Source of the DNA: Pontiellaceae bacterium
Lineage (GTDB): Bacteria; Verrucomicrobiota; Kiritimatiellia; Kiritimatiellales; Pontiellaceae
Direction: 5' to 3'
NCBI GenBank assembly: GCA_016937945.1
Contig: JAFGVP010000102.1
Span: forward strand, 20,227-84,226
Length of the DNA stretch: 64,000 nt
Below are positions 1 to 64,000 of the stretch, in pieces. Each line of letters opens with the position of its first letter. Within the stretch, counting starts at the first letter, position 1. Under the pieces are notes generated by a model. The model did not search any database. It was not told the DNA's origin and saw only the letters and a program-made list of their open reading frames with translations. The translations under genes were made by a program, and so were the position numbers.

Positions 1-157
1 GTCCACCCGGCCTCCGAGATAGGAAACAGCCATCATCCGGATCATGTTCTCTGCTTCCGCTTTTGCTGCCGGGCTCTCGGCCAGCTGGTAATGAATCCAC
101 AGGGAATCAGCCGAAGCACCAATCAGGGGACGAAGCTGTCGGCAGAGACGAAGGAGT

Positions 158-1060
158 TCATCCGTCACGTTCGTACCAGAGATTGTGGATCAGCACCTCC
201 TTGCGTTCCACGCCCCTCGTTCCTTCCGACACCTTGGTGTTGCCGAGCGAATACTTGGTTTCGATGGATTCTATCCTGAAGTCCGAAAAAATCATCCGCA
301 CTTCCGGCGTATCGTTGAGCGACAGGATAAAACTGCCGTTGATGGTCCTGAGCGTTTCGGCCAGCGTCCTGAAATCCTTTCCGGAAAAGGACACCGCATA
401 AAAGTCGGCATTCCAGTACGGCGGGTCGATGTAAAAGAACGTCTGCGGCGAATCATATTTTCTAATGCAGTCACACGCATCGAGGTTTTCAATGGTGGTA
501 CGAGCCATCCTTTTATGGGTTTCTCGAAGCTGCTCCTCGACAGACGGCAGGTTCAGGGAACTCGGTCGGGTGGAACTGGTGCCAAAGGTTCTATTCACCA
601 CTTTGCCGCCGTAACCCATCCGTTGCAGCCGGTAGTAACGAACCGCCCGCTGAACATCGGTAAGCAGGGACGGGTCCTGTTTCGACTCCAATTGAAACTG
701 TTCCCTCGAAACGAGGGTCAGGTCGATGCAGCGAAGGAATTCCGGCAGATGGTTTTTGACGACTCTCCAGAAATTAACCAGTTCTCCATCTCTATCATTG
801 AGGATTTCAACCCTGCTTTGCGGCTTGGTGAAATAGACCCAGGCTCCGCCGCAGAAAGGTTCCACATAACAGGTATGTTCCGGAATCCGTTCGACGATTC
901 GTTTGGCCAGGCGGGATTTTCCGCCGAGGTACCCCAGCGGACTCTTCATTGGTTTATCGATGATTGCGGTGTTTTGTTCTGCCGTGGTATCGGCGTTGGC
1001 ATCGGTTGTCGGGTCAGCGTTTGTTTCATCGCTGGTTGCTTGTGTGATTGTAGTGGTCAT
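158..1060 (-). CDS. Dam-family (D12 class) N6-adenine DNA methyltransferase
   Basis: Translation shows 'SPLGYLGGKSRLAKRIV...YVEPFCGGAWVYF' (Dam motif I / F-x-GG) and 'FFYIDPPYWNADF' (DPPY motif IV). The ORF track extends to 1177; I chose the first ATG (1058-1060), which begins a Thr/Ala/Asp-rich N-terminal extension. Confidence 0.8.
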   Translation of the reverse strand: MTTTITQATSDETNADPTTDANADTTAEQNTAIIDKPMKSPLGYLGGKSRLAKRIVERIPEHTCYVEPFCGGAWVYFTKPQSRVEILNDRDGELVNFWRVVKNHLPEFLRCIDLTLVSREQFQLESKQDPSLLTDVQRAVRYYRLQRMGYGGKVVNRTFGTSSTRPSSLNLPSVEEQLRETHKRMARTTIENLDACDCIRKYDSPQTFFYIDPPYWNADFYAVSFSGKDFRTLAETLRTINGSFILSLNDTPEVRMIFSDFRIESIETKYSLGNTKVSEGTRGVERKEVLIHNLWYERDG

Positions 1061-1511
1061 TTTGAATGGGATAACGTGCGGAAGGAAAGCGGGAGCTACC
1101 CGGTTGCGGCATCCTCCGGGGCATTGCCGACAGGAACCGGCTTCTTGCCTGGTTCCGTGAAAACCCTTCCCATGCATTGAGGAAGTCGCGCATCACCTGC
1201 GTCAGGTCGCGCCAGCATTCCGTGTTTTCCCGGCGTTTAGCGCTTCTGATCCGCTCCGCCTTTTCCCGGAGCTGTGCTTCAAGGCCCATGGTTCCAAGTC
1301 CCCGGTCAATGTTCGCCCGGTCGAGCTGGAGCAGGCTGCTGTCCACCGAAAGTTCTTCGCTCAGGAGCTCCTGAAGATGTCCGGCCCGAATCCGCAACCG
1401 CTCTATGATCTGGACCGCTGCGACCTCAAGCCGGGTCTCGGTCAGTTCGGAACGACCGTTCATCATGGATTCAATGGCAGATTGTGCAGAGGATTCCGGG
1501 AATTGTTTCAT
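1026..1511 (-). CDS. hypothetical protein; its 3' end overlaps the methyltransferase start
   Basis: 161-aa ORF directly upstream of the methyltransferase on the same strand, overlapping it by ~35 nt. No recognisable motifs. Could be a controller-like small protein or spurious. Confidence 0.3.
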   Translation of the reverse strand: MKQFPESSAQSAIESMMNGRSELTETRLEVAAVQIIERLRIRAGHLQELLSEELSVDSSLLQLDRANIDRGLGTMGLEAQLREKAERIRSAKRRENTECWRDLTQVMRDFLNAWEGFSRNQARSRFLSAMPRRMPQPGSSRFPSARYPIQNDHYNHTSNQR

Positions 1512-1525
1512 GGTCGGTACCGCAT

Positions 1526-1547
1526 GTTACCCTTGGAGGGAGGTAAC
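1526..1547. promoter_or_regulatory. inverted repeat GTTACC-N10-GGTAAC in the divergent intergenic region, a candidate operator for the wHTH regulator
   Basis: GTTACCcttggagggagGTAAC seen directly. Lies between the divergent hypothetical/methyltransferase operon and the regulator gene. Confidence 0.25.
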
Positions 1548-1683
1548 GGACGTATTCACTGAAAAGTGCTCGCACTCCCTTAAAAACAAAGTGCCGGATC
1601 ACTGGGATAGGACGAGCGCAATACTGTCAACTTCCCACCGATTCGTGGGCAAACATCTGTAACCATACGACGGTTCTTCTCGC

Positions 1684-2277
1684 ATGGATCAAAAACCGAC
1701 GTCCGAAAGCCCGGTCCGGGGCAGACAACGCCAGGCAGTCTATGCGGCCTTGAAACATCCGGCGACCGGAAGGCAGATTCTTGAAGCTGCCCGGAAGACA
1801 GCGCCATCCATGAGTTATCAGGACCTTCGCCACATTCTGCGTGATTTTCAGGACAAGGGACTCGTGATCTGCCTGAACCCGGAACAACAGACAGGACGAC
1901 TGTATTCATTGGCAAACTTTTGGGAAAATTTATCCCGAAACGCGACCTTGATTTACCTCTCTTCCCGAATAAGCCGGGCAAAAACACGGCTCGCCGTTTT
2001 AAAGGAGGTGGCCAAGGAACGTTTCTTTGAATCCCGGCCATTGACTGCAACAACAATCAGGAAACTGATGAGAGAGAGCTATCCGATGGGGCTCAACCAT
2101 GTACTGGCGGCGCTGAAATTCCTGGAGGGACATGGGGTCATTGAAGTCTGCGGATACACGGATAAGCGGGAGCTTAAAATCTACCGGATCACCAATCTCG
2201 GACGGAACGTCATGGAAGGATTGCTTCAGGAAAGAACTGATTCTGTCACGGAAAGTACCCCTAACAGAATGCCTTAA
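1684..2277 (+). CDS. putative winged-helix DNA-binding transcriptional regulator
   Basis: 197-aa protein with two wHTH-like segments ('YQDLRHILRDFQDKGLVICL...GRLYSL' and 'LNHVLAALKFLEGHGVIEV...KIYRITNLG'). Convergent with the large NTPase and overlaps its 3' end by 17 nt. Confidence 0.5.
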   Translation: MDQKPTSESPVRGRQRQAVYAALKHPATGRQILEAARKTAPSMSYQDLRHILRDFQDKGLVICLNPEQQTGRLYSLANFWENLSRNATLIYLSSRISRAKTRLAVLKEVAKERFFESRPLTATTIRKLMRESYPMGLNHVLAALKFLEGHGVIEVCGYTDKRELKIYRITNLGRNVMEGLLQERTDSVTESTPNRMP

Positions 2278-5200
2278 GATCTTTTTCCGTAACATAGGGA
2301 AAAAGAACCTCTGCGCGTTTGCTGATTTCAGCACGGAAGCTGGATTTCTTTTGCTCATGACAGCCAAAGTTATCCATCAACTCGGTTTCAATGAGGTTCA
2401 ATAGGTTTCCATATGCTTTTTGTAGCTCATCTATAGAATCCTGAAGATTTTTGATGTAGTTTTCAGCATTAGCTTTGTTTCCGTCCTTGGACGAAATCGG
2501 TTCGCATCCACAAGCAACCGGAAGCAGCTCGAACAATAACTTCAAAGGATCGCGAGCATCCATAAGCGCATCCCGGACGGCCACAGTGGTTGGTGATATG
2601 CTCTTGGTCTTTTGGGAGTACGGGGGCAAGCCTGCCACCAAGATGCACAATGGGCGAACCACATCCAATAATTCGGGTTCATTCGATAACTTTAAGATAT
2701 TTAAGACAGATGCCAGGCGTTCGAACGCATCAGTTCGCAACCCAGATACATTACAGTATTGGAATTCAAAAATTTCGGGTTTTTTAGTTAAGCGAAGGAA
2801 TTCGGCACCTGTTAGTTCACTGATAAATGTCCCGTTTTCATAACAGGCGATATTTTGCTTGTTGATCGCGTAGAAAATGGCGAGCAGTAGCGGGGCTAAA
2901 CCTCCCCTTATTCCGTATGGAGCCTCGGATAGCTCTCCTAGCAGAACATCGACTGAGACGGGGTCATCTACTTCATCCTTTAGGCGCTTTTCCAAGTAGC
3001 TAAACGTTGGTCTTAAGTTGAGGATGTCCATACGTTTACTTGGAATCTCAAAATGGGCTGATTCACCAGTCGAGACATGTAGTGCACCCGCTTGAAGTAC
3101 CGACATGTACATAGACATTTCTGGAGGCTTCTTAGTTTGATCCATTCCCAAGAAAGGCTTGTCCGGAAATTCCAAAACTCCCTCAATTAGGCGCATTCTT
3201 GCCGCGGCGGCCGCTGAGCTGATATTACGACGATTGATAAGCTCATTATTTATGAGCGGAGCCTCTTCATAAAGGTCATCGCAAATATCTGACAATGCGG
3301 ATATAAGGGCCTTGCCGGAAGAAACGTTAAGGGGTTCACCTTTCCAGAAGCACTTAAGTGAAAAGCTTCTACCAGTTTGATCAAATCCAATAGCATTACT
3401 GATGGCCTCTTCCAAGGCTAGTTCTGCTGCCACCCGTTTCCTGGATACGGTTTCCCGAGCGTATTTGTCCCCATTTAGCTCTGGGGTGTTTGTGGCGATC
3501 CACTCCCACACCTGAACCTCTCGAATGAGCGGAGTCAGCCTTTGGAGTTGCCCGGGAATAATCACCAGACAATTCCTTAGATCATTGAATTCGGAGGACT
3601 GAGCTTTTTTTATGGCCTCTGCAACATCTGCTTTATTTAAGCACAAGGGTGTGAGAGCTACACCGTCAGCATCGATTTCCAGCAAGCGTGATGGATCGGA
3701 CAAATCAGAGGGTTTGCAAAATGCGATCGGAAAGTGGCGCAAGTTACCGGTTTCTATGTAATGTCGCCTTGCCACAAGATTGGTATTCTCAAGGTGGGTT
3801 TTGATGAATTCGGTTGGGCTTGTTACTGGTCCAATCATGCTTTCGGCAGACTCTTGTGCCCTCTGCAAGTCAGCGCTTATGTGAGGCCATAGGCACAAGC
3901 CTCCTGCTCTTCCACGATCAAATAAAACGCGTTTACCCTCATCCGACTGGAGGGACTGCACGGCTGCATGAACTCTTTTGTCGTCTACCCGGCCAGTGAT
4001 GCAAAGTGAAACCACCTCCGGCGTCGCTTTAAGGTCGTTGTTGTTCAATAGATTAAACACGCCAACCGTTTTAACGATCTGCGCATGGAGCGGCTGATCC
4101 GTGATATACGAGCCGACCATCGAGTCGATGGTTGTCCAATGAGTCGATGAAAAGGATGAAGCTAGGTGGTGCCCAAGGTTCGAGTGAATATAATCGTAGA
4201 AATTATGTGTTCGATAGGGTTCGTTTTCGCTGAAACCCAGAAACGATTGCAACGCATATGCTTCACTTCCAAATAAAAAGCTAAAGATCGACCTTTGGTT
4301 TTGCCCGAATCTATGGAGAACTCGGCTAAGGAGAGGCAGCACAGATGGGTCTAATGGATATATTGTATGAGCAATTTTATTCAAGCTACCCATATTTGCC
4401 CCGGCACCATACCATCCTTGCTGAACCGCCTGATCCATGGCCTTGCGTGCATTTGTGATTTGCGATGGAGTGAGGTTTTTCGCGTCAACATTCAGGGCTT
4501 CGCTGACCAATGCTGTGGTCTGTTCCATCGGATGCTGAAACACGATTTCATCATATCTACCGGCAACCTTCTCCCATTCATGTTTTGCCGTTAGTCCTAG
4601 TGCAGATGCATATGCGCCAAATCCTTGGTGCAAAATTCCGATGATGAAAAATGGCGTGTTGCCGCTTCGTGATGCTTCTTCTGCCAAGCGTTGCATTAGA
4701 AATACATCACTTTCTCCGGCTTGTGATGCCGCAAACTCAAGGGATTTCCCTAGTTCGTCAATGATAAGAAGCAGACCTGTTCCTTTCTTGTCCGCTCTCA
4801 CTTTTTCATTTACAGCGGTCAGAAGCTCCAAAACCTCGCTATCGGTTAAGGATTCATGCTTAAGAATGGATGCGATTTTATTCCGACCTTGTCCAAACCC
4901 AGCAGGATAATGGTGCCTGATGGCATCCTCGATACCACGCCTGATCGTAGCGGACAAAGGCTCTCTAGAACCGGTAACGAGAATTGGGAGAAGATTGGGC
5001 TTCTCTGCATTGAGTCTTGAATAGGCCAGCTGGGTCGATAGTTTACCGGGGAACTTTCCCGCATGCCCGGCAAACCAATGGGCAAGGAGCAGGGCGAAGC
5101 TGGATTTGCCAGAACCATAGTCGCCAATGAGTCGCCAGCTTCTCTGACTCGAATCGCGACGCAGACCACTTGAAATTCTGCGCAGGCAATCGATAGCAAC

Positions 5201-5308
5201 ATCAGTCAGGACATATGAGGTTAGTGCCTTTCGGTCATAGAAATCCCGTTCTAGATGAGTAGAGCGGAGGAAGCGCTGGGGAGGCTTAATTCGGGGTTGG
5301 CTTTTCAT
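2261..5308 (-). CDS. large P-loop NTPase, BrxC/PglY-like or KAP-family-like (candidate defence ATPase, SspC-like)
   Basis: 1015 aa. Walker A 'GDYGSGKSSFALLLAHWF' (G-x-[WY]-G-x-GKS-x-F, as in KAP/BrxC NTPases). Walker B 'LLLIIDELGKS'. Low-GC sequence compared with the flanks. Start overlaps the stop of the upstream DUF4007-like gene (operon). Confidence 0.75.
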   Translation of the reverse strand: MKSQPRIKPPQRFLRSTHLERDFYDRKALTSYVLTDVAIDCLRRISSGLRRDSSQRSWRLIGDYGSGKSSFALLLAHWFAGHAGKFPGKLSTQLAYSRLNAEKPNLLPILVTGSREPLSATIRRGIEDAIRHHYPAGFGQGRNKIASILKHESLTDSEVLELLTAVNEKVRADKKGTGLLLIIDELGKSLEFAASQAGESDVFLMQRLAEEASRSGNTPFFIIGILHQGFGAYASALGLTAKHEWEKVAGRYDEIVFQHPMEQTTALVSEALNVDAKNLTPSQITNARKAMDQAVQQGWYGAGANMGSLNKIAHTIYPLDPSVLPLLSRVLHRFGQNQRSIFSFLFGSEAYALQSFLGFSENEPYRTHNFYDYIHSNLGHHLASSFSSTHWTTIDSMVGSYITDQPLHAQIVKTVGVFNLLNNNDLKATPEVVSLCITGRVDDKRVHAAVQSLQSDEGKRVLFDRGRAGGLCLWPHISADLQRAQESAESMIGPVTSPTEFIKTHLENTNLVARRHYIETGNLRHFPIAFCKPSDLSDPSRLLEIDADGVALTPLCLNKADVAEAIKKAQSSEFNDLRNCLVIIPGQLQRLTPLIREVQVWEWIATNTPELNGDKYARETVSRKRVAAELALEEAISNAIGFDQTGRSFSLKCFWKGEPLNVSSGKALISALSDICDDLYEEAPLINNELINRRNISSAAAAARMRLIEGVLEFPDKPFLGMDQTKKPPEMSMYMSVLQAGALHVSTGESAHFEIPSKRMDILNLRPTFSYLEKRLKDEVDDPVSVDVLLGELSEAPYGIRGGLAPLLLAIFYAINKQNIACYENGTFISELTGAEFLRLTKKPEIFEFQYCNVSGLRTDAFERLASVLNILKLSNEPELLDVVRPLCILVAGLPPYSQKTKSISPTTVAVRDALMDARDPLKLLFELLPVACGCEPISSKDGNKANAENYIKNLQDSIDELQKAYGNLLNLIETELMDNFGCHEQKKSSFRAEISKRAEVLFPYVTEKDLKAFC

Positions 5309-6216
5309 TCGTAAATTTCCCGCAATAACTCAGTGAGTGCCTGATCAAAATCGTCGAATTTTCTTTCAAGTGATCGGCTCGTAGACGAATCCGTGAAAAC
5401 AAAATAATCAGAATAGTTACCCAAGTCATTGAGCCGTTCTTGGATGCCTTCCCCGGAAAGCTTTAATATTTGTCCGGGACTACCAATATCGTTGACGATT
5501 TGTTCGAACGACAGCGTCCGCTCATCTGTGGCATTGAGGCACCAGTAATCTGTCAGGCAGTAAAGAAATAGTCCGAGGCTAATCTCAGGTTTTTCGCCTC
5601 GCCGGAAGGTATAGATTGGTTCTTTCCTGCCAAAGGAACCGTCTCGATCCCCTGCATATTCAATCAAGCGAAGTTGTACCAGTGGGCAGTCGAGATTATC
5701 TTCCACCACTTTATTCTTTTTCCCACGGGTTGGTACGTATGTGTGTAAAAAGACGCTTAACATGCTATCGAGGGAGTTTTTCGATAGCTTATGACTGCCT
5801 TCCAAATCTCGAATCATCATCGGCAGAATAACCGAGCCAACCATTTCTGATTCTTGCCACCGGTTTAACAAATAGTGCCACGCAAAAAGAGGCTCAGGTG
5901 CTGTCGAGAGTCGCCAGTGCAATAACCACAACGTTTGCGAGTCCTCTAGGTACGGATCAAGTCCATCAATGGGATCCAGCAAATCTCCCCCGAAAGGAGT
6001 CACCTCATATGCCCGTCCGCCATGGGACTCTATGATTCCGAGAAGCAAAGCCCAGAATCGGATGGAGCGAACCATATTCTTTCCTACACCAAGCAGCACC
6101 ATCGCCTGGTCTTCATCGGAAAAAACATCTCCATATGCTTTTACGGCATTATATGCCTTTGGTAGCCATGCATATCTAAATGCAAACGTCTCATGCCCGG
6201 AAAACTTGAAATCCAC
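5305..6216 (-). CDS. DUF4007-like protein (SspB-like candidate)
   Basis: 303 aa. N-terminus 'MDFKFSGHETFAFRYAWLPKAY', which I recall as characteristic of DUF4007 (the SspB family of the Ssp phosphorothioation system). GTG start with a GAGGG Shine-Dalgarno 7 nt upstream. Translationally coupled to the NTPase. Confidence 0.65.
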   Translation of the reverse strand: MDFKFSGHETFAFRYAWLPKAYNAVKAYGDVFSDEDQAMVLLGVGKNMVRSIRFWALLLGIIESHGGRAYEVTPFGGDLLDPIDGLDPYLEDSQTLWLLHWRLSTAPEPLFAWHYLLNRWQESEMVGSVILPMMIRDLEGSHKLSKNSLDSMLSVFLHTYVPTRGKKNKVVEDNLDCPLVQLRLIEYAGDRDGSFGRKEPIYTFRRGEKPEISLGLFLYCLTDYWCLNATDERTLSFEQIVNDIGSPGQILKLSGEGIQERLNDLGNYSDYFVFTDSSTSRSLERKFDDFDQALTELLREIYE

Positions 6217-7005
6217 AATAACCCTCGCTTAAGCCCAAAGGAGTCTGTCTCATAAATAAATGATCTGCTATGCGAAAAGCAAACTTCTGAAAGCCTTTGT
6301 GCCACATAGTGGCCACCATCAAACGTAATGTTTGCATAAATAATGGAAAAGGTACGAGCCAAGCCGACATTCCGCAAGCCCAACCCTATGGGAAGATATT
6401 ACCCGTTAGCTGCCTCGCAACTAGGAGTTTTAGTATTTTTTACTAACGAAGGGAGTATGCCAAGGAACCGACTAGTAGGGCGAATGCTCAGCAGTCACAA
6501 GTTTCAGAAAAAGGGGCGCTTTGCCTAAATCTCTATCGTCGTGTGCCGCTACGCCAGATTTCCACACCCAGAACATCAAAAAAAGTCCTATGAAGCACAA
6601 GGTGAAGGAGCATAACTAAAACCGTCTTCAAAGGTTCGCTTTTCCACTAGACTGGTGTCCTTGTTGGATGCATTGGGGATTAGTCTACAGTGCCGATGGA
6701 CTAAAAGTTCGCATTTCCATCAAGAATAGGGACCGGTCAAGATGTTCAGGGGTGCATGAAATTCCGGGCATTGAACTCATGGTTCGCATTGCCACCAAGA
6801 AAGGTGGCCAGTCGAGATATAACAGGGGTGTAACTCCAGAGAAGGCGGAGAGCGAACGGAGAATATGCCGCGATGCGGCGGTTTTAAGTGACCAGTTTTA
6901 GGTGTTTAGCGGGGATGGAGAAAACCCGAAATACCGCATTTATTGGCAAAAATGCTCGTAAAAATCAAAAAGCGAACCTCCGAAGAAGTTCGCTGGTTGA
7001 AAAAT

Positions 7006-7083
7006 TGGTCGGAGCGACAAGATTCGAACTTGCGACCTCTACCACCCCAAGGTAGCGCTCTAGCCAGGCTGAGCTACGCCCCG
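7006..7083 (-). tRNA. tRNA-Pro (anticodon GGG)
   Basis: Reverse complement gives CGGGGCG...CTACC-TTGGGGT-GGTAG...GGTCGCAAGTTCGAATCTTGTCGCTCCGACCA. The 7-bp acceptor stem has one G-U pair, the T-arm is GTTCGAATC, and a CCA is encoded. Anticodon loop TTGGGGT gives GGG. Confidence 0.85.
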
Positions 7084-7203
7084 AATTCCGTTTTGTATCG
7101 GAATTGAAGGCGAGGAACGTATCACGAGGGACAGGATGCGTCAACGCCGTCGGCATTAAAAATCGCGCCCCTTTTTCTTTTAAATACGCATCGACACTCT
7201 ACA

Positions 7204-8940
7204 ATGTACGCCATGAACAAAATTCCTACTATTACTGACGATCAACTGGAAAAATATTCATCGGCGATCTCCCTGTCGGACATGGAGATTTTTGTATTTC
7301 CGGAACTGCTTTACAGCCTGGTGCTGGCCAACATGATGTCGCCGCGCATCTGGGAGTGGAAAAACCACGATTGGTTCCGCAAACTCGATAATATGTCGCC
7401 TTATAAAAAGATCCAGCGGCTCAAGCAGTTCATCATCGACAACTATGAATTTAATCTGGATCTGGATACCTGGGGCCTGACCACCAAGCAGTCCGAGATC
7501 GAACGTTTTTCTCCCTACATGGACGAGAAAACCATCAGCCGGAGCAATGCCCTGTTCGGTTACGAGGGAGACAAACACTATTTCTCGCTCGATATCCGCA
7601 AACACTTTGGCCTGGATAAATATACTTCCAATATTATTCCCTTCTGGAAAACGGAGACGCTGGAGGCGATGGATGCGTTTAAGTTCAAGGATGAATACCG
7701 CGTTGGAGCCGGTGAATGCGTATCGCTCTCTACACTTTATGCGGCGGCGCTGTTTATCGTATGCGACATCCCGCTGGAGGATATTTTCCTGCTGGCAACT
7801 CCACTTCATTCACAGAATTTTGTAAACGTGAATGAGGGGATTCTAACCAACAACCGGCGTCTTGTGACCAAAAACATGTGGTTTAACGGAACCGACCTAA
7901 CAGCCAAGGCACAACGCGCGCTACGTAACGAGCAGGTTACTATCGTCGCGAACAATACGGGCTATATTCACACGGTTTATCCTGAAGCCACGATTTCTCC
8001 GAAGAGCTTTGAGACGTTCCGTCAGAAACTGGATGAATTCACAACGTCGGAAATCACCTTCGAAATCATTGCCAACTTCCTGCGCGACCGGTCGGAATAC
8101 CAGAAGTGTTTCCAGATCCGTTACATGCGGCATGGAAAGGCGCAATATCTTCCCATTGAACGGGCATTTGCCTACGAACACGGCTCTCCCTATAAGGTGT
8201 CGGACGATGCAACCCGCGATAAACTGCTGGAAGAAATCGATGAATATGACTTTTACACGGAACCGATTGCCGACCGCATTCTCCTCAACAAGCTGTCGGA
8301 TTACCTGAGAAACAACCCGATCTCACACTTTGATGAAAAGAGCATGACCGAGCTGGCGGAAACCATCGACTGCACCAACGACATGAGCCGCAAGATGTCG
8401 GTCATCGAAGGTCTGATTGACTTTATTCATCTTGAGCCGGAGTTGCCGGACGTAGGCAGCAAGCAGTTTGCCGGACCAGGCCCCATTTCCATAAAGCCCG
8501 GAATGACACGAGAGGAAATTATTCACTATCTGGAGGGATTGCGTGAAACCCACATGATTGCCGATCTGGCCTTCTATGCCTACCGCGATCTGGCAGTAAC
8601 CGACTGGAAGCCCTTCCTTAAAGCCGCGCTAGAACGAAACCCCGTGATTACGGAGGCCACGAATACCCTGTCTGACAGAGAGCTTATTGAAATCCTGCAG
8701 GCTCTTCCGAACGAATCGATCTATGGCGGAAGCCGCGTTGCCCAGCCGGACGAAGTCTGGAACTTCCAGCGGGGTGATGGACTGGAACGTGCAATCGCAC
8801 TGGCCGACGCGTGGAAACAACGACATACCAACGATCCGATTCATCTAGAGTCATCAGAAGGCCGTGTCACCCTGATGATGGGCGAAACGGAAGTTGTTTT
8901 TGAGTCATTCAAAGGCCTCACAAAATCGATCGATTTATAG
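7204..8940 (+). CDS. hypothetical protein, possibly transglutaminase-like cysteine peptidase superfamily
   Basis: 578 aa. 'RVGAGECVSLSTLYAAALFIVCDIP' resembles the transglutaminase-core G-x-C-x-x-[FL]-[AS] ... G-I-P motif, followed by 'LHSQNFVNV' (candidate His). Confidence 0.55.
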   Translation: MYAMNKIPTITDDQLEKYSSAISLSDMEIFVFPELLYSLVLANMMSPRIWEWKNHDWFRKLDNMSPYKKIQRLKQFIIDNYEFNLDLDTWGLTTKQSEIERFSPYMDEKTISRSNALFGYEGDKHYFSLDIRKHFGLDKYTSNIIPFWKTETLEAMDAFKFKDEYRVGAGECVSLSTLYAAALFIVCDIPLEDIFLLATPLHSQNFVNVNEGILTNNRRLVTKNMWFNGTDLTAKAQRALRNEQVTIVANNTGYIHTVYPEATISPKSFETFRQKLDEFTTSEITFEIIANFLRDRSEYQKCFQIRYMRHGKAQYLPIERAFAYEHGSPYKVSDDATRDKLLEEIDEYDFYTEPIADRILLNKLSDYLRNNPISHFDEKSMTELAETIDCTNDMSRKMSVIEGLIDFIHLEPELPDVGSKQFAGPGPISIKPGMTREEIIHYLEGLRETHMIADLAFYAYRDLAVTDWKPFLKAALERNPVITEATNTLSDRELIEILQALPNESIYGGSRVAQPDEVWNFQRGDGLERAIALADAWKQRHTNDPIHLESSEGRVTLMMGETEVVFESFKGLTKSIDL

Positions 8941-8970
8941 GCCCGCATCAGGGCTGCGGTCGACTTCAGC

Positions 8971-9339
8971 ATGAAAAGCATAATTAAGATAGGATTGGCG
9001 GTTATTGCTATGAGTCTGCTTGGAAATCTTCTATTTCGCGGCGGCGCCGACAAAGGCACTGACATTCCTGCCCTCATTAAAGACGGAGCATTGGTCATTG
9101 ATACCCGGACAGCCGGGGAATATGCCGGAGGACACATTGAAGGGGCGGTCAATATTCCCTACGACATTATCCGAAATGTCATCTGCAAGCATGCCAAGGA
9201 TAAATCCAAATCGATCATTGTCTACTGCCAAAGCGGAAGCCGCTCGGGCATGGCTAAAAGAGCCCTTGAGCAGGCCGGCTACACCAATGTGGTGAACGGC
9301 GGCGGGTTGCATCATATGCAGCATGCTCTGCAACCCTAA
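8971..9339 (+). CDS. rhodanese-domain sulfurtransferase (secreted/periplasmic)
   Basis: 122 aa with an N-terminal signal peptide and an active-site loop 'CQSGSRSG' in a rhodanese fold ('VIDTRTAGEYAGGHIEGAVNIP'). Confidence 0.8.
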   Translation: MKSIIKIGLAVIAMSLLGNLLFRGGADKGTDIPALIKDGALVIDTRTAGEYAGGHIEGAVNIPYDIIRNVICKHAKDKSKSIIVYCQSGSRSGMAKRALEQAGYTNVVNGGGLHHMQHALQP

Positions 9340-9347
9340 GCGTTGAA

Positions 9348-10043
9348 TCAGATCCCGCCCCACCACAGAGAATCATCAGAATAAGGTGCCTCGATAACAA
9401 ACGGCTTCTTGAGCGTGGGATGAACGATTTCCAGTCGGCGGTGATGCAGTGCGATTTCCCCCGTTTGGACGTTCTGACTGGCCCCGTATTTTTCGTCACC
9501 GGCAATCGGACATCCGATCGCAGAAAGCTGGGCACGAATCTGATGATAGCGACCGGTTTCCAGATCGACCTCCATCAGAGACAACGGCCCGACTGGTTTG
9601 ATGACCCGATAACTCAAAACGGCGCGCTGAGCTCCTTTATCACCTTCCCTGCACAAATTTGCCCGATGATGTTCATGGGACAGCCAATGGATCAATTTGC
9701 CTGCTGACCGCTCCGGCGATTGCTCGACCAACGCATGATAGATTTTCCGACAGTTACGATTACGCACATCCTCGTTCAGCCGCGTAAGCGCCTTGCTGGT
9801 GCGGGCAAAAAGAACAACTCCGCTGACTCCGCGATCAATACGATGCACGGCATTAAGAAAAACAGCACCCGGCTTTCCCTTGTCCACCCGGACCCACTCC
9901 CTTGCCCAGTCTTCCAGATTCCGAAGCCCCGTGCCGCTGTCCTGCGACAACAGCCCCGCCGGTTTATTCACCGCCAGCAGATGATTATCCGCAAATAACA
10001 CCAACGGGTTAAGGCCTTCAGCTTTGTAGGTCAAATCACTCAT
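9348..10043 (-). CDS. RluA-family pseudouridine synthase
   Basis: 'HRIDRGVSGVVLFARTSKA' catalytic-Asp motif and 'RYHQIRAQL' motif typical of RluA/RluC/RluD. Confidence 0.85.
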   Translation of the reverse strand: MSDLTYKAEGLNPLVLFADNHLLAVNKPAGLLSQDSGTGLRNLEDWAREWVRVDKGKPGAVFLNAVHRIDRGVSGVVLFARTSKALTRLNEDVRNRNCRKIYHALVEQSPERSAGKLIHWLSHEHHRANLCREGDKGAQRAVLSYRVIKPVGPLSLMEVDLETGRYHQIRAQLSAIGCPIAGDEKYGASQNVQTGEIALHHRRLEIVHPTLKKPFVIEAPYSDDSLWWGGI

Positions 10044-10124
10044 TATTAAAAAAAGAAATCACCAAGGCTCTGAGGCTCAATACAACAAGAATCTTTGTAC
10101 TTCCACGACCTCTGGGACTAAATC

Positions 10125-10970
10125 CTATTCGCTGATCCAGCGGGCCCAGTTTCCGTTCGGAAGCTCCATTGCTCCCGCATCACCGGTCAGTAGCATTTCC
10201 CCGCATTCAAACCGACCGGTATCATGATACTGCTCCAGCAGGTTGCGCAGAACGATCGGAGAGAATCCCGGCGTGTGTGATGTCAGCAACACAAAGGCGG
10301 GATCATCGGACAAAACCTGATGCACCAGATCAAGCGTCTCCATAAGACTCTCTTCGATCTTGTACAATTCCCCTTTTTTACCGCGTCCGAAGGATGGAGG
10401 ATCAAGCAGGATTCCGTCATAGCGGTTATCGCGCCGGACCTCGCGCCGCAGGAACTTAATAACATCATCGACGATCCAGCGGATTGGTGCATCCTGCAGC
10501 TCATTGAGCGCCGCATTTTCACGCGCCCAGTCCACCATGCCGCGCGAGGCGTCAAGGTGGCAGCATGCGGCACCGGACTGGGCGGCCGCCAGCGTCGCGC
10601 CCCCCGAGTAAGCAAACAGATTCAGGAATTTCAGTTCCCGTTTTTTCTTATCGCCCTGCCGCGTCAAGGAGCTTCGTATCCATTGCCAGAGAGCGCGTGT
10701 TTCGGGGAACACGCCGAGATGTCCAAAATCGGTGGCAGAGAGCTTCATCACTACGCCGGCAACCTCGACATTCCAGGTATCCGGAAGCGTGCCGCGCCCC
10801 TGCCAGTTCAATCCCTGATTCCGATCAAACCGGGCATCGGCTGTATTCCAGAGTTCAGGAAACTTCGGTTTCCAGACCGCCTGCGCACAGGGACGATCGA
10901 GAATTATGTCGCCGAAACGCTCCAGTTTTTTTCCGTTTCCGCTGTCCAGCAGATTGTATTGATCGGACAT
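10125..10970 (-). CDS. class I SAM-dependent RNA methyltransferase (RlmI/RlmK-like)
   Basis: 281 aa with '[14 protein letters not shown]' (SAM motif I-like) and a '[12 protein letters not shown]' motif typical of RlmI/YccW-type rRNA methyltransferases. Confidence 0.65.
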
Positions 10971-10984
10971 GATGAACTTTCAGT

Positions 10985-12118
10985 TTAAATTTTACGGGCG
11001 CGATCCTTGAACAGGCTGCCGAAAGAGTGCGAACGGCCGCCCATTCCGGAATGCGCAATGTTTACAAGAACCCCGATCATCGCGCCGGAAACCAGCAGGC
11101 TGGATCCGCCGTAGCTGATGAACGGCAACGCGAGCCCTTTGGTCGGCACGCAGCCGGTGACAACGGCAAAGTTGATCAGGGCCTGAATGGTAATCATCAG
11201 CGTGATTCCGAATGCAACGAACCGCCCGAAATCATCTTTAGCCTTGAAGGCTATTGCGAGCCCTAGAATGAAGAGTGTCAGGTAAAGCATGATCACAATC
11301 AGGCCCGCCATCAAACCGAGCTCTTCGCCGAGAATCGGAAAGATAAAGTCGGTATGAGCCTCCGGCAGATAGTGATATTTCTGCATGCTGTTTCCATAGC
11401 CCTGCCCGCGAAACCACCCATTCTGTCCTCCGCTGGCAAAAGCACGCAAGGCATTCACTAACTGCCATGCCTCATCCTGCTCATATTTCTGCGGATCGAG
11501 AAAGGCCATGATGCGTCCCATGCGCTCATGGTTCATGGCGATCATCCAGGCAACGCCCGTCAGCCCGCTTACACCAATCACCAGCAAAGGCGCAATTCCG
11601 GAACCCCCAAGAAACATCATACAGACGGCCACGCACGAAACCAGCAGCGTCGTCCCGAAGTCCGGTTCAATAATGATCAGCACCACAAAGCAGCCAAGCA
11701 TTCCGAACGGAATCAGGATTCCTCTGACAAATTCATTGATGCGTCGCTGGTTTCTGGAGAGCCACCATGCAAACAGCAGGATCACAGAAATCTTTGCCAG
11801 CTCCGACGGCTGAAAGGTAAATCCGGCCACACTGATCCATCGATGACTTCCGTTAATCTCGGGACAGAAGGCCCGCACAATCAGCAGCAGAATCAGTGTC
11901 ACAGCGGCCAATGGAATGGCAAGTCGCTGATAGATTCTGTAATCCAGCCGCGCAGCAATAACGGCGGCACAAAAAGAGAGCGCCAGCCATATCAGCTGGC
12001 GCATGGAATAGTACGAGGCATTCTCATACTTCGTGGAGCTGGCGCTGGCGAGAATCAGAATCCCCAGCGTAACAAGGATCAATACGACAGCAATAAACAG
12101 CGATATGGCTCTACGCAT
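10985..12118 (-). CDS. ftsW: FtsW (SEDS-family peptidoglycan polymerase / lipid II flippase)
   Basis: 377-aa polytopic membrane protein with SEDS hallmarks ('PSELAKI', 'EPDFGT', 'HTDFIF', 'GLALPFISYGGSS'). Sits in dcw context. Confidence 0.9.
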   Translation of the reverse strand: MRRAISLFIAVVLILVTLGILILASASSTKYENASYYSMRQLIWLALSFCAAVIAARLDYRIYQRLAIPLAAVTLILLLIVRAFCPEINGSHRWISVAGFTFQPSELAKISVILLFAWWLSRNQRRINEFVRGILIPFGMLGCFVVLIIIEPDFGTTLLVSCVAVCMMFLGGSGIAPLLVIGVSGLTGVAWMIAMNHERMGRIMAFLDPQKYEQDEAWQLVNALRAFASGGQNGWFRGQGYGNSMQKYHYLPEAHTDFIFPILGEELGLMAGLIVIMLYLTLFILGLAIAFKAKDDFGRFVAFGITLMITIQALINFAVVTGCVPTKGLALPFISYGGSSLLVSGAMIGVLVNIAHSGMGGRSHSFGSLFKDRARKI

Positions 12119-12136
12119 TGATCCCCTGCTGCTCCC

Positions 12137-13153
12137 TTATTCAGAAATCGGAATACGGATGCGGGTACCGCTCTGAACCTGACTTTCGTCCGTGATACCG
12201 TTGAGCTTCATGATCTCTTCCTTGCTCACCATGTAGACGCGGGCTACATCGTCAAGGGTTTCTCCCGGATAGAGGACATACTCGTCGAACACATCAACCG
12301 AAGGAGCTGTAGTAACAGTACCTTCGACCGGCTCTTCGACAACAGTTTCAGCCGGAGTCGTATCTGCCACGACCGGCGGAAGGTCAAACGGTACGTCATC
12401 AGATGCTTTCTTCGTCGTGGACGTCTTGGTTGTAGTGGTCGAGGTGGCAACGCTCTTCTTTGCAGTCGCCGAGCTCTTCTTCACACTGGAAGGAACTTTC
12501 CCGCCCGCCGGAATTGCAATTTCCTGACCGGCCCAGATTTTGTCGCCTTTGATTCCATTGACTCTGCGCAGCTCATCAATGCTGACGCCGGCGGCCACCG
12601 CAATCTCGGAAAGCGTATCCCCCTTCTTGATCGTGTACATTCCGGCCTTCTGCCCGGACGGAGCGACAGACGTAGTCGCTCCCGACTTAGCGGCTGAAGA
12701 CGCGTTACCATGGCCGGCAGGCACCTGAAGTTCCTGACCGACATAGAGTGTATCCGGATTCGAAAGATTGTTCATACGAACAAGATCCGCCGTGGTGGTA
12801 TCAAAACTAACGGCCAGTTGGGAAAGCGTGTCGCCCTTCTGAATGATATAGGTTTCCGTCGTGGAAACCGGAGTCAGGTCCGGCGTCAGATCGACCGCCG
12901 TGAAGGTCGTTTCGGTTGTCTCCGGCACATAAAGCGGGCCTTCACCAATCATGCCTTCATTACCAAAATTCACGTAGGGGTTCTGTACACTGGTTGCCAC
13001 GTCATTTTCCTTGCCCTTATGCTGGTGCTTGAAAGGGGCCTTGAGACGCGGCGCAGTTGCGGTTTCAGTTCCGGTGGTCAGACAGCCCTGAGTCAGGGAA
13101 AACGCACACAGCACGGCAGCATGAGCACCAACGACACTAAATTTAATCTTCAT
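12137..13153 (-). CDS. LysM-repeat lipoprotein (three LysM domains)
   Basis: Lipoprotein signal 'AVLCAFSLTQGC'. Three LysM motifs ('YIIQKGDTLSQLAVSF', 'YTIKKGDTLSEIAVAAGVS', 'YVLYPGETLDDVARVY'). Inserted between murD and ftsW. Confidence 0.85.
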   Translation of the reverse strand: MKIKFSVVGAHAAVLCAFSLTQGCLTTGTETATAPRLKAPFKHQHKGKENDVATSVQNPYVNFGNEGMIGEGPLYVPETTETTFTAVDLTPDLTPVSTTETYIIQKGDTLSQLAVSFDTTTADLVRMNNLSNPDTLYVGQELQVPAGHGNASSAAKSGATTSVAPSGQKAGMYTIKKGDTLSEIAVAAGVSIDELRRVNGIKGDKIWAGQEIAIPAGGKVPSSVKKSSATAKKSVATSTTTTKTSTTKKASDDVPFDLPPVVADTTPAETVVEEPVEGTVTTAPSVDVFDEYVLYPGETLDDVARVYMVSKEEIMKLNGITDESQVQSGTRIRIPISE

Positions 13154-13202
13154 AATAAACTCCTACATATAGATCGCGCTCACCCGAACGGCGATTCCGG
13201 TT

Positions 13203-14507
13203 TTACAAAGCATCCTTGTCGACCTTAAGAGCACGATTAAAAAGCGCCTCGAAACAGGCACCCCGCTCCTCGAAACTGCAGAACTGGTCAAAGCTTGCAC
13301 AGCCCGGGGAAAGCAGTATGGTTTCGCCTTCAGCGGCCGCACGTTCTGCCGTGTCGAAAGCCTGTTCCAGCGTATCGCATTCCACGCAGGAACAAACCAT
13401 GTTCCACGCCTGATACATTGCCTCCGATGCTTTCCCGATAAGGTATATCCTCGTCACCTGTTCCGCCAGTATTTCTTTTACAAAAGTGTAGTCAGTTTCC
13501 TTCGCCAGTCCCCCTGCAATCAGGTGAACGCCACCACTGCAGGCCTGAATACCCGCCGCCATCGCCGCGAGGTTGGTGGCCTTTGAATCGTTGATGTAGG
13601 TCACGCCGCCGATTTCACCCAGTCGTTGAAAGCGATGAGGCAGCGGCTCCAGTTGAAGCGCCGCCCGCCGGAAGGACACGGCATCCAGCGACAACGACAC
13701 AACCAGCCCGGCGACTGCCGCGCCGGTGCAGTCTCCCAGCACCGGCGTATCAAAAAGGCACCCCGAAAGATCAAGCACTGGGGCCTGTCCGGCCAGCACC
13801 CTGCCCGACTGATAACGGAAGTCGGAAGCATGGCCGGGGCCGAAGCTTACCCAGCGACGCTCCGGGCCGACAGCATCCCGAAACAACTCCAACCACGCAT
13901 CGGGCACGAGACAGATATCGTCGGGTCCTGCGCATTCGAACAATCGGGCCTTTGTCTTCCAGTAACCCTCCATGCTGCCGTGCCGATCCAGATGGTTGGG
14001 CAGAATATTTAGCACAATGGCCGCATCCGCGCGAAAAGACTGCACCGTTTCCAACTGAAAGGAGCTGACTTCCAGCACCAGCCAGTCCAGATCCGGCGAT
14101 TCCATCACGACTTCGCAGGCGGGAATCCCGTAATTACCGCCGATGGCGGAGCGCAGCCCCATATCACACAACGCCTCATGAATCCATTTCACCGCCGTGC
14201 TCTTGCCATTCGACCCCGTTACGGCAATGGTCCGGCCGCGATGTCGTGACCATCCCAGTTCAAACTCTGAGAGCAACGGAATGCCTTGCTCACGAACAGC
14301 ACAGAGCCAGGGATGATCCAGCGCAAAACCGGGACTGACAAGGCAAACATCAAATGCGTCATCCCTAAGAGCACAGGCCAAACCATCATCCCCGCCGGAC
14401 TCCCGGCTGACAACGAGGGTGCGCGCGCCTTCGGACTGCATCAGGCGTTCGGCGGCACGACCGCTCCGGCCGGCCCCGAGAATCAATGCATTGGAATAGG
14501 TCTGCAT
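13203..14507 (-). CDS. murD: UDP-N-acetylmuramoylalanine--D-glutamate ligase
   Basis: 'ILGAGRSGRAA' N-terminal Rossmann motif and 'VTGSNGKST' Mur ligase P-loop. Start overlaps the mraY stop (ATGA). Confidence 0.9.
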   Translation of the reverse strand: MQTYSNALILGAGRSGRAAERLMQSEGARTLVVSRESGGDDGLACALRDDAFDVCLVSPGFALDHPWLCAVREQGIPLLSEFELGWSRHRGRTIAVTGSNGKSTAVKWIHEALCDMGLRSAIGGNYGIPACEVVMESPDLDWLVLEVSSFQLETVQSFRADAAIVLNILPNHLDRHGSMEGYWKTKARLFECAGPDDICLVPDAWLELFRDAVGPERRWVSFGPGHASDFRYQSGRVLAGQAPVLDLSGCLFDTPVLGDCTGAAVAGLVVSLSLDAVSFRRAALQLEPLPHRFQRLGEIGGVTYINDSKATNLAAMAAGIQACSGGVHLIAGGLAKETDYTFVKEILAEQVTRIYLIGKASEAMYQAWNMVCSCVECDTLEQAFDTAERAAAEGETILLSPGCASFDQFCSFEERGACFEALFNRALKVDKDAL

Positions 14508-15649
14508 CAGCGGATCTTCAGAGTTGCCACACCGATCAGCGCAAAAATAATGGAAAGAATCCAGAACCGGGTAACAATCACGGTTTCAACCAGTTCCGGT
14601 GGGCGGTTTTCATCCATGGCGCGCTCCTTTTCGACAAACTCAAAATGGTGATGCAACGGAGCACACTTAAAGATGCGCCGGCCCTCCCCATACCGTTTCC
14701 GGGTATACTTAAAGAATGAACTCTGAATCATGACGCTGGCGGCCTCGATCACAAAAACGCCGCCCACGATAACCAGCAACAGTTCCTGCTTGATCAGGAT
14801 CGCAATCATGGCAATGGCGCCGCCCAGCGCTAGGCTGCCGGTATCGCCCATGAAAATTTTTGCCGGATGACAGTTAAACCAGAGGAAGCCCATTCCGGCA
14901 CCGAGCAGTGCGCCACAAAATACCGTCAGTTCACCGCTGCCGGGAACGTAAGGTACAAACAGATGCTCTTCCGCAAAAATTCGATGGCCGGCCACATAGG
15001 TCAGCACCAGATAGGCCCCGGCAACGGAATTTGAACAGCCGATGGCAAGGCCATCCAGTCCATCCGTGAGATTGACGGCGTTTGACGCGCCGACCAAAAC
15101 GAAGAACAGAAAGAGAAATCCGCCAATCAACCCCATGTTCAAGACAGGATACTTTACGAACGGCACCATCAACTCCTGCACATTCTGCCGTAGCACATCA
15201 TCCTGCCACAGGAACGAAAAGATAATGGCCGCCCAGACCACCTGCGCAAGAAACTTGGCCTTCACACTCAATCCGTTCCTGCGCTTGATCTTGAGATAAT
15301 CATCCGCAAACCCGATCAATCCCATGATGCAGAAGGTCAGCAACGTCAGCACGACCTGCAGATTCATCAGTTCAGACCACAGCATCGTGGAAATCGATGC
15401 GGAGATAATAATCAGAAACCCGCCCATCGTCGGCGTCCCGACCTTCCCGCTTTTATTCAATGCACCGACGCGTTCATCCACCTTCTGCTCATCAATGTTA
15501 AACTGGCGCAGCCGGCGAATCAGGCCGGGAGCGTAGAGCAGCGAAAATATAAAAGCCGTGGCAGCCGCACATAGCGTGCGGAAGGTGATATAGCTGAAAA
15601 TGTTCAGCGGCGTAAAGTAGCGATCAAGCTCGTGCAGATAATACAGCAT
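14507..15649 (-). CDS. mraY: phospho-N-acetylmuramoyl-pentapeptide transferase
   Basis: 380-aa polytopic protein with MraY motifs ('GTPTMGG', 'NAVNLTDGLDGLA', 'MGDTGSLALGG'). Confidence 0.9.
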   Translation of the reverse strand: MLYYLHELDRYFTPLNIFSYITFRTLCAAATAFIFSLLYAPGLIRRLRQFNIDEQKVDERVGALNKSGKVGTPTMGGFLIIISASISTMLWSELMNLQVVLTLLTFCIMGLIGFADDYLKIKRRNGLSVKAKFLAQVVWAAIIFSFLWQDDVLRQNVQELMVPFVKYPVLNMGLIGGFLFLFFVLVGASNAVNLTDGLDGLAIGCSNSVAGAYLVLTYVAGHRIFAEEHLFVPYVPGSGELTVFCGALLGAGMGFLWFNCHPAKIFMGDTGSLALGGAIAMIAILIKQELLLVIVGGVFVIEAASVMIQSSFFKYTRKRYGEGRRIFKCAPLHHHFEFVEKERAMDENRPPELVETVIVTRFWILSIIFALIGVATLKIR

Positions 15650-15652
15650 GCG

Positions 15653-16981
15653 TCAGTTCTCCCTGAAAAATGTCAAAACCTGTTCCAGCCGCTCACCGCG
15701 CGATGCCTTGAGCAGCACACGATCGCCGGCGGAAAGGTGATCTTTTAAAATCTGCGCAGCCTCAGCTGCGTCATTACAATGAAATGTTTGTTCACAGCCG
15801 CCGGAAACAATCAGCCGCCCGAGCTGTCCGACCGTAATCAGTCCATCAAACTGCAGCTCATCAATGAGGCGTCCCAGCGCGGCATGTTCCTCTTCGGACG
15901 TATCACCCAGTTCGCGCATGCCGCCGACCACCGCCCACCTCTTCCCGGGAACCTGAAGGGTGGCATAGGTTTGCAGTGCGGCCTTCATCGAAAGCGGGTT
16001 TGCATTGTAGGCATCGTTAATAAATCCGACGCCGTTAATCTCCGATTCCTGCCAACGCATGGCCGCCGGCCGGAAACGGCGAAGCCCTTCGGCAATCTCG
16101 TCCGGAGCCATCCGCAATTCAAGCCCCAGCGCAATCGCCCGCAGGGCGTTGCGCATAATGTGTTCACCAGGCAACGGCATAATGTAATCGAACCCGTTCA
16201 CATTCATCACGCCGGAACCCACGCGCCGGCCCACGTAGTCACCGATTCCTTCAAACGAAATCGAAACCACATTGGCGCAGGTCAGCCGCCGCGTGACGGT
16301 ATACCACTCGCTGTCCCGATCAAGGATCACCATGCCGGATGAGGGAACCCGCTCCGCCAGCTTGGACTTTTCCCGAGCAATATCCTCGAGTGAATCAAAG
16401 TTCATCCGATGGGCGTTGCAGATATCGGTCAGGATGGCGATTTTCGGCTGCAGCAGATATGCAAGCTCACTGATTTCACCGGGATGGTTCATGCCGATTT
16501 CAAACACCCCGTAGCGGGCCGCCTGCGGCATACTCAGCATACTGAGCGGCAATCCAATATGATTGTTGTAATTGCCGGCCGTACGATGTGTCTCTCCGCT
16601 CACGGAAAGAATGGCAGCACACATTTCCTTCACGGTTGTCTTGCCGACACTGCCGGTGATTCCGATCGGAACCCCCAACCATTTTTTCCGATATCCGCGT
16701 GCCAGATCCTGCAGTCCGCGAATCGTGTCCGGCACCCGGAGAATCGGATTCGAGCTCCAACTGAAACCCTCCTCCACCAGCGCGCCGGACGCACCCTTTT
16801 CGAATGCCACGCCCACGAAGTCATGCCCGTCAAAATGTTCACCCCGAATAGCCACATAAAGGTCGCCGCGTTGCAGCTTCCGGGTATCCTGGGTCACGCC
16901 GCACACCCGCCCTTCCGGAATGCCGTTGCTCCACATGCGCGACACCCACTGCGATAACTCTCCTGAACGAAATTCCGGCAT
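15653..16981 (-). CDS. murF: UDP-MurNAc-tripeptide--D-alanyl-D-alanine ligase
   Basis: 'ITGSVGKTTVKEM' P-loop in a Mur ligase fold. Position between murE and mraY. Confidence 0.85.
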   Translation of the reverse strand: MPEFRSGELSQWVSRMWSNGIPEGRVCGVTQDTRKLQRGDLYVAIRGEHFDGHDFVGVAFEKGASGALVEEGFSWSSNPILRVPDTIRGLQDLARGYRKKWLGVPIGITGSVGKTTVKEMCAAILSVSGETHRTAGNYNNHIGLPLSMLSMPQAARYGVFEIGMNHPGEISELAYLLQPKIAILTDICNAHRMNFDSLEDIAREKSKLAERVPSSGMVILDRDSEWYTVTRRLTCANVVSISFEGIGDYVGRRVGSGVMNVNGFDYIMPLPGEHIMRNALRAIALGLELRMAPDEIAEGLRRFRPAAMRWQESEINGVGFINDAYNANPLSMKAALQTYATLQVPGKRWAVVGGMRELGDTSEEEHAALGRLIDELQFDGLITVGQLGRLIVSGGCEQTFHCNDAAEAAQILKDHLSAGDRVLLKASRGERLEQVLTFFREN

Positions 16982-18438
16982 TATCCTACAATCTCCCGTA
17001 CCACTTCCCGATCATCAAACGGCACGATTGAACCCCGGCTTTCCTGATAGGTTTCGTGTCCTTTCCCGGCCACCAGCAGCAGATCCCTGCGGTGCATAAT
17101 TTCGATTCCGCGCCGGATGGCATCCCGTCGATCGAGAATCACTTCATACTTCGCCGGATCGTCGTAACCAACCAAAATATCCGTTGCAATAAGCGCCGGC
17201 TCTTCGCTGCGCGGATTATCCGAAGTAATAATGGAATAGTCGGCCAGCTCCGAGGCCACTGCACCCATTTTTTTCCGCTTGCCCCGATCCCGGTCGCCGC
17301 CGCACCCGAACACCACAATCAGGCGGCCCTTGCAGATTTCCCGCAGGGTACTCAACACGTTTTTCAGGGCATCATCGGTATGGGCATAGTCGACAAAAAT
17401 ACGCAGGCCCCGACGATTGGGAACCAGCTCCAGCCGTCCGGGCACCGTTTTGAGCGAGGACAGGGAATGAACGATTCGATCAAAGGGAACGCCCATCAAT
17501 CCGCCGACCGCCAGCGCCGCCAGCGCATTGTGCACATTAAACCGGCCCAGCAGCTTCAGGTTCACACGCGCTTTTCCCCACGGGGAAACCACCTTGAAAA
17601 CCGTCCCGTGCACCCCCAGCTTCATCTTCAGCGCCCGCACCTGCGCCTGCTCCCCGAATCCATAGGTCACCACCGCCGATTCCGGAGCATGCGCCTCCGT
17701 GAGCCGTTGGCCCCATGGATCGTCGACATTGATCACCGCTGAATGCCCAGCCATGCGTTCCATCCAGTCAAACATGCGCGCCTTGGCTTCAAAGTATTCC
17801 TCCATGCTGTTATGGAAATCCAGATGGTCCTGCGTGAGATTGGTAAACACGCCGATCTTAAAATGAATCCCGAAGACCCGCTCCAGCGCAATGGAATGCG
17901 ACGAAACCTCCATTACCGCACTGCGACAGCCGTGATCCAGCATCTGGCGAAGGAATGAATGCAGTTCCGGCGCCTCCGGCGTCGTCCGCCACGCCGGAAT
18001 GGTACGATTTCCGATCTCATACGCCACGGTACCCAGCAGGCCGGCCTCAATCCCGTTCTCGCGCAGGATATTGCGGATCATGTAGGTCGTGGTGGTTTTC
18101 CCGTTTGTGCCGGTTACGCCGATCACATCCATCTGATCCGTAACATGCCCGAACAGCGCACACGAAAGTTCCGCCAAAGCCCGACGGGCGGATCCGACGC
18201 GTACAAACGCCGAGTCATGCCCGAGATCCAGATGCGCCTCAGAAACAACCGCCACCGCACCTTTCGACAGGGCATCGACTACAAATTCGGCACCGTCCGT
18301 GTGTACTCCGGGAACCGCCACGAACAGGAATCCCGGCTTTACCTGTCGAGAATCCTGGGTAATTCCGGCAATTTCGACACCGGTGTTCCCGTAGACTTCC
18401 AGTGTTGTTATGAATTCAAGCAGTTCCTTCAGTTTCAT
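16981..18438 (-). CDS. murE: UDP-MurNAc-L-Ala-D-Glu--2,6-diaminopimelate ligase
   Basis: 'VTGTNGKTTTTYM' P-loop, 'DNPR' motif and Mur ligase architecture. Translationally coupled to ftsI and murF. Confidence 0.85.
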   Translation of the reverse strand: MKLKELLEFITTLEVYGNTGVEIAGITQDSRQVKPGFLFVAVPGVHTDGAEFVVDALSKGAVAVVSEAHLDLGHDSAFVRVGSARRALAELSCALFGHVTDQMDVIGVTGTNGKTTTTYMIRNILRENGIEAGLLGTVAYEIGNRTIPAWRTTPEAPELHSFLRQMLDHGCRSAVMEVSSHSIALERVFGIHFKIGVFTNLTQDHLDFHNSMEEYFEAKARMFDWMERMAGHSAVINVDDPWGQRLTEAHAPESAVVTYGFGEQAQVRALKMKLGVHGTVFKVVSPWGKARVNLKLLGRFNVHNALAALAVGGLMGVPFDRIVHSLSSLKTVPGRLELVPNRRGLRIFVDYAHTDDALKNVLSTLREICKGRLIVVFGCGGDRDRGKRKKMGAVASELADYSIITSDNPRSEEPALIATDILVGYDDPAKYEVILDRRDAIRRGIEIMHRRDLLLVAGKGHETYQESRGSIVPFDDREVVREIVG

Positions 18439-20252
18439 TCGTTCGGCCTCACGACATAAATCCGCTCACCATCCGGCGCAATCCGCAGATAGCGCACCGC
18501 AAATTCAGCAATCTCCTGAAAAGCCGGACCACACACCGTTCCGCCATGCAGCCCGCGTATACGACCGTTTTCATACGTTTTCACAGGGTCGTCGGCCACC
18601 ACGATAATGCCGATTTCCGGATCTTCAGCAGGAAGAAAGCCGCCGAACGAAGACCAAAAACGCTGGCCATAATATCCTCCGCCCTCCTCCTTCGGACGAA
18701 TCTTCTGCGCCGTACCGGTTTTTCCGGCCACCGAATAACCTTCCACCTGAGCCTTAACCCCGGTGCCGCCATCTTCCGTCACGCGCATGAGGAGTTTCCG
18801 CATCTGCTTCGCCGCACGGGGAGATAGGGGCCGCCCGAGCTCTTCCGGCTTGTTTTCCAGAATAATGCTACCATCTGCCGCCACCACTTTTTTCACGACG
18901 TAGGGCTTCATCTGAACTCCGTTCAGGGCAATGGCATCGAGCATGGAAAGCATCTGCAGTGCCGTTGCGGAAACCTCCTGGCCCATGCCGATGCGCGTAA
19001 TACTGATCTTGGACCAGCGGGAAACCCGGTTCAGGATACCGCCCTCTTCCCCCGGCAGGCCGACGCCGAGCGGACTCCCGAAATGAAACGCCTTCATGCT
19101 GTCATAGGTCGCCTCGTTTCCCATCATCATGGCAATCTTGGCCGTACCGATGTTGCTGGAATATTTAACGACATCCGCCACATCCAGCTCTTCGTATTCA
19201 TGCGTATCTTCAAGCTTGGCCCCGCCGTACCGCCAGTAACCACCCTCGACATCAATCATATCGTTGGTCTGTACCACGTTGCGCTCAAGAGCGCTGGAGA
19301 TCAGCGCCGCCTTCATCACCGACCCCGGCTCATAGTTATAGCTGATCGCATTGTTCCGCATCCACTCCGGCGGCGCATGCGAATAGCGGTTCAGGTCATA
19401 AGTCGGAAACGAAGCCATCGCAAGAATCTCACCGGTGCGGACTCGCTGAACGATGGCCCAGACACCCTTTGCATTGAATTCGTGACAAGTCCGTTCAACG
19501 GCTTTTTCCACAACATACTGAAGCTGCTGATCGAGCGTGAGCATGACCGTGGCCCCGTCTTCCGGCGGAATATCCACGCGCCGGCGATTATAGATTTCGC
19601 GCCGGCGTCCATCGGTCGTGCTGATGCGAAGTCCTTCCTTACCCCGCAGAAATTCATCAAACCGTTGTTCAATGCCGGCACTGCCGACCCCCTCCAGATT
19701 AGAGAACCCGACCACGTGCGCCATCAGGGCCCCTTTGGGATAGTGCCGGATCGAAGTCTCCTCCATCTTGACCCCGCGAAGGTAAATATTGGTCGAGCCA
19801 TCCGGCAGCGGATCACGCGGCGTATAGACCGCCCCGAACGCGCGACGCTCGAAGCGCTTAAGCCGATGCTCAGGAACATATTTCTTGATGGCCACCCACT
19901 GCCGTCTGGTGTCGGACAGGTATTCGCGCATCGTCTCTTCCGGAATACTGAACTCTTCGGACAGATAATGAATCACCGCCTCGGCATCACCGCTTTCATG
20001 AATATATTTCGGATCGAGCGTTACGTGATAGGCGGTCCGGTCGATCGCGAGGATCTCTCCGTTGCAGTCGACAATCTGTCCACGTCGGCCAACCGGCTTT
20101 TCCTCAAGCGTGCGTTGCTCCTGAATCGGCTTGATAATCCATTCGTCCGGACGAAGCTGAACCAGACAGAGCCGAACGGAAATCCCGAGAAAGACGAGTA
20201 CAAGCAGGCCTGCCAGAACCCCAATTCTTCCTTTGTACCGAACTTCCGCCAT
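18435..20252 (-). CDS. ftsI: peptidoglycan D,D-transpeptidase FtsI (class B PBP)
   Basis: PBP dimerisation and transpeptidase domains ('SVMKA' = SxxK, 'SSN', 'KTGT'). The ORF track begins at a TTG at 20282; the first ATG with a GGAGGG Shine-Dalgarno is at 20252. Confidence 0.85.
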   Translation of the reverse strand: MAEVRYKGRIGVLAGLLVLVFLGISVRLCLVQLRPDEWIIKPIQEQRTLEEKPVGRRGQIVDCNGEILAIDRTAYHVTLDPKYIHESGDAEAVIHYLSEEFSIPEETMREYLSDTRRQWVAIKKYVPEHRLKRFERRAFGAVYTPRDPLPDGSTNIYLRGVKMEETSIRHYPKGALMAHVVGFSNLEGVGSAGIEQRFDEFLRGKEGLRISTTDGRRREIYNRRRVDIPPEDGATVMLTLDQQLQYVVEKAVERTCHEFNAKGVWAIVQRVRTGEILAMASFPTYDLNRYSHAPPEWMRNNAISYNYEPGSVMKAALISSALERNVVQTNDMIDVEGGYWRYGGAKLEDTHEYEELDVADVVKYSSNIGTAKIAMMMGNEATYDSMKAFHFGSPLGVGLPGEEGGILNRVSRWSKISITRIGMGQEVSATALQMLSMLDAIALNGVQMKPYVVKKVVAADGSIILENKPEELGRPLSPRAAKQMRKLLMRVTEDGGTGVKAQVEGYSVAGKTGTAQKIRPKEEGGGYYGQRFWSSFGGFLPAEDPEIGIIVVADDPVKTYENGRIRGLHGGTVCGPAFQEIAEFAVRYLRIAPDGERIYVVRPNE

Positions 20253-20284
20253 GCTCTGTGCATTCCCTCCTGATAACGACAAAA

Positions 20285-20312
20285 CCCGCCCCCTGCATGG
20301 CAGGGCGGCGGG
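20285..20312 (-). terminator. GC-rich hairpin + T-tract between ftsL and ftsI (intrinsic terminator/attenuator-like)
   Basis: On the minus strand: CCCGCCGCCCTGCCATGCAGGGGGCGGG followed by TTTTGTCGTT, then the ftsI Shine-Dalgarno GGAGGG and ATG. Confidence 0.4.
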
Positions 20313-20337
20313 AGCGCGACTTCACGCATAGTCCCGC

Positions 20338-20715
20338 CTACTGGCGCATATACGACCGTGTATCCGCCTGCGCCGTGCGACCGGAAGCGTCCCACGGACC
20401 AAGCTTTACAATCTGCGATTCGCGCGGCATCTGCATATCCAGATTAAACTTGCGAATGGCCTGACGCAGGTTGGAGGGTGAGGTCATCATCGACCAGCGT
20501 TCCTGCTCATTATTAAAACGTTTCTGGGCGGCGGCCAGTTCCGCCTCCTTGCCCTTGATCTCGCGGCCCAGCGCATCGCAACGGGCGCACAGCCACATAT
20601 AGCTCAGACCGAGAACAGCAACGAGCACCAGCACATTCGCCAGCACCACAGGGAACGGCACCTGCACCTGATTTTTCTTTTTCTTTCTGATGGTTCTCTT
20701 TTTCTTCGCTACCAT
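20338..20715 (-). CDS. ftsL: FtsL-like cell-division protein
   Basis: 125 aa with a Lys-rich N-terminus, a single TM helix ('VVLANVLVLVAVLGL') and a coiled-coil. Lies between rsmH and ftsI. Confidence 0.7.
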   Translation of the reverse strand: MVAKKKRTIRKKKKNQVQVPFPVVLANVLVLVAVLGLSYMWLCARCDALGREIKGKEAELAAAQKRFNNEQERWSMMTSPSNLRQAIRKFNLDMQMPRESQIVKLGPWDASGRTAQADTRSYMRQ

Positions 20716-20716
20716 T

Positions 20717-21733
20717 TTACACCCCCACGCGCACTGCGCGCAATTTGGCCGAACGAGATCTCGGATTTTCGGCCAATTCCTCCTCCGTCGCTGTCTTCGG
20801 TTTTTTCCAAACCCACTCTACCGGCGGTTCCTGATAAATGCGCCGGACTCCGCCCTGATGCAGCGACTCTTCGCGCGGCACATGGCGACTGAAAAACTGT
20901 TTAACCAATCGATCCTCCAGGCTGTGAAAGGTCAGTACGGCAATGCGCCCGCCTTCGACCACCCGACCGATCATTCCTTCCAATACCTGCTCAATACCCG
21001 CCAGCTCATCGTTGACCGCCATGCGAAGCGCCTGGAACGTCTGCGTTGCCGGATGGGTTTTGCGTCCCTTCCGACCGCCCTTGGCCCGTTCAACAATTCC
21101 TGCCAGCTCCAGCGTGGTTTCGATCCGCCCGTTTGCACGCGCCTCCACAATGGCCCTCGCAATACGGCGGGACATACGATCTTCACCATACCGGAAAATA
21201 ATATCCGCCAGCTCCTGCTCACCCGCTTCGTTCACCAGATCCGCCGCTGTCGGGCCGCCGCTGCGATCCATCCGCATATCGATCGGCGCATCCTGCTGAA
21301 AGCTGAAGCCGCGCTCCGCCTCGTCGAGCTGAAACGAGCTCACACCGAGATCGAGCAGAATTCCGTTAACCTTCTCAATCCCAAGCCGGTCAAGCTGAGC
21401 GGCCATGTTTGCATAGTTGTCATGAACGAGTTCCACCCGCTTTCCGGCGCCGGACCTCAGCCGTTCACCGACCCGCTGGATGGCGTCGATATCGCGATCA
21501 AACCCGACCAGCATGCCGCCCTCACCCAGTTGTTCCAGAATCTTTCCGGCATGACCGCCATTGCCCAGCGTCCCATCCACATAGATTCCGGAAGAATCAA
21601 TATTCAGGGCCTCAAGACACTCATTCAACATGACGGGAATATGCACTAGTGTTTCTGCTCCTCGTGCGTGCGTTCCATTACATCGCTCTTCTGCCGACCA
21701 AAACTCCAATGGCGCGAATCGCCATGAAGACAC
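20717..21733 (-). CDS. rsmH: 16S rRNA (cytosine1402-N4)-methyltransferase RsmH/MraW
   Basis: 'HIPVMLNE...GIYVDGTLGNGGHAG' RsmH signature. The ORF starts with GTG at 21733; the conserved N-terminus begins near the ATG at 21631 or GTG at 21643, so the true start may be there. Confidence 0.8.
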   Translation of the reverse strand: MSSWRFAPLEFWSAEERCNGTHARGAETLVHIPVMLNECLEALNIDSSGIYVDGTLGNGGHAGKILEQLGEGGMLVGFDRDIDAIQRVGERLRSGAGKRVELVHDNYANMAAQLDRLGIEKVNGILLDLGVSSFQLDEAERGFSFQQDAPIDMRMDRSGGPTAADLVNEAGEQELADIIFRYGEDRMSRRIARAIVEARANGRIETTLELAGIVERAKGGRKGRKTHPATQTFQALRMAVNDELAGIEQVLEGMIGRVVEGGRIAVLTFHSLEDRLVKQFFSRHVPREESLHQGGVRRIYQEPPVEWVWKKPKTATEEELAENPRSRSAKLRAVRVGV

Positions 21734-21872
21734 GAAAACAAATGACCTCGATCTACCATCGAAAGGTTGAAAAAGCGCTCCCCCTCAGAGGACAGGTCGA
21801 CCGATCTCGAATAACTTAAGAAACGGGCCACATCCAACATGCTCATCGCTCTCTCCTTTATTTACCCCGGGT

Positions 21873-22307
21873 TCAATACCCACCAAAAAATACATTTTCC
21901 GCCGCGGAGGAATCCTGTGGCAGTGCAAGGTCAAAATTCTCGGCACTCCACAGCTCGATCCGCGTCATGGCGCCCACCAGCACCACCTGATTCTTAACCT
22001 CAACATGCGCCAGCAGGTTTTCGCCGATGCGGACGCGCCCCTGAGCATCCCACACCAGCATTTCCGCGCCGGCAGTAATAGAGCGAACCGCCTGCTCGTC
22101 CTGCCGGTCCAGCGCGCCTCCCGAACGCAGCGCATCAAGGCGCCGCATCATCTCGGCCGCGGTATACAGGTAGAGGCACTTCTGCTCAGGATGTGGAAAT
22201 GCATAGAGCTGATTCGGCTCTCCGGCCAGGCTTCGCCAGGTGGACGGAAAGATCATACGGCGCTTGGCATCAAGGGAATGCGTAAACGATCCCACAAACA
22301 AAGCCAT
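21873..22307 (-). CDS. mraZ: transcriptional regulator MraZ
   Basis: 'MALFVGSFTHSLDAKRRMIFPSTWR' matches the MraZ N-terminal consensus (M-F-x-G...D-x-KGR). Duplicated MraZ half-domains. The ORF track extends to a TTG at 22355; I place the start at the ATG at 22307. Confidence 0.8.
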   Translation of the reverse strand: MALFVGSFTHSLDAKRRMIFPSTWRSLAGEPNQLYAFPHPEQKCLYLYTAAEMMRRLDALRSGGALDRQDEQAVRSITAGAEMLVWDAQGRVRIGENLLAHVEVKNQVVLVGAMTRIELWSAENFDLALPQDSSAAENVFFGGY

Positions 22308-22712
22308 TCTATCCAAACCAACCATTTCCATGGATATCACCCCACAATACTCCAATTAGTGGGAAGTTATGCCACCACACTCCACCAGCGTCAACCCATA
22401 TTCCCGCTTTTTTACGGACCCCGCGCCCGTCCCTATCTCCATAAATAAACGTGATTTAGGGAAAAATACCGACCCATACGAAAGCGCGCCGGAGTCGTCA
22501 GAACAAGCCATCAATCGTCGCCACCCTCCTCCACCCTTCTCCACCACCGGCCCCCACCAGGCAAAATCCGGGATAGTTGATAAAATTTGTACAATTTAGG
22601 TATTTTAATGCTGAAATAGCCGGGCGCCTGTGTTTTAAATTGCCGAAACTAAGGAAAAGCTCACAAAGAACCGCCGATCCATGTGCCGTGATCGCTTTAA
22701 GGGAGAGCATGC

Positions 22713-24527
22713 GTGAAACCGACAGACACGAGTAATCCGGAGTATTTTCACAAGGTTGTAGACTGCCAATATGCCTGTCCGGCGCACACTCCGGTTCCGG
22801 AATACATTCGCCTCATTGCCGCCGGACGCTACGCCGACGCTTATATGATCAACTGGGAGTCCAATGTATTTCCCGGCATTCTCGGCCGAACCTGCGACCG
22901 CCCCTGCGAACCCGCCTGCCGCCGCGGACGCGTGGAAGACAAGCCGGTCGCCATCTGCCGGCTCAAGCGGGTATGTGCCGACATGAAGGACGATATCCGC
23001 TCCCGTCTGCCGAAAATTCCGAAAGAAAAAAACGGACTCCGAATTGCCCTGATCGGCGCCGGCCCCTCCGCCCTGACCGTTGCACGCGACCTGATGCCGC
23101 TGGGCTATACAATTGATCTGTTTGAAGCCGCGCCCAAGGCCGGCGGCTTCATGCGCCAGCAGATTCCATCCTTCCGGCTCCCGGAAGAGGTGATCGACGA
23201 AGAAACCGGCTACATTCTCGACATGGGCGTGAATGCTCATTTCAACACCCGGATTGAAAGCATGAAGGCGCTGATTGAGGATGGATATGACGCCGTTTTC
23301 GTGGGAACTGGTGCTCCGACGGGCCGGAACCTGAAACTTCCGGGATATGAAGAGCAGACCCAGAATTCGGTATTTATCGGTGTTGAATGGCTGGCACAGG
23401 TTGCTTTCGGACATCTTACCGAAGCCCCGCGCGATGTGATTGTGATCGGCGGCGGCAATACCGCCATGGACTGCTGCCGCACTGCGCTGCGCCTCGGCGC
23501 CGAAAACGTGAAGGTGCTCATTCGCACCCCGATCGATGCCATGGTGGCTTCGCCTTGGGAAATCGAAGATACTCGGGCCGAAGGCATTCCTATTCTGGAA
23601 AATCACAGTCCGTTGGAATACATCGTCGAGAACGGCCAGCTGAAGGGAATGAGTTTTGAAATCATCGAATATTCGATGACCGAAGACGGCAAAGAGGTTT
23701 TCACGCCGACCGGACAGCTTGAAACCATTCCATGCAGCATGGTCCTGCTGGCGATCGGACAGGCAAACGCGTTCCCATGGATCGAGCGGGATCTGGGAAT
23801 CGAATTCAACGACAACGGACTGGCGAAGGTGGACGACATTACCTTCCAGTCAACCCTTCCGAAGGTCTTTTTCGGGGGCGACGCCGCATTCGGGCCTCGC
23901 AATATTATTACAGCCGTTGCACAGGGTCATGCCGCGGCGCTTTCGATCGATCTGTTCCTGAAGGGAAAGGATCTCGAAGAACGGCCGGCGCCGGGAACCA
24001 ATCTGGTCAGCCAGAAAATGGGCATTCACGACTGGAGCTACGCAAGCATGGTTACCGAGGAGCATCGCCATGCGGTTCCTCATGTCGATCTCGACAAGGC
24101 GATTCACAGTCACAAGGTCGAGGTGGAGCTTGGTTTCGATGCCAAAACCGCATTCGAGGAAGCGCAACGCTGCCTGAACTGCGACGTTGAAACCGTCTTT
24201 TCGGCCAATAAGTGCATCGAATGCGACGCCTGTATCGACATCTGCCCGGTGGACTGCCTTACCTTTACCGATAACGAAGAGGAGGCCGCACTGCGCAAAA
24301 AGCTGAATGTGCCGGCCCATAACCTTTCGCAACCGCTGTTTGTATCCACCGAAGTAGGCACCGGACGCATCATGGTAAAGGACGAGGATGTCTGCCTCCA
24401 TTGCGGACTCTGTGCGGAACGCTGCCCGACCTCCGCATGGGACATGCAGAAATTCCTCTACATTCAGACCAAGGCCTTTAACGCCGAATCAAACCAAGCC
24501 AACCCCACACAAGCTGAGATCCAATGA
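22713..24527 (+). CDS. NAD(P)H-dependent FAD oxidoreductase, GltD-like, with C-terminal 2x[4Fe-4S] ferredoxin domain (OFOR-associated)
   Basis: N-terminal Cys cluster, 'IALIGAGPSAL' and 'VIVIGGGNTAMDC' dinucleotide-binding motifs, C-terminal 'CIECDACIDICP' / 'CLHCGLCAERCP'. GTG start with a GGGAGAG Shine-Dalgarno. Stop overlaps the korA start. Confidence 0.8.
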   Translation: MKPTDTSNPEYFHKVVDCQYACPAHTPVPEYIRLIAAGRYADAYMINWESNVFPGILGRTCDRPCEPACRRGRVEDKPVAICRLKRVCADMKDDIRSRLPKIPKEKNGLRIALIGAGPSALTVARDLMPLGYTIDLFEAAPKAGGFMRQQIPSFRLPEEVIDEETGYILDMGVNAHFNTRIESMKALIEDGYDAVFVGTGAPTGRNLKLPGYEEQTQNSVFIGVEWLAQVAFGHLTEAPRDVIVIGGGNTAMDCCRTALRLGAENVKVLIRTPIDAMVASPWEIEDTRAEGIPILENHSPLEYIVENGQLKGMSFEIIEYSMTEDGKEVFTPTGQLETIPCSMVLLAIGQANAFPWIERDLGIEFNDNGLAKVDDITFQSTLPKVFFGGDAAFGPRNIITAVAQGHAAALSIDLFLKGKDLEERPAPGTNLVSQKMGIHDWSYASMVTEEHRHAVPHVDLDKAIHSHKVEVELGFDAKTAFEEAQRCLNCDVETVFSANKCIECDACIDICPVDCLTFTDNEEEAALRKKLNVPAHNLSQPLFVSTEVGTGRIMVKDEDVCLHCGLCAERCPTSAWDMQKFLYIQTKAFNAESNQANPTQAEIQ

Positions 24528-26365
24528 AACGTGACATCATTACCAACGAGTTTGTAGTCAAGTTTGCCAATGTAAACGGAACCGGCTCGGCCAGCGCCAA
24601 CAAACTCTTCAGCCGCTCCGTATTCCGCATGGGGGTTCCCATCAGCCCCAAAAACATTTTCCCCTCCAATATCCAGGGATTACCGACATGGTATGAAGTG
24701 CGCATCAACGAAAAGGGATTCCTTGCCCGACGCGGCGGAATCGACGTAATGATCGGCATGAATCCGCAGAGCATGCAGCGCGACATTGCCGAGGTCGAAA
24801 AAGGCGGCTATTTCATCTATGATTCCACCAAGCCGCTTGATCCGGGCTGGCTGAGGGACGATATTGATTTCATCGGACTGCCGCTCACCGAAAAGTGCCG
24901 CGAAATGTACGAAGATCCCCGGCAGCGCCAGCTTTTCCGCAACATCATGTATGTCGGCGCCCTCGTTGCTCTGTTTGGAATGGAGATTGATGTGGTCAAG
25001 CAATTGATCAGCGACCAGTTCAAAGGCAAGGAACAGCTGGTGGCACCGAATGTGAAGGCCCTTGAAACCGGATTCGGACTGGCACAGGATTCCTACCCCT
25101 GCCCCTTTGCCTTCCGAATCGCCCGGCGCAATAATGTCGGCAACCGCATTCTCATGGATGGCAACGAAGCCTGCGGGCTCGGAGCCGTTTATGGCGGCGG
25201 CTCCGTATGCGCCTGGTATCCGATCACTCCATCAACCTCGGTCATCGACAACTTTTCGCGCTACTGCCGCAAATTCCGCATTGATTCCGAAACCGGCGCA
25301 AAAAACTTTGCCGTGGTTCAGGCCGAAGACGAACTCGCCGCGATCGGCATGGTCATCGGCGCTTCATGGAACGGCGCCCGCGCCTTTACAGCCACCAGCG
25401 GCCCCGGCCTATCGCTGATGCAGGAATTTCTCGGACTTGCCTACTTTGCGGAAATCCCGACTGTACTGATTGATGTCCAGCGCGCCGGACCCTCCACAGG
25501 TATGCCGACCCGAACGCAGCAGTCGGACATCATAACCGCGGCTTATGCCTCGCACGGAGATACCAAGCACATCTGCCTCTATCCATCTACGCCCAGAGAG
25601 TGCTTTGAATTCACGGCGACCGCGTTTGACCTGGCGGAGCGCTTCCAGACGCCCGTTCTGGTCATGTCCGATCTCGACCTCGGCATGAACGACAACATGT
25701 CCGACCCCTTTGAATGGGACGATGCGCGCACTTATGACCGGGGCAAAGTATTCAACCGAGACGATCTGGAAAACATGCAGGAGCGTTTCGGGCGTTATCT
25801 GGATATCGACGGTGACGGCGTTCCGTACCGAACCTATCCGGGCACCCATCCGACCAAGGGATCCTTCTTCACGCGCGGCACCTCGAAGGATGAATATGCG
25901 ATCTATACGGAGGCCGGCGAAAAATATATCGGCAACATGGAACGCCTGCTCCGCAAGTGGGATACCGCCAGCGAATATGTTCCCAAACCGACTCATTGCA
26001 CCACCGATAAACCCTGCACGGTCGGCGTGATCTATTACGGCACTTCGGAAGCCGCCACTCGCGAAGCGCTGTACCACCTCAACAACCTGCACGGGATATC
26101 GCTCGACTGCCTCGGAATCAAGGCGTTTCCGTTCACCCGCGAGGTGCAGGATTTCATCGACAGCCACGAATATGTTTTTGTCGTGGAGCAGAATCGCGAT
26201 GCCCAGATGCGCTCTCTGCTGATCAATGAATTCGACTACAACCCCGACCAGCTGGTTCCGCTGCTCCACTTCGACGGCAGCCCCATTACCGCCCGCTTTA
26301 TCCGCCATGAAATCCGCGACTGGATCCTGCAGACGACCACCACCCCGCGCCGGCGCCGCAAATAA
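24524..26365 (+). CDS. korA: 2-oxoacid:ferredoxin oxidoreductase subunit alpha (fused gamma/alpha, KorA-like)
   Basis: 613 aa with POR/OFOR gamma-like N-terminus and alpha domain ('GAVYGGGSVCAWYPITPST'). Operon with the TPP-binding beta subunit. Confidence 0.8.
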   Translation: MKRDIITNEFVVKFANVNGTGSASANKLFSRSVFRMGVPISPKNIFPSNIQGLPTWYEVRINEKGFLARRGGIDVMIGMNPQSMQRDIAEVEKGGYFIYDSTKPLDPGWLRDDIDFIGLPLTEKCREMYEDPRQRQLFRNIMYVGALVALFGMEIDVVKQLISDQFKGKEQLVAPNVKALETGFGLAQDSYPCPFAFRIARRNNVGNRILMDGNEACGLGAVYGGGSVCAWYPITPSTSVIDNFSRYCRKFRIDSETGAKNFAVVQAEDELAAIGMVIGASWNGARAFTATSGPGLSLMQEFLGLAYFAEIPTVLIDVQRAGPSTGMPTRTQQSDIITAAYASHGDTKHICLYPSTPRECFEFTATAFDLAERFQTPVLVMSDLDLGMNDNMSDPFEWDDARTYDRGKVFNRDDLENMQERFGRYLDIDGDGVPYRTYPGTHPTKGSFFTRGTSKDEYAIYTEAGEKYIGNMERLLRKWDTASEYVPKPTHCTTDKPCTVGVIYYGTSEAATREALYHLNNLHGISLDCLGIKAFPFTREVQDFIDSHEYVFVVEQNRDAQMRSLLINEFDYNPDQLVPLLHFDGSPITARFIRHEIRDWILQTTTTPRRRRK

Positions 26366-26376
26366 CGGAGATCCCC

Positions 26377-27429
26377 ATGAGCTACAAAATTCCCGGCTTC
26401 CGCCACCCCAACCTTCCGAAAAACGAGCTCGGCTATACGACCAAGGATTATGAAGGGGCCGTATCCACCCTCTGCGCCGGATGCGGGCACGATTCCATCA
26501 GTGCCGCGATCATCGAGGCCTGCTTCGAAATGTCGATCCAGCCGCATCGTGTGGCCAAACTTTCCGGCATCGGCTGCTCCTCAAAAACGCCGACCTACTT
26601 TCTGGGAAACTCCCACGGATTCAATTCGGTACACGGGCGCATGCCGTCGGTCGCAACCGGCGCAAACATGGCCAACCGAAACATGCTCTATGTCGGTATT
26701 TCCGGCGATGGCGACACCGCATCGATCGGCATGGGACAGTTTGTTCACGCAGTCCGGCGCAATGTCAACATGGTCTATATCTGCGAAAACAACGGCGTTT
26801 ACGGCCTGACCAAAGGACAGGATTCGGCCACGACGGATATTGGATCGAAAAGCAAGAAGGGCGAGCCCAACGCCCTTGAACCGATCAACCTGTGCGCGAT
26901 TGCCCTGCAGCTCGGCGCCACCTTCGTGGCAAACAGTTTCTCGGGCGACAAAAGTCAGCTCGTACCGATCATCAAAGCGGCCATCGCCCATCAGGGTTTC
27001 TCGTTTATCAACGTGATATCCCCCTGCGTAACCTTCAACAACGTTGTGAGTTCCACAAAGTCATACGACTATATCCGGCAGCATATGGCATCCACCAACT
27101 CCGTGGATTATGTGCCGCCGGCCTCGGAAATCACCACCGAGTATGAGCCCGGCACGACAGAACGGGTGACCATGCATGACGGCTCCGTCATTAGCCTGCA
27201 TAAACTTGATCCCAATCTGGACATCCACAGCCGCCGCTCGGCGCTGGAAATGATCTATGAATACAGTGCGCAGGATAAAGTACTGACCGGCGTGCTGTTT
27301 ATTGATCCCGACGCCGACGAAATCCACAAGACGATGAACACGACAACCACACCGCTGAGAAACCTGACTGAAAAGGAACTTTGCCCCGGAGCGGCGGCAC
27401 TGGAAACCATCAATGAGCTGCACCGCTGA
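26377..27429 (+). CDS. korB: 2-oxoacid:ferredoxin oxidoreductase subunit beta (TPP-binding, KorB-like)
   Basis: 'GCGHDSI', 'GIGCSS', 'GDGDTASIG' TPP-binding motifs. Confidence 0.85.
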   Translation: MSYKIPGFRHPNLPKNELGYTTKDYEGAVSTLCAGCGHDSISAAIIEACFEMSIQPHRVAKLSGIGCSSKTPTYFLGNSHGFNSVHGRMPSVATGANMANRNMLYVGISGDGDTASIGMGQFVHAVRRNVNMVYICENNGVYGLTKGQDSATTDIGSKSKKGEPNALEPINLCAIALQLGATFVANSFSGDKSQLVPIIKAAIAHQGFSFINVISPCVTFNNVVSSTKSYDYIRQHMASTNSVDYVPPASEITTEYEPGTTERVTMHDGSVISLHKLDPNLDIHSRRSALEMIYEYSAQDKVLTGVLFIDPDADEIHKTMNTTTTPLRNLTEKELCPGAAALETINELHR

Positions 27430-27436
27430 CGCGGAT

Positions 27437-27739
27437 TCAGGCAGCCGACACAAACTTGTCGCCCAGCCGGCAGTGATGCCCGAACCGGCAGATGGTCTGG
27501 CAATATTGTTCGCGCCATTGACGCGCCAGACCGAAGTAGCCGTGTTCCATGAAATCGCGTTCGGCTTCCCGCCAGGAAACTTCCGATCCGCGACGCTCGG
27601 ACATATACCATTTGTTTTCATCGACGGCCTTGCAGTATTGCGTAATCTGCCACTCCTGAAGCGATCTGAATCCACTGCAGGTGATGCCCCGGTCGCTTTG
27701 ACAGTCCATTCTTCCTTCGTTGTAGTTTTCGTCTCTCAT
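27437..27739 (-). CDS. hypothetical small Cys/His-rich protein
   Basis: 100-aa ORF with ATG start and a GGAG-like Shine-Dalgarno. Several Cys/His ('CSGF', 'CQTICRFGHHC'). Convergent with korB. Confidence 0.35.
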   Translation of the reverse strand: MRDENYNEGRMDCQSDRGITCSGFRSLQEWQITQYCKAVDENKWYMSERRGSEVSWREAERDFMEHGYFGLARQWREQYCQTICRFGHHCRLGDKFVSAA

Positions 27740-28231
27740 GACTCCGTGACTCCATCAAATATTCTCTGACATATTCTATAGCATAGCCCATGCCGTTCCG
27801 GATGGGAACCGAACGAACTCGCAGCGAAACCATCCCGAATAACCTGAGTCACGGGGGGAACGGAAACACATTCCCATTCACCCTCCCGCCCATGTCGGTT
27901 CAGTTTATCCGGATCAAGGCGGAATAACCGGAAAACAGATTCCATTTTCCCGCACGGGAAAACCCATTTTTTGATGCCTGCACGACATGTTTCGCACGGA
28001 AACACAGAATCGACGAAGGTCTTACAAAAGCCCCATGAGGTTATAATTGAGATAATGGGACCAACACATATCATGTCTTCAAATCAAACACTTGAACTTG
28101 GTTTCAATTATTTGATTAGAAGTGGACAAATATATTGCGTGCATATATATGTGTATAAAATTTTCGGTCAGGGTTTGGTACCCACCGAGTGTCATCCCGG
28201 AACGAACCGGGAGCAAACGAAAGGAAAAGCT

Positions 28232-28912
28232 ATGAACCTGTTCAAACGCATGATGCGTATCACGAATGCCCGTATCGAAGCGGTTCTCTCCTCTGTTGAG
28301 GATCCTGAAACCATGTTTCCCCAGCTCGTTCGCGAAATGGAGGAACAGGTCGGCAAAGCCACCGAAGCAGAAGCTCAGGCCCTGACGGCGCTCAAGGTTG
28401 CAGAACGGAATCTGGAAGGCGCCAAAAACAACGTTGCAAAAATGCAGTCCGGCGCCGAACTTGCTGTAAAGAATAACGACGAAGCCATGGCCCGCGAAGC
28501 CATTGCTGCACAGCTTGACCACGAAAAGACACTCCAGCTGAAAGCGGATGCCTGCGACAAGGCCCGCGAAAGCTATGAACGCGCTCGCGATACCCGCCTT
28601 CAGGTCCAGGAAAAGCTGGACGAAATCCGCTCCAAGCAGGACGAGATCCTCACACGGGCCCGGATTGCAAAGAGCCAGAAGAAGATTGAGCAGACCGTCA
28701 GCTCCCCCCTGAACTCATCCGACAGCATTCTTGATGCGATCGACCGGCTTGAAGGCAAGGTTGAACAGGCGGAAGCAGAACTGGAAGTCCGGCGCGAAGT
28801 GGCCGGATCCGGCAAGCCGGCCCGCGACCTTGAAAAACGGCTCGAAAAGCTCGAAAGCGAGCAGGAAGTCGAACAGCGTCTGGCCGCCTTGAAAAATAAG
28901 CTGGCAGACTAG
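28232..28912 (+). CDS. pspA: PspA/IM30/Vipp1-family protein (ESCRT-III-like), paralog 1
   Basis: 'MNLFKRMMRITNARIEAVLSSVEDPETMFPQLVREMEEQV' closely parallels the PspA N-terminus. Coiled-coil throughout. Strong AAGGAAAAG Shine-Dalgarno. Confidence 0.85.
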   Translation: MNLFKRMMRITNARIEAVLSSVEDPETMFPQLVREMEEQVGKATEAEAQALTALKVAERNLEGAKNNVAKMQSGAELAVKNNDEAMAREAIAAQLDHEKTLQLKADACDKARESYERARDTRLQVQEKLDEIRSKQDEILTRARIAKSQKKIEQTVSSPLNSSDSILDAIDRLEGKVEQAEAELEVRREVAGSGKPARDLEKRLEKLESEQEVEQRLAALKNKLAD

Positions 28913-29004
28913 CTCCACCATGGCTCCGCAGAGCACGGAATCCGGCTTTTTTAAGTCTCCGTGCCCGCGTGTGCCCGCTTACTGAATCGAACAGGGAGCG
29001 AGTC

Positions 29005-29658
29005 ATGAATATCAGAGATCGTCTCAAAAACGTCTTCAAGGAAACCTTCCTTGATCTGTTTCACGATGAAGAACCAACACCAGACAATATGGACTCGGCA
29101 CTGGAACAGGCCCGCAGCAGTGCGGAAAAAGCCATGGACGCCCTTGCGGCGTTTACTGTATCGCATCTTCATCTTGCGGAGCAGCAGCATGCGGTCGAAG
29201 AACAGTTCAGCGCCTTGAACGCAGAGCTCGAAAGCGCCCTTGCAGAAAATGACGACAGCAGAGCCCGCAACCTGATCCGGAAGAAAAAACCGATTCAGAA
29301 CCAGTTGAATCAGCTCAATGAGCGCATGGCCGAAAGCAATGCGAGACATCAGGAGCTGAAGGCCCGGGTTGACGCCGTAAAGGGTCAGGTGCTGGATATC
29401 GAGCGGCGGAAAATGGAGCTTCAGCTTCGCGACCGGACCGCCGATGCAATGGATGAACTGGCACGGACAGAGGATGCAATCGGACAGGCCCATAACTATT
29501 CGGAGAGCATCGATGCCGAACAGACGGTCCTGCAGAAGGAAGCGGCTAATCAGGTAACAGCGGATCAGCGTAACACGATCGATGCGAAACTGAATCGGCT
29601 GATTGAAGACGACGAGGTTGAGCAGGAACTGGCCCGTCTCAAAAAAGAACGAAACTGA
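29005..29658 (+). CDS. PspA/IM30-like coiled-coil protein, paralog 2 (divergent)
   Basis: 'MNIRDRLKNVFKETFLDLFHDEEP...' PspA-like helix-0/helix-1, then coiled-coil. Directly follows paralog 1. Confidence 0.7.
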   Translation: MNIRDRLKNVFKETFLDLFHDEEPTPDNMDSALEQARSSAEKAMDALAAFTVSHLHLAEQQHAVEEQFSALNAELESALAENDDSRARNLIRKKKPIQNQLNQLNERMAESNARHQELKARVDAVKGQVLDIERRKMELQLRDRTADAMDELARTEDAIGQAHNYSESIDAEQTVLQKEAANQVTADQRNTIDAKLNRLIEDDEVEQELARLKKERN

Positions 29659-30296
29659 TGGGACTGCTTTCCAGACTTAAGGATATCAGCACCGGAAAAC
29701 TCCTCGCATTCCTTGATGAGGCGGAGCGACCGGAGCAGATTATTCCCCAGCTGCTCGACGAGCTGAGCGACCAACAGCAGGCTTTGCGTAATGCCGAGGC
29801 CAAATCGTTGTCGGCGGTCAGGAACGCACAGCGCCGGCTGGAGGAAACCATGGGGCGGTCGCTTCGCCTTGAGCGGGGAGCCGAGCTGGCCATCCGCAAA
29901 GGCGAGGATGACACCGCCCGGGAAGCGCTCAGGGAACAGCTCAAGATCGAGAACATTATTCCCCGGCAGCGCGAGCAGGTGGAGCAGGCACAGCAGATTC
30001 TGGACGATGTCCGGGAAAGAAGCCGGGCGATGGATGAGCAGATTGCCGCCGTTAAAGAAAAACGGAACACACTAAAATCGGCGCCGGACACTCCTCCCCA
30101 TTCGTCCGAACCGCTGTTGCGAAAAGTGGCGATGATGGAGGAGCGGATCATCGAAGAGGAAGCCGGACTGGAAGCACGGCGGGAAGTATACCAGCGCCGG
30201 CGCTCGCTCGATGAACGCCTGCTTGAGCTGGAACGCAACGAAGAAATAGAGAATCGCCTTAATAATATCCGAAAGGAACAAAACCATGATGGCTGA
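29658..30296 (+). CDS. PspA/IM30-like protein, paralog 3
   Basis: 'MGLLSRLKDISTGKLLAFLDEAERPEQIIPQLLDEL' PspA-type N-terminus. Start overlaps the stop of paralog 2 (TGATG). Confidence 0.75.
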   Translation: MGLLSRLKDISTGKLLAFLDEAERPEQIIPQLLDELSDQQQALRNAEAKSLSAVRNAQRRLEETMGRSLRLERGAELAIRKGEDDTAREALREQLKIENIIPRQREQVEQAQQILDDVRERSRAMDEQIAAVKEKRNTLKSAPDTPPHSSEPLLRKVAMMEERIIEEEAGLEARREVYQRRRSLDERLLELERNEEIENRLNNIRKEQNHDG

Positions 30297-30945
30297 ACTG
30301 CAGGAACTGATCCGGATCATGCTCGCAGGAATCAACCTGCCGATCACGCTTCTGTTTGCTGTTATGATCCTCTACTGGCTCAGCGTTATCTTCGGTGCGC
30401 TGGATATCGATATTCTTCAGTTTGACTTTGATGTCGATATTGAAGGCGGAGCTGACCTTGATGCTGACGCGGATGCAGATGTTCAGGGAGGCGGACCATT
30501 CCAAAGCATGCTGCTCTATTTCAATGTCGGTTCGGTGCCGGTCACGGTCTGGCTGAGTTTCCTGATTTTCACCTGCTGGTTGCTCTCCGTTCTTGAAACC
30601 TACTATTTTAATCCGGGGCTCCATTTCCTCATCGGCCTGATCTTTGTCATCCCGAACCTGATCGTAGGAATGTATGTGGCGAAGATGGCTACCGCACCGC
30701 TCAAGAAAGTGTTTGACGCCATGGCCCCGAAAAATATCACGCGCAAATCGCTCATTGGCCAGCGTGCCACGGTTTCTTCATCGACCGTCAGCAGCAGCTT
30801 CGGACAGATTGTCGTCAAAACCGATGGCGCACCGATCACTCTGAACGCCCGAAGTGCCCACGAAATCAGCAAAGGCGAAATGGTCGTAATCACACACGAA
30901 AAAGAACCGGGCGTCTTCACGGTCGAACCGTTTTCAGCAAACTAA
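30286..30945 (+). CDS. NfeD/YqiJ-like membrane protein (flotillin-associated, C-terminal OB-fold)
   Basis: 219 aa. Multiple TM helices, acidic loop 'DIEGGADLDADADADVQGGG', C-terminal beta-rich segment 'GQRATVSS...GQIVVKTDGAPITLNA...GEMVVIT' typical of the NfeD OB-fold. Precedes flotillin as in yqiJK/nfeD-floT pairs. Confidence 0.7.
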   Translation: MMAELQELIRIMLAGINLPITLLFAVMILYWLSVIFGALDIDILQFDFDVDIEGGADLDADADADVQGGGPFQSMLLYFNVGSVPVTVWLSFLIFTCWLLSVLETYYFNPGLHFLIGLIFVIPNLIVGMYVAKMATAPLKKVFDAMAPKNITRKSLIGQRATVSSSTVSSSFGQIVVKTDGAPITLNARSAHEISKGEMVVITHEKEPGVFTVEPFSAN

Positions 30946-30979
30946 ACAGGGAATCTAAAAAACAACCAGGAGAAAAATC

Positions 30980-33022
30980 ATGGGGGAACTACTAGGACTC
31001 ATCGTAATAGGCGTAGCTGCACTGCTCGTGCTCGGGCTGATCGGCGTCATTGTCAAATGCTACCGCAAGGTGGAACAGGGTACTGCGATTATCCGTACCG
31101 GGGTGGGCGGAACACGCGTTTCCTTTGAAGGCATTCTGGTCTTCCCGATTCTTCACCGCATGGAGCTGATGGAAATCTCCGTTAAGCGCATTGAGATTGA
31201 TCGTGCCGGATCGGACGGACTGATCTGTAAAGACAACCTGCGGGCCGACCTGAAGGTTGCCTTCTTCGTCCGGGTAAACAAAACGCCCGAAGATGTATTG
31301 AACGTGGCACAGTGCCTCGGATGCAAACGCGCCTCCGATCCGGTTGCCCTGGTGGACTTCTTTGACGCCAAGTTTTCCGAAGCCCTGAAGACCGTCGGTA
31401 AAAAGTTTGAGTTCGTCGAACTCTACTCAAATCGTGATACCTTCAAGGAAGAGATCATCAAGGTGATCGGAACCGATCTAAACGGATACGTGCTCGACGA
31501 CGCCGCCATCGACTATCTGGAACAGACCAAGCTCTCGCTCCTGAACCCCGACAACATTCTCGATGCCGAGGGGATCAAGAAGATTACCGAACTCACCGCC
31601 AAGCAGGCGATCCTCGCCAACGACATTGCGCGCGACAAGGAAAAGATCATCAAGAAGCAGGATGTGGAAGCACGTGAAGCCATTCTGCAGCTGGAAAAAC
31701 AGCAGGAAGAAGCCGAACAGAAACAGAAGCGCGAGATTGCTGAAATCACCGCTCGCGAAGAGGCCGAAGCCGCCAAAGTCAGGGAAGAAGAACGCAAGAA
31801 AGCCGAAAAAGCGAGGATCCAGACCGAAGAGGAAATTGCCGTCGCCAACGAAAACAAAGATCGTCAGGTTATCGTGGCCGCCAAGAACAAGGAGCGGACC
31901 GATCTGGTGGAAAGCGAGCGCATCATCAAGGATCGCGATCTTGAAGCCACCGAACGCGAACGGATTGTCACCCTCGCCCAGATCGAGAAGGAAAAGGCCG
32001 TCGAAGTCGAACGGAAGAATATTCAGGAAGTCATCCGCGAGCGGGTCATGGTTGAACGTAATGTGGTCGAGGAAGAAGAGCACATCAAGGATACCCGCGA
32101 ATTTGCCGGTGCCGACCGCGCCAAGCAGGTGGCCCTGACCAAGGCGGCGGAACAGGCCGAACAGAACCTGCTCATCGAAACCAAGGCCGCGGAAGCCCGC
32201 AAGGAAGCCATGCGCCACGAAGCCGAGCAGATGATCATCAAGGCCGACGCCGAACGCACGGCATCCGAAAAGGCGGCCGACGCCCGTAAGATCATGGCCG
32301 ACGCCCAGGCCGAAGAAGAAGCCGTCATCGGTATCGGTGAAGCCCGCGCGCTCGACGCCAAGGCCACGGCCACCGAGAAGTTCGGCATCGCCGAAGCCAA
32401 CGTGATCCAGAAGAAGGCGGAAGCCGAAGCCACCGCCATACAGAAACAGGGTGAAGCCGAAGCGATCGTGATTGGAAGCAAAGCCAGCGCCGAAGCCAAG
32501 GGCATTGACGAAAAGGCTGCCGCCATGAAGAAGTTCGATGCCGTCGGCAAGGAACACGAAGAGTTCAAGCTTAAGCTCAACAAGGATCTGGAAATCGAAC
32601 TCGCACATATCAACGTCCAGAAGGATATCGCCCGCGAACAGGCAGCGGTTATTGCCGAGGCTCTCAAGTCGGCCCGCATCGATATTGTCGGGGGCGACAG
32701 CACCTTCTTCGACAAGATTGTGGATTCCGTTACCAAAGGAAAATCCTTCGACCGCATGATCGATAACAGCACCGCGCTGACCGACATCAAGGAAACACTC
32801 TTCACCGGCGACTCCACAAACTTCACTGAACAGCTGAAGCGCTTTACTTCGCAGTTCGGCATGGATTCCGAAGACCTCAAGAACCTCACGGTTGCTGCGG
32901 CACTAGGGCAGATGATGTCCAGAGCGGACGAAGGAACCAAGGGATTCCTTCAGAGCATCATGGACACGGCAAAGAAGACCGGCATTGCCGATCAGGCCGC
33001 ATCCACCTTCCTGAACAAGTAA
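30980..33022 (+). CDS. flotillin-family SPFH-domain protein (YqiK/FloT-like)
   Basis: 680 aa. N-terminal TM, SPFH/band-7 domain, then a long E/A/K-rich coiled-coil with flotillin-type repeats ('AEAEATAIQKQGEAEAIVIG'). Confidence 0.85.
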   Translation: MGELLGLIVIGVAALLVLGLIGVIVKCYRKVEQGTAIIRTGVGGTRVSFEGILVFPILHRMELMEISVKRIEIDRAGSDGLICKDNLRADLKVAFFVRVNKTPEDVLNVAQCLGCKRASDPVALVDFFDAKFSEALKTVGKKFEFVELYSNRDTFKEEIIKVIGTDLNGYVLDDAAIDYLEQTKLSLLNPDNILDAEGIKKITELTAKQAILANDIARDKEKIIKKQDVEAREAILQLEKQQEEAEQKQKREIAEITAREEAEAAKVREEERKKAEKARIQTEEEIAVANENKDRQVIVAAKNKERTDLVESERIIKDRDLEATERERIVTLAQIEKEKAVEVERKNIQEVIRERVMVERNVVEEEEHIKDTREFAGADRAKQVALTKAAEQAEQNLLIETKAAEARKEAMRHEAEQMIIKADAERTASEKAADARKIMADAQAEEEAVIGIGEARALDAKATATEKFGIAEANVIQKKAEAEATAIQKQGEAEAIVIGSKASAEAKGIDEKAAAMKKFDAVGKEHEEFKLKLNKDLEIELAHINVQKDIAREQAAVIAEALKSARIDIVGGDSTFFDKIVDSVTKGKSFDRMIDNSTALTDIKETLFTGDSTNFTEQLKRFTSQFGMDSEDLKNLTVAAALGQMMSRADEGTKGFLQSIMDTAKKTGIADQAASTFLNK

Positions 33023-33115
33023 CCGCAAGAGAACCACGGAACACACAGAATACAATAAGGAGCTTAGATCTCCGTGTATTCGGTGTATTCCGTGGCGAAC
33101 AAAAAGGGTCTTTCC

Positions 33116-36100
33116 ATGGCAGAAGAAACCGCAGGCAAGGAACAGGAATCCCAACTCGAAAGCGGCGCCTACGAGGTTATCCGCGGCCGGCTGAATACGC
33201 ATTCGCAGGATCTCTTTTCGCGCACGGAGCAGCTGGATAAACATCGGCGAGAGGTCTTCGGATCGATTGAAACCGCGCTGCTCGCCACCGAGCGGATCAC
33301 CACTGAAAACAACTGCGTCCCGCGCGACATGGTTGAAGTCGGCAATCAGTTCCTTTTCGGCTACAACGTTCATATCGGACTGCGCTCCGAGATGCAGCTT
33401 GGTGACGTCTTCTCGGCCTATACCTTCAACGAAGACGGCGGCTTTCGCTCAGCTCCGCTGGACCTGCTCGGCAGCAGCGAATTCGAGACGCACTTCCGGG
33501 AGCTTTACAAATACTACAAAAACACCCGGTTCAGCGCATTCCGCGACGTCGGAACCTGCCTGTACATGATCTTCCGGATCAGCGATGACCCGGCCGACAT
33601 CAAGGCATTCAAATGGCAGCGCAACGACGATGGGTCCATCACCTACATCGACAATCGATCGGATCATGAAGTCAGGTTCCCGCCCCAGCACGAATTTGAA
33701 TGGACCCGCGCATCGCGCGACATGCAGCGCAACGGCGAGCACCCGCACGTATCCATTCAGGACCGCATCTTTGTCGAGACCATCGGCGGCGACCTGACCA
33801 TCAAGATCGAAGACAACACCGACACCGGAGAAGGTATCTTTGCCGAACCGGTTGATAATCCGGACCAGACGCTCGACGACGCCGAAATCTGGTACACCTG
33901 CATTGAAAGCCTGATCCTGCTGAAGATCCTTCCCTATCAGGAAAAAAACTATCGCTATATCGTATACTCCGAAAAACTGAACATCGCGCAGCGCATCGAT
34001 ACCATTGCCGACTCCTGTGTCCTGCTGCCCCGCAACCGCGGAATCATTTTCGCCAACGGATATTTCCTGCAGAACGGCGAAGTCAAAACCTTTGAGAACA
34101 GCCTCACCGATATGCGCTTCCTCCGCCGCATCGCGGCAACCAACGGCGAGGACCATCTCTACATCTTTTTCAACCGGCGCAACGGCGTATACGTCCTTCT
34201 CGCCTACAACGTCATTCAGGAAACGGTAGCCACGCCGATCACCTGCCACGGCTACAGCCTGTTTGAAAACGGCCGGCTCATCTTTTTCAAAGCCGGGAAT
34301 GAACCGCAGAAAAGTCACGCCATTCAGGTCTGGCAAACGCCGTTCACCGGGGCCGACGTGGTGCTCAGCAAGAATACCGATGACTATCTGTACAAGATCG
34401 GCAACTCCGACATCGTACGCTGCATGGCGGCCTGCAACGCGATCATCAACCTGTCACGGCGCGAAGACACCTACGCCAACCTCTATGTCGATCTGGTGCG
34501 GGAAGCACAGGATGTCATCGATACCTATTTCTGGATTGAAAAGCAGGAAGCGTATGACCTGCGTGCCCCGCTGCTTCAGATACGCGATGCGGCCAAGGCT
34601 GCTATCGACGAGTTTGAAAAAGTACGCCGGCTGCGCCAGCAGGCGTCCACGGCTCTGAAGGAAATGCGCCGGCGCGTGAAGGATGCGACCTCGGCGTCGG
34701 CCTCCAGCCGCTACGAAAAACTCGATCCATATGTAAAAGCCCTTGCCAACCTGCGCGCACTGCGCGGAGAAATTATCAGCCTGCGCGAACTGCGCTACAT
34801 GGATCTAGAGCAGGTTGAAGTCATGGAGACTTCGGTTGCGGAGCAGACGGATAAAACCGCCCGCACCTGCGTTGAATTCCTGCTCAAGCCGGAATCGCTG
34901 ACCCCCTACTCCGACGAAGTTGCAAAGGTGGCGGAATCGATCGAAACGGTTGAAAAGGTGGCCGACGCCAAAAAGATCGAGGGCGCCGTGACCGAACGCG
35001 CCGGCGAACTGGAGATGCTGACCGACACCGTAAGCAACCTGAAGATTGATGACGCCACGCAGCGGACCGACATCATCGACCGCATCTCGCAGATCTTTTC
35101 CTCCCTCAACCGGGTTCGTTCCACGCTTCGGAACCGGCTCAAGGAACTGGCCGTCCGCGAAGGATCCACCGAATTTGCATCGCAGCTCAAGCTGCTTTCT
35201 CAGGCGGTCACCAACTATCTGGATGTATGCGACTCGCCGGAAAAGTGCGATGACTATCTCGGCAAGGTCATGATTCAGATCGAGGAACTGGAAGGGCGCT
35301 TCTCCGACTTTGATGAGTTTATCGAGCAGTTGACGGAACGACGGGAAGCCATCTACCAGACCTTCGAAACGCGCAAGCAGCAGCTCATGGAAGAGCGTAA
35401 CCGGCGCGCCGATACCCTGCTGCGCAGTGCCGAACGGATTCTCAAGAGTATTGCCCCTCGCCTCAACTCAATGCAGACCGTCGAGGAAATCAACGGTTAC
35501 TTTGCGTCGGACCTCATGGTCGATAAGGTTCGAAACATCATTGAGCAGCTCACCGAAATGGATGACTCCGTCAAGGCGGGCGACATTCAGACCCGGCTGA
35601 AAACATTGAGGGAAGATGCGGTTCGTCAGTTGAAGGACCAGCAGGAGCTCTTCGTCGGCGGCGAAAATGTGATCCGCTTCGGCACGCACCATTTTGCCGT
35701 CAACACGCAGCCGCTTGAGCTCACGCTGGTCCGGCGAGAAGAGAACATGTTCATGCATCTCACCGGCACCGACTTTTTCGAAGCGGTCACCGACGAGGCG
35801 TTCCTTGAAACGCGCGCGGTCTGGGAATATGAACTGCCGTCCGAAACAAAGGATCTTTACCGCGCCGAATTTCTGGCGGTTCAGCTGTTTCGCAAAGCAC
35901 TTGCTGAAGGGCTGGCTGAATATGCGGAAGACGAACTGCTGAAATATGTTCAGGAGCATATGGCCACCCGCTACACCGAAGGCTACATCAAGGGCGTCAG
36001 CGACATCGATGCCGCCAAGCTGCTCCATGCCCTGCTCTCCATCCATCAGCGCGCCGGACTCCTGCAGTACAGTCCATCCATCCGGGCGCTGGCGATCCTC

Positions 36101-38200
36101 GGCTGGGCTCTGCATCCGGATAAGGACGAACTGTCCGATAAACTTGCGGGCTACGGCCGCGTCCGGAATGTATTCCGCAATACCGGTCGTCACGCAGCCT
36201 ATACCCGCGAACTGCAGCGGATTCTGCAGGACTTTTCCGAAAGCAATGAGCTTTTCCCTGAACACGATGCCGTTTTTGCGGCGGAATATCTTTCGGATGT
36301 GCTGACCCATGATGGAAAACATCCGATCAGTCGGGAAGCCATAGCGCTCTTCAACGGGTTTCAGCAGCGGCTGAAACGGCCGGGAGCCCAGCGCCTTTTT
36401 GATGAAGCGATGGCGCCGGTTGAAAAGCGCCCGCTGGCCCGTTTTGATCTGCTCAGGGACTGGCTGGCGGCATACATTGAAGATGAAGCATTGCCGGAAC
36501 TGTGCGATGTGATTGCTGAAACCGCGGCTCTGATGCTGACGGACAAGATGGACCCGCTCAACTCCGGCGATCTGGACACCCGCTGTGAAATCAGCGAACT
36601 GGCCGGAAGTCATGCGCGCATCACCAACGGCAAATACCTCTTTGATTATCACGACCTGCTGCGCCGGGTTCATCTGCATGAAACCGGACTTCTCCCCCAC
36701 TTCGCGGTTTTCCTCGAAAAGAAAAAGGCGCTGGTTGAACGTACGCGCGATGAAATGCGACTCGATGAATTTAAACCGCGCGTGCTGACCTCGTTTGTCC
36801 GGAACCAGCTGATCGACAAGCTTTACCTGCCGCTGATCGGTGACAATCTCGCCAAGCAGATGGGCACCGTCGGGGCAGACACACGCACCGACCGCATGGG
36901 CATGCTGCTGCTGATTTCTCCGCCGGGTTACGGGAAGACGACGCTGATGGAATATATCGCCAACCGCCTCGGGATTATCTTCATGAAGATCAACGGCCCG
37001 GCGATCGGCCATCAGGTTACTTCCATCGATCCGGCCGAAGCTCCGAATGCCGCGGCGCGGCAGGAGCTGAACAAGCTCAATCTGGCACTGGAGATGGGCG
37101 ACAACGTGATGATCTATCTCGACGACATCCAGCACTGTAATCCGGAACTGCTGCAGAAATTTATTTCGCTCTGCGATGCCCAGCGAAAGATTGAAGGCGT
37201 CTACAAGGGCCGGCCGAAAACCTATGACCTGCGAGGCAAGGCTGTCTGCGTGGTGATGGCGGGCAACCCCTACACGGAAAGCGGTGAAATGTTCAAGGTG
37301 CCGGACATGCTGGCCAACCGGGCAGACACCTATAACCTGGGTGATATGATCGGCGATTCTGCCGACGCCTTCAAACTCTCCTATATCGAGAACGCCATGA
37401 CCTCCAATCCCGTTCTGGATAAGCTGGCATCGCGTTCCCGTTCGGATATTCATGCGATGATCAGGCTCGCGGAAAATGATTCCCGCGAAGGGATCGAGTT
37501 TGAGCGCGACTATTCAGCCGACGAGATTGCCGAATTCACTTCCGTACTTCGAAAGCTGCTCCGCATCCGCGATGTCGTGCTGACCGTGAATCAGGAATAT
37601 ATTCGCTCCGCCGCGCAATCCGACGACTACCGCACGGAGCCGCCGTTTAAACTGCAGGGATCCTATCGGAATATGAACCGGTTGGCGGAAAAGGTGCAGC
37701 CGATCATGAATGATGCGGAGATCGAGGCAATCCTGATGGATCATTATACCGGCGAAGCCCAGACATTGACCACCGGTGCCGAGTCCAACCTGCTCAAATT
37801 CAAGGAACTGTTCAGCAAACAAGATGAAACCGAAGCCGCCCGCTGGACGGAGATTAAGAAAACCTTCAACCGCAACCAGCTGTTCAGTGCCGCCGGTGAC
37901 GATAAACTGGCCCCGATTATTCTTCAGCTCTCCCGCTTCAATGAACATCTTGAAGAACTGAAAAGCACCATTGCTCAGGCTGCAGAATCCCGACCAGGGC
38001 AATCGTCTGCCGAGATCAATCTGGGATTATCGACTATTGAGGCGCTTAAACCGGCATCGACCGACTTCGGTCCGCTCCAGCAGACACTGCTGGAAATTGC
38101 GGAAAAACTGCAGGAAAGCGGAATGCATCCACACAGGAGAAGTGAACTTCCGGTGCATATGCAGAAACCCTGGCCGAAGGATTCGGACGACAGCAAATAG
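33116..38200 (+). CDS. very large (~1694 aa) protein with C-terminal AAA_5 (dynein/MoxR/McrB-type) ATPase module; N-terminal ~1250 aa of unknown function with coiled-coils
   Basis: Walker A 'LLLISPPGYGKTTLMEYIA'. Walker B/sensor region 'VMIYLDDIQHCNPELLQKF...AVCVVMAGNPY' matches the AAA_5 'DEINRA' pattern. ATG at 33116 with an AAAAAGGG Shine-Dalgarno. Confidence 0.8.
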   Translation: MAEETAGKEQESQLESGAYEVIRGRLNTHSQDLFSRTEQLDKHRREVFGSIETALLATERITTENNCVPRDMVEVGNQFLFGYNVHIGLRSEMQLGDVFSAYTFNEDGGFRSAPLDLLGSSEFETHFRELYKYYKNTRFSAFRDVGTCLYMIFRISDDPADIKAFKWQRNDDGSITYIDNRSDHEVRFPPQHEFEWTRASRDMQRNGEHPHVSIQDRIFVETIGGDLTIKIEDNTDTGEGIFAEPVDNPDQTLDDAEIWYTCIESLILLKILPYQEKNYRYIVYSEKLNIAQRIDTIADSCVLLPRNRGIIFANGYFLQNGEVKTFENSLTDMRFLRRIAATNGEDHLYIFFNRRNGVYVLLAYNVIQETVATPITCHGYSLFENGRLIFFKAGNEPQKSHAIQVWQTPFTGADVVLSKNTDDYLYKIGNSDIVRCMAACNAIINLSRREDTYANLYVDLVREAQDVIDTYFWIEKQEAYDLRAPLLQIRDAAKAAIDEFEKVRRLRQQASTALKEMRRRVKDATSASASSRYEKLDPYVKALANLRALRGEIISLRELRYMDLEQVEVMETSVAEQTDKTARTCVEFLLKPESLTPYSDEVAKVAESIETVEKVADAKKIEGAVTERAGELEMLTDTVSNLKIDDATQRTDIIDRISQIFSSLNRVRSTLRNRLKELAVREGSTEFASQLKLLSQAVTNYLDVCDSPEKCDDYLGKVMIQIEELEGRFSDFDEFIEQLTERREAIYQTFETRKQQLMEERNRRADTLLRSAERILKSIAPRLNSMQTVEEINGYFASDLMVDKVRNIIEQLTEMDDSVKAGDIQTRLKTLREDAVRQLKDQQELFVGGENVIRFGTHHFAVNTQPLELTLVRREENMFMHLTGTDFFEAVTDEAFLETRAVWEYELPSETKDLYRAEFLAVQLFRKALAEGLAEYAEDELLKYVQEHMATRYTEGYIKGVSDIDAAKLLHALLSIHQRAGLLQYSPSIRALAILGWALHPDKDELSDKLAGYGRVRNVFRNTGRHAAYTRELQRILQDFSESNELFPEHDAVFAAEYLSDVLTHDGKHPISREAIALFNGFQQRLKRPGAQRLFDEAMAPVEKRPLARFDLLRDWLAAYIEDEALPELCDVIAETAALMLTDKMDPLNSGDLDTRCEISELAGSHARITNGKYLFDYHDLLRRVHLHETGLLPHFAVFLEKKKALVERTRDEMRLDEFKPRVLTSFVRNQLIDKLYLPLIGDNLAKQMGTVGADTRTDRMGMLLLISPPGYGKTTLMEYIANRLGIIFMKINGPAIGHQVTSIDPAEAPNAAARQELNKLNLALEMGDNVMIYLDDIQHCNPELLQKFISLCDAQRKIEGVYKGRPKTYDLRGKAVCVVMAGNPYTESGEMFKVPDMLANRADTYNLGDMIGDSADAFKLSYIENAMTSNPVLDKLASRSRSDIHAMIRLAENDSREGIEFERDYSADEIAEFTSVLRKLLRIRDVVLTVNQEYIRSAAQSDDYRTEPPFKLQGSYRNMNRLAEKVQPIMNDAEIEAILMDHYTGEAQTLTTGAESNLLKFKELFSKQDETEAARWTEIKKTFNRNQLFSAAGDDKLAPIILQLSRFNEHLEELKSTIAQAAESRPGQSSAEINLGLSTIEALKPASTDFGPLQQTLLEIAEKLQESGMHPHRRSELPVHMQKPWPKDSDDSK

Positions 38201-38352
38201 CCCCGGAAGCGCCAACCGATGCAGATGCGTGAACCATGGTTTGGTGCACGGGTTCGGCGCCGGACCACTTCATGAACAACTGCTGGTGAAAAGAGTTTGC
38301 GGCGGACGTGGTTGAACCGATACGTTTTTGCAAAATAATCTTGGAGTTATCT

Positions 38353-41300
38353 ATGAATCGTTTTCTATCTGCCGGACTCATCCTCCTGACACTGCTTCTT
38401 CCTGTCCTGCCGTCGCAGGCTGCTGATTTTCTATCAGCGGAGGTGATTGCGAAAAAGGCAACTGCGGCCTCTGTTGATAAATATCCCGATTCCGATGCGG
38501 TCCTGCTTGATGACTACATTCAGGTGACCTACAACGCCGACGGAACCTCCGAAATGTGGGACGACACCGCCGTTAAGATCCTGACAGAAAAGGGCAAACG
38601 CAATTATCGCACGCTATCGCTCTCCTTCAACACTTCATACGGCACCAACTACTTTACACTGGTGGAAATCATTAAACCCGACGGATCGGTGATTCCCGTG
38701 GATATTACAGCCAACAGCAAGGTGATGGCGGATCCCAGCCAGATGAGCGCGAATATATACAACCCCAACAGCAAGGTGCTCAGTCTGTCGGTCCCCGGCC
38801 TGGAAGTGGGCGACACCCTGCACTACATCTCCTACGATCTCACAACAAAAACCGTCGTTCCGGATACATGGAGCGACTATCAGGTCTTTGAAGGAGAAAC
38901 TCCGATCGAGCAGATGACCTATCAGGTGGTTGCCCCGAGCGCGCGTCCGCTGCAGAAGATCGCGCTCAAGGGAGAGATTCCCGGCAAAGTTTCCTTCAAC
39001 CAGACCGTCAGCGAAGAAGACGGATATATTATCTACACGTGGCAGGTGCGGGATGTCCCGCGTATGTTCGACGAACCCGACATGCCGAAACGCTACACCG
39101 TTGTGCAGCGCCTGCTGGTCAGCACCATCGAATCATGGGAAGATCTCTCACGCTGGTACTGGGAACTGTGCAAACCGCGGCTTGATGCCACGACGCCGGA
39201 AATGGAAGCTAAAGCCCGCGAACTGGTAGCGGGATGCGAAACGAAGGCCGAAAAAATTCAAGCGGTTTTCCAGTTTGTTTCGCAGGATATCCGCTACATG
39301 GGTATCACCCCGGAAGAAGAGGCGCCCGGTTATGAGCCGCACGATGTATGCATCACCTTCGAAAACCGTTACGGGGTCTGCCGCGACAAAGCAGCCCTGC
39401 TGGCGGCCATGCTCCGGATTGTCGACATCGAGGCGTTCCCGGTCATCATCATGGCCGGCCCCAAGAAGGATGAAGAAGTTCCACAGCCCTTCTTCAACCA
39501 TGCGGTAACCGCCGCTCTTGGTGATGACGGTGAATACATCCTGATGGATTCCACCGACGAAAACACGAAGGACATTTTTCCGGCCTACCTCCAGAACATG
39601 AGCTATCTGGTTGCCCGCCCCGAAGGAGAGACCCTGCTCACCTCTCCGGTTATTCCGGCAGAAAACAATCTCCTGCGGATTCAATCCACCGGCACACTGA
39701 ATGCCACCGGCACATTGAACATGGAGAGCGTACTGAACTTTGAAGGCGTGAACGATACGGTTTATCGCGGCTACTTTTCAAAGATCAAGCCAGAGGAACG
39801 CCGGCGCTTCTTTGAGGGCCATCTGAAACGGACGATGCCCACCGCGATATTGAACTCGCTTGAAATCCTGCCCGAAGAGCTGCGCGACACCAGTAGCCCA
39901 CTGGTCGTAAAGATGACCTTTTCCGCAGACAACCTCCTGATTGAAGGCGAAGAAAACACCATGTTCCGACCACCGCGTCTCGGAATGTCGCTTGGCTACG
40001 CAAACTTTCTCATCGGACAGACCGGCCTCGAAGAGCGTAAATATCCGCTCTACACCCAGATCACCGCCGGTATTCGTGAAACCCAGAAGCTGAAGCTTCC
40101 CGACGATCTGGGCACCATCAATGTGCCGGATTTCATGCTGATCGACACCGAAACCATTACATGGAATGCCCATGCTTCTCAGCACGACGGCGCACTCTAC
40201 TCCACCAACATCTTCATGCTCAATACCGTGGAGTTCAGCCCGGAACAGTACAGCACCCTCAAGCAGCAATTGAAGGATATTGAATACAATCTGCGCAAGA
40301 GCATTGTGGCCGATGCCCCGCCGCAGTCGGAAGACGAAGCGGATATTCGGATTCTCGACCAAGAGACCGAGATTGTGCTTTCCGGCGTCGACCGATGGAC
40401 GGAAACCCGCCGGACCAAACTGAAGGTACTGACCTATGCCGGCCAGAAGGAATATTCCGAAATCAAGCTGTTCCATAATCCGGCGTGGCAGGAAATCGGA
40501 ATAACCCACGCAACCGTGACGCTCGCCGACGGAACCGTCAAAGAGATCAGCGACGATGAAATCAACCTGATGGACGCATCCTGGGTGGCCGGTGCGCCCC
40601 GCTATCCCTCCGGACGGATTCTGGTGGGCAACCTGCCCGGCGTGGAAATCGGAAGTACCATCGAGTATGAAGTGGTCTCCCGCGTTAATGGTAAACCCTT
40701 CTTTTCCATGATCGAAACCTTTACCGGCCATGAACCGGTGGATCACAGTAGGCTGACAATCACCGTTCCAGAGAACCTTCCGCTGCAGATTCTCAACACC
40801 GGTGTGGATGAAACCATCGAAAGCAGCGAAGATTCCATTACCTACACATGGAGTGTCTCGAATAAGCCAGCCGTCAAGTTTGAGGAATCCCTGCCGGACT
40901 GGTGGACGTTCAATCCATCGGTATTCGTTTCATGCGGCGACTGGGAAATCTACAGCAAGCAGCTTCTCGAACGTCTTCGGCAGGCCTCCCGCGAACAACC
41001 GGAAGCCATCCGCATGGCACGGAAAATAACAGGAGGAATCGGAAGCCATCGCGAGCGGGTGATTGCCATCCGCAACTGGGTAGCCGAAAACATTCGCCCG
41101 GCCGGTCCTTCCCTGCCCGACCTGCCCTTCGACGCCATTTCGCCGGCCGACCGCACGCTGGCCGACCGCTACGGCAACAACACAGATCGCATGGTCGTAC
41201 TCTACACCCTACTTAAGGCTGCCGGCTTCAAACCGGAATTCATTCTGTCCGGCGGCACGCCGCACATTGCGGAGGCTGCAAAACCGATGCTCGAAGTGCC

Positions 41301-42123
41301 GATCCGAACAGCATTCAGGTCCGTACTGCTCCGCATGGACCTCGATGGAGAAACCCTCTATATTGACGGCTCATCGCAGTATGCCGAGCTGGGAGCCAGC
41401 GCATTTGATCATGAACCCATGCTGCTTCTCGCCAACGGAACCATCGGCACCGTCCGGGTAGGACCTGGCAAGGATGACCGCTCTCACCTGCTGTACGAAA
41501 TGTCCATAACGCCGGACGGCGAGATGACGCTTTCTGAGGACATTGCGGTTCAGGGAGTGCGCTTTGAATCCTTCCATAGCACCTATGCGGAAATGACCCC
41601 GGAAAACCGCCGGCGCCACTATCTCGAAATCGTTTCCGGGGTTTCCCAGTCCGCCAAAGCCATGACAGAGCTGGTAACAGATTATGACAAATATCCGGGC
41701 AGGCTGGCCTTCACGGTTAAAGCACCTCGCTTTGCGGTGAAAGACGGCGACTATCTGTATTTCACCCTCCCGGAAGATTCTCTCAGTAACCTGCTTGTGT
41801 ACCGATCCAACGAACGAACCCTCCCGCTGGCATGGAATGCACATATCGACACATTGACTGAGTTTATCATTTACCTTCCAAAGGGATACGAGCCGGCGAT
41901 TCTTCCTGAAAACTTTTCATGGCAGGCGCCGCGTGGCGCCGGACTCATTGATATGGCCGTGGAATACAGTCCTGTCGATCACTCCATCCGTATGGTCCAG
42001 ATCGCCGATCTTCGGCCGGCACTGATCCCGGCGGATCAGTTTCCGGACATTATCAACGCCGGCCGCAAACTGGCCCATCCGAAAATGCGCACCATCCTGC
42101 TGAAAAAATCGGCCGCCAAATAA
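38353..42123 (+). CDS. secreted DUF3857/transglutaminase-like large protein (~1256 aa)
   Basis: Signal peptide 'LILLTLLLPVLPSQAAD'. Transglutaminase core 'YGVCRDKAALLAAMLRIVDIEAFPV'. A second DUF3857/3858-like half follows. Shine-Dalgarno GGAG precedes the ATG at 38353. Confidence 0.75.
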   Translation: MNRFLSAGLILLTLLLPVLPSQAADFLSAEVIAKKATAASVDKYPDSDAVLLDDYIQVTYNADGTSEMWDDTAVKILTEKGKRNYRTLSLSFNTSYGTNYFTLVEIIKPDGSVIPVDITANSKVMADPSQMSANIYNPNSKVLSLSVPGLEVGDTLHYISYDLTTKTVVPDTWSDYQVFEGETPIEQMTYQVVAPSARPLQKIALKGEIPGKVSFNQTVSEEDGYIIYTWQVRDVPRMFDEPDMPKRYTVVQRLLVSTIESWEDLSRWYWELCKPRLDATTPEMEAKARELVAGCETKAEKIQAVFQFVSQDIRYMGITPEEEAPGYEPHDVCITFENRYGVCRDKAALLAAMLRIVDIEAFPVIIMAGPKKDEEVPQPFFNHAVTAALGDDGEYILMDSTDENTKDIFPAYLQNMSYLVARPEGETLLTSPVIPAENNLLRIQSTGTLNATGTLNMESVLNFEGVNDTVYRGYFSKIKPEERRRFFEGHLKRTMPTAILNSLEILPEELRDTSSPLVVKMTFSADNLLIEGEENTMFRPPRLGMSLGYANFLIGQTGLEERKYPLYTQITAGIRETQKLKLPDDLGTINVPDFMLIDTETITWNAHASQHDGALYSTNIFMLNTVEFSPEQYSTLKQQLKDIEYNLRKSIVADAPPQSEDEADIRILDQETEIVLSGVDRWTETRRTKLKVLTYAGQKEYSEIKLFHNPAWQEIGITHATVTLADGTVKEISDDEINLMDASWVAGAPRYPSGRILVGNLPGVEIGSTIEYEVVSRVNGKPFFSMIETFTGHEPVDHSRLTITVPENLPLQILNTGVDETIESSEDSITYTWSVSNKPAVKFEESLPDWWTFNPSVFVSCGDWEIYSKQLLERLRQASREQPEAIRMARKITGGIGSHRERVIAIRNWVAENIRPAGPSLPDLPFDAISPADRTLADRYGNNTDRMVVLYTLLKAAGFKPEFILSGGTPHIAEAAKPMLEVPIRTAFRSVLLRMDLDGETLYIDGSSQYAELGASAFDHEPMLLLANGTIGTVRVGPGKDDRSHLLYEMSITPDGEMTLSEDIAVQGVRFESFHSTYAEMTPENRRRHYLEIVSGVSQSAKAMTELVTDYDKYPGRLAFTVKAPRFAVKDGDYLYFTLPEDSLSNLLVYRSNERTLPLAWNAHIDTLTEFIIYLPKGYEPAILPENFSWQAPRGAGLIDMAVEYSPVDHSIRMVQIADLRPALIPADQFPDIINAGRKLAHPKMRTILLKKSAAK

Positions 42124-42809
42124 TGAAACTGCACTATCTCCAGCACGTTCCGTTTGAAGGACTGGGTTATATCGAAACCTGGGCCCGGCATAACGACATG
42201 GAAATCTCCGTCAGCCGACTCCATGCGAACGATCCGCTGCCGGCGCCCGATCTGTTTGACTGGCTGGTGATCATGGGCGGGCCCATGGGTATTTATGATC
42301 ACGATGAATATCCCTGGCTGCCTGAAGAAAAAGTCTTCATCCGCCAAGCCATAGACGCCGGGAAAACCGTGCTCGGCATCTGCCTGGGCGCCCAGCTGAT
42401 TGCCGATGTGCTTGGCGCAAAGGTCTATCCCGGACCACAGAAAGAGATCGGCTGGTTTCCGATCCGACGCGCTGATGACGCGCCCGATCTGATTCCGGAA
42501 ACCCTCACCGTTTTCCACTGGCATGGCGACACGTTCGATATTCCGGACGGCGCCGTTAAGCTCGCCTCCAGCGAGCCCGGCATCAATCAGGGCTTTGTCT
42601 ATAACGAACGAGTTGTCGCCCTGCAGTTTCATCTCGAAAGCACGCAGGCAAGCATCGAAGCCCTGCTCGAACACTGTGCCGATGAACTCGTCGACGCCCC
42701 CACCATCCAAACCGCCGAGCAGATCCGCAACGGCTTTACGCAGATCGAATATATAAATGATATCCTCACCGGCTTACTGAATCAGTTGTTTCTCCGGAAA
42801 GACACGTGA
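42123..42809 (+). CDS. class I (type 1) glutamine amidotransferase-like protein
   Basis: 'VLGICLGAQLIA' nucleophile-Cys motif and 'ALQFHLE' His/Glu. Start overlaps the stop of the upstream gene (TAATG). Confidence 0.75.
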   Translation: MKLHYLQHVPFEGLGYIETWARHNDMEISVSRLHANDPLPAPDLFDWLVIMGGPMGIYDHDEYPWLPEEKVFIRQAIDAGKTVLGICLGAQLIADVLGAKVYPGPQKEIGWFPIRRADDAPDLIPETLTVFHWHGDTFDIPDGAVKLASSEPGINQGFVYNERVVALQFHLESTQASIEALLEHCADELVDAPTIQTAEQIRNGFTQIEYINDILTGLLNQLFLRKDT

Positions 42810-42885
42810 CAGGCATTCAGGACGAAGCGTAGATCGGTTACCTTGCCACTTGCCTCCCGCCACTCCCCCCTTTACCCTCCGGTGC

Positions 42886-43818
42886 ATGTTTATCATTAAC
42901 AGCATTGCTCCGATTTTTCTGCTGATTGCGCTGGGCAAGATCCTGCGGAAAACCAGCTTTCTGCCGGAAGCGTTTTTCAAGGGGCTGAACCGCCTGGTCT
43001 TCTGGTTCGCCCTGCCGGCGTTGCTGATCAACAGCGTCAGCCAGGCGACACTGGAACTGGATACCATATCGCGTATCGTTGGTCTGCTTACAACGGCCAC
43101 CCTGCTGACCATGGCGCTGGCATGGATTTCCGGGCGCCCGCTGTCCCTTTCCGCGCCGCAGACCGGCGCATTTATTCAAGGAGCGTTCCGCGGTAATGCC
43201 GCATTCATTTCGTTACCGGTGATTGTCTATTCGATGGGCCGGCAGGAACCCGGCACCGAAGCGCTGGCCACGGTGGTCCTCGCGCCGGTGGTCATCCTCT
43301 TCAACATACTGGGCGTTATCGTCCTGACCCGCTTCAGCAGCGATCGCAAGAATCATCGGATTTCGGCGCTGAGCGTCGGCATGGAAATGCTCCGGAATCC
43401 GCTGATTCTTGCCTGCATACTCGGCATTGTCATGAATGTGATGGACTTTCACCTGCCCCGCTTTATTGCCACGACCTTCGAGGCACTGGGCCGCACGTCC
43501 CTTCCGCTGGTGCTCATGAGCATCGGTGCCACGCTGGAAATCGAACGGCTGCGCGGCGCGGCGTCGCCGTCGCTGGTGGCCTCGTTGATCAAGGTTGTAG
43601 CCGCGCCCCTCTTCGGCGTCCTGCTGTCCGGTTTGTTCCAGACCAGCCATACCGAGCTGATGATCGCCGTCTTTTTTCTGGCATCGCCTGCGGCGGCAAT
43701 GTCGTACATTATGGCGGAAGAAATGGGCAACGACGGCCCGCTGGCCGGCCGGATCGTAACGCTCAGCACCCTGTTTTCTGCCGTCACCATTCCGCTTATC
43801 ATGGCCATCGGCCTCTGA
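42886..43818 (+). CDS. AEC-family (auxin efflux carrier / malate permease-like) transporter
   Basis: ~311-aa polytopic membrane protein with AEC-type N- and C-terminal repeats. Confidence 0.7.
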   Translation: MFIINSIAPIFLLIALGKILRKTSFLPEAFFKGLNRLVFWFALPALLINSVSQATLELDTISRIVGLLTTATLLTMALAWISGRPLSLSAPQTGAFIQGAFRGNAAFISLPVIVYSMGRQEPGTEALATVVLAPVVILFNILGVIVLTRFSSDRKNHRISALSVGMEMLRNPLILACILGIVMNVMDFHLPRFIATTFEALGRTSLPLVLMSIGATLEIERLRGAASPSLVASLIKVVAAPLFGVLLSGLFQTSHTELMIAVFFLASPAAAMSYIMAEEMGNDGPLAGRIVTLSTLFSAVTIPLIMAIGL

Positions 43819-43826
43819 GGTTTCAG

Positions 43827-44477
43827 ATGAAGATTGAACTCAGCAACGTTACCCTAAACATTCAGCAACAGTGTCTGATCAACGGAGCGACCCTTCGGAT
43901 CGGCGCCGGAGAAAAGGTCGTATTGCGCGGCCCGTCAGGCTGCGGCAAAAGCTCGTTGCTGAAGTGCATAATCGGAGCCCTGCCGCTTGATTCCGGAACC
44001 ATCCGGGTTGACGATACAGAGCTATCAGCCGAAACCACCGCACTCATCCGCAAGTCGATTGCCTTCATAGGACAGGAACCGGTTCTCGGCGCGGATCGGG
44101 TAAGGGATGCCCTGCTGCTTCCCTTCACCTATAAGGCACACCGGCACCTGCAGCCCGATGAGCAGACTGTCACAAAATATCTGAAAACCTTGCACCTTTC
44201 CTCCGATATCCTCGACAAACCGTGTGCCCGAATCTCCGGGGGGGAAAAGCAGCGCATCGCCATCGCCCGAGCGCTACTGCTGGACAAAACGATTTTCCTG
44301 ACCGATGAAATAACATCGGCGCTCGATCCGGAAAGCAAGGCGGCTGTCATGCAGGAGCTCTTTGAATCGGATATCACACTATTGTCGGTCTCGCACGATT
44401 CCGATTGGATCGAACGGTGCAGCCGCGTGATCACCATGAAGGATGCTCAACTGAAGGAGGAGACTGATGCTGGTTGA
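43827..44477 (+). CDS. ABC transporter ATP-binding protein (FetA-like)
   Basis: Walker A 'GPSGCGKSS', signature 'ISGGEKQRIAIARAL', Walker B 'IFLTDE'. Confidence 0.85.
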   Translation: MKIELSNVTLNIQQQCLINGATLRIGAGEKVVLRGPSGCGKSSLLKCIIGALPLDSGTIRVDDTELSAETTALIRKSIAFIGQEPVLGADRVRDALLLPFTYKAHRHLQPDEQTVTKYLKTLHLSSDILDKPCARISGGEKQRIAIARALLLDKTIFLTDEITSALDPESKAAVMQELFESDITLLSVSHDSDWIERCSRVITMKDAQLKEETDAG

Positions 44478-45249
44478 TCTATCCATCCCGTCAACGATTT
44501 CCATATTTGCCCTGCTGCTGATTCCCGTCGGCATCTTTGTCTATCTCGGACTGGGCCTCGTACGCGAAACCCTGCTCTCCGCCGTGCGCATGGCCGTGCA
44601 GCTGATGCTGGTCGGCCTCTACCTGAAATATATTTTTCACCTGAACAATATCTGGGTCAATCTGCTGTGGGTGCTCGTTATGATGACCGCCGCCAACTCC
44701 AGCATTCTGGGAAAATCAGGACTCAAGCGCCGCCTCTTTTTCTGGCGTTCGCTCGCCGGCGTGGCTATCAGCACGCTGGTGGTCAGCGGTTGGTTTATCC
44801 TGGTCGCCATTCGGCCCGACCCGCTTTACGACGCCCGATACGTCATTCCGATCACGGGCATGATTCTCGGAAACTGCCAGCGCAGCAATGTGCTCAGTCT
44901 GGAACGTTTTTTCAGTGGAATCCGGAGGAATGAAACCGAGTTCATGACCTATCTCATGCTGGGCGCCAGCCTGCGTGAAGCAGTGCGCCCCTATCTTCGC
45001 GATTCCGTCAAAGCCGCCGTAAATCCATCGATATCCACCATGGCCACCATGGGCATTGTTTCGCTGCCCGGCATGATGACCGGCCAGATTCTCGGCGGCG
45101 CCATGCCGGTGGAAGCCATCAAATATCAGGTCGGCATCATGATCTGCATCTTCACGTCTATGGTGATTGCCGCCATCGTGAACATTCTGCTGAGCCTGCC
45201 GATTGCGTTTGACGAATATCAGCGGCTCAAAACGGACGTTTTCACATAA
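44467..45249 (+). CDS. ABC transporter permease, UPF0014/FetB (YbbM) family
   Basis: 260-aa polytopic protein overlapping the ATPase gene. Resembles FetB-type iron-export permeases. Confidence 0.7.
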   Translation: MLVDLSIPSTISIFALLLIPVGIFVYLGLGLVRETLLSAVRMAVQLMLVGLYLKYIFHLNNIWVNLLWVLVMMTAANSSILGKSGLKRRLFFWRSLAGVAISTLVVSGWFILVAIRPDPLYDARYVIPITGMILGNCQRSNVLSLERFFSGIRRNETEFMTYLMLGASLREAVRPYLRDSVKAAVNPSISTMATMGIVSLPGMMTGQILGGAMPVEAIKYQVGIMICIFTSMVIAAIVNILLSLPIAFDEYQRLKTDVFT

Positions 45250-45259
45250 ACCGGCCGGA

Positions 45260-46120
45260 TCAGAGCGACGAACCGCGCCAGTGCAGCTTCTGGGAGAGCA
45301 CAGAAAAATAGTTGTGGTTCTTCAGTTGCAGGAACCGGGCATCGTGCCGGCTGCGCCGGATTTCAAGGCATCCGCCCTTTTCAACCTGATATTCATCCTG
45401 CCCGTCGATGGACAGAATCAGTTCCTTGGCGGCATTGACGACCTCGATCTCGATCAGGCAGGCATCGGAAACCACCAGCGGACGTGATCCGAGCGTATGC
45501 GGACAGATGACATTGATCCCGAAACCGCAGATCCCCGGATGAAGGATCGGACCGCCGGAAGAGAGGGAGTGCCCGGTGCTACCGGTCGGCGTCGACACAA
45601 TCATCCCGTCACACATGAACAGACCAACGGGTTCGCCATCGATAGAGAGCTGAAAGGTAACTATGCGCGACGACGCGCCCCAGCCCAGTACGATATCATT
45701 CAGGGCCGACTCGGTGCCGACCACCGTTTCATGCTGAAAAATCCGGCATTCGGCGACCGAACGCCGGGATTCCTTGAATGAACCGGTGGCCAGCGCATTC
45801 AGGGCTTCGTGAATCTGCGTGTCGGCCACGCTGGTCAGGAATCCGAGACTTCCCAGATTAATGCCCATGATGGGAATATCTGCACCATGCAGCGCCCGGG
45901 AGGTGTAGAGTACGGTTCCATCGCCGCCCAGAGCCAGCGCGACCTCTACACAATTCCGGAATTCCGCGACCGGCAGGTATTCCGCGCGAAGGATGCGCGC
46001 CATGTCCCGATCTTCCGCATAGAGTTCAAATCCGTGCGATACCGCCTCTTTCCGCAACTGATCCAGCAGATGGGCGGCCCGGGGACGCTTCGCATTCACG
46101 ATGATGCCGATTTTCTTCAT
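45260..46120 (-). CDS. nadK: NAD+ kinase
   Basis: 'GGDGTVLYTSRAL' (GGDG motif) and 'GINLGSLGFL' (NE/D short motif). Start placed at 'MKKIGIIV'. Confidence 0.85.
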   Translation of the reverse strand: MKKIGIIVNAKRPRAAHLLDQLRKEAVSHGFELYAEDRDMARILRAEYLPVAEFRNCVEVALALGGDGTVLYTSRALHGADIPIMGINLGSLGFLTSVADTQIHEALNALATGSFKESRRSVAECRIFQHETVVGTESALNDIVLGWGASSRIVTFQLSIDGEPVGLFMCDGMIVSTPTGSTGHSLSSGGPILHPGICGFGINVICPHTLGSRPLVVSDACLIEIEVVNAAKELILSIDGQDEYQVEKGGCLEIRRSRHDARFLQLKNHNYFSVLSQKLHWRGSSL

Positions 46121-46255
46121 GGCTGGACTATAGGACGGGCTCCGGCGCATTCCAAGATCATGCACGGTCGTTTTTTACCCGTAAATCGCCGGAAGGAATC
46201 GGAAGAAATTATATCGGTCGTTGCCATATATCGACCGGATCATTAAAATGGCGAC

Positions 46256-46837
46256 ATGAATGATAAGCTATTACATGACCCGGAATCCTGGCTCGATGAA
46301 CATGGCGATTATCTGTTCCGGTATGCCTATGTCCGGCTTCGCAATCGGGCGGCGGCCGAGGATGCTGTTCAGGAAACCTTTCTGGCCGGCATCAAGGCCT
46401 ACGATCGATATGACGAAAAGACGCCGGTGCGCTACTGGCTCCGCGGGATTCTGCATCACAAGGTGGTGGACTATATCCGAAAGGCCGCCCGTGAAATCGC
46501 CGTGGATGACTCGGAAGATCATGAGATCCTCGACCGATTTAAATACAAAGCGTTCGGAATTCCTTCACAGCAGCCGGCGCCCTGGAAATTTGATCCCAAG
46601 CACGCCTATGAGCAGAAGGAATTCTGGGAAATTTTCTACCGATGCATGGCCGGTCTCAAGGAGAGCATGGGGCTGGCATTCACCATGAGGGAACTGGAAG
46701 GTCTCTCCACGGAAGAAATCTGTAAGGAACTCCGGATCAAGCCGAACAATCTGTGGGTGTTGCTCCATCGCGCACGGGCCCAGCTGAAAGAGTGTCTCGA
46801 AGCGCACTGGATCACCCCCGAAGGGACTGAACAATGA
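46256..46837 (+). CDS. ECF (sigma-70 family group 4) sigma factor
   Basis: Region 2 ('AEDAVQETFLAGIKAYDRYD') and region 4 HTH ('STEEICKELRIKPNNLWVLLHRARAQLK'). Confidence 0.85.
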   Translation: MNDKLLHDPESWLDEHGDYLFRYAYVRLRNRAAAEDAVQETFLAGIKAYDRYDEKTPVRYWLRGILHHKVVDYIRKAAREIAVDDSEDHEILDRFKYKAFGIPSQQPAPWKFDPKHAYEQKEFWEIFYRCMAGLKESMGLAFTMRELEGLSTEEICKELRIKPNNLWVLLHRARAQLKECLEAHWITPEGTEQ

Positions 46838-47094
46838 TCATGACGTGCAAACAGGTTGCCAAAGCTCTGGCAGAAAACAGGTATTATGAAATGCCGTGGA
46901 ATCGGCGTATCACCATGTTTATTCACATCAGGATATGTGCGGTTTGCGGAAGATATCACCAGCAGGTAATCGATATGCAAAAAGGGATACACGACTACCT
47001 TGAGCATGAAGATGCCGGAGACATTACCCCTACGCTGCAGCTGTCCGATGAAGCCCGACAGCGCATTGCCGAAAAACTGAAGAAAGAAAAATGA
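46834..47094 (+). CDS. zinc-binding anti-sigma factor (ZAS, zf-HC2)
   Basis: 86 aa. 'HIRICAVCGRYH' = H-x3-C-x2-C motif. Start overlaps the sigma factor stop. Confidence 0.75.
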   Translation: MIMTCKQVAKALAENRYYEMPWNRRITMFIHIRICAVCGRYHQQVIDMQKGIHDYLEHEDAGDITPTLQLSDEARQRIAEKLKKEK

Positions 47095-48035
47095 ACTCAA
47101 CAGCCGCCAGAACAGGAAATTTACATTCGAGCTTCAGCATGCCCCTGTTGTTCATGCATGCCTGTTGTGCCGGCGTCTTTTTTGTTGAGGGAGGATGGCC
47201 GGCCTGGGGCATCTTCGGTCTTATGTATGTCCTGCACGTTTTTGCGCTGACCGCCGGGTTTCATCGCTATTTTTCCCATAAGAGCTTCAAGACCAGCCGC
47301 GCATTCCAGTTTATTCTGGCGCTTGCAGGCACTACGGCTGCACAGCGAGATCCACTCTGGTGGGCCAGCCATCATCGCGTACACCACCAGAATGCCGACA
47401 CCGATGAAGATCCCCATTCCCCCCGGCAGCATGGATTCTGGTGGGCGCACATAGGCTGGGTCATGAAGCGGGAGCTCTCGGAAACCCGGTATGAACGCAT
47501 CAGGGATTTTTCAAGGTATCCGGAACTCGTCTGGCTGAACCGCCACCCCTACCTGCCGGTCGTCGGATTGGCCCTGATGCTGTTTGCAACGGGTATGCTG
47601 ATTGACATGATCCGACCGGCGTGGGGCATCACCGGTCCCCAGTTCCTATTTTACGGGTTCTTCCTCAGTACGATCGCTGTCTATCACGTCACCTTCTGCA
47701 TAAACTCCGTAGCCCACCTGATTGGGAAAAGGCCCTACGATATTGAGGATGACAGCCGCAACAACTGGCTGCTTGGACTGCTCGCGGGCGGAGAAGGATG
47801 GCACAACAATCATCACCGTTACGCGGTCTGCACGCGGCAAGGCTTTCGCTGGTGGGAGATTGATCTTACCTACCTGATGCTACGGTTGCTTCAGGTTTTC
47901 CGGATTGTCTGGGACATCCGCGAACCCCCGAGTGCGCTTTTGCAGGAGCGAATGGATGCACAAAAACTGCGTGGACTTCGCACGGCTCCCCTTCTGCACA
48001 AACAACATCATCCGGGATCGAATCCTTCGATCTGA
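47091..48035 (+). CDS. acyl-lipid/acyl-CoA fatty-acid desaturase (delta-9-type membrane desaturase)
   Basis: Three His boxes 'HRYFSH', 'HHRVHH', 'HNNHH' in a polytopic membrane protein. Confidence 0.85.
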   Translation: MNSTAARTGNLHSSFSMPLLFMHACCAGVFFVEGGWPAWGIFGLMYVLHVFALTAGFHRYFSHKSFKTSRAFQFILALAGTTAAQRDPLWWASHHRVHHQNADTDEDPHSPRQHGFWWAHIGWVMKRELSETRYERIRDFSRYPELVWLNRHPYLPVVGLALMLFATGMLIDMIRPAWGITGPQFLFYGFFLSTIAVYHVTFCINSVAHLIGKRPYDIEDDSRNNWLLGLLAGGEGWHNNHHRYAVCTRQGFRWWEIDLTYLMLRLLQVFRIVWDIREPPSALLQERMDAQKLRGLRTAPLLHKQHHPGSNPSI

Positions 48036-48064
48036 TCAACCCGCGTGGCAAAGGAGGTATTGAT

Positions 48065-49081
48065 ATGAGCCATCTCATGGAACTCGCAGAAAAGGGGTGC
48101 ATGCCCGACACGGCGATACGGGCCGGAATACGGAGGCTGTTGCGCGACCGCCTGCGTAGAGAGTGCGTAGAGACCGCTGAGCAGCAGCTGGAGAAACACT
48201 ACCGTTTCATTGAAAACATGAAAGCCGGGCCGGTGGCTGTTGCAACTGACACGGCCAATGAACAGCATTATGAGGTTCCCGCACGCTTCTTTGAGACCTT
48301 CATGGGTCCGCATATGAAATACAGCTGCGGATACTGGCCGGAAGAACAGACCACCCTGCAGCAGGCCGAAGAAGCCATGCTTGAGCTCACGGCACAGCGC
48401 GCCGGACTCAAGGATGACATGGAAATTCTGGAGCTGGGCTGCGGCTGGGGTTCCCTCTCCCTTTGGATGGCCCAACGCTTCCCGAAGGCCCGCATTACGG
48501 CGATCTCTAATTCGCAAACCCAGAAAAACTATATCGATGCAAGAGGACTTCCGAATCTGGAGATCATCACCGCCGACATGAATGACTTCAACACGAAAAA
48601 GCAGTTTGACCGCGTGGTGTCTGTTGAAATGTTTGAGCACATGCGCAACTGGCCGGAATTGTTGCGTCGGATCAGAGGCTGGCTGAAGGAAGATGGCAAA
48701 TTGTTTATCCATATCTTTGTGCACCGGGACATCAGCTACCTCTTCAATGATTCCGGCAAGGTAAACTGGATGGCGGATCACTTTTTCAAGGAGGGCATGA
48801 TGCCCTCCGAAAACCTGCCGTTCATGTTGAACGATGACCTGTTGGTGGAACGACATTGGCGGGTCAACGGTCGGCACTATGCCCGGACCCTGAGGGCATG
48901 GCTGGACAACATTGATCGGAACCATGCACCGGCCATCGCATGGCTGGACAACGGATCCACCAGCGAGGCGCTGATTCGATATGGACGATGGCGCATCTTC
49001 TTCATGGCATGCGAAGAACTTTTTGGATTCAGAGAGGGCGAAGAATGGTATGTGGCTCATTATCTTTTCAAAAAGCGCTAA
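48065..49081 (+). CDS. cyclopropane-fatty-acyl-phospholipid synthase-family SAM methyltransferase (paralog A)
   Basis: 'ILELGCGWGSLSLWMA' SAM motif, 'SVEMFEHM', and CFA-synthase-family C-terminal region. Confidence 0.8.
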   Translation: MSHLMELAEKGCMPDTAIRAGIRRLLRDRLRRECVETAEQQLEKHYRFIENMKAGPVAVATDTANEQHYEVPARFFETFMGPHMKYSCGYWPEEQTTLQQAEEAMLELTAQRAGLKDDMEILELGCGWGSLSLWMAQRFPKARITAISNSQTQKNYIDARGLPNLEIITADMNDFNTKKQFDRVVSVEMFEHMRNWPELLRRIRGWLKEDGKLFIHIFVHRDISYLFNDSGKVNWMADHFFKEGMMPSENLPFMLNDDLLVERHWRVNGRHYARTLRAWLDNIDRNHAPAIAWLDNGSTSEALIRYGRWRIFFMACEELFGFREGEEWYVAHYLFKKR

Positions 49082-49659
49082 CCCTAACCCTTATTGCAGG
49101 TGCCGGAATGTTTAACGGATGCTCAACCCGGCCGAGGAATATGGGACCCAGTCTCGAGGAGTACCGAAGGGAACTGAAGCGTGCCGAAGAAATCGCGGCG
49201 CCGGCCCCGGGCTGCGAAGTGGAAACCGAAGCCATACATCGGTTTGAAGCCTTCTATGCAGAGTATTCCGCCGAAGCGATTCGCAACGGAATCCGATCCG
49301 TCTATGCGAATGATGCCTGGTTCGGCGATCCCTATCACTCCGTGAAGGGAATAGCCGCTATTGAGAACTATTTTGTCGCCATGGCCGAACCGGTAGAGCA
49401 TTGCACTTTTACCGTTGATGCCATGCAGCGCGCCGGCAATGACTATTATGCCCGCTGGACGATGCATCTCGTATCAAAGGCCGCCGGAAAGGAGCCCATT
49501 ACGGCGATCGGAAACTCTCACCTGCGCTTTAACAAAGAGGGACAGATCATCTTCCAGCAGGATTACTGGGATACCAGTGTCCTGCTCGACCGGTTACCGG
49601 TGGTTGGATTCTGGACGCGGCTGGTAAAAGAAAAAATCATGAAAGGAATCAGTGAATGA
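49045..49659 (+). CDS. NTF2/SnoaL-like lipoprotein
   Basis: Lipoprotein-like signal 'ALTLTLIAGAGMFNGC' if started at 49045, which overlaps the upstream gene by 37 nt. The alternative ATG at 49108 would remove the signal peptide. The body 'DAWFGDPYHSVKGIAAIENYF...YYARWTM' is NTF2-like. Confidence 0.5.
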   Translation: MVCGSLSFQKALTLTLIAGAGMFNGCSTRPRNMGPSLEEYRRELKRAEEIAAPAPGCEVETEAIHRFEAFYAEYSAEAIRNGIRSVYANDAWFGDPYHSVKGIAAIENYFVAMAEPVEHCTFTVDAMQRAGNDYYARWTMHLVSKAAGKEPITAIGNSHLRFNKEGQIIFQQDYWDTSVLLDRLPVVGFWTRLVKEKIMKGISE

Positions 49660-50228
49660 AACGAACAGCAATTATGATGATTAGTTTATCCATGTTACTG
49701 AATGGTTGTATCGCCCAGAAACAGAAGGAGGTTCCAGTGACTGATTTTTACAGCATTGAAGCCAATACCATTACCGGACAATCGGTAAAGATGGGACAAT
49801 ATAAGGGAAATGTCTTGCTGATAGTAAACACCGCCAGCAAATGCGGTTTTACCGGACAGTATGCAGGCCTGCAGGAGCTGTATGAAAAATACAAAGATCA
49901 GGATTTCCTGATTCTGGGCTTTCCTTCCAACGACTTCCTCAAACAAGAGCCAGGCAGCAACGAGGAGATTGCAGCCTTCTGCACGAAGAACTATGGCGTG
50001 ACCTTCCCCATGTTTGAAAAAATTGTGGTTAAGGGAGATGGACAGCATCCCCTTTATGCCTACCTGACATCAACGCAGACCAACCCTGAATTTGAAGGGG
50101 AGATCAGTTGGAACTTTAACAAGTTTCTCATTTCGAAGGACGGGAAAATCGTGAATCGGTTTGATAGCCGGACCAAGCCGGATGACAAGGGACTGGTACA
50201 GGCACTGAAGGCTGAGCTCGTAAAATGA
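49656..50228 (+). CDS. glutathione peroxidase
   Basis: 'NTASKCGFTGQY' (active Cys), 'ILGFPSNDF', 'WNFNKFLI' GPx motifs. N-terminal signal/lipobox 'LLNGC'. Confidence 0.85.
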   Translation: MKRTAIMMISLSMLLNGCIAQKQKEVPVTDFYSIEANTITGQSVKMGQYKGNVLLIVNTASKCGFTGQYAGLQELYEKYKDQDFLILGFPSNDFLKQEPGSNEEIAAFCTKNYGVTFPMFEKIVVKGDGQHPLYAYLTSTQTNPEFEGEISWNFNKFLISKDGKIVNRFDSRTKPDDKGLVQALKAELVK

Positions 50229-50755
50229 AACAGATGATACATCTCTTTGCATGCTTCGCGATTATGCTGATTGCAGCCAGCTGTCGTTCTACGTCGGACC
50301 TGAAAGTGATATCAGGGTTTGAAGTGGATCGCTACCTGGGGACGTGGTACGAGGCGGCCCGCTTCCCGCACCGCTTTGAAAAGGACCTGGTGGCAGTCAC
50401 TGCAGACTACAGCCGCAATCCGGATGGAACCATCCGGGTGATCAACCGGGGGTATCATCCGGGAAAGAACAAATGGGAAACGGCGGAAGGAGAGGCACGC
50501 TTCAGGGATGATCCAACCGTCGGCTGGCTCGAGGTCAGTTTTTTCAAGCCGTTCTATGGAGCATATAAGATTCTCTATCTGGATAAAGAGTACACCGAAG
50601 CAATTGTAGCCGGGCCCACCTATGGATACTTCTGGATTCTCACGCGCGAACCGGAATTGCCGAAGGAGCGGCTTGGACAGTTGGTTCGCAAAGCGGCGGA
50701 CTTTGGGTTTGATACCAACCGCATTGAATTTGTTGCTCAGGAAATGAACCGGTGA
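50225..50755 (+). CDS. blc: bacterial lipocalin (Blc-like outer-membrane lipoprotein)
   Basis: Lipobox 'LIAASC'. Lipocalin SCR1 'YLGTWYEAAR'. Confidence 0.8.
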   Translation: MKQMIHLFACFAIMLIAASCRSTSDLKVISGFEVDRYLGTWYEAARFPHRFEKDLVAVTADYSRNPDGTIRVINRGYHPGKNKWETAEGEARFRDDPTVGWLEVSFFKPFYGAYKILYLDKEYTEAIVAGPTYGYFWILTREPELPKERLGQLVRKAADFGFDTNRIEFVAQEMNR

Positions 50756-52005
50756 GCAAACCGCAGCATATAGCTGTTATAGGGTCCGGCGCGGCCGGAT
50801 TGACTGCAACGCATCTTCTTCAGCGCCATCATCAGGTAACGCTGATTGAGAAGAACGATCGGATTGGCGGACATACCAACACGATCATTATTCCTGACGG
50901 ACCTGATGCCGGCACCCCGGTCGACACCGGCTTCATTGTGATGAACCACCGCAACTATCCCCTGCTCACCCACCTATTTGAACAGCTCGGCGTTGCACTG
51001 CACGACAGCAACATGTCGTTCGGCTATCATGACCTCCCGTCCGGCATGCAGTATTGCGGCGACGGGCTGAATGGATTGTTTGCCCAGAGAACCAATCTAC
51101 TGCGCCCCAGATTTATTCATATGATTCGCGATGTACTGCGCTTTTTCAAACTGGCGGAATCGGATCTCGAAGGGATGAACCTGACAGATGAAACACTGGG
51201 TGATTACCTGAAGCGAAACCGTTTTGGCCAAGCTTTTATCGACCATCATCTCATTCCCATGGGATCGGCCATCTGGTCGACCCCCTGTGAACAGATGATG
51301 GAATTTCCCGCGCGTAGCTTCCTCCAGTTTTTTCACAACCATGGACTGCTGACCCTGAACGACCGTCCGCAGTGGAAAACCGTCGTGGGAGGAAGCTGCG
51401 ACTATGTCCGGCGCATGAAGTCCGAGTGGAACAACGTCGATGTTCGCACCGGGATAAGCATCCAGCAAATTATCCGCAGTAAGGATGGTGTGCATATTGA
51501 GCTGAAAGGGGCCGGGCAGGAAACCTTTGATCAAGTCATCATCGCCACGCATGCCGACCAGGCGCTGCTGTTGCTGGGAGATCCGACGGAACGGGAGCAG
51601 GCTGCTCTGGGTTGTTGGCAATACACGCCGAGCCGCACCTACCTGCATACCGATGAGTCGGTCATGCCACCCCTGCGCAGGATCTGGAGTTCATGGAACT
51701 TCAAACGGATCGAGGGAAGCAAGACCTGCCTGACCTATCACATGAACCGCCTGCAGGGACTGCAGACTCAAAAGCAGTATTTTGTGTCACTGAACCTACC
51801 CAAACCGCCCAGAGACATCGTAAAAGAGATTGATTATGAACATCCGATGTACACCCGCGATGCCCTGGCGTCCCAAGCCCTGCTACGCCAACTCAACGGT
51901 GATAACCATACCTGGTTTGCCGGGAGTTATTTTGGAAACGGCTTTCATGAAGATGCGGTGCGCTCTGCGGTGGAGGTGGCCGAGGCATTTGGAATCAATC
52001 TATGA
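50752..52005 (+). CDS. NAD(P)/FAD-dependent oxidoreductase (amine-oxidase-like)
   Basis: 'IAVIGSGAAGLTA' Rossmann GxGxxG. Amine-oxidase family architecture. Lies in a CFA-synthase cluster. Confidence 0.75.
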   Translation: MSKPQHIAVIGSGAAGLTATHLLQRHHQVTLIEKNDRIGGHTNTIIIPDGPDAGTPVDTGFIVMNHRNYPLLTHLFEQLGVALHDSNMSFGYHDLPSGMQYCGDGLNGLFAQRTNLLRPRFIHMIRDVLRFFKLAESDLEGMNLTDETLGDYLKRNRFGQAFIDHHLIPMGSAIWSTPCEQMMEFPARSFLQFFHNHGLLTLNDRPQWKTVVGGSCDYVRRMKSEWNNVDVRTGISIQQIIRSKDGVHIELKGAGQETFDQVIIATHADQALLLLGDPTEREQAALGCWQYTPSRTYLHTDESVMPPLRRIWSSWNFKRIEGSKTCLTYHMNRLQGLQTQKQYFVSLNLPKPPRDIVKEIDYEHPMYTRDALASQALLRQLNGDNHTWFAGSYFGNGFHEDAVRSAVEVAEAFGINL

Positions 52006-52751
52006 ACAGCCTGATCTACAGCGGCAAGGTCATGCATGCCCGGCAAAGTCCATTTTATCATCGATGGGTATTTCCTTATGTTTTTTATGCCATCGATCTG
52101 GATGAACTGCCGGAGCTGGACCGCCGCGTGACAGGATTCGGATTCAACCGCTGGAACCCGGTGTCGCTGCGTGAAAAGGATTACCTGCACGGCAGCGGTC
52201 CCTTTCGCGAGCAGTTATCGGAGTTTGTGAATCTGAATGAAATCGACCGCATCATACTGATTACATCGGCCCGCTGGATCAAACGGATTTTCAATCCGGT
52301 GAGCTTTTACTATTGCCTGAAGGCGGATGGGAGTCCTGGCTGCATGGTGGCAGAGGTCAACAACACCTTTGGTGAGCGACACCTGTATGTGCTCTCCTCC
52401 GGTGATGCATTCCCGGTCCGCTGCAGCCATGACAAGCAGTTTCACGTATCCCCTTTTAACACCATGCAGGGAACGTATGACTTTACCTTTTCCGAGCCGG
52501 GGAAGGAACTTGAGATACGAATCCGGCTGACTCAGGACAACACGGTTATCATGGATGCCGCCCTGTGGGGTTCCGGCAGGCCGTTGACCACAAAAAACCT
52601 CTGGCAAACCATGTTGCGGCATCCGTTCACCGCATGGATGACCATGCCGCGCATCCTCGGGCAGGCGGCCCTGCTGTATTACCGTAAAAAACTGCCGCTT
52701 CACCGTAAGCCGGCACCATCCAGCCCCATGACCATCAAGGAGTGTGCATGA
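52002..52751 (+). CDS. DUF1365-family protein
   Basis: 'IYSGKVMHARQSPFYHRWVFPYVFYAIDLDEL' N-terminus typical of DUF1365. Always accompanies FAD oxidoreductase plus CFA synthase. Confidence 0.7.
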   Translation: MNSLIYSGKVMHARQSPFYHRWVFPYVFYAIDLDELPELDRRVTGFGFNRWNPVSLREKDYLHGSGPFREQLSEFVNLNEIDRIILITSARWIKRIFNPVSFYYCLKADGSPGCMVAEVNNTFGERHLYVLSSGDAFPVRCSHDKQFHVSPFNTMQGTYDFTFSEPGKELEIRIRLTQDNTVIMDAALWGSGRPLTTKNLWQTMLRHPFTAWMTMPRILGQAALLYYRKKLPLHRKPAPSSPMTIKECA

Positions 52752-53956
52752 TGTCTGACGCCATTCACAAAATCTGTTTTGACCTGGTTGACCGGCAACT
52801 TCAAAACATTGAAAAGGGACACCTGCAGCTGGATCTGTCTGATGGCACGCAGCGGCACTATGGCGATGACTCCGAGCCGAAAATCATCAGTGTTCATCAT
52901 GAACGGTTCTTCTCACGATTGGCCATGGGCGGCAACATCGGGATAGGAGAGAGCTGGAGTGATGGCGACTGGGACAGCCCCCACCTGACCGATGTCCTCA
53001 TGCTCTTTATTAACAATATGCAACAGTTGAAGGCCAGCGGACTGACCGCCGGACTGATCAAGCGCGTTCAACATCTGCTGCAGCATGCGCGCAATCGAAA
53101 CACGCAGGAAGGAAGCCGGCGCAATATCCATGCGCATTATGACCTGGGAAATGATTTTTACCGACTGTTCCTCGACCCCGAAACCATGATGTATTCCAGT
53201 GCCTTGTTTGACAATCCGGGTGATTCCCTGGCAGAGGCCCAGCGCAACAAGATTGCCCGACTGATCGAACTGGCGGACATCAGGCCGGAGCACCATGTCC
53301 TGGAGATCGGGTGCGGCTGGGGTGGATTTGCCATTGAAACAGCCCGCCGGACCGGTTGCCGCGTGACCGGAATCACCATCTCCGAAGAGCAGTTTGCTTT
53401 TGCCAGAGAGCGTGTCATTCAGGAAGGACTGCAAGACCGGGTACGAATCGAGTTTTGTGATTACCGGAAGATGGACGGATCCTTTGACCGAATTGTTTCC
53501 ATTGAAATGCTCGAAGCCGTCGGACATGCCTATTATGGAACTTTTTTTGAAACGTGCGACAAACTCCTCCGCCCCGGCGGTCGGATGGCGTTGCAGGTGA
53601 TTACCATTCCCGATCAGCGCTACGACAGCTATCGGCGCAACCCGGACTGGATCCAGAAGCACATCTTTCCCGGCGGCATGCTGCCGTCGTTGACCGAGTT
53701 GTCCAAAGCCATGACCCGCCACTCCCGACTTACCGTCGAACATCTTGATAACATCGGCATACACTATGCAGAAACCCTGCGGCGCTGGAGGGATGCATTT
53801 TCTGCAGAGACCGAAAGACTGGAACTGCTGGGGTATGATGAAAACTTCCGGCGAAAGTGGGTCTATTATCTCTGCTACTGTGAAGCCGGATTCCAGACCC
53901 GTTTCACCAACAACCTGCATCTTGTACTGACGAGGCCGGCGGAAATACCGAGCTAA
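52742..53956 (+). CDS. cfa: cyclopropane-fatty-acyl-phospholipid synthase (paralog B)
   Basis: 'VLEIGCGWGGFAIETA' SAM motif, 'SIEMLEAVGH', and C-terminal 'LCYCEAGF' CFA synthase hallmarks. Confidence 0.85.
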   Translation: MCMMSDAIHKICFDLVDRQLQNIEKGHLQLDLSDGTQRHYGDDSEPKIISVHHERFFSRLAMGGNIGIGESWSDGDWDSPHLTDVLMLFINNMQQLKASGLTAGLIKRVQHLLQHARNRNTQEGSRRNIHAHYDLGNDFYRLFLDPETMMYSSALFDNPGDSLAEAQRNKIARLIELADIRPEHHVLEIGCGWGGFAIETARRTGCRVTGITISEEQFAFARERVIQEGLQDRVRIEFCDYRKMDGSFDRIVSIEMLEAVGHAYYGTFFETCDKLLRPGGRMALQVITIPDQRYDSYRRNPDWIQKHIFPGGMLPSLTELSKAMTRHSRLTVEHLDNIGIHYAETLRRWRDAFSAETERLELLGYDENFRRKWVYYLCYCEAGFQTRFTNNLHLVLTRPAEIPS

Positions 53957-55266
53957 TTTGTTGCTGCGGCGGCTTTCAGAGCCGCAAGAAAGGCGGCATA
54001 GGGACTGGAGATGGAGGTGCCGGCATAGGTCTGGCCGTTAAAATTGGCAATCGCCGGCTCCCATATCTGAACAAAGTCGCCATAGTTTGAGTTTTCCCAG
54101 ACGCTGCCGTCTGGATTCAGGCCGCCTACGGCAATCACAGATTCGTATCCGGCGGGATAGATCAGCGTTCCGGTCGGTTCATTTCCGGCGGAGGCATACA
54201 ACGTCACTCCGAGCGATGCGGCATAGTTCATCGCCGTTTCCAGAAAACTACTGTCGATGTCCGATCCCCAGCTCATGCTGACGATTGAAACGTCGGAGTT
54301 GGAAGCATAATCCAACGCCCGGTAAATGATATCCGAGCTCGTCATTCCGTTTTCATCAAATGCCATGATCGAAAGAACCGGCACCCCGGAGGTAGCCGCA
54401 TCGGCGCCTTCCGGAGTGAGCGCACCGGACGCAATCAGCGAAGTGAGTGTCCCGTGGCCGGACGGATCATAGATGGAATCGGAGGGATCGACGGCATTAT
54501 AGGTGCCTCGGATAAACGGCAGGTCGGCATACTGTGGATCCAGTCCGGAATCGAGCACCGCCACCGCGGTCTCGCCCGACTGAAGATGCAGGTTGATTCC
54601 GTCGATGGTTCCGGTCAGCGGGATACTGGCGCTGTCGATACGGGAAAATGCTCGGTTCGGTTCGGCTCCGTCCACCTTATCCTGCGCCAGCGCGATGGCG
54701 ATCGCCTCTTCCACAGTCAGTCCTTCGCCGATCCGGATACGGTAGACACCCGGCGGATTAATCACCTCAATCACGGTTCCGCTAAGCTTGGCCAGCAGAG
54801 CGTTAAGATCTTTTTCCGTGGCACCCTCGGCGAATCCGACCATGATCTCTCCGCGGATATATTTAATGCCTCCGGCGCCTTCCACCACATCCAGCACCTT
54901 GCGGTCTTTCGAGAGCCGTTCGACGGACGAACGGGAGCCGTCCGAAAAAATGCGAATCGTGTCCAGCTGATCAAAATCGCCCAGCGGTCCCTTAATCCGT
55001 TTCCATTCGAGCAGATAGGTATTCGGTCCGGCGAGCTGGGCAATCACCCGTTCCATACGTGCATTTTCCCAGCTCCCGGTAACCCGGTCGAGTTCCAGCG
55101 ACGGATCGATCAGCACCTCGACCCCGCACTCTTCAAACAGGCGAAGGACTTTGACCAGTGAGGCTCCGCCTCCATCCAGCCACACACGATCGCCCTCCAT
55201 GCGGAGCGAGGCCGACCACGCAGCCAGCGGAAGCAGAAACAGGAGGATGACAGCTTTTAATCTCAT
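53953..55266 (-). CDS. secreted subtilisin-like serine peptidase (S8 family)
   Basis: Catalytic triad motifs 'VAVLDSGLD', 'SGHGTLTS', 'GTSISSPYAA'. Signal peptide from 'MRLKAVILLF'. Confidence 0.85.
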   Translation of the reverse strand: MRLKAVILLFLLPLAAWSASLRMEGDRVWLDGGGASLVKVLRLFEECGVEVLIDPSLELDRVTGSWENARMERVIAQLAGPNTYLLEWKRIKGPLGDFDQLDTIRIFSDGSRSSVERLSKDRKVLDVVEGAGGIKYIRGEIMVGFAEGATEKDLNALLAKLSGTVIEVINPPGVYRIRIGEGLTVEEAIAIALAQDKVDGAEPNRAFSRIDSASIPLTGTIDGINLHLQSGETAVAVLDSGLDPQYADLPFIRGTYNAVDPSDSIYDPSGHGTLTSLIASGALTPEGADAATSGVPVLSIMAFDENGMTSSDIIYRALDYASNSDVSIVSMSWGSDIDSSFLETAMNYAASLGVTLYASAGNEPTGTLIYPAGYESVIAVGGLNPDGSVWENSNYGDFVQIWEPAIANFNGQTYAGTSISSPYAAFLAALKAAAATN

Positions 55267-55372
55267 GGAGGGAACATAACGTCCACACCTCAAAAAACAA
55301 TGCATTCCGAATGCGATGCAATCGCCTTCGCGGTCTTGTCATGCACCGTCTTTCTGAAGTAAGGTCCGGCGC

Positions 55373-56251
55373 ATGAATTTGGACGTACGAGAAGCAAAAC
55401 AGATTACGATCATCGGCATGGTGGTTAACCTGGTGTTGTCAGCAGCAAAATTTGCACTGGGTATTCTCGGCCATTCACAGGCCGTTATTGCCGACGCCGT
55501 CCACAGCCTTTCCGACATGGCGACCGATCTGTTGGTGCTCTTCGGCATTAAGATCTGGTCGGCTCCGGCCGATGAGCGCCATCCGTACGGTCATCAGCGG
55601 ATCGAAACCATCGTCACCCTGCTGATCAGTATCCTGCTGGCCGTTGTTGCCTTTGAAATCGGGTGGAGCGCGATAGAGCGTCTCGGGGAACCCGGCAACA
55701 AACCGCCCCTGCTTTTCGCCGTGATCGGCCCGCTGGTTTCCATGATCGCCAAGGAAATCCTGTTCCGCAAAACACGCGCCGTCGGCAAACGCATTCACTC
55801 TTCCGCACTGATTGCGAATGCGTGGCACCACCGCAGCGATGCCCTCAGTTCCGTACCGGCACTGGTGACCGTGGGCATTTCAGCCGTTAATCCGGAGTGG
55901 GCCTTTCTCGATGCACTCGGCGCGGTGCTGGTCGCCGGACTCATTATCAAGGTGGCCTGGGAAATCGCGTTTCCGGCGCTCTCCGATCTCTCCGAACGCG
56001 GTGCGGATGATGACGAGGTTCGCGCCATTCGGCGGTTGACCAATTCCATCAACGGCGTCTGTTCCGTGCATCGTATCCGCACCCGCCGGCTTGGTGCCGG
56101 ATGGTTTGTTGATCTGCATGTGATGGTTGACGGGGACCTCTCCGTTCGCGAAGGTCACGACATCGCCACCGCCGTCCAGCATCTCCTGCTCGAAGAGGGC
56201 CCCGCCGTTGCCGACGTCACGGTCCATATCGAGCCGGAAGATGATCACTGA
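55373..56251 (+). CDS. cation diffusion facilitator (CDF) family metal efflux transporter
   Basis: 'HSLSDMATD' and 'HHRSDALSS' metal-binding TM motifs. C-terminal cytoplasmic domain. Confidence 0.85.
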   Translation: MNLDVREAKQITIIGMVVNLVLSAAKFALGILGHSQAVIADAVHSLSDMATDLLVLFGIKIWSAPADERHPYGHQRIETIVTLLISILLAVVAFEIGWSAIERLGEPGNKPPLLFAVIGPLVSMIAKEILFRKTRAVGKRIHSSALIANAWHHRSDALSSVPALVTVGISAVNPEWAFLDALGAVLVAGLIIKVAWEIAFPALSDLSERGADDDEVRAIRRLTNSINGVCSVHRIRTRRLGAGWFVDLHVMVDGDLSVREGHDIATAVQHLLLEEGPAVADVTVHIEPEDDH

Positions 56252-56287
56252 TCCCCGGCCACACCGGAGTTTCTTCAGACATCGGCA

Positions 56288-59200
56288 TTACCGCTTGAGC
56301 GGAAGGAAGAGCAGGTCGAGTTTTTTCCGGTCGGTTTCAGGATCTTTCTCATAGCGGAACAGCCGCCAGAGCACGGACATTTTGTAATAGCCGTCCTTGT
56401 ATGAATCGATCGTGATACCGGGGAAAATATCGGTGCTCATATCGCCGTTCAGCTTTTCGTAATGGTAGAGTCGCCAGAGGATGCGCCGGCGGAAATAGTC
56501 GTGCTCCTCATCCTTTGTCCCCTCTTCATGACGGGTGTCATACAGGATTCCGAGGAGCGAAGAGGTTTCCAGCCGATTGTCCGCCGGGGCATAGTCGCGG
56601 ACTTCATGATTCCATAGCGGGAAAAATCCCTGATCCTTGGTATACACGCTGCGCTCCAGCCGGTTTCCATCATCATCGAGTTCATAACGCCAATGTTCAT
56701 CCGACTGACCGAAAGAGAGCAGATAATGAAATCGACGGGACTCTTCGGAATATTTTTTTGAATCATCGGACCGTGACATCCATTCATATTCCGTGCGGGT
56801 CGAATCATAAATCCCCATGAACCCGTGACTTTTCCGGTTTTCCGAACGATTGTAATACCCCAGCGGGAAATAGTACCCCCTGACCGCATCGCTGGAGATA
56901 TCTTTACGGTGCCAGTAAAGCGGAAAGACCCAGCTGCCCGCTTTACCGCTGCCGGCTTCATAACGTCCGACCAGCGGCGTGGCAAAATAGCTCTTTTTCC
57001 GGTTGGTTCCATAGATCGCCGAATAAAAATATTCATCCTTCGCCCACGCATAGAAAGGCAGTACATGCGAACCCTCCACGCCGGATGCGCCGGTCCGCCA
57101 ATGGCCGATTCCGCCCAGCAGCAGGAGATCCGTGAATTCCGGCGACTCGCTCCAGCCGCTCAGTAGCAGCGGAAGCGCATGCTGCTGTCGATCGCTGGAG
57201 GTCCATGTGGAATACGGCAGGGAGAAAAAGGTGTTATTCTCCGGCGCCGCATAATAGAGCGGCAACGCATAGTGGTACGAATACGCGCCGCCTTTTCGAT
57301 AACCGGCCAGCCCCAGCGCAATGGTTGCACCGGAGCTGTCGGAATCATTGTACCAACGGCTCAGCAATGGAAGAATCATGCGATTCTTTCGATCGCCGTT
57401 GCTCCAGCTGGAATACGGAATCGAGAAGAAATTGTCCTGCTCCGGCGCCGTATAATAGAGCGGAAGCACATAGTGATATGGTTCGTCTCCGCCTGCACGG
57501 AATCCGGCAAGACCGGCAGCCAGCACTGCCCGCGTAGAATTCGTGCCGGACTGCCAGCCGCTCAGCAACGGCGGAATCACATGATTCGTCCGATCTCCGT
57601 TGGGCCACGCGCTGTATGGCAGGGATATAAAGGTATCGTTGGCCGGTGATGCATAGTAGAGCGGTGCAACATAGGAGTACGGATCCGATCCGCCAGCCCG
57701 GAAGCCGGCAAGTCCGGCGGCGATCACAGCGCGTGCCGATTCGTCATTGCGCTGCCAGCCGCTCAGCAGCGGCGGAACCATGTGGTTCTGGTTTGAACCG
57801 TGCTGCCACGTTGCGTATGGCACAGAGACGAAGCGGCCGTCTTCCGGCGCCCGGTAATAAAGTGGAAAAACATAGCTCGAGCTGCGTTCCGGATTCCAGT
57901 GCCGGGCTGCCAGACCGGCCAGATACATATTCCGGCCGGATTCTTCATTTTTCGAGCCGCCGCTCAGCAGCGGCAGTGCGATCCAGCTCTGCTCTTCACC
58001 AAGGCGCCACCGACCGCCCAGCAACGTCATAAAATGCGCGTCATATTCATCGTTCACATAGACAAAAGGAATATAACAGCGCCATGCAGGAGTCCCGTCT
58101 TCATGGAGTTTGCGTGCATAGAACGGAGTAATCATGACCGAACCGTCGGGCGACTCAGCGCCATAGTAAAACGGAAAAGAGGCCTGCCACGCCGTTCCAT
58201 CGGCATGATGTTCAGACATCCAAACCGGCGAATAGAATGCCGACGAATTGGTGCTGTATCCGTGATAATAGAACGGAATCGTGGTGTTCCAGCCGGAGCC
58301 GTCGGCCTTTTTCTGCGACATCCATGGCAAGGAGTAGAATGAGGAGACCTCATCGGAATATCCGCGGTAATACAAAGGGAACGATCCGTGCCAGACGGAG
58401 CCGTCGGACCGTGTTTTTGAAAGCCACGGAAGCGAATAAAACGCCGATTCATCCTCGCTGTAGCTTCTGTAATAGAGCGGCGCCAAAGCATGCCAGCCGG
58501 AGCCGTCCGCCCGCTTTTTCATCCACCACGGCAGGGAATAAAAAGCTGCTTTGTTTTCTCCATACCCATAGTAATAGAGAGGGAACATGGCATTGAATCC
58601 GGAACCGTCCGCCCGGGTCTTCCACCACCACGGCAGCGTGTAGAGCGCGCGCTCATCGGCATCATTCCCATAATAATAGAGAGGAAACAGGTGGTGCCGC
58701 AGTTCATTGTCAGAACGGGAAACCCCGCCCAACCCCAGCAGGTATCGAAGCTGTGATCCATAAGGATCGCGACTGCCCCAGGACAACGCAGGGAACGCGG
58801 CCCAGCCGAAGCGCTCACCCTCCCAGCTTCGATAGCAGAGCGGCAGCGCCATATCCCAGCTTTTCTCGCCGGAAACGGTACTGCGACTGAAGCTGTATGG
58901 AAGCGAGAGAAAGGTGTTGCGATCGTCGGCGTTCGCGTGGGCATACAACGGAAGTGCCCAGCTGCCCTTTGACTCCGGATCTTCGTAGGAATGGATCAGC
59001 GGCCACGCAATATACTGGCTGTATCCGGTTTCCGTATCCTTCCTGCTGTAAATCGGCCAGCAGCGCCAAGCGCTCCATGTATCATAATCGTGATGCGCAA
59101 AAAACGGCCACATCAGGTGCAGCGAATTTCCGTACGACCGGTTGATCCAGATCCAGAAAGGAAACAGCGAGTCGTATCCCGTCCCGCTGACCGGATGGCC

Positions 59201-59578
59201 TTCATGCCAATAGAGCGGAACGACATTGCAAAATTCCTCCCCCCAGTAAACCGGGAATATCCGGTAGTTCTTACCGGACGGATCAAAACGCCCGATCGGC
59301 CAGGCCACATTATAGACCGGCTGATCCGTGTCGGTTCCATAGGCGGAATAGATCGGGCGCACCGCCTGATAGCTCGGACAGAACTCCATCAGGGGCCAAA
59401 GGATCGAAAGCGCCGGCTTCCTGTAATACACCAAAGGCCACGCATTAATCCGGTTCGATGCCGGACCTTCCCTCGTTTCATACTCGCCGGAATAAAGCGG
59501 CGTCCCCTTCATCGACGAGGTCGTGCACCCCGCCAGTAACAACATTCCAGCGGCCAACGGCAGCAACCATTTTTTCAT
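56288..59578 (-). CDS. large repeat-rich lipoprotein (1096 aa) of unknown function
   Basis: Lipobox 'LLLAGC'. About six ~28-aa aromatic repeats ('FPLYYxGYSxxxxxFYSLPWWxKxRADGSGW') plus four ~50-aa repeats ('PLLSGWQ...AAGLAGFRAGG...PLYYxxPxxDxF'). Tandem repeats are visible at DNA level. Confidence 0.75.
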   Translation of the reverse strand: MKKWLLPLAAGMLLLAGCTTSSMKGTPLYSGEYETREGPASNRINAWPLVYYRKPALSILWPLMEFCPSYQAVRPIYSAYGTDTDQPVYNVAWPIGRFDPSGKNYRIFPVYWGEEFCNVVPLYWHEGHPVSGTGYDSLFPFWIWINRSYGNSLHLMWPFFAHHDYDTWSAWRCWPIYSRKDTETGYSQYIAWPLIHSYEDPESKGSWALPLYAHANADDRNTFLSLPYSFSRSTVSGEKSWDMALPLCYRSWEGERFGWAAFPALSWGSRDPYGSQLRYLLGLGGVSRSDNELRHHLFPLYYYGNDADERALYTLPWWWKTRADGSGFNAMFPLYYYGYGENKAAFYSLPWWMKKRADGSGWHALAPLYYRSYSEDESAFYSLPWLSKTRSDGSVWHGSFPLYYRGYSDEVSSFYSLPWMSQKKADGSGWNTTIPFYYHGYSTNSSAFYSPVWMSEHHADGTAWQASFPFYYGAESPDGSVMITPFYARKLHEDGTPAWRCYIPFVYVNDEYDAHFMTLLGGRWRLGEEQSWIALPLLSGGSKNEESGRNMYLAGLAARHWNPERSSSYVFPLYYRAPEDGRFVSVPYATWQHGSNQNHMVPPLLSGWQRNDESARAVIAAGLAGFRAGGSDPYSYVAPLYYASPANDTFISLPYSAWPNGDRTNHVIPPLLSGWQSGTNSTRAVLAAGLAGFRAGGDEPYHYVLPLYYTAPEQDNFFSIPYSSWSNGDRKNRMILPLLSRWYNDSDSSGATIALGLAGYRKGGAYSYHYALPLYYAAPENNTFFSLPYSTWTSSDRQQHALPLLLSGWSESPEFTDLLLLGGIGHWRTGASGVEGSHVLPFYAWAKDEYFYSAIYGTNRKKSYFATPLVGRYEAGSGKAGSWVFPLYWHRKDISSDAVRGYYFPLGYYNRSENRKSHGFMGIYDSTRTEYEWMSRSDDSKKYSEESRRFHYLLSFGQSDEHWRYELDDDGNRLERSVYTKDQGFFPLWNHEVRDYAPADNRLETSSLLGILYDTRHEEGTKDEEHDYFRRRILWRLYHYEKLNGDMSTDIFPGITIDSYKDGYYKMSVLWRLFRYEKDPETDRKKLDLLFLPLKR

Positions 59579-59723
59579 GTCATTCTCCAGTCAACGGTTA
59601 TTGCCTCCCGCTCCGCTGACTCACCCATACTATGGTCTTCACTCCGCAAGCTGGCAAATTAAAACCTCGAAGACTGAATGCGTTTGACGAGCCCCTCCGA
59701 AACCCGCAAAATCCCGCGCCTAT

Positions 59724-60509
59724 ATGAAACAGGAAACAGCAACCGTACTCGAACACGACAATTTCCAGGGCGATTACCGCATCCTCCGGCTCGCAGCGCC
59801 GACCGTTGGACCGCTGGTCGTTCCCGGACAATTCCTCCACCTTCAAATCCCGCAGCTTGGCGACCGCATCCTGCGCCGCCCCTTCAGCATCTACAAAGCG
59901 GGCGCTGAAGGCGTGAGCATTCTATATAAACCGGTCGGACGCGGAACCGAAGCGATGAAACCCCTGAAAGCGGGCGACAGCGTCGACATTATCGGACCGC
60001 TCGGCAACGGCTATCCGCAGATGACCGAAGGAAAAATTCCGGTTCTCGTTGCCGGAGGCTACGGCAACGCTGCACTTTATCTGAAAGCGCGCGATCTTCC
60101 GATCAAAGGCGTGGCGTTCTTCGGAGGGCGCACCGCTCAGGATATTCTCTGCATCGAAGAGTTCAAGGCGCTCGGCTGGGATGTCCGGCCCACCACCAAC
60201 GACGGTTCACTCGGCGTTGAAGGACTGGTGATCGATGCATTTGATCCGTGGATGAAGGATCAGAATGCCCGCGATCTGGAGCTGTTTGTGTGCGGCCCGA
60301 ATCCGATGCTCAAGGCAATGGGCGACCGCGCAATCGAACATGATTTTACGGCATGGCTGTCGCTCGACAAAAACATGGCCTGCGGCGTGGGCGCCTGCCT
60401 GACCTGCGTCATTAAGCGGAAAACGGCCGACGGCTGGGAATGGGCGCGTTGCTGCAAAGACGGCCCGATTTTTGAGTCCAGAGAGATTATCTGGGAAGAA
60501 CAGGTTTAG
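59724..60509 (+). CDS. pyrK: dihydroorotate dehydrogenase electron-transfer subunit
   Basis: FAD/NAD-binding ferredoxin-reductase fold and C-terminal [2Fe-2S] 'CGVGACLTCV...CCKDGP'. Confidence 0.85.
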   Translation: MKQETATVLEHDNFQGDYRILRLAAPTVGPLVVPGQFLHLQIPQLGDRILRRPFSIYKAGAEGVSILYKPVGRGTEAMKPLKAGDSVDIIGPLGNGYPQMTEGKIPVLVAGGYGNAALYLKARDLPIKGVAFFGGRTAQDILCIEEFKALGWDVRPTTNDGSLGVEGLVIDAFDPWMKDQNARDLELFVCGPNPMLKAMGDRAIEHDFTAWLSLDKNMACGVGACLTCVIKRKTADGWEWARCCKDGPIFESREIIWEEQV

Positions 60510-60510
60510 T

Positions 60511-61425
60511 ATGAGTGTTGATCTGAAAGTTAAAATCGGCTCGATGGAGATGAAAAATCCGGTGACGGTGGCATCGGGCACATTCGGCTACGGCCCGGAA
60601 TATGCCGACCTCGTCGATCTGAATCGTCTGGGCGCCATCACCGTCAAGGGCATCTGTCCAGAAGAACATGTGGGCAATCCGACCCCGCGCACCTTTGAAA
60701 CCCGCGGCGGCATGCTCAATGCGATCGGCCTGCCCGGCCCCGGGGCCAAAGGATTTCTGGATAAGTATGTACCGTTCCTCAAGCAGTTTGACACCCCCGT
60801 AATCGTTAACATCTGGGGCAAGGTTATGGAGGACTATGGCCGAGTTGTCGAACTGCTGGATGACTGCGAAACGGTTTCCGCCTACGAAATCAACCTCTCC
60901 TGCCCGAACGTCAAGGAGGGCGGCTCCGCCTTCGGAACCGAAGTCGCCATGTTTTCCCGCGTGATCGAACTGGTACGCGGAAAAACGCAGAAACCGATTA
61001 TTCCCAAGCTGGCCCCCAATGTTCCCAACATTGCTGCATTCGCCAAAGCGGCGGAAAACTGCGGCGCCGACGCTATCTCGATCATGAACACCATGCCGGC
61101 AATGGCCATTAACATTGAAACGCTGAAACCGGAACTGGCAAATAAGTTCGGAGGACTCAGCGGCCCGCCGATTAAACCGATCGCGATTAAGCTCGTTTTT
61201 GATGCGGCACGGGCCATCGATATTCCGATTATCGGCATGGGCGGTATTTTCGAGCCGGAAGACGCGGTGGAATTCATGGTGGCCGGCGCCTCGGCCATCG
61301 CCGTCGGAACGGCCAATTTTATTGATCCTGCGACGATTGACCGTGTGATTGACGGCATTGCAGCCTATGCAGAACGCAAGGGATACCGTTCGGCCCAGGA
61401 CATTGTCGGAACGGTTATTGCATGA
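60511..61425 (+). CDS. pyrD: dihydroorotate dehydrogenase catalytic subunit (class 1B)
   Basis: 'NPVTVASGTFGYG', 'NLSCPNVKEGG', 'IGMGGI' DHOD motifs. Starts 2 nt after the pyrK stop. Confidence 0.85.
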   Translation: MSVDLKVKIGSMEMKNPVTVASGTFGYGPEYADLVDLNRLGAITVKGICPEEHVGNPTPRTFETRGGMLNAIGLPGPGAKGFLDKYVPFLKQFDTPVIVNIWGKVMEDYGRVVELLDDCETVSAYEINLSCPNVKEGGSAFGTEVAMFSRVIELVRGKTQKPIIPKLAPNVPNIAAFAKAAENCGADAISIMNTMPAMAINIETLKPELANKFGGLSGPPIKPIAIKLVFDAARAIDIPIIGMGGIFEPEDAVEFMVAGASAIAVGTANFIDPATIDRVIDGIAAYAERKGYRSAQDIVGTVIA

Positions 61426-62003
61426 TGACGCTGCGCCGTATCGGGACCATTGCACTGGGTACGATCTTTATCGGCGCCATGGTTTATTATTCCTTTTTCC
61501 AGCGGTTTGTTCCCGGAGCGGTTTGCGATGCAATGCCGGCGGATTCCCGATGTGTCTACCGCGCCGCATCTCTGGACGAACTGCTGGAGAGCCCGGTCTG
61601 CAGCCAGCTGGATAAGGCACTCGGACAGGAATATCAACTGAAAGAATTTGCGGCGGGGAGTTCATGGTTCCGGTTTTCAACCGCATCGGAGATTGCGATT
61701 GCAGATATCCCGTTCTGCGGAACCAGCACCGGAAAAAGCTGGGCGGCGGCCAGCTGGGTTGGATGGCGCAGTCCATGGCTACGATGGAAACTGGAAAACT
61801 CATTCGATCCAAACCTCCGGTTTCTTTCCAAATATGCTGTTTGGCCGATTTGGCAGTATGATGCGCCGGACCTGCCAGAAGGAATGACCCTGACGCTCGC
61901 CCTTACAGACAATCTGATACTCGCTTGCCTTTCCGAACGTCCCGCGGATATTCTTGTCCTGCTGGAAGCCTACGATCGTTCCACTCCCGGCATAAACCCT
62001 TAA
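61422..62003 (+). CDS. hypothetical membrane-anchored protein
   Basis: 193 aa with an N-terminal TM ('IGTIALGTIFIGAMVYY') and Trp-rich 'WVGWRSPWLRWKLE'. Overlaps the pyrD stop. Confidence 0.5.
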   Translation: MMTLRRIGTIALGTIFIGAMVYYSFFQRFVPGAVCDAMPADSRCVYRAASLDELLESPVCSQLDKALGQEYQLKEFAAGSSWFRFSTASEIAIADIPFCGTSTGKSWAAASWVGWRSPWLRWKLENSFDPNLRFLSKYAVWPIWQYDAPDLPEGMTLTLALTDNLILACLSERPADILVLLEAYDRSTPGINP

Positions 62004-62018
62004 TCAAGGATCCCGATC

Positions 62019-62990
62019 ATGACCCGAAAACTGTTTGCTCTATTCACCGCCGGCGCACTGCTTGCCGGTTGCAGCACCTTCAAAAAAGACAAGGATCATG
62101 AAGCCCCCCTCAGTAAGGCTCAGATTCAGAGCGCACTGGTCAGAGCAAAGCCCCCCCAGCAGTTTGGCTTTGCGGTTTATCCTACCCAGAACGGCATTGC
62201 CATGAACGGACGCGCCCGCCTGCATCCACAGCATATAGCCGCCGTAAAATCCATATCGAATGAACTGCCGGTCATCAAGCTTCGCGGGGCGGAAGCCCGC
62301 ATGAAACTGAATGCGATTATCGACCCGGTTTCAGAATATTCCTGGATTGATTATGACACCGCCATGGAGCTCCGAGGCAGCTTTTTGGGGCTCGACGGCC
62401 GCACGCTGCCCTATAAAGGCCGCATGAATATCGGGAACATTGAAGCCTATGCGGCGGTCCTTCCCCAGCTTCGTATTGAACAGCTCTTTATCGAGAGCAT
62501 CCCCGTCTATGTCCGAATGGCAACGGGATCCATCGGCCAGCTTGACCGCGGCATAAAATCCCCGCGAGTCAACGCGCTGCTCGGCTACGACCTGCTCCGT
62601 AACTTTGAGTATATCCAGTTTGATCCGGTGTCAGGCAATATTACGTTTTCATCCACGTCCACCTACACGCCGGACGAAAATCTGCTGATCGGACGTGCCG
62701 CAATCATCAGTCAGGATGGCCTCGGTCTGGCTGTTTCCGGTGACATCGACGGTGAAGCCACCCCGATCCTGCTGGACTTTGCGGGCAATTATTATTTTGC
62801 GCGCCCCCGCGCCACCATGAACACGACCCAAAACGTCGGACTGGGCGAAGTGATTTACGTTAACGCCCCGACCCGCAATGCGCTCACAGACGACGGAATG
62901 CCGCGTGCCGGACTGCAGATGCTTATGAAATACAAGGTCACTATCTGCCCGCGAACCAGTCTGGTCTATTTTGAGCGACCGATGAAATAG
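62019..62990 (+). CDS. hypothetical lipoprotein
   Basis: Lipobox 'ALLAGCS'. 323 aa. Weak two-lobed 'DYDTA' / 'LDFAG' pattern, faintly retropepsin-like. Confidence 0.55.
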   Translation: MTRKLFALFTAGALLAGCSTFKKDKDHEAPLSKAQIQSALVRAKPPQQFGFAVYPTQNGIAMNGRARLHPQHIAAVKSISNELPVIKLRGAEARMKLNAIIDPVSEYSWIDYDTAMELRGSFLGLDGRTLPYKGRMNIGNIEAYAAVLPQLRIEQLFIESIPVYVRMATGSIGQLDRGIKSPRVNALLGYDLLRNFEYIQFDPVSGNITFSSTSTYTPDENLLIGRAAIISQDGLGLAVSGDIDGEATPILLDFAGNYYFARPRATMNTTQNVGLGEVIYVNAPTRNALTDDGMPRAGLQMLMKYKVTICPRTSLVYFERPMK

Positions 62991-63253
62991 TTCATTCGGG
63001 AGCGGATCAGATGCCGTATGGCCAGCACCGGATGAAGAAACGGCATGCGAGGACCCGCATAACGCATGATTTCCCGAATCCGCTCCCGCATCTCCGGTTT
63101 ATAACAGTGAACCGAACATCGGTTGCATACCGGCTTATCCGAACCAAACGGACATTTTTCGATACGCTGCTCCGCATATTTCAGGAGTCCGGCGCATTCC
63201 GGACAGGGGACCTGAGACGATTCATGATGCCCTCGACAATAGATGCGAACCAT
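62966..63253 (-). CDS. YgbA-like (nitrous-oxide-stimulated promoter family) Cys-rich protein
   Basis: 'MVRIYCRGHH...CPECAGLLKYAEQRIEKCPFG..KPVCNRCSVHCYKPEMRERIREIM' matches the YgbA family. In-frame GTG codons at 63271 and 63283 could extend the N-terminus. The ORF track's 63457 start lies in AT-rich promoter-like DNA. Confidence 0.65.
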   Translation of the reverse strand: MVRIYCRGHHESSQVPCPECAGLLKYAEQRIEKCPFGSDKPVCNRCSVHCYKPEMRERIREIMRYAGPRMPFLHPVLAIRHLIRSRMNYFIGRSK

Positions 63254-63487
63254 AACCCGAATTGTTTTCACCTCATTTTTCACGCCGGAGTTATCCCTTA
63301 AAATCGATATATTTCCTCTAAAAATCCGTTTTTTTCTATCCGGCCGAACTTTTATCCAAAAAAATTCATGAATTGAGTAACACCTTGGGAAAAGCCCTCG
63401 TATTACATAACGAACCCAAACAACCCAATTGAAGCAACGCAGCTCAAGTGAACCCAAACCTATTGCATAGCTTCACAACTTACTCTG

Positions 63488-63516
63488 AACCCCGTCTAAC
63501 CAGCGGGGTTTTATTT
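63488..63516 (+). terminator. hairpin + T-run (rho-independent-terminator-like) in the intergenic region upstream of the kinase gene
   Basis: ACCCCG-TCTAACCAG-CGGGGT followed by TTTATTTT on the + strand. No obvious upstream + strand CDS, so possibly the 3' end of a small RNA or leader. Confidence 0.3.
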
Positions 63517-63576
63517 TGCCCGCATCGCATCACGATGCTACGATTTAACCAACTTTTTGTGATGAGTAGATAAAGC

Positions 63577-64000
63577 ATGGACGAATCAGCCAACCAGAAG
63601 CCGAACAGGAAGCCGGCCCCGAAGTCGGGAAACCGGGAGATCAGCAACGCCAATCTGTTTGCAGATGACATCATTTTTTCCGATACGGAAAAGATTCTTT
63701 TCGAAGAAGACCTGAACGAAACCGCCACCCGGCGCGATGGACTGATGGACGGCAATCCGGCGGACCGATATACCCCTCACCAGAAACTGAATGAAGGCGG
63801 AATGAAGGCGATCTGGGAAGTGGACGATCACCGCACCGCACGTAAGGTGGCCATGGCCCTGATTCAGGATTCAAAAATCGCATCCGAAGCAGATATCGAC
63901 TCCTTCCTCTATGAAGCACGCCTGACGGCCAACCTGCAGCATCCGAATATTATTCCCATCTACGATATCGCGGTGGATGAAAACGGAAACCCCTATTTCA
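63577..64000 (+). CDS. Ser/Thr protein kinase (5' partial, runs off window)
   Basis: Kinase subdomains I-II 'LNEGGMKAIWEVDDHRTARKVAMAL' (G-x-G-x-x-G ... VA-x-K). Confidence 0.65.
   Translation, partial: MDESANQKPNRKPAPKSGNREISNANLFADDIIFSDTEKILFEEDLNETATRRDGLMDGNPADRYTPHQKLNEGGMKAIWEVDDHRTARKVAMALIQDSKIASEADIDSFLYEARLTANLQHPNIIPIYDIAVDENGNPYF

Follow-up and report, generated by a model that had tools for sequence, protein, structure and literature searches.

A Dam-type adenine methylase as a probable accessory gene of an integrase-linked HerA/FtsK-family ATPase cassette in a Pontiellaceae bacterium

The window analysed here, a stretch of 64,000 nucleotides from a Pontiellaceae bacterium (GCA_016937945.1 JAFGVP010000102.1:20227-84226), carries near its left end a gene for a D12/Dam-family N6-adenine DNA methyltransferase (158-1060, minus strand; 300 aa, with its ATG at 1058-1060 and a product starting MTTTITQ). 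We consider this methylase to be probably an accessory gene of a small integrase-linked cassette, and neither a partner of the Ssp genes that lie beside it nor one half of a restriction-modification (R-M) system. Within the Dam family the enzyme is a new but fairly ordinary member; the cassette that hosts it is of moderate interest, being a common module that seems not to have been characterised. The locus shows clearly how what is probably a mobile element took up an orphan methylase of phage type in mid-operon, among tightly overlapping genes, and it draws attention to an integrase-linked HerA-ATPase module that is compact and common among environmental bacteria.

An earlier note, made from the sequence alone, had read the gene as a Dam-family N6-adenine methyltransferase with clear motifs I and IV, and Pfam, PADLOC, an alignment of homologues and the AlphaFold2 fold all agree with that identification. 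The product matches the Pfam family MethyltransfD12 (PF02086; E-value 3.2e-28; 99.6 bits against a cut-off of 22) over profile positions 1-252 of 253; its best PADLOC match is MTase_II (PDLC03253; 1.1e-72), a model that bears the name "Type II methyltransferase", and it also matches the PADLOC model PD-Lambda-5_B (6e-27). As read from the translation, motif I is FCGG (residues 69-72; nt 845-856, minus strand) and motif IV is DPPY (residues 212-215; nt 416-427, minus strand); in a 25-homologue alignment G71 and D212-Y215 are invariant and F69 is nearly so, and the alpha-group order of the motifs was confirmed. Among proteins of solved structure, Mcbe1, DpnM and E. coli Dam stand closest to it, both in sequence and in fold. 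The core of the AlphaFold2 model is confident, and Foldseek matched it to E. coli Dam (2.4e-16), Mcbe1, DpnM and T4 Dam, these Dam-family matches spanning E-values of 2e-16 to 1e-9 and TM scores of 0.72-0.80. A Rossmann fold, an N-terminal GGK, motif I (FxGG), motif IV (DPPY) and the order of the motifs are common to all of these enzymes, but identity to them is only about 20%, and the enzyme in the window adds a disordered tail of 36 aa. Because its score lies under the cut-off of the NCBIfam "dam" subfamily (TIGR00571; 93.2 versus 114.85 bits), and far under that of the Dam equivalog PRK10904 (38.4 versus 441 bits), we file it as D12/Dam-family and not as Dam proper. It is a genuine Dam-type DNA adenine methylase, and apparently an active one. 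Counts of GATC and other palindromes in the window gave no informative signal. A longer open reading frame (ORF) for the methylase, extending up to 1177, is possible but not required.

The N-terminal tail (codons 1-36; 953-1060, minus strand) is rich in T, A, D and N and predicted to be disordered, with pLDDT values below 50 across residues 1-36 of the AlphaFold2 model (residues 1-34 in the feature table). The earlier note had thought a low-complexity tail of about 36 aa unusual for Dam enzymes, and this impression is borne out by the predicted disorder and by the absence of any such tail from prophage-borne relatives of 55-58% identity, which start instead with M[NK]SPL. All methylases of the cassette clade have a comparable tail, mostly of 18-21 aa and varying in both length and sequence; compared with its closest relative the window sequence contains an in-frame insertion of about 36 nt, and no tandem repeat was found in the tail region. 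This low-complexity segment is located at the junction with the preceding gene, here termed cc146, with which the methylase gene overlaps by 35 nt, as it does by 11 nt with the ATPase gene downstream: the first 35 nt of the tail double, in a different frame, as 3' codons of cc146, and the methylase ATG is kept inside the cc146 tail codons, where residue pairs of the form [N/H/D][D/E/G] are read from xAT-Gxx. The tail would probably be a flexible linker produced by the gene overlap.

The upstream gene itself (1026-1511, minus strand) encodes a coiled-coil hairpin protein of 161 aa (ATG at 1511) or 146 aa (ATG at 1466) and is the first gene of the cassette operon. It had been noticed before as a 161-aa ORF overlapping the methylase start in another frame, and had been suspected of being spurious, a controller-type protein or an R-M remnant. 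It proves to be a real, conserved gene, with 60 homologues at E-values down to 1.5e-59 and, in a profile search, 272 representatives at E ≤ 1e-3 (50% clustering level). Residues ahead of the 146-aa start chosen by gene callers are also conserved in P0242, which makes 161 aa the more probable length. The predicted structure consists of two long helices and a disordered tail, for which Foldseek returned generic helical hairpins only (E > 0.1) and neither a nuclease nor a helix-turn-helix (HTH) fold; a two-helix coiled-coil hairpin of this kind does not support either a controller or an R-M remnant.

On its other side the methylase gene overlaps the first 56 codons of a gene for a HerA/FtsK-family (DUF87) ATPase (1-168, minus strand; GTG start at 168), which runs off the left edge of the window. 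The exact methylase sequence is present on three other contigs that expose the DNA to the left, and in two of these (L001 and L002) the ATPase is full length at 445 aa. It matches Pfam DUF87 (3e-10), NCBIfam CedD (2.7e-27) together with HerA models and HerA_antiphage, HerA proteins of the PDB in a profile search (about 1e-9), and PADLOC mad8 (3.5e-11) along with HerA models. Its Walker A (GSGKT) and Walker B (LEEAH) motifs are invariant, and no membrane segment was detected. No close relatives of it were found among IMG/VR viral contigs; a viral origin was considered on account of two matches labelled "Bacteriophage sp." and set aside, these being domain-level matches of 22% identity, one of which, when examined, lay inside a 1059-aa ORF. 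Plasmid matches were likewise domain-level; they fell within proteins about 1000 aa long whose surroundings resemble defence loci, and are uninformative here.

Further to the left, in the 10 kb read, follow genes for proteins of 113 aa (p113) and 78 aa (p78), and then a convergent membrane protein and TrkA/TrkH. No nuclease family match was obtained from Pfam, PADLOC or NCBIfam in these 10 kb. Among the cassette partners of the methylase the ATPase alone has matches in these three collections, none of them to a nuclease; p113 and p78 gave no nuclease match and none over any curated cut-off, and profile searches of both against PDB sequences yielded nothing significant. The earlier note had seen no nuclease-like gene adjoining the methylase, and this holds in the window as well as in the 10 kb beyond its left edge; it had also allowed for an endonuclease just outside the window, where the left neighbour, now read, is a HerA/FtsK-family ATPase and not an endonuclease. 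With the 10 kb occupied by the genes just listed, an ordinary Type II R-M system with its endonuclease immediately beyond the edge, as the name of the top PADLOC model would suggest, is improbable in the extreme.

When genomes were scanned, one for each species, relatives of the methylase turned up at 80 loci. The 14 closest, all from Kiritimatiellota or Verrucomicrobiota, share one gene order as established by tblastn and clustering: a regulator gene facing cc146, followed on the strand of the latter by the methylase, the ATPase, p113, which is a small winged-helix protein, and sometimes p78. Loci with this cassette number about 16 (L004-L016 and L028, plus the further contigs L084, L085 and L089), the window's own locus being represented by L001-L003. 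In the window the presumed regulator of the cassette (1684-2277, plus strand; 197 aa) has two winged-helix domains and weak HxlR/PadR matches, and 12 cassette loci encode counterparts of 45-61% identity. The divergent intergenic region between it and cc146 (1512-1683) is presumed from its position to have a control function; it showed neither a sigma-70-like promoter nor a repeat, and scans of 1-2400, including this region, for promoters, terminators and repeats gave nothing above chance. A tyrosine integrase of 420 aa (Pfam/PHROG) is present in 13 of the 13 cassette loci with adequate flank, a count that leaves out the contig-edge loci L007, L008, L011 and L016, and it occupies one of two fixed positions, either after the regulator or just downstream of the operon. 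Neither the window nor the 10 kb beyond it contains an integrase, and all six cassette reading frames are intact in the window copy. One metagenome-assembled genome (MAG) carries three diverged copies of the cassette (72-79% DNA identity), which have in common a block of about 5.4 kb from the integrase through p78. Several cassette loci also encode two small proteins and one that is SSB-like, with HipA in some cases.

Versions of the cassette more distant from that of the window were found to do without the methylase. On four contigs (L095, L096, L097 and L099), where the ATPase is 49-53% identical to that of the window, cc146 directly precedes the ATPase and there is no methylase. The ATPase has more than 200 metagenome matches, and a metagenome scan anchored on it gave 80 loci, whose ORFs were subjected to profile searches. 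Upstream sequence is available for 67 of them: in 64 cc146 adjoins the ATPase on its upstream side (median gap -4 nt), in none do the two genes enclose a methylase, and p113 is found in 62. Of the 22 loci flanked by 3 kb or more on each side, 15 carry the integrase and 19 the regulator. Only one of the 80 metagenome loci (L173) has a methylase anywhere, a different and unrelated D12 enzyme that lies downstream of the ATPase; this would suggest that methylases were captured independently at least twice. Because these distant versions, on the four contigs and in the 67 metagenome loci, are free of the methylase, we regard the gene as a clade-specific insertion: the gene orders indicate that a D12 methylase is inserted between the cc146 and ATPase genes in one clade of Kiritimatiellota/Verrucomicrobiota, and that it is dispensable for the module. 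The closest methylases outside the cassette, at 55-58% identity, lie beside the terminase and Mu-type portal genes of prophages (the Mu-like prophage relatives are in L087, L019 and L030-L032). These orphan enzymes have size, motifs, carriage on mobile DNA and the lack of a cognate nuclease in common with that of the window, but they are tail-less and sited after the portal gene of a tailed prophage, not in a HerA-ATPase operon. The simplest history that can be read from these sequences would be that one clade acquired a methylase of phage type, which was taken into its operon.

To the right, the regulator gene meets the remains of a defence locus. The neighbouring sspC gene (2261-5308, minus strand) encodes a BrxC-like NTPase that scores 1153 bits with the PADLOC SspC model but leaves the last 57 or so profile positions unmatched. 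The product has 1015 aa, as against 1136-1157 aa in all homologues, and aligns without gaps to the 65%-identical P0123 until it ends at P0123 residue 1016, about 125 residues short. Next to it, sspB (DUF4007; 5305-6216, minus strand; 303 aa; Pfam 1.3e-68, PADLOC SspB 4e-96) is apparently intact and equal in length to the SspB of an intact relative, L090, in which the order is SspB, SspC, SspD, a GmrSD-like protein, SIR2, an 807-aa protein and SspA. With the SspABCD-SspE phosphorothioation defence system the region at 2261-6216 thus shares bona fide SspB and SspC homologues, but the window locus is broken: sspC is truncated, sspD, sspE and sspA are all absent within about 74 kb (the window and the 10 kb beyond), and elsewhere the methylase is unlinked to such genes. 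Nor was any trace of the missing 3' part of sspC, of GmrSD or of SIR2 found on either side of the cassette in the window and those 10 kb. At the junction (about 2261-2277) the ends of the regulator gene and of sspC overlap, and this break at the 3' end of the regulator gene is the exact site of the integrase in relatives.

A simple insertion of the cassette into sspC was considered and rejected, there being no distal sspC and no sspD, sspE or sspA on either side, and since these distal genes were found on neither side we prefer a deletion or rearrangement. As judged from the junction sequence, we conclude that such an event removed the distal Ssp genes along with the integrase-bearing arm of the element. 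Cassette and Ssp genes on that account adjoin through an accident of decay and do not form an operon, and the window copy, having no integrase and abutting a truncated sspC, is an immobilised remnant. Adjacency to a defence NTPase module does not make the methylase part of that module, and Ssp wreckage of this kind is liable to be miscounted as a system by annotation pipelines.

These findings bear directly on the idea, put forward in the earlier note, that the methylase might provide the self/non-self mark of a BREX-like or Ssp-like system that includes the neighbouring NTPase module; in the SspB-SspC module it would then replace phosphorothioation. The methylase does lie on the same strand as sspC, about 1.2 kb away, and BREX-related systems are known to swap modification enzymes (PMC12839542). 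Against this, SspB and SspC are absent from 82 other loci (L001 and L003-L083, including 14 cassette loci) and from the gene tables of L084, L085 and L089, so that the association is seen in none of about 16 cassette loci and in none of the 80 metagenome loci; sspC loses its 125 or so residues exactly at the junction; the further genes of the intact relative's locus are missing over the same 74 kb; and the divergently transcribed regulator gene separates the two gene sets. We therefore abandon that proposal as very improbable. Related systems fared no better as candidates. BREX types 1-3, 5 and 6 were rejected for want of PglZ, PglX and BrxL matches, the sole BrxC-like match being SspC itself. 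MADS requires mad6, mad7 and mad8, and its Type I-like methylase has a bipartite motif (10.1101/2023.03.30.534895); here only the generic mad8/HerA-level match of the ATPase was obtained, with no match to any other mad model. MANTIS and the BREX-related BR/BRC systems were set aside in turn, PglZ, STAND and DUF499 being absent and the DUF4007/SspC pair unlinked to the cassette.

A different fate for the remnant would be domestication, the methylase serving its host as an orphan Dam-like enzyme that takes part in gene regulation, in repair or in the timing of replication. Although the element has lost its integrase and left arm, the six frames are still intact, and immobilised elements are sometimes kept for host functions, according to the portion of PMC8987985 available to us. 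This case is nevertheless confined to a single genome, intact frames may simply reflect a recent deletion, and the gene still sits in the element's operon under the element's regulator; we judge domestication distinctly unlikely, although less remote than a role in the Ssp module.

To return to the cassette itself, we tentatively suggest, at somewhat less than even chance, that the five-gene unit composed of the double winged-helix regulator, the coiled-coil hairpin protein, the HerA/FtsK-family ATPase, the 113-aa winged-helix protein and the tyrosine integrase represents either a widespread family of minimal integrative elements that has not been described before or a module for DNA handling carried by elements, and that a PVC-group clade captured a phage-type Dam methylase into its operon by way of overlapping frames. 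If this were true, the methylase would be produced together with a DNA-translocating ATPase and may act jointly with it on the DNA that the ATPase handles.

Two described groups resemble this unit. The actinomycete integrative and conjugative elements (AICEs) are small integrative elements with a tyrosine integrase, a winged-helix repressor and a single FtsK-like TraB, as outlined in the parts of PMC3429521 and PMC3218068 available to us; the cassette likewise combines an integrase, a winged-helix regulator and one ATPase of the FtsK/HerA superfamily. Measured against the same partial accounts, the cassette ATPase is HerA/DUF87-like and has no membrane anchor, and there are no Rep, Spd or Nudix genes. 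The hosts also differ, being diderm PVC-group and other environmental bacteria, and we do not claim AICE membership for the cassette. The second group consists of the mobile operons and "capture" systems that combine a HerA/FtsK ATPase with HTH proteins and a Y-recombinase, in neighbourhoods with the look partly of mobile elements and partly of defence systems, as described in the available sections of PMC10853773. Those operons, as presented there, carry D5 helicase, Orc/Cdc6 ATPase or REase domains, whereas the cassette has none of these, and we did not find the coiled-coil hairpin and 113-aa winged-helix partners described in the same sections. Nor, in the available portions of the literature on AICEs, HerA/FtsK operons and BREX-related systems, did we find the cassette described.

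As the core of an integrative mobile element, which we infer the cassette to be, it might work as follows. Release of the operon by the regulator would lead to production of the methylase together with the ATPase; the enzyme would then methylate adenines in a short motif, possibly GATC-like, on the DNA of the element and of its host; and this methylation could shield the DNA of the element against restriction, be it in the present host or in the next. Protection from restriction is the usual role of orphan methylases borne by phages and plasmids. Protective or epigenetic methylation by a mobile element is, by this reasoning, the most likely function.

The main rival to this account holds that the cassette is a defence system residing in integrase-associated islands, in which the ATPase and its partners attack or exclude foreign DNA and the methylase of the clade supplies the self-mark of what would be an R-M-like variant. 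Adjacency to an integrase is typical of defence islands too. The ATPase matches to mad8, the HerA models and HerA_antiphage, and the methylase match to PD-Lambda-5_B, would fit such a role, as would the cassette of L085, which lies beside CBASS and a Type I R-M system, and L173, where the second, unrelated D12 methylase adjoins the module; the literature, to judge from the available part of PMC10853773, also contains HerA/FtsK "capture" systems with HTH partners. No nuclease or effector domain was found in any cassette protein, however, and PADLOC returned no match for cc146, p113 or p78. At least 68 versions of the cassette lack a methylase, so methylation is not intrinsic to the mechanism, and the module keeps its integrase and regulator in two fixed layouts, as expected of the core of an element and not of its cargo. 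Weakened by the absence of an effector domain and by modules that are mostly methylase-free, a defence function seems to us unlikely, though less so than domestication.

For mobility as such, we sought the ends of the element and the genes of autonomous transfer. A tRNA-Pro(GGG) gene (7006-7083, minus strand) marks the right boundary of the low-GC island in the window, and no exact repeat of at least 11 nt of this tRNA region occurs at the far end of the island. No tRNA genes were found in 12 related loci; searches for direct repeats gave only short, weak pairs (for example L089 37-60 versus 9172-9195, 79%), and no convincing candidates for att repeats or element ends emerged. No replication (Rep) or relaxase gene was recognised. 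These negative results, together with an ATPase that has neither a membrane segment nor close viral relatives, count against the mobile-element reading. The cultured Pontiellaceae isolates B12227 (L006) and B12219 (L010) carry complete copies of the cassette.

The sspB-sspC pair at window positions 2261-6216 is a decayed Ssp locus, in which sspC ends at residue 1015, compared with a full length of ~1140, and around which searches of ~74 kb (the window and 10 kb beyond its left edge) revealed no sspD, sspE or sspA. In PADLOC-type annotation sspB and sspC alike receive very high scores despite the truncation of sspC, so that automated tools might count both as Ssp genes. From sspC to the tRNA-Pro gene (window 2261-7200) the GC content is 46-47%, as opposed to 55% in the remaining window, and this interval resembles an old tRNA-Pro-associated island, although a second copy of the tRNA-Pro end was not found. 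Within the interval, ~790 nt (6217-7005) contain no convincing gene. Beyond it, a 578-aa ORF adjoining the tRNA-Pro gene (7204-8940) had no match in Pfam or PADLOC.

P0309 (308 aa; locus L097, 4240-5166), a member of the coiled-coil family, carries ~150 additional residues at its N-terminus, for which no family match was obtained, and the ATPase gene still lies directly downstream of it. The last gene of the operon (2829-3065 of L001, a contig that bears the exact methylase sequence and extends past the left edge of the window) encodes p78, a strongly conserved 78-aa protein with several Cys residues and the motif YSGRGMYG..CYGI.C. Its sole match was PHROG 14658, of unknown function (3.6e-10), which indicates that relatives of p78 are present in phages.

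A different D12 methylase was observed in a metagenome copy of the core module (L173, 1856-2401), ~430 nt downstream of the ATPase gene, where it occupies the usual position of the small protein p113. Its identity is only ~31% over the N-terminus, and in L173 the core module may have recruited a Dam-type methylase independently, for a second time. Tail-less methylases of the family to which the window's enzyme belongs are present in several copies per genome (L020, L044, L052, L070 and others), including three copies in that of Desulfosarcina widdelii; this multiplicity is consistent with their being carried by prophages or other repeated elements.

Approximately 8 kb left of the window, a C5 cytosine methylase domain (PF00145) is encoded in L001 (9063-9707), in a product of 214 aa that looks too short for a complete protein. 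This product adjoins sequence related to c17, a ~200-aa gene directly flanking the cassette in L004-L006. In some copies of the element, an inserted gene for a HipA-family kinase toxin separates the SSB-like gene from the integrase (L006, 5280-6515; also L012 and L013). In one genome (L085, 1-7526) the cassette integrase abuts a CBASS-like pair, comprising SAVED/HNH and a DncV-like nucleotidyltransferase, together with a Type I R-M system, so that the element there borders a defence island.

Follow-up and report, generated by a model that had tools for sequence, protein, structure and literature searches.

Two overlapping genes beside a tRNA gene in a Pontiellaceae (Kiritimatiellota) MAG raise the question of whether they constitute a new two-gene defence system or part of a known one. 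They lie near the left edge of the window, a stretch of 64,000 nucleotides (64 kb) of contig JAFGVP010000102.1 that was analysed as a whole. The sequence-only reading had proposed a pared-down Ssp or BREX variant, or else an uncharacterised two-component system. That proposal was not supported, as sspC is truncated at a junction with foreign DNA and its relatives keep both the missing tail and SspD. The locus is instead very likely a truncated and decayed remnant of a canonical sspB-sspC-sspD(+effector) phosphorothioation island that was horizontally acquired beside tRNA-Pro.

The sspBCD genes typically form a three-gene operon (PMC8092258). In the intact system, SspB, the nickase and triple-wHTH subunit, chooses the site and nicks it, SspC is an ORC/Cdc6-type ATPase, and SspD is a DndC-like ATP pyrophosphatase responsible for the sulfur chemistry, with sulfur supplied by SspA or IscS (PMC8092258, PMC10853773).

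Identity and setting of the gene pair

The smaller gene, sspB (5305..6216, minus strand; 303 aa, GTG start), is intact and encodes the DUF4007-type, triple-wHTH nickase and DNA-recognition subunit. The larger gene, sspC (2261..5308, minus strand; 1015 aa, ATG start), encodes an ORC/Cdc6-type P-loop ATPase and lacks its 3' end. A 4-nt overlap (ATGA), within ...GAATGAAA..., couples the two genes as had been claimed, and FSGHETFAFRYAWLPK, the Walker A motif GDYGSGKSSF and the Walker B motif IIDELG are all present in the translations of the pair.

The earlier assignment of the small protein to DUF4007/SspB was borne out by matches to Pfam DUF4007 (1.3e-68, profile positions 1-288 of 288), to the PADLOC SspB model (4e-96) and, over the full length, to the 'SspB protein' of PDB 6JUF/6LB9 (E=2.2e-27). 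It is a stand-alone protein of ~300 aa, as expected of SspB, and the SspB of an intact SspBCD locus, equal to it in length, aligns with it at 70% identity and without gaps. The large protein matches the PADLOC SspC model with 1153 bits (profile positions 1-996 of 1053), and a PADLOC BrxC model also matches it (2.4e-113, 378 bits). Its sole Pfam match, to AAA_16, is sub-threshold (E = 0.0014; 19.6 bits against a cut-off of 32.6). SspC and BrxC belong, among AAA+ proteins, to the ORC/Cdc6 clade (PMC10853773, PMC12839542). Therefore, of the description of this protein as 'BrxC/KAP-like', the relationship to BrxC stands, while the KAP NTPase assignment was rejected, the Pfam search giving no KAP_NTPase match. 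An NCBIfam search provided a model for neither SspB nor SspC, and no solved structure matches SspC by sequence.

The BrxC match could mean that the pair was left over from a type 4 BREX system (BrxC, DUF4007, PAPS reductase, PglZ and BrxL) rather than from Ssp, particularly as type 4 BREX shares SspB-, SspC- and SspD-like components (PMC12839542). However, the SspC models score 1153 bits against 378 for BrxC, and in the loci of the closest relatives SspB-SspC-SspD lead on to GmrSD/SIR2 or SspF/SspH-type genes. PADLOC and Pfam scans of the ORFs that flank the pair, whether in the window or in the locus L002, detected no PglZ, BrxL or BrxP; the precomputed Pfam families of the locus L090 include none of them, and neither PglZ nor BrxL was seen in the closest relatives' loci examined. 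DUF4007 is frequently fused to a PAPS reductase in type 4 BREX, whereas the window protein stands alone at 303 aa. A type 4 BREX fragment is thus considered extremely unlikely, and sspB and sspC are genuine genes of the known Ssp system, not a new two-gene system.

The pair was also said to be AT-richer than surroundings of ~60% GC. It is AT-richer (46-47% GC, GC3 0.47), but the rest of the window has ~52-58% GC and a GC3 of ~0.64, for a background of ~55%. The adjoining tRNA gene is tRNA-Pro(GGG) (7006..7083, minus strand; ARAGORN), which is oriented with its 3' end towards the pair and lies 790 nt upstream of sspB. A terminator-like hairpin is found nearby at 6971-6994, and core dcw-cluster genes lie to the right of the tRNA. 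Low GC, the adjacent tRNA and the integrative element alongside support the earlier suggestion that the sspB/sspC region was horizontally acquired, and tRNA-Pro is a probable integration hotspot bounding the island on the right. Direct repeats of the att type matching the tRNA-Pro end were absent from the first 9.4 kb leftward, where a single 12-nt inverted match was found, and no such repeats of at least 11 nt were present in the full 16.7 kb. The limits of the island are therefore set by gene content only.

Truncation of sspC

The figure of about 1000 aa given for the large protein is correct (1015 aa), yet this length is abnormal for the family, whose members have ~1140-1155 aa; nearly all of the best 120 SspC homologues fall at 1136-1160 aa. 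In two alignments (A1 and A2), the window SspC ends directly past an invariant KAFC and is ~126 conserved residues short, and ~27 nearly invariant residues fall in the missing tail. The window thus lacks a full-length SspC (~1050-1150 aa) with the conserved C-terminal region. The break maps within a helix predicted at 1010-1020 of a full-length homologue. Among 80 loci from other species, the region coding for the tail directly follows the shared part in all 79 that have room for it, and no other species has a short or tail-less form. The single candidate for a natural isoform of ~1015 aa, P0056 (~1013 aa), was rejected as a frameshifted nanopore contig, and its locus still carries a 130-aa tail ORF and SspD. 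In P0002, P0070 and P0087, the frame continues past KAFC before it stops, and P0002 ends 40 nt from its contig end.

Just past KAFC lies a junction between sspC-derived DNA and the cassette of an integrative element, placed at 2192..2264 (unstranded) by tblastn, base-level alignment and the limits of DNA homology. For instance, tblastn homology to full-length SspC stops at 2264, the base-level sspC alignment diverges after ...TTC TGT T, and DNA homology to the element in the locus L088 ends at L002 position 4843, which is window position 2192. This junction creates the TAG stop at which sspC ends (2261-2263), one base past the Cys codon of KAFC. Hence, sspC is physically truncated where it meets foreign DNA.

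The junction between sspC and the wHTH gene of the element could have arisen by chimeric assembly of two strains or loci, with an intact sspBCD in the real genome. The source is a MAG, and two assemblies break contigs ~950 nt from the junction, at window 1300-1313, a hint that the graph may be complex, or strains variable, in this area. However, these breaks are on the element side and leave the junction unaffected, and the junction at ~2263 is identical in three assemblies from two runs, namely the NCBI MAG contig and the Logan assemblies of SRR13394436 and SRR13394437, for which a different assembler was used. Additionally, a contig from this lineage with the missing sspC tail was not recovered, the nearest full-length SspC being only 65% identical to that of the window. 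An assembly artefact is accordingly regarded as highly improbable.

In the retained portion of SspC, a decay signal was sought but not found: substitutions at conserved sites amount to 4.8%, inside the 2-13% range of intact clade members. Because the retained 3.96 kb of sspB/sspC is still open and shows no excess damage, the truncation is probably recent. The same features, fully open frames without excess conserved-site change, count against the remnant reading to the extent that some residual function may be under selection.

Absence of SspD and effectors

The sequence-only reading saw no SspD/PAPS-reductase partner and advised a look beyond the left window edge. No such gene is present downstream of the pair, elsewhere in the 64-kb window or in the 9.8 kb past its left edge, in agreement with that observation. 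ORFs flanking the pair gave no PAPS_reduct or SspD profile match, and two SspDs used as tblastn queries had no match in the window, L002 or L090. With the SspC tail, SspD, SspA and the GmrSD, SIR2 and 807-aa effectors as queries against the same sequences, tblastn returned noise (E > 0.04), and neither the island with its flanks (~17 kb) nor the remaining parts of the window yielded an Ssp remnant. SspE, SspF, SspG and SspH were not found among the neighbour genes (PADLOC), and an SspA-like cysteine desulfurase had no match in the window or flanks. SspA can be replaced by an unlinked IscS, and many sspBCD loci are without known effectors, so that an effector is optional (PMC8092258).

SspD is present in 65 of the 66 loci with at least 6 kb downstream, adjacent in 59 and after two extra genes in 6. 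If another part of the genome encoded SspD (with SspA or IscS, and an effector) and the truncated SspC were still active, then the system could function in trans. The unlinked IscS precedent (PMC8092258), the incompleteness of the MAG and the intact ORFs are consistent with this, but it is very unlikely: 65/66 informative loci encode SspD either adjacently or no more than 5 kb away, the best 120 SspD-family database matches (at least 63% identity) include none from this MAG, and SspC has lost the conserved domain holding the ~27 nearly invariant residues. It does count against the remnant reading that the genome is a MAG, whose real counterpart may carry an sspD elsewhere. The missing SspD is attributed to damage at the locus, not to a new design. 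Since SspD is absent and SspC is amputated at its C-terminus, the remnant very probably cannot make phosphorothioate, and with the effector absent it would be unable to restrict phage.

The adjoining methyltransferase cassette

The DNA to the left of the junction carries genes of an integrative element. A wHTH regulator-like gene (1684..2277, plus strand; 197 aa, weak HxlR/PadR wHTH matches) is convergent with sspC, and its last 14 nt lie in sspC-derived sequence. Aligned with its three homologues, which adjoin an integrase in the loci L087-L089, it has a complete core, and its tail exceeds that of two of them by 10-14 aa. Next is orf161 (1026..1511, minus strand; called as 146 aa), the first gene of the methyltransferase operon, which has no family matches in profile searches and whose position is kept in L087-L089 as ORFs of 156-178 aa. 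The D12-class (Dam-like) N6-adenine DNA methyltransferase gene (158..1060, minus strand; 300 aa as called, longest ORF to 1177) matches Pfam MethyltransfD12 (3.2e-28), PADLOC MTase_II (1.1e-72) and phrog_56 DNA methyltransferase (9e-82), and its position in the cassette is conserved in L087-L089. The HerA/FtsK-like DUF87 ATPase gene (445 aa) enters the window with its 5' end (1..168, minus strand), runs off the left edge and is complete in L002 (6867-8204) and in L090. It matches Pfam DUF87 (3e-10), PADLOC mad8 (3.5e-11) and HerA (~1e-10); relatives 75-85% identical are common in Kiritimatiellales-type contigs, and no viral relatives were found. This ATPase was also considered as an SspH/DndH remnant and rejected, having matches at the weak P-loop level only (mad8 3.5e-11, DndH 0.004) and none to SspH.

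The wHTH, orf161, methyltransferase, DUF87, orf113 and orf78 genes are present and collinear with a Kiritimatiellales element, whose full order is integrase, wHTH, orf160/orf161, Dam-like methyltransferase, HerA-like ATPase and small ORFs. Unlike in L087-L089, the window copy has no integrase on either side, and the tyrosine integrase expected downstream of the wHTH gene is missing.

The proximity of this cassette bears on whether SspB and the short SspC could be a genuine pared-down system, either alone or with the adjoining Dam-like methyltransferase and HerA-like ATPase. The two frames are unbroken, translationally coupled and free of excess damage at conserved positions, the methyltransferase operon is 1.1 kb away, and BREX types 1 and 4 offer a precedent for exchange between a methyltransferase and a PAPS reductase (PMC12839542). 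However, the short SspC ends within a predicted helix at a stop made by the junction, and none of the 80 SspC loci carries relatives of the methyltransferase, DUF87, wHTH, orf161 or orf113 genes. In L088 and L089 the cassette has no Ssp genes with it, and in L087 an intact SspBCD lies ~26 kb away from it; in the window, the wHTH gene sits between the two modules. There is thus no conserved SspBC-methyltransferase linkage, and the methyltransferase module is a self-contained integrative-element cassette unrelated to SspBC. The hybrid in which the methyltransferase replaces SspD was rejected on these grounds, and a pared-down two-gene system has only a slight chance of being correct. It is equally doubtful that the pair is alive under selection, with SspB and the SspC ATPase core sensing DNA independently of modification or forming a hybrid with the methyltransferase/HerA cassette, since nothing beyond two intact ORFs free of excess conserved-site damage supports this.

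Origin of the locus and its meaning

We infer that the remnant arose by a single deletion or illegitimate recombination between two adjacent islands. One event would have removed the final ~126 codons of sspC, the whole of sspD, the effector genes that followed (which could have been SspE, SspFGH or GmrSD-type, as in relatives) and the integrase of the element. The same fusion would have created the TAG stop and allowed the convergent wHTH gene to read 14 nt into sspC sequence. In no case was an ancestral state found in which the two islands adjoin in this order; the one contig carrying both (L087/L005) has them ~26 kb apart and in a different order.

The result mainly matters for correct annotation. 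It advises caution with 'orphan' SspB-SspC or BrxC-like pairs in MAGs, which need a family-length check before claims of minimal or novel systems are made. The locus is also an example of defence-island turnover, in which two mobile modules are neighbours at a tRNA hotspot and a single deletion seems to have cost one system its core and the other its integrase. If the remnant were active, it would shed light on the exchange of modification partners by BrxC/SspC scaffolds, and a living pair would be an evolutionary intermediate in the switching of such scaffolds between sulfur- and methyl-based partners; nothing here points to activity.

Comparison with known systems

The SspABCD-SspE and SspBCD-SspFGH systems (Vibrio cyclitrophicus FF75, E. 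coli 3234/A and V. anguillarum FF-93) are single-stranded DNA phosphorothioation defence systems. As in these, the DUF4007 protein of the window matches solved SspB over its full length, SspC is homologous over residues 1-1015 with intact Walker A and B motifs, and sspB is followed by a translationally coupled sspC in an island location. In contrast to them, SspC is without its ~126-residue C-terminus and there is no sspD, sspA, sspE or sspFGH. The locus is therefore a fragment and not a working member of the Ssp systems. With type 4 BREX it shares a BrxC/SspC-type ORC/Cdc6 ATPase and a DUF4007 component, but the ORFs flanking its gene pair include no PglZ, BrxL or BrxP, none was seen in the relatives examined, and SspC profiles fit far better than those of BrxC.

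The nearest intact loci are those of the Pontiella sp. MAG JBNLGU010000016.1 (L004/L007) and JGI Ga0502371_0000309 (L005), with the gene order DUF4007-SspC-PAPS_reduct-GmrSD_N. The window SspC is 65% identical to that of L004 and 59% to that of L005, and SspB 70%. As in the window, their SspB has 303 aa and the coupling is of the ATGA type. In both, SspC runs on through its tail, to 1141 and 1145 aa in total, and is followed by an SspD of 269 aa and by GmrSD_N plus SIR2 or kinase/MAD7/FtsK-type effectors. L004 also has a cysteine desulfurase. The window instead continues with the unrelated element. That left flank (1-2277 and beyond) is collinear with the Kiritimatiellales integrase/wHTH/Dam-like methyltransferase/DUF87 elements of L087-L089, to which it is 71-73% identical in DNA and 79-85% identical in the ATPase; where those elements carry their integrase, the window has the truncated sspC.

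Family assignment and genomic setting of the gene pair

The 303-aa ORF (5305..6216, minus strand, GTG start) and the 1015-aa ORF (2261..5308, minus strand) overlap by 4 nt (ATGA), and their translations contain the motifs quoted in the sequence-only reading, namely FSGHETFAFRYAWLPK, Walker A GDYGSGKSSF and Walker B IIDELG. The proposal that the smaller protein is DUF4007/SspB was borne out: it is a full-length DUF4007 protein (Pfam 1.3e-68, profile positions 1-288 of 288), matches the PADLOC SspB model (4e-96), and aligns over its whole length with solved SspB (PDB 6JUF/6LB9, 2.2e-27). The description of the larger protein as KAP/BrxC-like held only in part. One BrxC model does match it (2.4e-113), below the PADLOC SspC models (up to 1153 bits), whereas in Pfam no KAP_NTPase match was found and the sole match, to AAA_16, is sub-threshold. 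Both genes thus belong to families that are already known, SspB and SspC. A fragment of a BREX type 4 system, the reading to which the BrxC match would point, is extremely unlikely, as the SspC models fit far better and the relatives examined showed neither PglZ nor BrxL. SspB is the nicking, triple-wHTH DNA-recognition subunit and SspD an ATP pyrophosphatase equivalent to DndC; sspBCD is "typically a three-gene operon", and IscS can stand in for SspA (PMC8092258; PMC10853773).

The GC content of the pair is 46-47% (GC3 0.47), compared to about 52-59% (GC3 about 0.64) for the other genes of the window. The AT-rich contrast reported earlier therefore stands, with a background of about 55% rather than ~60%. 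The adjacent tRNA gene is tRNA-Pro(GGG) (7006..7083, minus strand), the sole tRNA in the window, located 790 nt upstream of sspB and oriented with its 3' end towards sspB and sspC. To its right are core genes, including a rhodanese, a pseudouridine synthase and the mur/ftsW dcw cluster. Between tRNA-Pro and the rhodanese gene is a 578-aa ORF (7204-8940, plus strand) with a GC content of 49.6%, lower than that of its core neighbours, and no match in Pfam, PADLOC, NCBIfam or PHROGs; it may be a further acquired segment, across the tRNA from the pair.

Truncation of sspC

Judged by its sequence, sspC is truncated. The encoded protein is 1015 aa long, in comparison to 1136-1160 aa in nearly all of the 120 best homologues, which include the closest ones at 51-65% identity. 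In two alignments with full-length homologues (A1 and A2), it ends directly after an invariant '...L-KAFC' motif, past which every full-length homologue runs on with 'FRLKD...' for about 126 residues more; about 27 positions of this missing tail are nearly invariant. The match to the PADLOC SspC profile ends at position 996 of 1053. At the base level, the window tracks the sspC genes of its nearest relatives through 'AAG GCA TTC TGT T' and diverges after, and therefore the TAG stop codon (2261-2263) was assembled at the junction. In the AlphaFold model of a 65%-identical full-length homologue (mean pLDDT 78; 77-89 around the break), the break falls inside helix 1010-1020, and the remainder of that helix, four further helices and a beta-hairpin are predicted to be lost. 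A break inside a predicted helix, together with a junction-made stop, rules out a domain-boundary isoform.

The database contains one protein of comparable length, P0056 (1013 aa), which was set aside, since it derives from a frameshifted nanopore contig in which a 130-aa tail ORF and SspD are still present. The closest homologue, P0002 (71% identity; contig L006, 2638-5877), is also short at 1079 aa and ends 40 nt from the end of this 5.9-kb low-coverage contig, either because it too was truncated, independently, or as an artefact of the assembly end.

Arrangement of SspBCD in relatives and the missing genes

In the two closest homologues with genomic context, L004 (a Pontiella sp. MAG) and L005 (a JGI contig), the gene order is DUF4007 (303 aa), SspC (1141 or 1145 aa), PAPS_reduct (269 aa), GmrSD_N and further effector-like genes, with a convergent cysteine desulfurase in addition in L004. 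A tblastn survey of 80 SspC loci, one genome per species, found the SspC C-terminal coding region directly after the shared part in all loci with room for it (79/79), and SspD in 65 of the 66 loci whose downstream sequence spans 6 kb or more. SspD is immediately adjacent in 59 of these 65; in the other six it follows two extra genes, encoding a ~790-aa double-HATPase_c protein and a ~700-aa protein, and precedes SspF.

This second architecture occurs in L052 (13414-20766), L056, L074, L078, L083 and L084, and probably in L025, L062 and L065. The two HATPase_c domains are of the GHKL type, the ~700-aa protein has no family match, and both inserted genes are outside the coverage of the PADLOC Ssp models. 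The single locus without SspD, L030 (5953-13591, a Gemmataceae MAG), encodes full-length SspC as well as both extra genes, followed by a 391-aa protein equivalent to the C-terminal FtsK-like part of SspH alone (4e-189, profile positions 1377-1766), an HNH protein and SspA, and itself looks like a decayed Ssp locus. Effector candidates are GmrSD_N (NsnA-like), SIR2_2 and an 807-aa protein without assigned function in L004 (14260-18611), and GmrSD_N, a Ser/Thr kinase, a 618-aa protein, MAD7 and a 1746-aa FtsK-like protein in L005 (14369-23438). These sets differ, and therefore the cargo downstream of the conserved modification core turns over quickly.

Tblastn searches with the SspC tail, two SspDs, SspA and the relatives' effectors found none of them in the 64-kb window or in L002, a Logan contig that is identical to window 1-7034 and reaches 2.4 kb further left. 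The same queries found none in L090, a second contig of the same MAG that reaches 9.8 kb left of the window, so that the absence of an SspD partner noted earlier extends well past the left edge. Provision of SspD in trans might be entertained for a MAG, yet it is very unlikely: the nearest SspD, used as a database query, gave none from this MAG among the 120 matches listed (all at least 63% identity), and such an arrangement would run counter to near-universal linkage. Separately, L090 contains a 214-aa ORF (9063-9707, minus strand), about 8-8.4 kb left of the window edge and past the TrkAH genes, with a C5 DNA_methylase Pfam match but short for the family, which may be another degraded restriction-modification remnant.

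Junction with an adjoining integrative element

Downstream of the truncated sspC and convergent with it is a wHTH-like gene (1684..2277, plus strand, 197 aa), beyond which lies a minus-strand operon of orf161, a D12/Dam-like methyltransferase (Pfam 3e-28; phrog_56 9e-82), a HerA/FtsK-like DUF87 ATPase with many relatives at 75-85% identity, orf113 and orf78. The cassette is collinear in the contigs of three relatives (L087-L089), where a tyrosine integrase is immediately downstream of the wHTH gene. In the window the integrase is missing and the truncated sspC is in exactly its expected place. At its far end the cassette directly adjoins a 229-aa ORF, TrkA, TrkH and a Na/Ca exchanger (L090), which look like core genes. 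Element DNA homology stops at ~2192 and SspC homology at 2264, and therefore the junction lies within about 70 nt. The last 14 nt of the wHTH ORF are derived from sspC, and compared with two of its three homologues the protein has 10-14 extra residues at its tail.

The ~5-kb cassette (window 1-2277 with L002 4758-8786 or L090 1-3065; compare L087 3888-9106, L088 6441-11922 and L089 6459-11685), in the order tyrosine integrase, wHTH, ~160-aa ORF, Dam-like D12 methyltransferase, DUF87 ATPase, ~112-aa ORF and 78-aa ORF, is conserved and widespread in Kiritimatiellales/Verrucomicrobiota-type contigs. Its ATPase weakly matches PADLOC 'mad8', and the cassette as a whole may be an integrative element or a satellite, or else a defence-like methyltransferase and ATPase module.

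An assembly chimera is highly improbable, as the identical junction is present in a contig of the NCBI MAG (GCA_016933135.1, Pontiellaceae, Kiritimatiellota) and in Logan assemblies of two different runs, and the one contig break nearby is on the element side. There, NCBI MAG contig 049 stops at window 1300 and contig 020 starts at 1313, with a 14-nt overlap; Logan SRR13394437 also breaks at 1300-1313, whereas Logan SRR13394436 and the window bridge it. This break suggests strain variation or a second element copy in the population.

Relatives of the methyltransferase, DUF87, wHTH, orf161 and orf113 genes were present within 10 kb in none of the 80 SspC loci, and in the one contig with both an intact SspBCD and this element a distance of about 26 kb separates the two. 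The methyltransferase therefore does not belong with SspBC as a partner. A genuine minimal system of two genes, or a hybrid with the methyltransferase, is very unlikely, and with it the earlier suggestion of a pared-down Ssp/BREX variant or uncharacterised two-component system is not upheld: the stop codon was made by the junction, the break is mid-helix, the 80-locus survey found no clade of such short forms, and the methyltransferase cassette is independently mobile.

Probable erosion of an Ssp island

The locus is very likely a fragment of an sspBCD(+effector) island, truncated by deletion or recombination with the neighbouring integrative element. Island and element would have been side by side next to tRNA-Pro, and the 3' end of sspC, sspD, the effector genes and the integrase of the element would have been lost together, in one deletion or illegitimate recombination. 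The orientations are consistent with a single event: wHTH (+), the lost segment from integrase (+) to effectors (-), sspD (-) and sspC 3' end (-), then sspC (-), sspB (-) and tRNA (-). From tRNA-Pro to TrkA the island measures only about 9.5 kb in all and has no integrase, and a search of it found no repeat of the tRNA end. The retained SspC deviates at 4.8% of conserved columns, compared to 2-13% for members of the clade that are intact, and SspB aligns collinearly with a homologue from an intact locus. The retained part thus has no extra damage, which points to a probably recent loss or to some residual function that may persist.

Since the sulfur-transfer chemistry is the task of SspD and a conserved domain of SspC is gone, the remnant is very probably unable to phosphorothioate DNA; with no effector, it would also be unable to restrict phage. 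Its main value is as a caution for reading orphan BrxC/SspC-like pairs in metagenome bins, and it illustrates on a small scale how a defence island can erode at a tRNA hotspot. In comparison to functional SspBCD, for which full-length SspC and SspD are defining features, the locus has neither, and it represents a fragment of a type of system that is already known and not a new variant.

Follow-up and report, generated by a model that had tools for sequence, protein, structure and literature searches.

Gene content of the locus

Our analysis of the window (the whole 64,000-nucleotide, or 64-kb, stretch of DNA considered here) shows that it contains the proximal half of the dcw cluster of a marine Pontiellaceae bacterium (Kiritimatiellota, PVC), whose genes are listed in Table 1. 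A preliminary description, made from the nucleotide sequence alone, had reported a canonical and tightly coupled mraZ-rsmH-ftsL-ftsI-murE-murF-mraY-murD order, then a gene for a three-LysM lipoprotein, and then ftsW. Both the gene order and the position of the three-LysM gene between murD and ftsW are borne out by the profile matches and by reading frames that overlap by 1 to 4 nt (1 nt for mraY/murD, 1 nt for murE/murF and 4 nt for ftsI/murE). The gaps between murD and the LysM gene (49 nt), between the LysM gene and ftsW (18 nt) and between ftsW and the methyltransferase gene (14 nt) contain no terminator-like sites, and murD, the LysM gene and ftsW probably share a transcript. Translation of mraZ probably begins about 17 codons after the TTG given as its start. 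The ftsL-like product has no match in the Pfam scan, and its match to NCBIfam FtsL_COG5462 (18.4 bits) is under the cutoff; its sequence combines a basic tail with a TM segment and a coiled coil, and its gene is kept at the same position in relatives with 64–73% identity.

Table 1. Genes of the dcw cluster and the two genes behind it, in window coordinates
Gene or product	Position	Strand	Evidence
mraZ	21873-22355	-	PF02381; TIGR00242 matches residues 19-152
rsmH/mraW, 16S rRNA m4C1402 methyltransferase	20717-21733	-	PF01795, E 3.1e-105
ftsL-like, bitopic protein	20338-20715	-	architecture and position in relatives
ftsI, class B PBP transpeptidase	18435-20282	-	PF00905 and PF03717
murE	16981-18438	-	Mur ligase N, M and C domains
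murF	15653-16981	-	Mur ligase domains
mraY	14507-15649	-	PF00953
murD	13203-14507	-	TIGR01087, 320.8 bits vs cutoff 211.95
three-LysM protein, 338 aa	12137-13153	-	PF01476, three stretches, E 9e-41
ftsW, SEDS septal peptidoglycan polymerase	10985-12118	-	PF01098, E 7.5e-99; TIGR02614, 349.8 bits vs cutoff 337.5
SAM-dependent methyltransferase	10125-10970	-	PF10672
RluA-family pseudouridine synthase	9348-10043	-	PF00849; TIGR00005 subfamily match

The break after ftsW and the murD-LysM-ftsW linkage in relatives

Pfam scans of 52 ORFs of the window (chosen by a longest-ORF script) gave no murG, murC, murB, ddl, ftsQ, ftsA or ftsZ, and tblastn of the window with the late dcw proteins of Opitutales found none of them, so the reported lack of murG/murC/ddl/ftsQAZ downstream of ftsW holds for the whole 64 kb. 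The break is seen in all Kiritimatiellota loci, and because the cluster ends after ftsW in more than 20 independent assemblies, among them the 4.1-Mb CP036201.1 (strain S94) and other isolate genomes, it is not the contig misassembly that had been considered at the outset. The dcw genes absent here, ftsZ included, are reported to be conserved in Kiritimatiellota (phyletic profile, PMC12283558); the cluster is therefore split, not reduced, and on that profile murG through ftsZ lie elsewhere in the genome. The idea of a fragmented dcw cluster of the PVC type is supported by the identity of the host: the LysM and FtsW proteins match database entries of a Pontiellaceae MAG at 100% identity. The two genes behind ftsW, previously called unrelated, indeed lack a recognised role in dcw, yet their presence there is not random. 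Wherever a Kiritimatiellales locus extends far enough downstream, the methyltransferase gene comes directly behind ftsW; the RluA gene is next, with P. desulfatans as the only exception, and closes the conserved Kiritimatiellales block. The genes are tightly spaced. The methyltransferase resembles the catalytic domains of RlmI, RlmK and RlmL; its NCBIfam RlmK/L and RlmI matches are all under their cutoffs.

The murD-LysM-ftsW arrangement is complete in 24 fetched loci (6 further loci are limited by the contig end). Among its carriers are five cultured strains of Pontiellaceae, further Kiritimatiellota, members of Opitutales and one subdivision-3 verrucomicrobium; the same scan brought up 57 LysM loci from other phyla, and none of these has it. 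All three loci that were reached by way of FtsW only, without reference to LysM (strain S94, Pontiella agarivorans and a 148-kb JGI contig), carry the LysM gene, and every relative examined has it at the same position. The family is conserved over its full length, with 42–57% identity and invariant motifs. Since the same arrangement is found across Kiritimatiellota and Verrucomicrobiota, the LysM gene is probably not a chance insertion. The three genes stay linked while their surroundings rearrange: the mraZ...mraY link upstream of murD is lost in P. desulfatans and P. sulfatireligans, and about 6.9 kb is inserted between mraY and murD in another locus (L019).

In the Opitutales and the subdivision-3 MAG, the cluster that holds the LysM gene extends via murG as far as ftsZ (the order in locus L046 is mraZ...murD-LysM-ftsW-murG-murC/B-ddl-ftsQ-ftsA-ftsZ), as it does in those Verrucomicrobiota loci whose downstream sequence is long enough. 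These clusters indicate that the LysM gene is old and that the Kiritimatiellota rearranged later, with a break after ftsW; LysM insertion and truncation are thus separate events of different age. This rearrangement would have moved murG...ftsZ elsewhere and, in Kiritimatiellales, would have put the rRNA-type methyltransferase and RluA synthase genes directly behind ftsW. Thus the LysM gene is shared by the lineage, as had been suggested, but is not confined to clusters that are fragmented.

In V. spinosum exactly one gene, VSP_RS19445, which has no name, separates ftsW (VSP_RS36295) from murD (VSP_RS36300); Tn-seq classed it as essential, with an insertion index of 0.016 (PMC12283558), and the older locus tags in PMC4803751 agree. 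VSP_RS19445 is a candidate LysM orthologue, and its essentiality is an indirect experimental hint, to be read with care since a transposon in it would be polar on ftsW-murG and the classification may not refer to the gene itself.

The three-LysM protein and its possible role

The LysM modules of the protein are at about residues 98–144, 168–214 and 288–334, with disordered linkers between them. The AF2 model has a helix at residues 3–20 and three beta-alpha-alpha-beta modules with pLDDT >90, the linkers being <50. The Pfam scan and the AF2 model, which shows one helix plus the three LysM modules, give no catalytic domain, and the NCBIfam search reached no named family. LysM is a GlcNAc-glycan or peptidoglycan-binding module. 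The N-terminal hydrophobic anchor has an invariant His11 and Cys24 and the lipobox LTQGC; this His and Cys, 13 residues apart, are invariant in 22 sequences from Kiritimatiellales, Opitutales and others, the Cys is invariant in 11 of the 11 sequences of alignment A2, and within Opitutales the N-terminal anchor is almost invariant. Judged by the common layout (an anchor and three LysM modules) and the invariant His and Cys, the orthology exceeds the common LysM fold. A juxtamembrane motif is conserved in Kiritimatiellales (GARHKGPWKHEHKGK in Pontiellaceae), and that of the Opitutales is FN...PTRPxxGEL(I/F)VP. MKIKFSVVGAHAAVLCAFSLTQGC fits the PROSITE-type lipobox core pattern, and so do 28 of 28 Kiritimatiellales sequences. 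The Opitutales orthologues, with Pro at -2 of the putative lipobox (FQP[SG]C), fail the rule, so the anchoring mode is uncertain and may differ between lineages. Of the original designation as a LysM lipoprotein, then, the LysM part stands and the lipoprotein part is a prediction from sequence pattern.

Synteny and domain content suggest, with a probability that we put at roughly 60%, that the three-LysM protein is a membrane-tethered septal peptidoglycan binder that works with FtsW, and its gene is probably a lineage-wide, unstudied helper of septal wall synthesis. The product would be exported and held at the membrane, in Kiritimatiellales most likely by a lipid on Cys24 after LspA cleavage. 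Its periplasmic part, three LysM glycan-binding modules on long disordered linkers, could then make the protein a multivalent tether that grips peptidoglycan at the division site and, on nascent strands of septal glycan, holds or positions the FtsW-FtsI synthase, its partner hydrolases or else the outer membrane. In Proteobacteria, the LysM and SPOR proteins DipM, NlpD and FtsN act as such septal tethers.

An unlikely alternative, though one that deserves some weight, is a general peptidoglycan-membrane tether around the whole cell, comparable to Lpp, Pal and LysM-type envelope stabilisers, whose place in the dcw cluster reflects co-expression with wall synthesis only. LysM modules with neither a catalytic nor a recognisable protein-interaction domain would suit such a role, and LysM proteins abound and differ widely in function (153,621 matches at E<=1e-3 in a family-profile search); many are general envelope proteins, so operon position is no proof of a division-specific role. 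If the protein is lipidated, the residue at +2 after the Cys (Leu, Val or Ala) would route the protein to the outer membrane, and thus apart from FtsW, by the E. coli lipoprotein sorting rules, which possibly do not transfer to these bacteria. On the other hand, the linkage is specific to murD and ftsW and outlasts no fewer than three kinds of rearrangement by which these genes are parted from the other wall-synthesis genes, and the invariant His and Cys and the near-invariant Opitutales anchor are constrained beyond what a simple export signal would require.

We consider it quite improbable that the protein retains its TM helix and acts as a trigger like FtsN, its juxtamembrane motif activating FtsQLB-FtsWI and LysM replacing SPOR as the sensor of septal peptidoglycan; were this true, it would count among the essential late components of the divisome in Verrucomicrobiota and Kiritimatiellota. 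The architecture (an anchor, a short motif conserved by lineage, a disordered linker and domains that bind peptidoglycan), the invariant anchor residues, the non-canonical Opitutales lipobox and the adjoining ftsW all fit this idea, as do the essential call for the V. spinosum gene and the absence of ftsN from the dcw genes that were profiled in PVC bacteria (PMC12283558, Table 1). Against it, the canonical lipobox of the Kiritimatiellales leads one to expect a cleaved helix, Kiritimatiellales and Opitutales differ in their juxtamembrane motifs, and the V. spinosum result concerns a candidate orthologue and may be a polar effect. In addition, FtsN binds FtsA through its cytoplasmic tail, and the tail here is only 2–4 residues in both Kiritimatiellales and Opitutales. 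Finally, although the window derives from a MAG, a chimeric contig (by assembly or binning) or a recent neutral LysM insertion is refuted by the presence of murD-LysM-ftsW-MTase(-RluA) in the isolates P. desulfatans, P. sulfatireligans, P. agarivorans and S94, by the same order in many independent MAGs and by the full-length conservation of the family.

Comparison with known systems

The first eight genes of the cluster and ftsW are in the order of the canonical dcw cluster, with frames that overlap or nearly abut. The differences are the extra gene between murD and ftsW and the detachment of murG...ftsZ, in whose stead Kiritimatiellales have the rRNA-type methyltransferase and RluA; Opitutales keep the extra LysM gene and the distal dcw half as well.

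DipM of Caulobacter and NlpD and ActS of E. coli are division-site regulators of amidases and lytic transglycosylases that combine LysM with LytM (M23). They are exported, their N-terminal LysM targets septal peptidoglycan, and NlpD and ActS are lipidated, features that the three-LysM protein would share. Unlike them, it has no LytM/Peptidase_M23 domain by Pfam scan or in the AF2 model, and NCBIfam ActS, DipM, NlpD and MltD match it via LysM only, far under their cutoffs (79 vs 375 for ActS, 61 vs 900 for DipM and 44 vs 311 for NlpD). DipM, NlpD and ActS are not known to be encoded within dcw clusters. The SPOR proteins FtsN, DedD and DamX have a parallel layout of N-terminal anchor, short periplasmic motif, long disordered linker and C-terminal module or modules that bind septal peptidoglycan. 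They differ from the three-LysM protein in binding by SPOR and not LysM and have no sequence similarity to it; its cytoplasmic tail is essentially absent, and the Kiritimatiellales lipobox predicts removal of the helix.

The LysM genes in the Verrucomicrobiales and Methylacidiphilales neighbourhood drawings of Naqvi et al. 2016 (PMC4803751) are probably of the same family. The Figure 7B legend marks LysM-containing genes in verrucomicrobial ftsW-murG-murB/C neighbourhoods; in that figure they are a legend symbol, with no murD-relative position, analysis or function attached, and Kiritimatiellota are not covered. Beyond this legend, we found no paper that discusses the LysM genes of verrucomicrobial dcw neighbourhoods. 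The best PDB sequence matches are LytE of B. subtilis (8i2e), Ecp6 of Cladosporium (4b8v), P60 of T. thermophilus (4uz2/4uz3) and AtlA of E. faecalis (2mkx). These proteins have catalytic domains or are secreted effectors, and none is a dcw-encoded anchored protein, but each match covers individual LysM modules and supports glycan binding as the predicted activity of the three-LysM protein.

Gene content and packing of the dcw cluster

Our Pfam and NCBIfam analysis shows that the proximal block of the cluster, mraZ-rsmH-ftsL-ftsI-murE-murF-mraY-murD, is complete, lies on one strand and has the canonical order, with ORF overlaps of 1–4 nt at mraY/murD, murE/murF and ftsI/murE, in line with an earlier preliminary description. 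The ftsL assignment is based on position, architecture and a weak hit only. The murD and ftsW genes are not adjacent; a 1017-nt gene encoding a protein with three LysM modules separates them. The ftsW product scores above the cutoff of the FtsW model and below that of the RodA model (TIGR02210, 289.8 bits vs 336.7). The gaps are short (49 nt between murD and the LysM gene, 18 nt between the LysM gene and ftsW, and 14 nt between ftsW and the methyltransferase gene), and no terminator-like hairpins were found inside the gaps around the LysM gene and ftsW, the whole scan yielding no more than the shuffled expectation. None of murG, murC, murB, ddl, ftsQ, ftsA and ftsZ is present among the 52 window ORFs supplied by a longest-ORF script, a tblastn search of the window with the distal dcw proteins from an Opitutales locus gave no match to any of murG to ftsZ, and dcw genes were not found in the 10 kb past the window's right end. 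The Pfam, NCBIfam and tblastn results thus bear out in full the placement of the LysM gene between murD and ftsW and the end of the cluster after ftsW.

Features of the window, in window coordinates
Feature	Coordinates	Strand	Remarks
mraZ	21873-22355	-	Pfam/NCBIfam scan
rsmH	20717-21733	-	Pfam/NCBIfam scan
ftsL-like	20338-20715	-	basic tail, TM segment and coiled coil; weak FtsL match, none in Pfam
ftsI	18435-20282	-	Pfam/NCBIfam scan
murE	16981-18438	-	Pfam/NCBIfam scan
murF	15653-16981	-	Pfam/NCBIfam scan
mraY	14507-15649	-	Pfam/NCBIfam scan
murD	13203-14507	-	TIGR01087 above cutoff
three-LysM protein (338 aa, 1017 nt)	12137-13153	-	PF01476 in three stretches, E 9e-41
ftsW	10985-12118	-	TIGR02614, 349.8 bits vs cutoff 337.5
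SAM methyltransferase	10125-10970	-	PF10672
RluA-family synthase	9348-10043	-	Pfam/NCBIfam scan
type II D12 adenine methyltransferase	158-1177	-	low-GC island
SspC	2261-5308	-	PADLOC, 1153 bits
SspB	5305-6216	-	DUF4007
three tandem PspA/IM30 paralogues	27971-30296	+	
1708-aa DUF3686/DUF7902/AAA ATPase	33074-38200	+	
1271-aa transglutaminase/DUF3857 protein	38308-42123	+	

The remainder of the window carries several other gene groups. A few kb downstream of rluA is a minus-strand island of low GC content (158-6216; 0.47 vs about 0.55 elsewhere), whose SspC and SspB belong to the Ssp DNA-phosphorothioation defence system; SspA, SspD and SspE were not recognised among the scanned window ORFs. Between this island and rluA, a 578-aa ORF (7204-8940, plus strand) has no Pfam or PADLOC match. 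Divergent from mraZ is a 2-oxoacid:ferredoxin oxidoreductase-type set (22713-27429, plus strand) with a Pyr_redox_2/Fer4_20 flavoprotein, a POR/POR_N subunit and a TPP_enzyme_C subunit, which is consistent with an anaerobic lifestyle. The PspA/IM30 paralogues are followed by two proteins without a Pfam match (219 and 680 aa), and the plus-strand genes from 27971 to 42123 make up an unusual, membrane-stress-like block. Genes for a glutathione peroxidase, a lipocalin, an amine-oxidase-like flavoprotein, a DUF1365 protein and a cyclopropane-fatty-acid synthase (49656-53956, plus strand) look like a lipid-modification cluster. The longest-ORF pick at 60487-61455 (minus strand, 322 aa, no Pfam match) is probably spurious; on the corresponding NCBI contig a plus-strand dihydroorotate dehydrogenase gene is called at this place (PF01180; 8493-9407 of the fetched locus L084).

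Spread and age of the murD-LysM-ftsW arrangement

Full-length homologues of the LysM protein number more than 120 (42–57% identity, about 100% coverage); their named sources are Pontiella, Pontiellaceae and Kiritimatiellales. Comparison loci (numbered with the prefix L) were obtained in three ways, from named LysM homologues, from a scan with the family alignment that took one genome per GTDB species, and from FtsW homologues picked without regard to LysM, and the dcw proteins of the window were mapped onto every one of them. Synteny of the insertion among relatives, a check named beforehand, is kept: murD-LysM-ftsW is complete in 24 loci, and 6 further loci are limited only by a contig end. 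The labels of these 30 are Kiritimatiellota, Verrucomicrobiota or unclassified "uncultured bacterium", and in the same scan neither murD nor ftsW lies beside the LysM gene in any of 57 loci of other phyla (Bacillota, Proteobacteria and Gemmatimonadota included). All three loci retrieved through FtsW have the LysM gene (strain S94, on the 4.1-Mb CP036201.1; Pontiella agarivorans; and a 148-kb JGI contig), and a metagenome scan with a single FtsW protein returned one short locus, L085, with LysM-ftsW. A profile of the Verrucomicrobiota LysM orthologues (A3) matches almost exclusively marine Opitutales; a search of a 50%-identity representative library with a profile that spans Kiritimatiellales and Opitutales (A4) gave 153,621 hits at E<=1e-3, the top 150 being long multi-repeat LysM proteins. 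The LysM gene is not a local accident. Fragmentation of the dcw cluster is well known in PVC bacteria, LysM proteins are a known kind, and the earlier guess of a PVC-type fragmented cluster agrees with the position of the window in the Kiritimatiellota, within the PVC superphylum. This placement comes from its LysM and FtsW proteins, both of which show 100% identity to NCBI entries of a "MAG: Pontiellaceae bacterium". In one Pontiella MAG (L015, 10001-10919) the LysM match is confined to residues 19-219, and the 330 nt ahead of ftsW do not align; a frameshift or divergence may have affected its third LysM module.

The distal block is kept in the Verrucomicrobiota loci that extend far enough downstream. 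The order by Pfam in an Opitutales locus (L046) is mraZ-rsmH-(ftsL)-ftsI-murE-murF-mraY-murD, a three-LysM gene (358 aa), then ftsW-murG-murC/B-ddl-ftsQ-ftsA-ftsZ, and by tblastn the cluster runs past murG to ftsZ in L052, L067, L050 (Oceanipulchritudo) and a subdivision-3 MAG (L031), with tblastn hits missing for murC/B in L050 and for ftsQ in L031. As the distal genes follow ftsW in these loci, the LysM gene lies there inside an otherwise complete dcw cluster. In the Oceanipulchritudo locus (11954-14018) murG is followed directly by ddl without the murC/B fusion gene, in which it differs from the other Opitutales loci, and the match of the subdivision-3 MAG to this fusion is limited to the MurB-like part (40% coverage).

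By tblastn with the Opitutales late dcw proteins, murG to ftsZ do not follow ftsW in any Kiritimatiellota locus. Within the Kiritimatiellales, an rRNA-type SAM methyltransferase gene (PF10672) comes directly after ftsW in every locus with enough downstream sequence, and an RluA-family pseudouridine synthase gene comes next in all of these except P. desulfatans (synteny loci: window 9348-10970, L003-L006, L010, L014-L016 and L086-L088); the two ORFs overlap in L086-L088, and the methyltransferase start lies 3 nt past ftsW in L086 and L087. With rsmH near its start and these two genes at its end, the operon begins and ends with RNA-modification genes. Other genes follow ftsW in a deeper Kiritimatiellota lineage (NIOZ-UU71, L019) and in two unclassified loci (L018, L026). 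The mraY-murD link is lost in the Pontiella type strains P. desulfatans (L001) and P. sulfatireligans (L003), where murD is preceded by unrelated genes, an MFS transporter gene in one and a HicAB module in the other, and in L019 about 6.9 kb with three ORFs (1330, 320 and 332 aa) separate mraY from murD. The murD-LysM-ftsW group is the sole unit that survives all these rearrangements. A contig misassembly, which the preliminary description had allowed for, is ruled out, since the truncation after ftsW recurs in isolate genomes. The distribution suggests that the LysM insertion predates the split of the Kiritimatiellota from the sampled verrucomicrobial orders and that the truncation is a later, Kiritimatiellota-wide rearrangement, so that insertion and cluster split would be two separable events, and both could serve as synteny markers for the Verrucomicrobiota-Kiritimatiellota lineage. 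A published phyletic profile finds the dcw genes, ftsZ included, highly conserved in the Kiritimatiellota (PMC12283558), so the distal genes are presumably elsewhere in the genome and not lost.

Anatomy of the LysM protein and its anchor

The window protein matches PF01476 in three stretches with 138 bits (cutoff 20.9). In alignments of 28 Kiritimatiellales sequences (A1), of 11 diverse ones (A2) and of 22 across Kiritimatiellales and Opitutales (A4), the N-terminus is basic and only 2–4 residues precede a hydrophobic segment, which has an invariant His and, 13 residues on, an invariant Cys. After the Cys comes a poorly conserved stretch of 60–80 residues that holds short lineage-specific motifs (VTTESQGSGRGAGARHKGPWKHEHKGK in Pontiellaceae, FN...PTRPxxGEL(I/F)VP in Opitutales), then two LysM modules with about 25 residues between them, a Pro/Ala/Ser/Thr-rich linker and the third module; the Opitutales orthologues have an extra acidic C-terminal tail, FF(K/N)...(E/D)RP(I/V)ID, which the Kiritimatiellota lack. 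An AlphaFold2 model built on A4 has a helix (3-20) and three beta-alpha-alpha-beta modules (98-144, 168-214 and 288-334, pLDDT >90), with linkers mostly at pLDDT <50 and no further folded part. Pfam, NCBIfam and this model gave no LytM, SPOR or other catalytic domain, and a hidden catalytic domain is accordingly rejected. The PDB sequence matches are to LysM modules only (those of LytE, Ecp6, T. thermophilus P60 and AtlA), and the NCBIfam matches to ActS, DipM, NlpD and MltD are through LysM only and far under the family cutoffs.

The preliminary description called the protein a lipoprotein, which stands as a prediction for the Kiritimatiellales but not for the Opitutales. Our criterion was a lipobox of the PROSITE-type core [LVI..][AST..][GAS]-Cys, a basic n-region and a Cys within the first ~35 residues. 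The core is fitted by the window protein (MKIKFSVVGAHAAVLCAFSLTQGC), by 28 of 28 Kiritimatiellales sequences (LTQGC) and by L017, L018, L019 and L026, so the label is reasonable for the window protein; the FQP[SG]C of the Opitutales orthologues fails it. The N-terminal segment of the latter is almost invariant, MKL(T/S)K(I/V)FGIVLSLHVGVILLVMFQP(G/S)CQT (L046, L052, L067, L050, L024 and P0121-P0240), and this near-invariance, along with the invariant His, suggests that the anchor is more tightly constrained than would be expected of a plain export signal.

Possible role and comparison with known systems

LysM modules bind GlcNAc-containing glycans, the peptidoglycan backbone included, and several of them on flexible linkers would allow multivalent glycan binding. 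The most economical reading of these sequences is that the LysM product is a membrane-tethered, non-enzymatic peptidoglycan binder made along with the septal SEDS polymerase FtsW, as is suggested by the terminator-free packing between murD and ftsW and the persistence of this linkage over deep divergence. Such a protein could keep the synthase in place on nascent septal glycan or position it there, or do so for partner hydrolases or for the outer membrane, jobs comparable to those of DipM, NlpD and FtsN in Proteobacteria; that it acts at the septum with FtsW is what we infer.

A published study of Verrucomicrobium spinosum may bear on this. Its RefSeq tags leave exactly one unnamed gene, VSP_RS19445, between ftsW (VSP_RS36295, for the missing tag 19440) and murD (VSP_RS36300, for 19450), with murG at 19435 and mraY at 19455, and in Tn-seq the unnamed gene, with an insertion index of 0.016, is classed as essential (PMC12283558). 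In a 2016 paper the older V. spinosum locus tags likewise leave two genes between murG and murD, and its Figure 7B legend marks LysM-containing genes in ftsW-murG-murB/C neighbourhoods of Verrucomicrobiales and Methylacidiphilales (PMC4803751). Taken together, the tags, the Tn-seq result and the legend make it likely that the gene classed as essential is the LysM orthologue of V. spinosum. Because a transposon insertion at this place would have polar effects on ftsW and murG as well, the classification is no more than suggestive. Joined with the conserved ftsW linkage, it is suggestive of a divisome role.

The domain content of the protein would also allow a general envelope tether that has no specific part in division, but such a tether accounts less well for the constrained anchor and for a linkage to murD and ftsW that is both specific and resilient. 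The architecture, together with the non-canonical lipobox of the Opitutales, hints at an FtsN-like activator, although the cytoplasmic tail is missing, the Kiritimatiellales lipobox is canonical, and no juxtamembrane motif is common to both lineages. We know of no FtsN in the Verrucomicrobiota/Kiritimatiellota clade, and the furthest-reaching form of this idea, which we consider improbable, is that the LysM protein is an essential, lineage-specific core divisome component of both phyla standing in for FtsN, its anchor and juxtamembrane motif engaging FtsW-FtsI or FtsQLB while the three LysM modules sense septal glycan; if so, it would link the activation of septal synthesis to wall state. That the gene is an artefact or a recent passenger is refuted by the comparative data.

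Among natural test beds for the rebuilding of the bacterial division machinery, the PVC bacteria are the main one: some of them have no FtsZ, some no peptidoglycan, and their dcw clusters are fragmented. To our knowledge the published PVC dcw surveys follow canonical genes only. Our literature search found no paper with a LysM gene between murD and ftsW or tracing one across Kiritimatiellota and Verrucomicrobiota, none on the conserved anchor of this protein or a role for it, and none joining LysM, the dcw cluster and Verrucomicrobi*; VSP_RS19445 is mentioned in no paper found. Our comparison shows that one extra gene has stayed linked to murD and ftsW in both phyla, through rearrangements that cut these genes off from the remainder of the cluster. 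It is a concrete candidate for a septal-wall or late-divisome factor so far unrecognised in this clade. An existing Tn-seq dataset may already mark it as essential, and the genetic tools now available for V. spinosum and Akkermansia allow its role to be tested directly.

Membership of the LysM protein among NlpD, DipM, ActS, MltD or FtsN is rejected, as their defining domains are missing. NlpD, ActS and DipM have a C-terminal LytM (Peptidase_M23) domain, whereas the window protein has no M23 Pfam hit. FtsN and related SPOR proteins have a C-terminal SPOR domain and an FtsA-binding cytoplasmic tail; the window protein, in contrast, has no SPOR hit in Pfam or NCBIfam, and where FtsN has its cytoplasmic tail it has only 2–4 residues ahead of the hydrophobic segment.

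Follow-up and report, generated by a model that had tools for sequence, protein, structure and literature searches.

Three adjoining + strand genes of a marine Pontiellaceae genome (Kiritimatiellota) encode proteins of 226, 217 and 212 aa, here termed A, B and C, from the family of the membrane-repair protein PspA. They lie within the 64,000-nt stretch that we analysed (the window), at the head of a probable six-gene operon composed of pspA-A, pspA-B, pspA-C, a yqiJ/nfeD-like gene (D), a yqiK-type flotillin gene (E) and a DUF3686 AAA+ gene (F). Our main reading, to which we assign a probability of about 0.6, is that the paralogs head one operon with D–E–F and work as specialised parts of one membrane machine. 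The three reading frames agree exactly in position with an initial annotation of this DNA; that annotation ended at 30296 and therefore missed the decisive context provided by D, the flotillin and the DUF3686 ATPase (Table 1).

Table 1 Genes and non-coding features of the pspA triad locus, in window coordinates
Feature	Position	Strand	Description
Promoter-like block TTACAA-N14-TATAAT	28022..28047	+	TTACAAA and TTATAAT invariant in window, L001 and L003
Conserved 5' leader	28165..28231	+	Two hairpins, then ribosome-binding site GAAAGGAAAA; near-invariant in 9/9 loci
pspA paralog A	28232..28912	+	226 aa, MNLFKRMMRI...VEDPE
Long hairpin in A–B spacer	28922..28975	+	MFE -34.9 kcal/mol, z -2.65
pspA paralog B	29005..29658	+	217 aa, MNIRDRLKNV...HDEEPTPD
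pspA paralog C	29658..30296	+	212 aa, MGLLSRLKDI...DEAERPE
D, YqiJ/NfeD-like polytopic membrane protein	30286..30945	+	219 aa
E, flotillin-family (SPFH/band-7 plus coiled coil) membrane protein	30980..33022	+	680 aa
F, giant AAA+ ATPase (DUF3686 beta-propeller, DUF7902, coiled coil, one AAA domain)	33074..38200	+	1,700 aa

Paralog C is translationally coupled on both sides, upstream to B and downstream to D. The stop codon of B and the start codon of C have one base in common (TGATG at 29656–29660); the B/C coupling first noted in the initial annotation is real. C overlaps D by 11 nt (ATGATGGCTGA), its stop running over the start of D in six of nine loci. Between A and B lies a 92-nt spacer; a consensus scan found no promoter-like or terminator-like site in it, which is our only reason for placing A in one putative transcript with B–F. 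A transglutaminase/DUF3857 gene downstream (38308–42123) was considered as a further member and rejected, because the downstream neighbours vary in every related locus. An assignment as an anti-phage defence system was also rejected, since PADLOC returned nothing beyond coiled-coil or AAA background below significance.

A, B and C are genuine members of the PspA/IM30 family, the bacterial branch of the ESCRT-III superfamily. All three exceed the curated gathering cutoff of PF04012 (PspA_IM30; 33.9 bits), A with 103.1 bits, B with 47.8 and C with 71.5, upholding an assignment for which failure of the profiles on B or C had been named as the refutation. The matches span profile positions 1–217 of 220 for A and 4–218 for B. 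Against Nostoc Vipp1/PspA structures, phmmer aligns A residues 1–224 to Vipp1 1–217 (E 1e-21); against the PDB, it aligns B residues 2–214 to Vipp1 2–215 (E 0.004), with the best 11 sequence matches all Vipp1/PspA and collinear. Residues 1–133 of C align to E. coli PspA (4WHE, E 3e-11) and residues 1–208 are covered by TIGR02977, a model on which A, B and C score 95.6, 18.3 and 77.9 bits, all far under its equivalog cutoff of 242.95. Profile–profile alignment to PspA/Vipp1 (hhalign) gives 99.5% for A, 99.2% for C and 96.1% for B (positions 1–219 against 1–220), and 99.8% for C with A. No Snf7 (PF03357) match was found by Pfam in any of the three at E ≤ 0.1. A is both the closest of the three to canonical PspA/Vipp1 and the most conserved.

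B is the weakest family match of the three, yet it is predicted to adopt an ESCRT-III-type helical hairpin fold. Its AF2 model (pLDDT 86.2) comprises helices 3–18, 26–80 and 84–216, the top 17 Foldseek matches in the PDB are all Vipp1/PspA, and the hairpin superimposes on that of E. coli PspA 4WHE with an rmsd of 2.0 Å over 116 columns. The amphipathic character of the N-terminal helix is not clear for B and C: predicted α0 hydrophobic moments are 0.47 (A), 0.34 (B) and 0.17 (C), none convincingly above sequence shuffles; E. coli PspA and two Vipp1 proteins, taken as references, give 0.42–0.57.

The paralogs are old and anciently diverged, as the initial annotation had argued. A and C share 31% identity (BLASTP E 1e-22), A and B 22%, and B and C 21%; in a tree over six loci each forms its own monophyletic orthogroup with 100% bootstrap, the PspA genes of three further loci (L094, L095 and L096) having been placed by orthogroup HMMs. 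The order A-B-C-D-E-F is held in eight of nine related Kiritimatiellota loci, with B absent in L096. Flanking genes differ in each locus, and an array that recurs in this way in eight other loci of related genomes is not a chance arrangement. All three genes are under purifying selection (dN/dS 0.05–0.17 overall, about 0.09–0.14 for A). The PspAs of Phycisphaerae cluster with A and C, and B joins no other group. PspAs from the Bacteroidota operons described below join E. coli YjfJ with 100% bootstrap, whereas A, B and C do not, which places all three outside the YjfJ clade. In hhalign comparisons PspA/Vipp1 is a closer match for A and C than the YjfJ type is, and B gives 3% against the latter.

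Sequence comparison further suggests that B represents a rare, divergent and new PspA subfamily. An exhaustive profile search of 1.84 billion representatives recovered just six clusters at 50% identity before the score dropped from 174 to 57 bits, and a JGI metagenome scan returned only four distant, generic PspAs (24–25% identity). The N terminus of B carries an unusual, highly conserved and non-basic segment, VFKETFLDLF, that is invariant among close orthologs; helix 1 is acidic (net charge -8), and the C terminus has the EVEQELARLK-type motif typical of the family. The C-terminal helices of A, B and C follow the pattern [DE]xx[VI]ExxLxxLK. The L094 ortholog of B has no Pfam match.

Downstream of the triad, E is a YqiK-type flotillin. 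It shares 31% identity with E. coli YqiK over 444 aa (BLASTP, E 8e-49); Pfam, NCBIfam and PDB sequence searches gave no match. D is YqiJ/NfeD-like. Its YqiJ_N and NfeD matches fall under the Pfam threshold and BLASTP against E. coli YqiJ is not significant; a profile of 20 D orthologs aligns to YqiJ with an hhalign value of 96.2% (E 2.5e-9, 170 columns), and D invariably lies directly ahead of the flotillin gene. F scores 610.9 bits for DUF3686, 99.3 for DUF7902 and 28.9 for AAA. An AF2 model of residues 1–509 (pLDDT 86.8) contains a long helix and a β-propeller, and the Walker A region has a weak classical-AAA likeness to p97/Cdc48. As Pfam/NCBIfam profile searches found no MIT or Vps4_C domain, and given the β-propeller N terminus, F is not a Vps4 ortholog; nor is it a bacterial enhancer-binding protein of the PspF/NtrC type, since Pfam gave no sigma-54 activator or HTH match. 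The true start of F may be an ATG at 33116. A literature search for the term 'DUF3686' found no papers.

Across 80 genomes that represent several phyla, D–E–F keep the same order throughout. In Planctomycetota and Verrucomicrobiota, most of these loci have no adjacent PspA gene, and a search of ten upstream ORFs with an iterated HMM and Pfam uncovered no hidden one; PspA is therefore accessory to D–E–F rather than obligatory. In the Phycisphaerae locus L007 a divergent PspA gene, from which B might derive, immediately precedes D. The Bacteroidota version places one YjfJ-type PspA and a CesT/Tir chaperone ahead of the core, as in L048, which served as a positive control: it encodes a PspA and scores 190.7 bits for CesT_Tir_1. 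Upstream of A there is no + strand ORF between 27430 and 28231, and two minus-strand ORFs in this interval have no CesT/Tir match.

The 67-nt leader preceding A is near-invariant across the nine loci while the adjoining DNA varies, and is a candidate cis-regulatory RNA: RNAalifold predicts 17 pairs, four with compensatory changes. No Rfam match to the leader or the A–B spacer was found over 27400–30400 in E-value mode. The window and every other locus carry the motif only once, and a regulon built on it was consequently rejected. Further upstream, the two elements of the promoter-like block are embedded in DNA that has otherwise diverged between the window, L001 and L003. Its 14-nt spacer is short for sigma-70. 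Most other loci have a TTGACA box closer to the leader, and the sole match of a consensus promoter scan is TTGAGA-16-TATCAT at 28047–28074.

The hairpin between A and B has no T-tract behind it; it may stabilise the mRNA or direct its processing and in this way fix how much A is made relative to B and C. Equivalents occur in L001 (z -5.05), L003 (-3.87), L088 (-2.67) and L090 (-3.07), with a weak fold in L089; their sequences vary and the spacers have diverged beyond reliable alignment, so these values describe single-sequence folds only. The spacer is missing in L094 and L095, the two most distant triads, and the stoichiometry argument is therefore not a general one.

We infer the stoichiometry, physical interactions and ATPase substrate of the six-gene system as follows. 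NfeD-like D and flotillin E would form a membrane platform, a role suggested by the pairing of YqiJ with YqiK in E. coli and by the PspA–YdjGHI precedent in B. subtilis, and would draw PspA polymers to sites where the inner membrane is under stress or being remodelled. A would be the main and most abundant polymer subunit; C, made together with D, may tie the polymer to the platform; and B could be a modulatory or capping subunit that is dispensable in some lineages. ATP-driven remodelling or recycling of the assembly would fall to the AAA+ ATPase F. Co-assembly of A, B and C into a heteropolymer remodelled by F is plausible. The fuller proposal is one we advance tentatively and think possible rather than probable: a composite bacterial ESCRT-III machine with an evolutionary origin separate from that of its archaeal and eukaryotic counterparts. 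In such a machine A, B and C would polymerise together or one after another on the flotillin/NfeD platform, F would disassemble or remodel the polymer as a functional analog, not a homolog, of Vps4, and B would be a previously unrecognised, lineage-restricted subfamily specialised for hetero-assembly.

Alternatively, A, B and C may form separate homo-oligomers serving different membranes, stresses or growth phases and share an operon for co-regulation only, like cyanobacterial PspA/Vipp1 or Bacillus PspA/LiaH. The bacterial PspA/Vipp1 assemblies characterised to date by solved structures (PDB) are all homo-oligomers, the divergence of the paralogs (21–31% identity) is very great, and genomes with several PspAs generally do not keep one context among them (PMC11237479). 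Here, however, a single context, a single leader and coupled translation are common to the three genes, so that fixed-ratio production fits better than independent roles, and their order is conserved across eight loci; we regard separate homo-oligomers as unlikely.

Two other explanations centre on B. If B, and possibly C, were a regulator or adaptor, it would bind and gate the ATPase F, much as E. coli PspA binds and inhibits the AAA+ protein PspF (PMC7619361), or would stand in for the CesT/Tir-like chaperone, whose gene precedes PspA in Bacteroidota and is lacking from the Kiritimatiellota operon. The non-basic N terminus and acidic helix 1 of B, and its loss in L096, are in keeping with such a role. 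B nevertheless retains the full-length PspA architecture and predicted hairpin fold, and F is not of the PspF/NtrC type, leaving a regulatory B improbable. That B, or all three proteins, might be generic coiled-coil proteins mis-assigned through composition, with no true array, could be argued from the modest Pfam score and weak phmmer E value of B, from its L094 ortholog and from weak coiled-coil matches to JetC and LmuB (PADLOC). Against this, B passes the curated Pfam cutoff over nearly the whole profile, its top sequence and structure matches in the PDB are all PspA/Vipp1 and collinear from residue 1, hhalign aligns it end to end with PspA/Vipp1, and it carries the family C-terminal motif. 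Mis-assignment of B is thus largely refuted by the Pfam, PDB sequence, Foldseek and hhalign results, and we give it next to no weight.

A 2025 review considers heteropolymers possible only in bacterial lineages with PspA gene duplications, which it puts at fewer than 10%, in agreement with the statement of the initial annotation that most bacteria carry one copy, and finds that a Vps4-like ATPase appears absent in bacteria (PMC7619361). The present locus unites three co-encoded, partly coupled PspA paralogs with a flotillin scaffold and an AAA+ ATPase in one conserved cassette, which makes it a good candidate for a multi-subunit bacterial ESCRT-III-like machine. Were co-assembly and ATPase action to hold, stepwise multi-subunit ESCRT-III mechanics would not be limited to archaea and eukaryotes; without co-assembly, the locus would still be a clean natural case of PspA subfunctionalisation around a flotillin platform. 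One carrier of the cassette is Pontiella desulfatans (4.37-Mb genome contig on record), which we take to be a cultured isolate, so that the genes are open to direct cloning and testing.

Among known systems, the nearest is the operon class with a single PspA described by Ravi et al. (2024, mSystems; PMC11237479), which joins CesT/Tir-PspA to a YqiJ/YuaF-like 3TM protein, a band-7/flotillin protein and a β-propeller AAA+ protein. The downstream trio and its order are the same, and PspA-family genes lie directly upstream in both. The published operon has one PspA, of YjfJ type, together with CesT/Tir, whereas here there are three, none of YjfJ type, and no CesT/Tir. Kiritimatiellota are absent from the supplement of that study. 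As the known D–E–F operons have zero or one PspA, the triad is a lineage-specific variant of this class. Adjacent PspA dyads and triads have also been reported in cyanobacteria (PMC11237479) and likewise consist of two or three adjoining genes that arose by tandem duplication; those PspA/Vipp1 arrays differ in having a separate phylogenetic origin (the Vipp1/PspA split) and no flotillin, YqiJ or AAA+ gene, and B is a distinct and far more divergent subfamily.

In the B. subtilis pspA-ydjGHI (samGHI) operon, PspA is co-encoded with membrane proteins and a membrane-tethering SPFH/band-7 protein (PMC8581546, PMC9239133), and the link between PspA and the membrane depends on the SPFH protein (PMC8581546). 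That system has a single PspA, its SPFH protein is YdjI rather than a YqiK-type flotillin, its other membrane partners differ and it has no AAA+ ATPase. Proteobacterial PspFABC shares a PspA-family effector, E. coli PspA aligning with A and C, but neighbour domain searches found no pspF, pspB or pspC near the triad. The archaeal Cdv system (CdvB/B1/B2 and Vps4) and the Asgard and eukaryotic ESCRT-III A/B proteins with Vps4 resemble the locus in encoding several paralogs with an AAA+ ATPase, and there the working principle is one of composite, stepwise polymers (PMC7619361). A, B and C are of the PspA rather than the Snf7 clade and F is no Vps4 ortholog, and the resemblance is one of architecture only.

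Three tandem pspA paralogs (A, B and C) open a cassette in Pontiellaceae, a family within Kiritimatiellota (PVC group), followed by genes for a YqiJ/NfeD-like protein (D), a YqiK-type flotillin (E) and a DUF3686 AAA+ ATPase (F). B matches a protein annotated from a Pontiellaceae MAG at 100% identity. The three consecutive ORFs lie exactly where the initial annotation placed them, and B and C are translationally coupled as it proposed, the B stop and C start sharing one base (TGATG, 29656–29660). A and B are separated by 92 nt, and C overlaps D by 11 nt. The annotation closed the array at 30296, which is right for A–C but leaves out D–E–F downstream.

Features of the six-gene cassette, in window positions
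Feature	Position	Strand	Description
5′ leader, 67 nt	28165–28231	+	directly before pspA-A; nearly invariant in 9/9 Kiritimatiellota loci
A	28232–28912	+	ORF, 226 aa
A–B spacer hairpin	28922–28975	+	long and strong, no T-tract after it; from single-sequence folds only
B	29005–29658	+	ORF, 217 aa
C	29658–30296	+	ORF, 212 aa
D	30286–30945	+	polytopic membrane protein; family profile versus E. coli YqiJ, hhalign 96.2%
E	30980–33022	+	31% identity to E. coli flotillin YqiK across 444 residues, E 8e-49
F	33074 or 33116 to 38200	+	~1,700 aa; DUF3686 (610.9 bits), DUF7902, one AAA domain

The assignment of all three proteins to the PspA/IM30 family is supported. Pfam PspA_IM30 scores of 103.1 (A), 47.8 (B) and 71.5 bits (C) exceed the gathering score of 33.9 bits, with A and B covering the profile essentially end to end. 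PDB sequence matches are to PspA/Vipp1 entries only, collinear from residue 1 (best E-values 1e-21, 0.004 and 3e-11 for A, B and C). All three stay below the NCBIfam equivalog cutoffs for PspA and LiaH, making these family members rather than orthologs of the E. coli/Bacillus proteins. As B is the weakest family match, we modelled its structure from an alignment of 10 orthologs (pLDDT 86.2); the top 17 Foldseek PDB matches are Vipp1/PspA structures throughout, and the hairpin agrees with E. coli PspA(1–144) to 2.0 Å across 116 columns. Profile–profile comparison of orthogroup alignments relates A to C (99.8%), A and C to PspA/Vipp1 (99.5% and 99.2%), and B to PspA/Vipp1 (96.1%) and C (95.7%), with B–A reaching only 73.5%. 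The reading that A, B and C are mis-assigned coiled coils is thus essentially refuted; profile and structure comparison places B and C, too, within the family and not among generic coiled coils. C-terminal helices of A (28850–28909, EQEVEQRLAALK), B (29600–29655, DDEVEQELARLK) and C (30235–30293, NEEIENRLNNIR) carry a [DE]xx[VI]ExxLxxL[KR] motif, which we take to resemble the eukaryotic ESCRT-III MIM1 consensus (D/E)xxLxxRLxxL(K/R). The motif also occurs in E. coli PspA and Vipp1, and so is not specific to the triad locus.

The paralogs are mutually divergent (identity 31% for A–C, E 1e-22; 22% for A–B; 21% for B–C). In a neighbour-joining (distance-based) tree of six triad loci with 100 bootstraps, each forms a separate orthogroup at 100% support; the PspA genes of L094, L095 and L096 were assigned by orthogroup HMMs. 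Because A, B and C are each one orthogroup across loci, the triplication predates the divergence of these genomes, bearing out the earlier suggestion of old paralogs. dN/dS is 0.05–0.17 for the three, with dS saturated, and B is the fastest-evolving of them. When 1.84 billion cluster representatives were searched exhaustively with its profile, only 6 B-type clusters emerged (174–340 bits), below which scores fall to ≤57 bits, the level of generic PspAs; at 90% identity, C-type proteins fall into 24 clusters.

Ortholog look-ups with B and C provided eight further loci long enough for gene order. Seven keep A–B–C–D–E–F (L001 from Pontiella desulfatans, L003, L088, L089, L090, L094 and L095), and metagenomic L096 (686–2071) reads A–C–D–E–F, showing that at least one lineage can do without B. 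Flanking genes are different at every locus, identifying the cassette itself as the conserved unit.

Pfam matches of D to YqiJ_N and NfeD are both sub-threshold. F may start at GTG 33074, which has AAGGAG upstream, or at ATG 33116, which agrees with the M + 10 aa + QLE consensus of its homologs. Residues 1–509 of F are modelled as a long helix and then a β-propeller (pLDDT 86.8), and its Walker A region has a weak likeness to p97/Cdc48-type classical AAA proteins; a Pfam search found neither MIT nor Vps4 C-terminal domains in F.

D–E–F order is invariant across 80 genome loci, with the DUF3686 N-domain 50–60% identical among Planctomycetota, Verrucomicrobiota, Bacteroidota, Desulfobacterota, Acidobacteriota and Omnitrophota. 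The core carries PspA genes only as accessories. Most Planctomycetota/Verrucomicrobiota loci have none upstream of D–E–F (ten candidate upstream ORFs gave 0/10 PspA against Pfam), and ~20 Bacteroidota loci have exactly one, immediately before D; in the Bacteroidota locus L048 this gene is preceded by a CesT_Tir_1 gene (190.7 bits). The Phycisphaerae loci L007 (492–10199) and L019 (6790–7479) read PspA–D–E–F–PspA, with a divergent PspA before D and an A/C-like PspA after F. This may be the ancestral PVC arrangement and the source of the triad. In the neighbour-joining tree, Bacteroidota operon PspAs cluster with E. coli YjfJ and A and C with the Phycisphaerae post-F genes (100% bootstrap each), B standing alone. 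With such differing clades beside D–E–F, recruitment of PspA-family genes to the core has happened repeatedly.

The leader contains two hairpins (CGGU.../...ACCG around GGGU/ACCC; CCCGG/CCGGG), with compensatory changes at 4 of 17 predicted pairs. It occurs once per locus, before A only, and matched no Rfam family; judged from sequence, it is a candidate that may represent a new cis-regulatory RNA of the operon. Counterparts of the A–B hairpin, differing in sequence, are present in the closer relatives L001, L003, L088 and L090, and the spacer is missing from L094 and L095. C and D overlap start-to-stop in 6/9 loci.

Several neighbours are local. L001 alone among the loci has a further gene inserted between D and the flotillin gene (12409–13632), coding for 407 aa without a Pfam match. 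Genes for an ECF-type sigma factor (Sigma70_r2) and Ser/Thr kinases adjoin the cassette in L001 (3864–8844) and L003 (6074–8883, 19327–20657), and are absent beside it in the window and remaining loci; they are possibly lineage-specific regulators. Directly upstream in the window is a 2-oxoacid:ferredoxin oxidoreductase cluster (22713–27429, plus strand; POR/POR_N α–γ fusion and TPP-binding β subunit); a GltD-like pyridine-nucleotide-disulphide oxidoreductase carrying 4Fe-4S domains is encoded ahead of it. The cluster is not conserved beside the cassette at other loci. Between it and the operon is a 100-aa ORF that may be a gene (27437–27739, minus strand; DUF4032 sub-threshold, 17.8 bits versus cutoff 23.8). 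The operon is followed by a gene for a 1,271-aa protein (38308–42123, plus strand) containing DUF3857 and transglutaminase-core stretches, two of each; it is not kept downstream in related loci.

It is plausible that A, B and C could form a heteropolymer. All six genes would share one transcript, with A in excess as main polymer subunit. C, co-produced with D, would join the polymer to an NfeD–flotillin platform, as precedented in B. subtilis, where PspA recruitment is SPFH-dependent (PMC8581546). B would be a modulatory subunit, given its acidic helix 1, unusual conserved N-terminus and absence from L096, and F would power remodelling with ATP. Separate homopolymers of A, B and C are unlikely, though a serious alternative to such mixing; improbable again, and more so, is a role for B/C as regulators of F.

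The locus gives the heteropolymer reading a concrete setting in which composite, ATPase-coupled ESCRT-III assemblies of bacteria can be tested, and bears on a question explicitly left open by the field, that of PspA heteropolymers and a Vps4-like ATPase in bacteria. A 2025 review considers heteropolymers possible only in the <10% of lineages with PspA duplications, and a Vps4-like ATPase seemingly absent from bacteria (PMC7619361); Popp et al. 2022 (PMC9239133) find multiple paralogs in >10% of the genomes in which PspA or PspC occurs alone. An operon class was set out by Ravi et al. 2024 (PMC11237479), who describe CesT/Tir–PspA(YjfJ)–flotillin–YqiJ–‘novel AAA+ with coiled coil and beta-propeller’, shortened versions without PspA, and cyanobacteria with adjacent PspA dyads/triads; their supplement holds no Kiritimatiellota entry. 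The operon class is therefore already described, and the Kiritimatiellota triad, which differs from its YjfJ/CesT–Tir form, is a new, three-PspA form.
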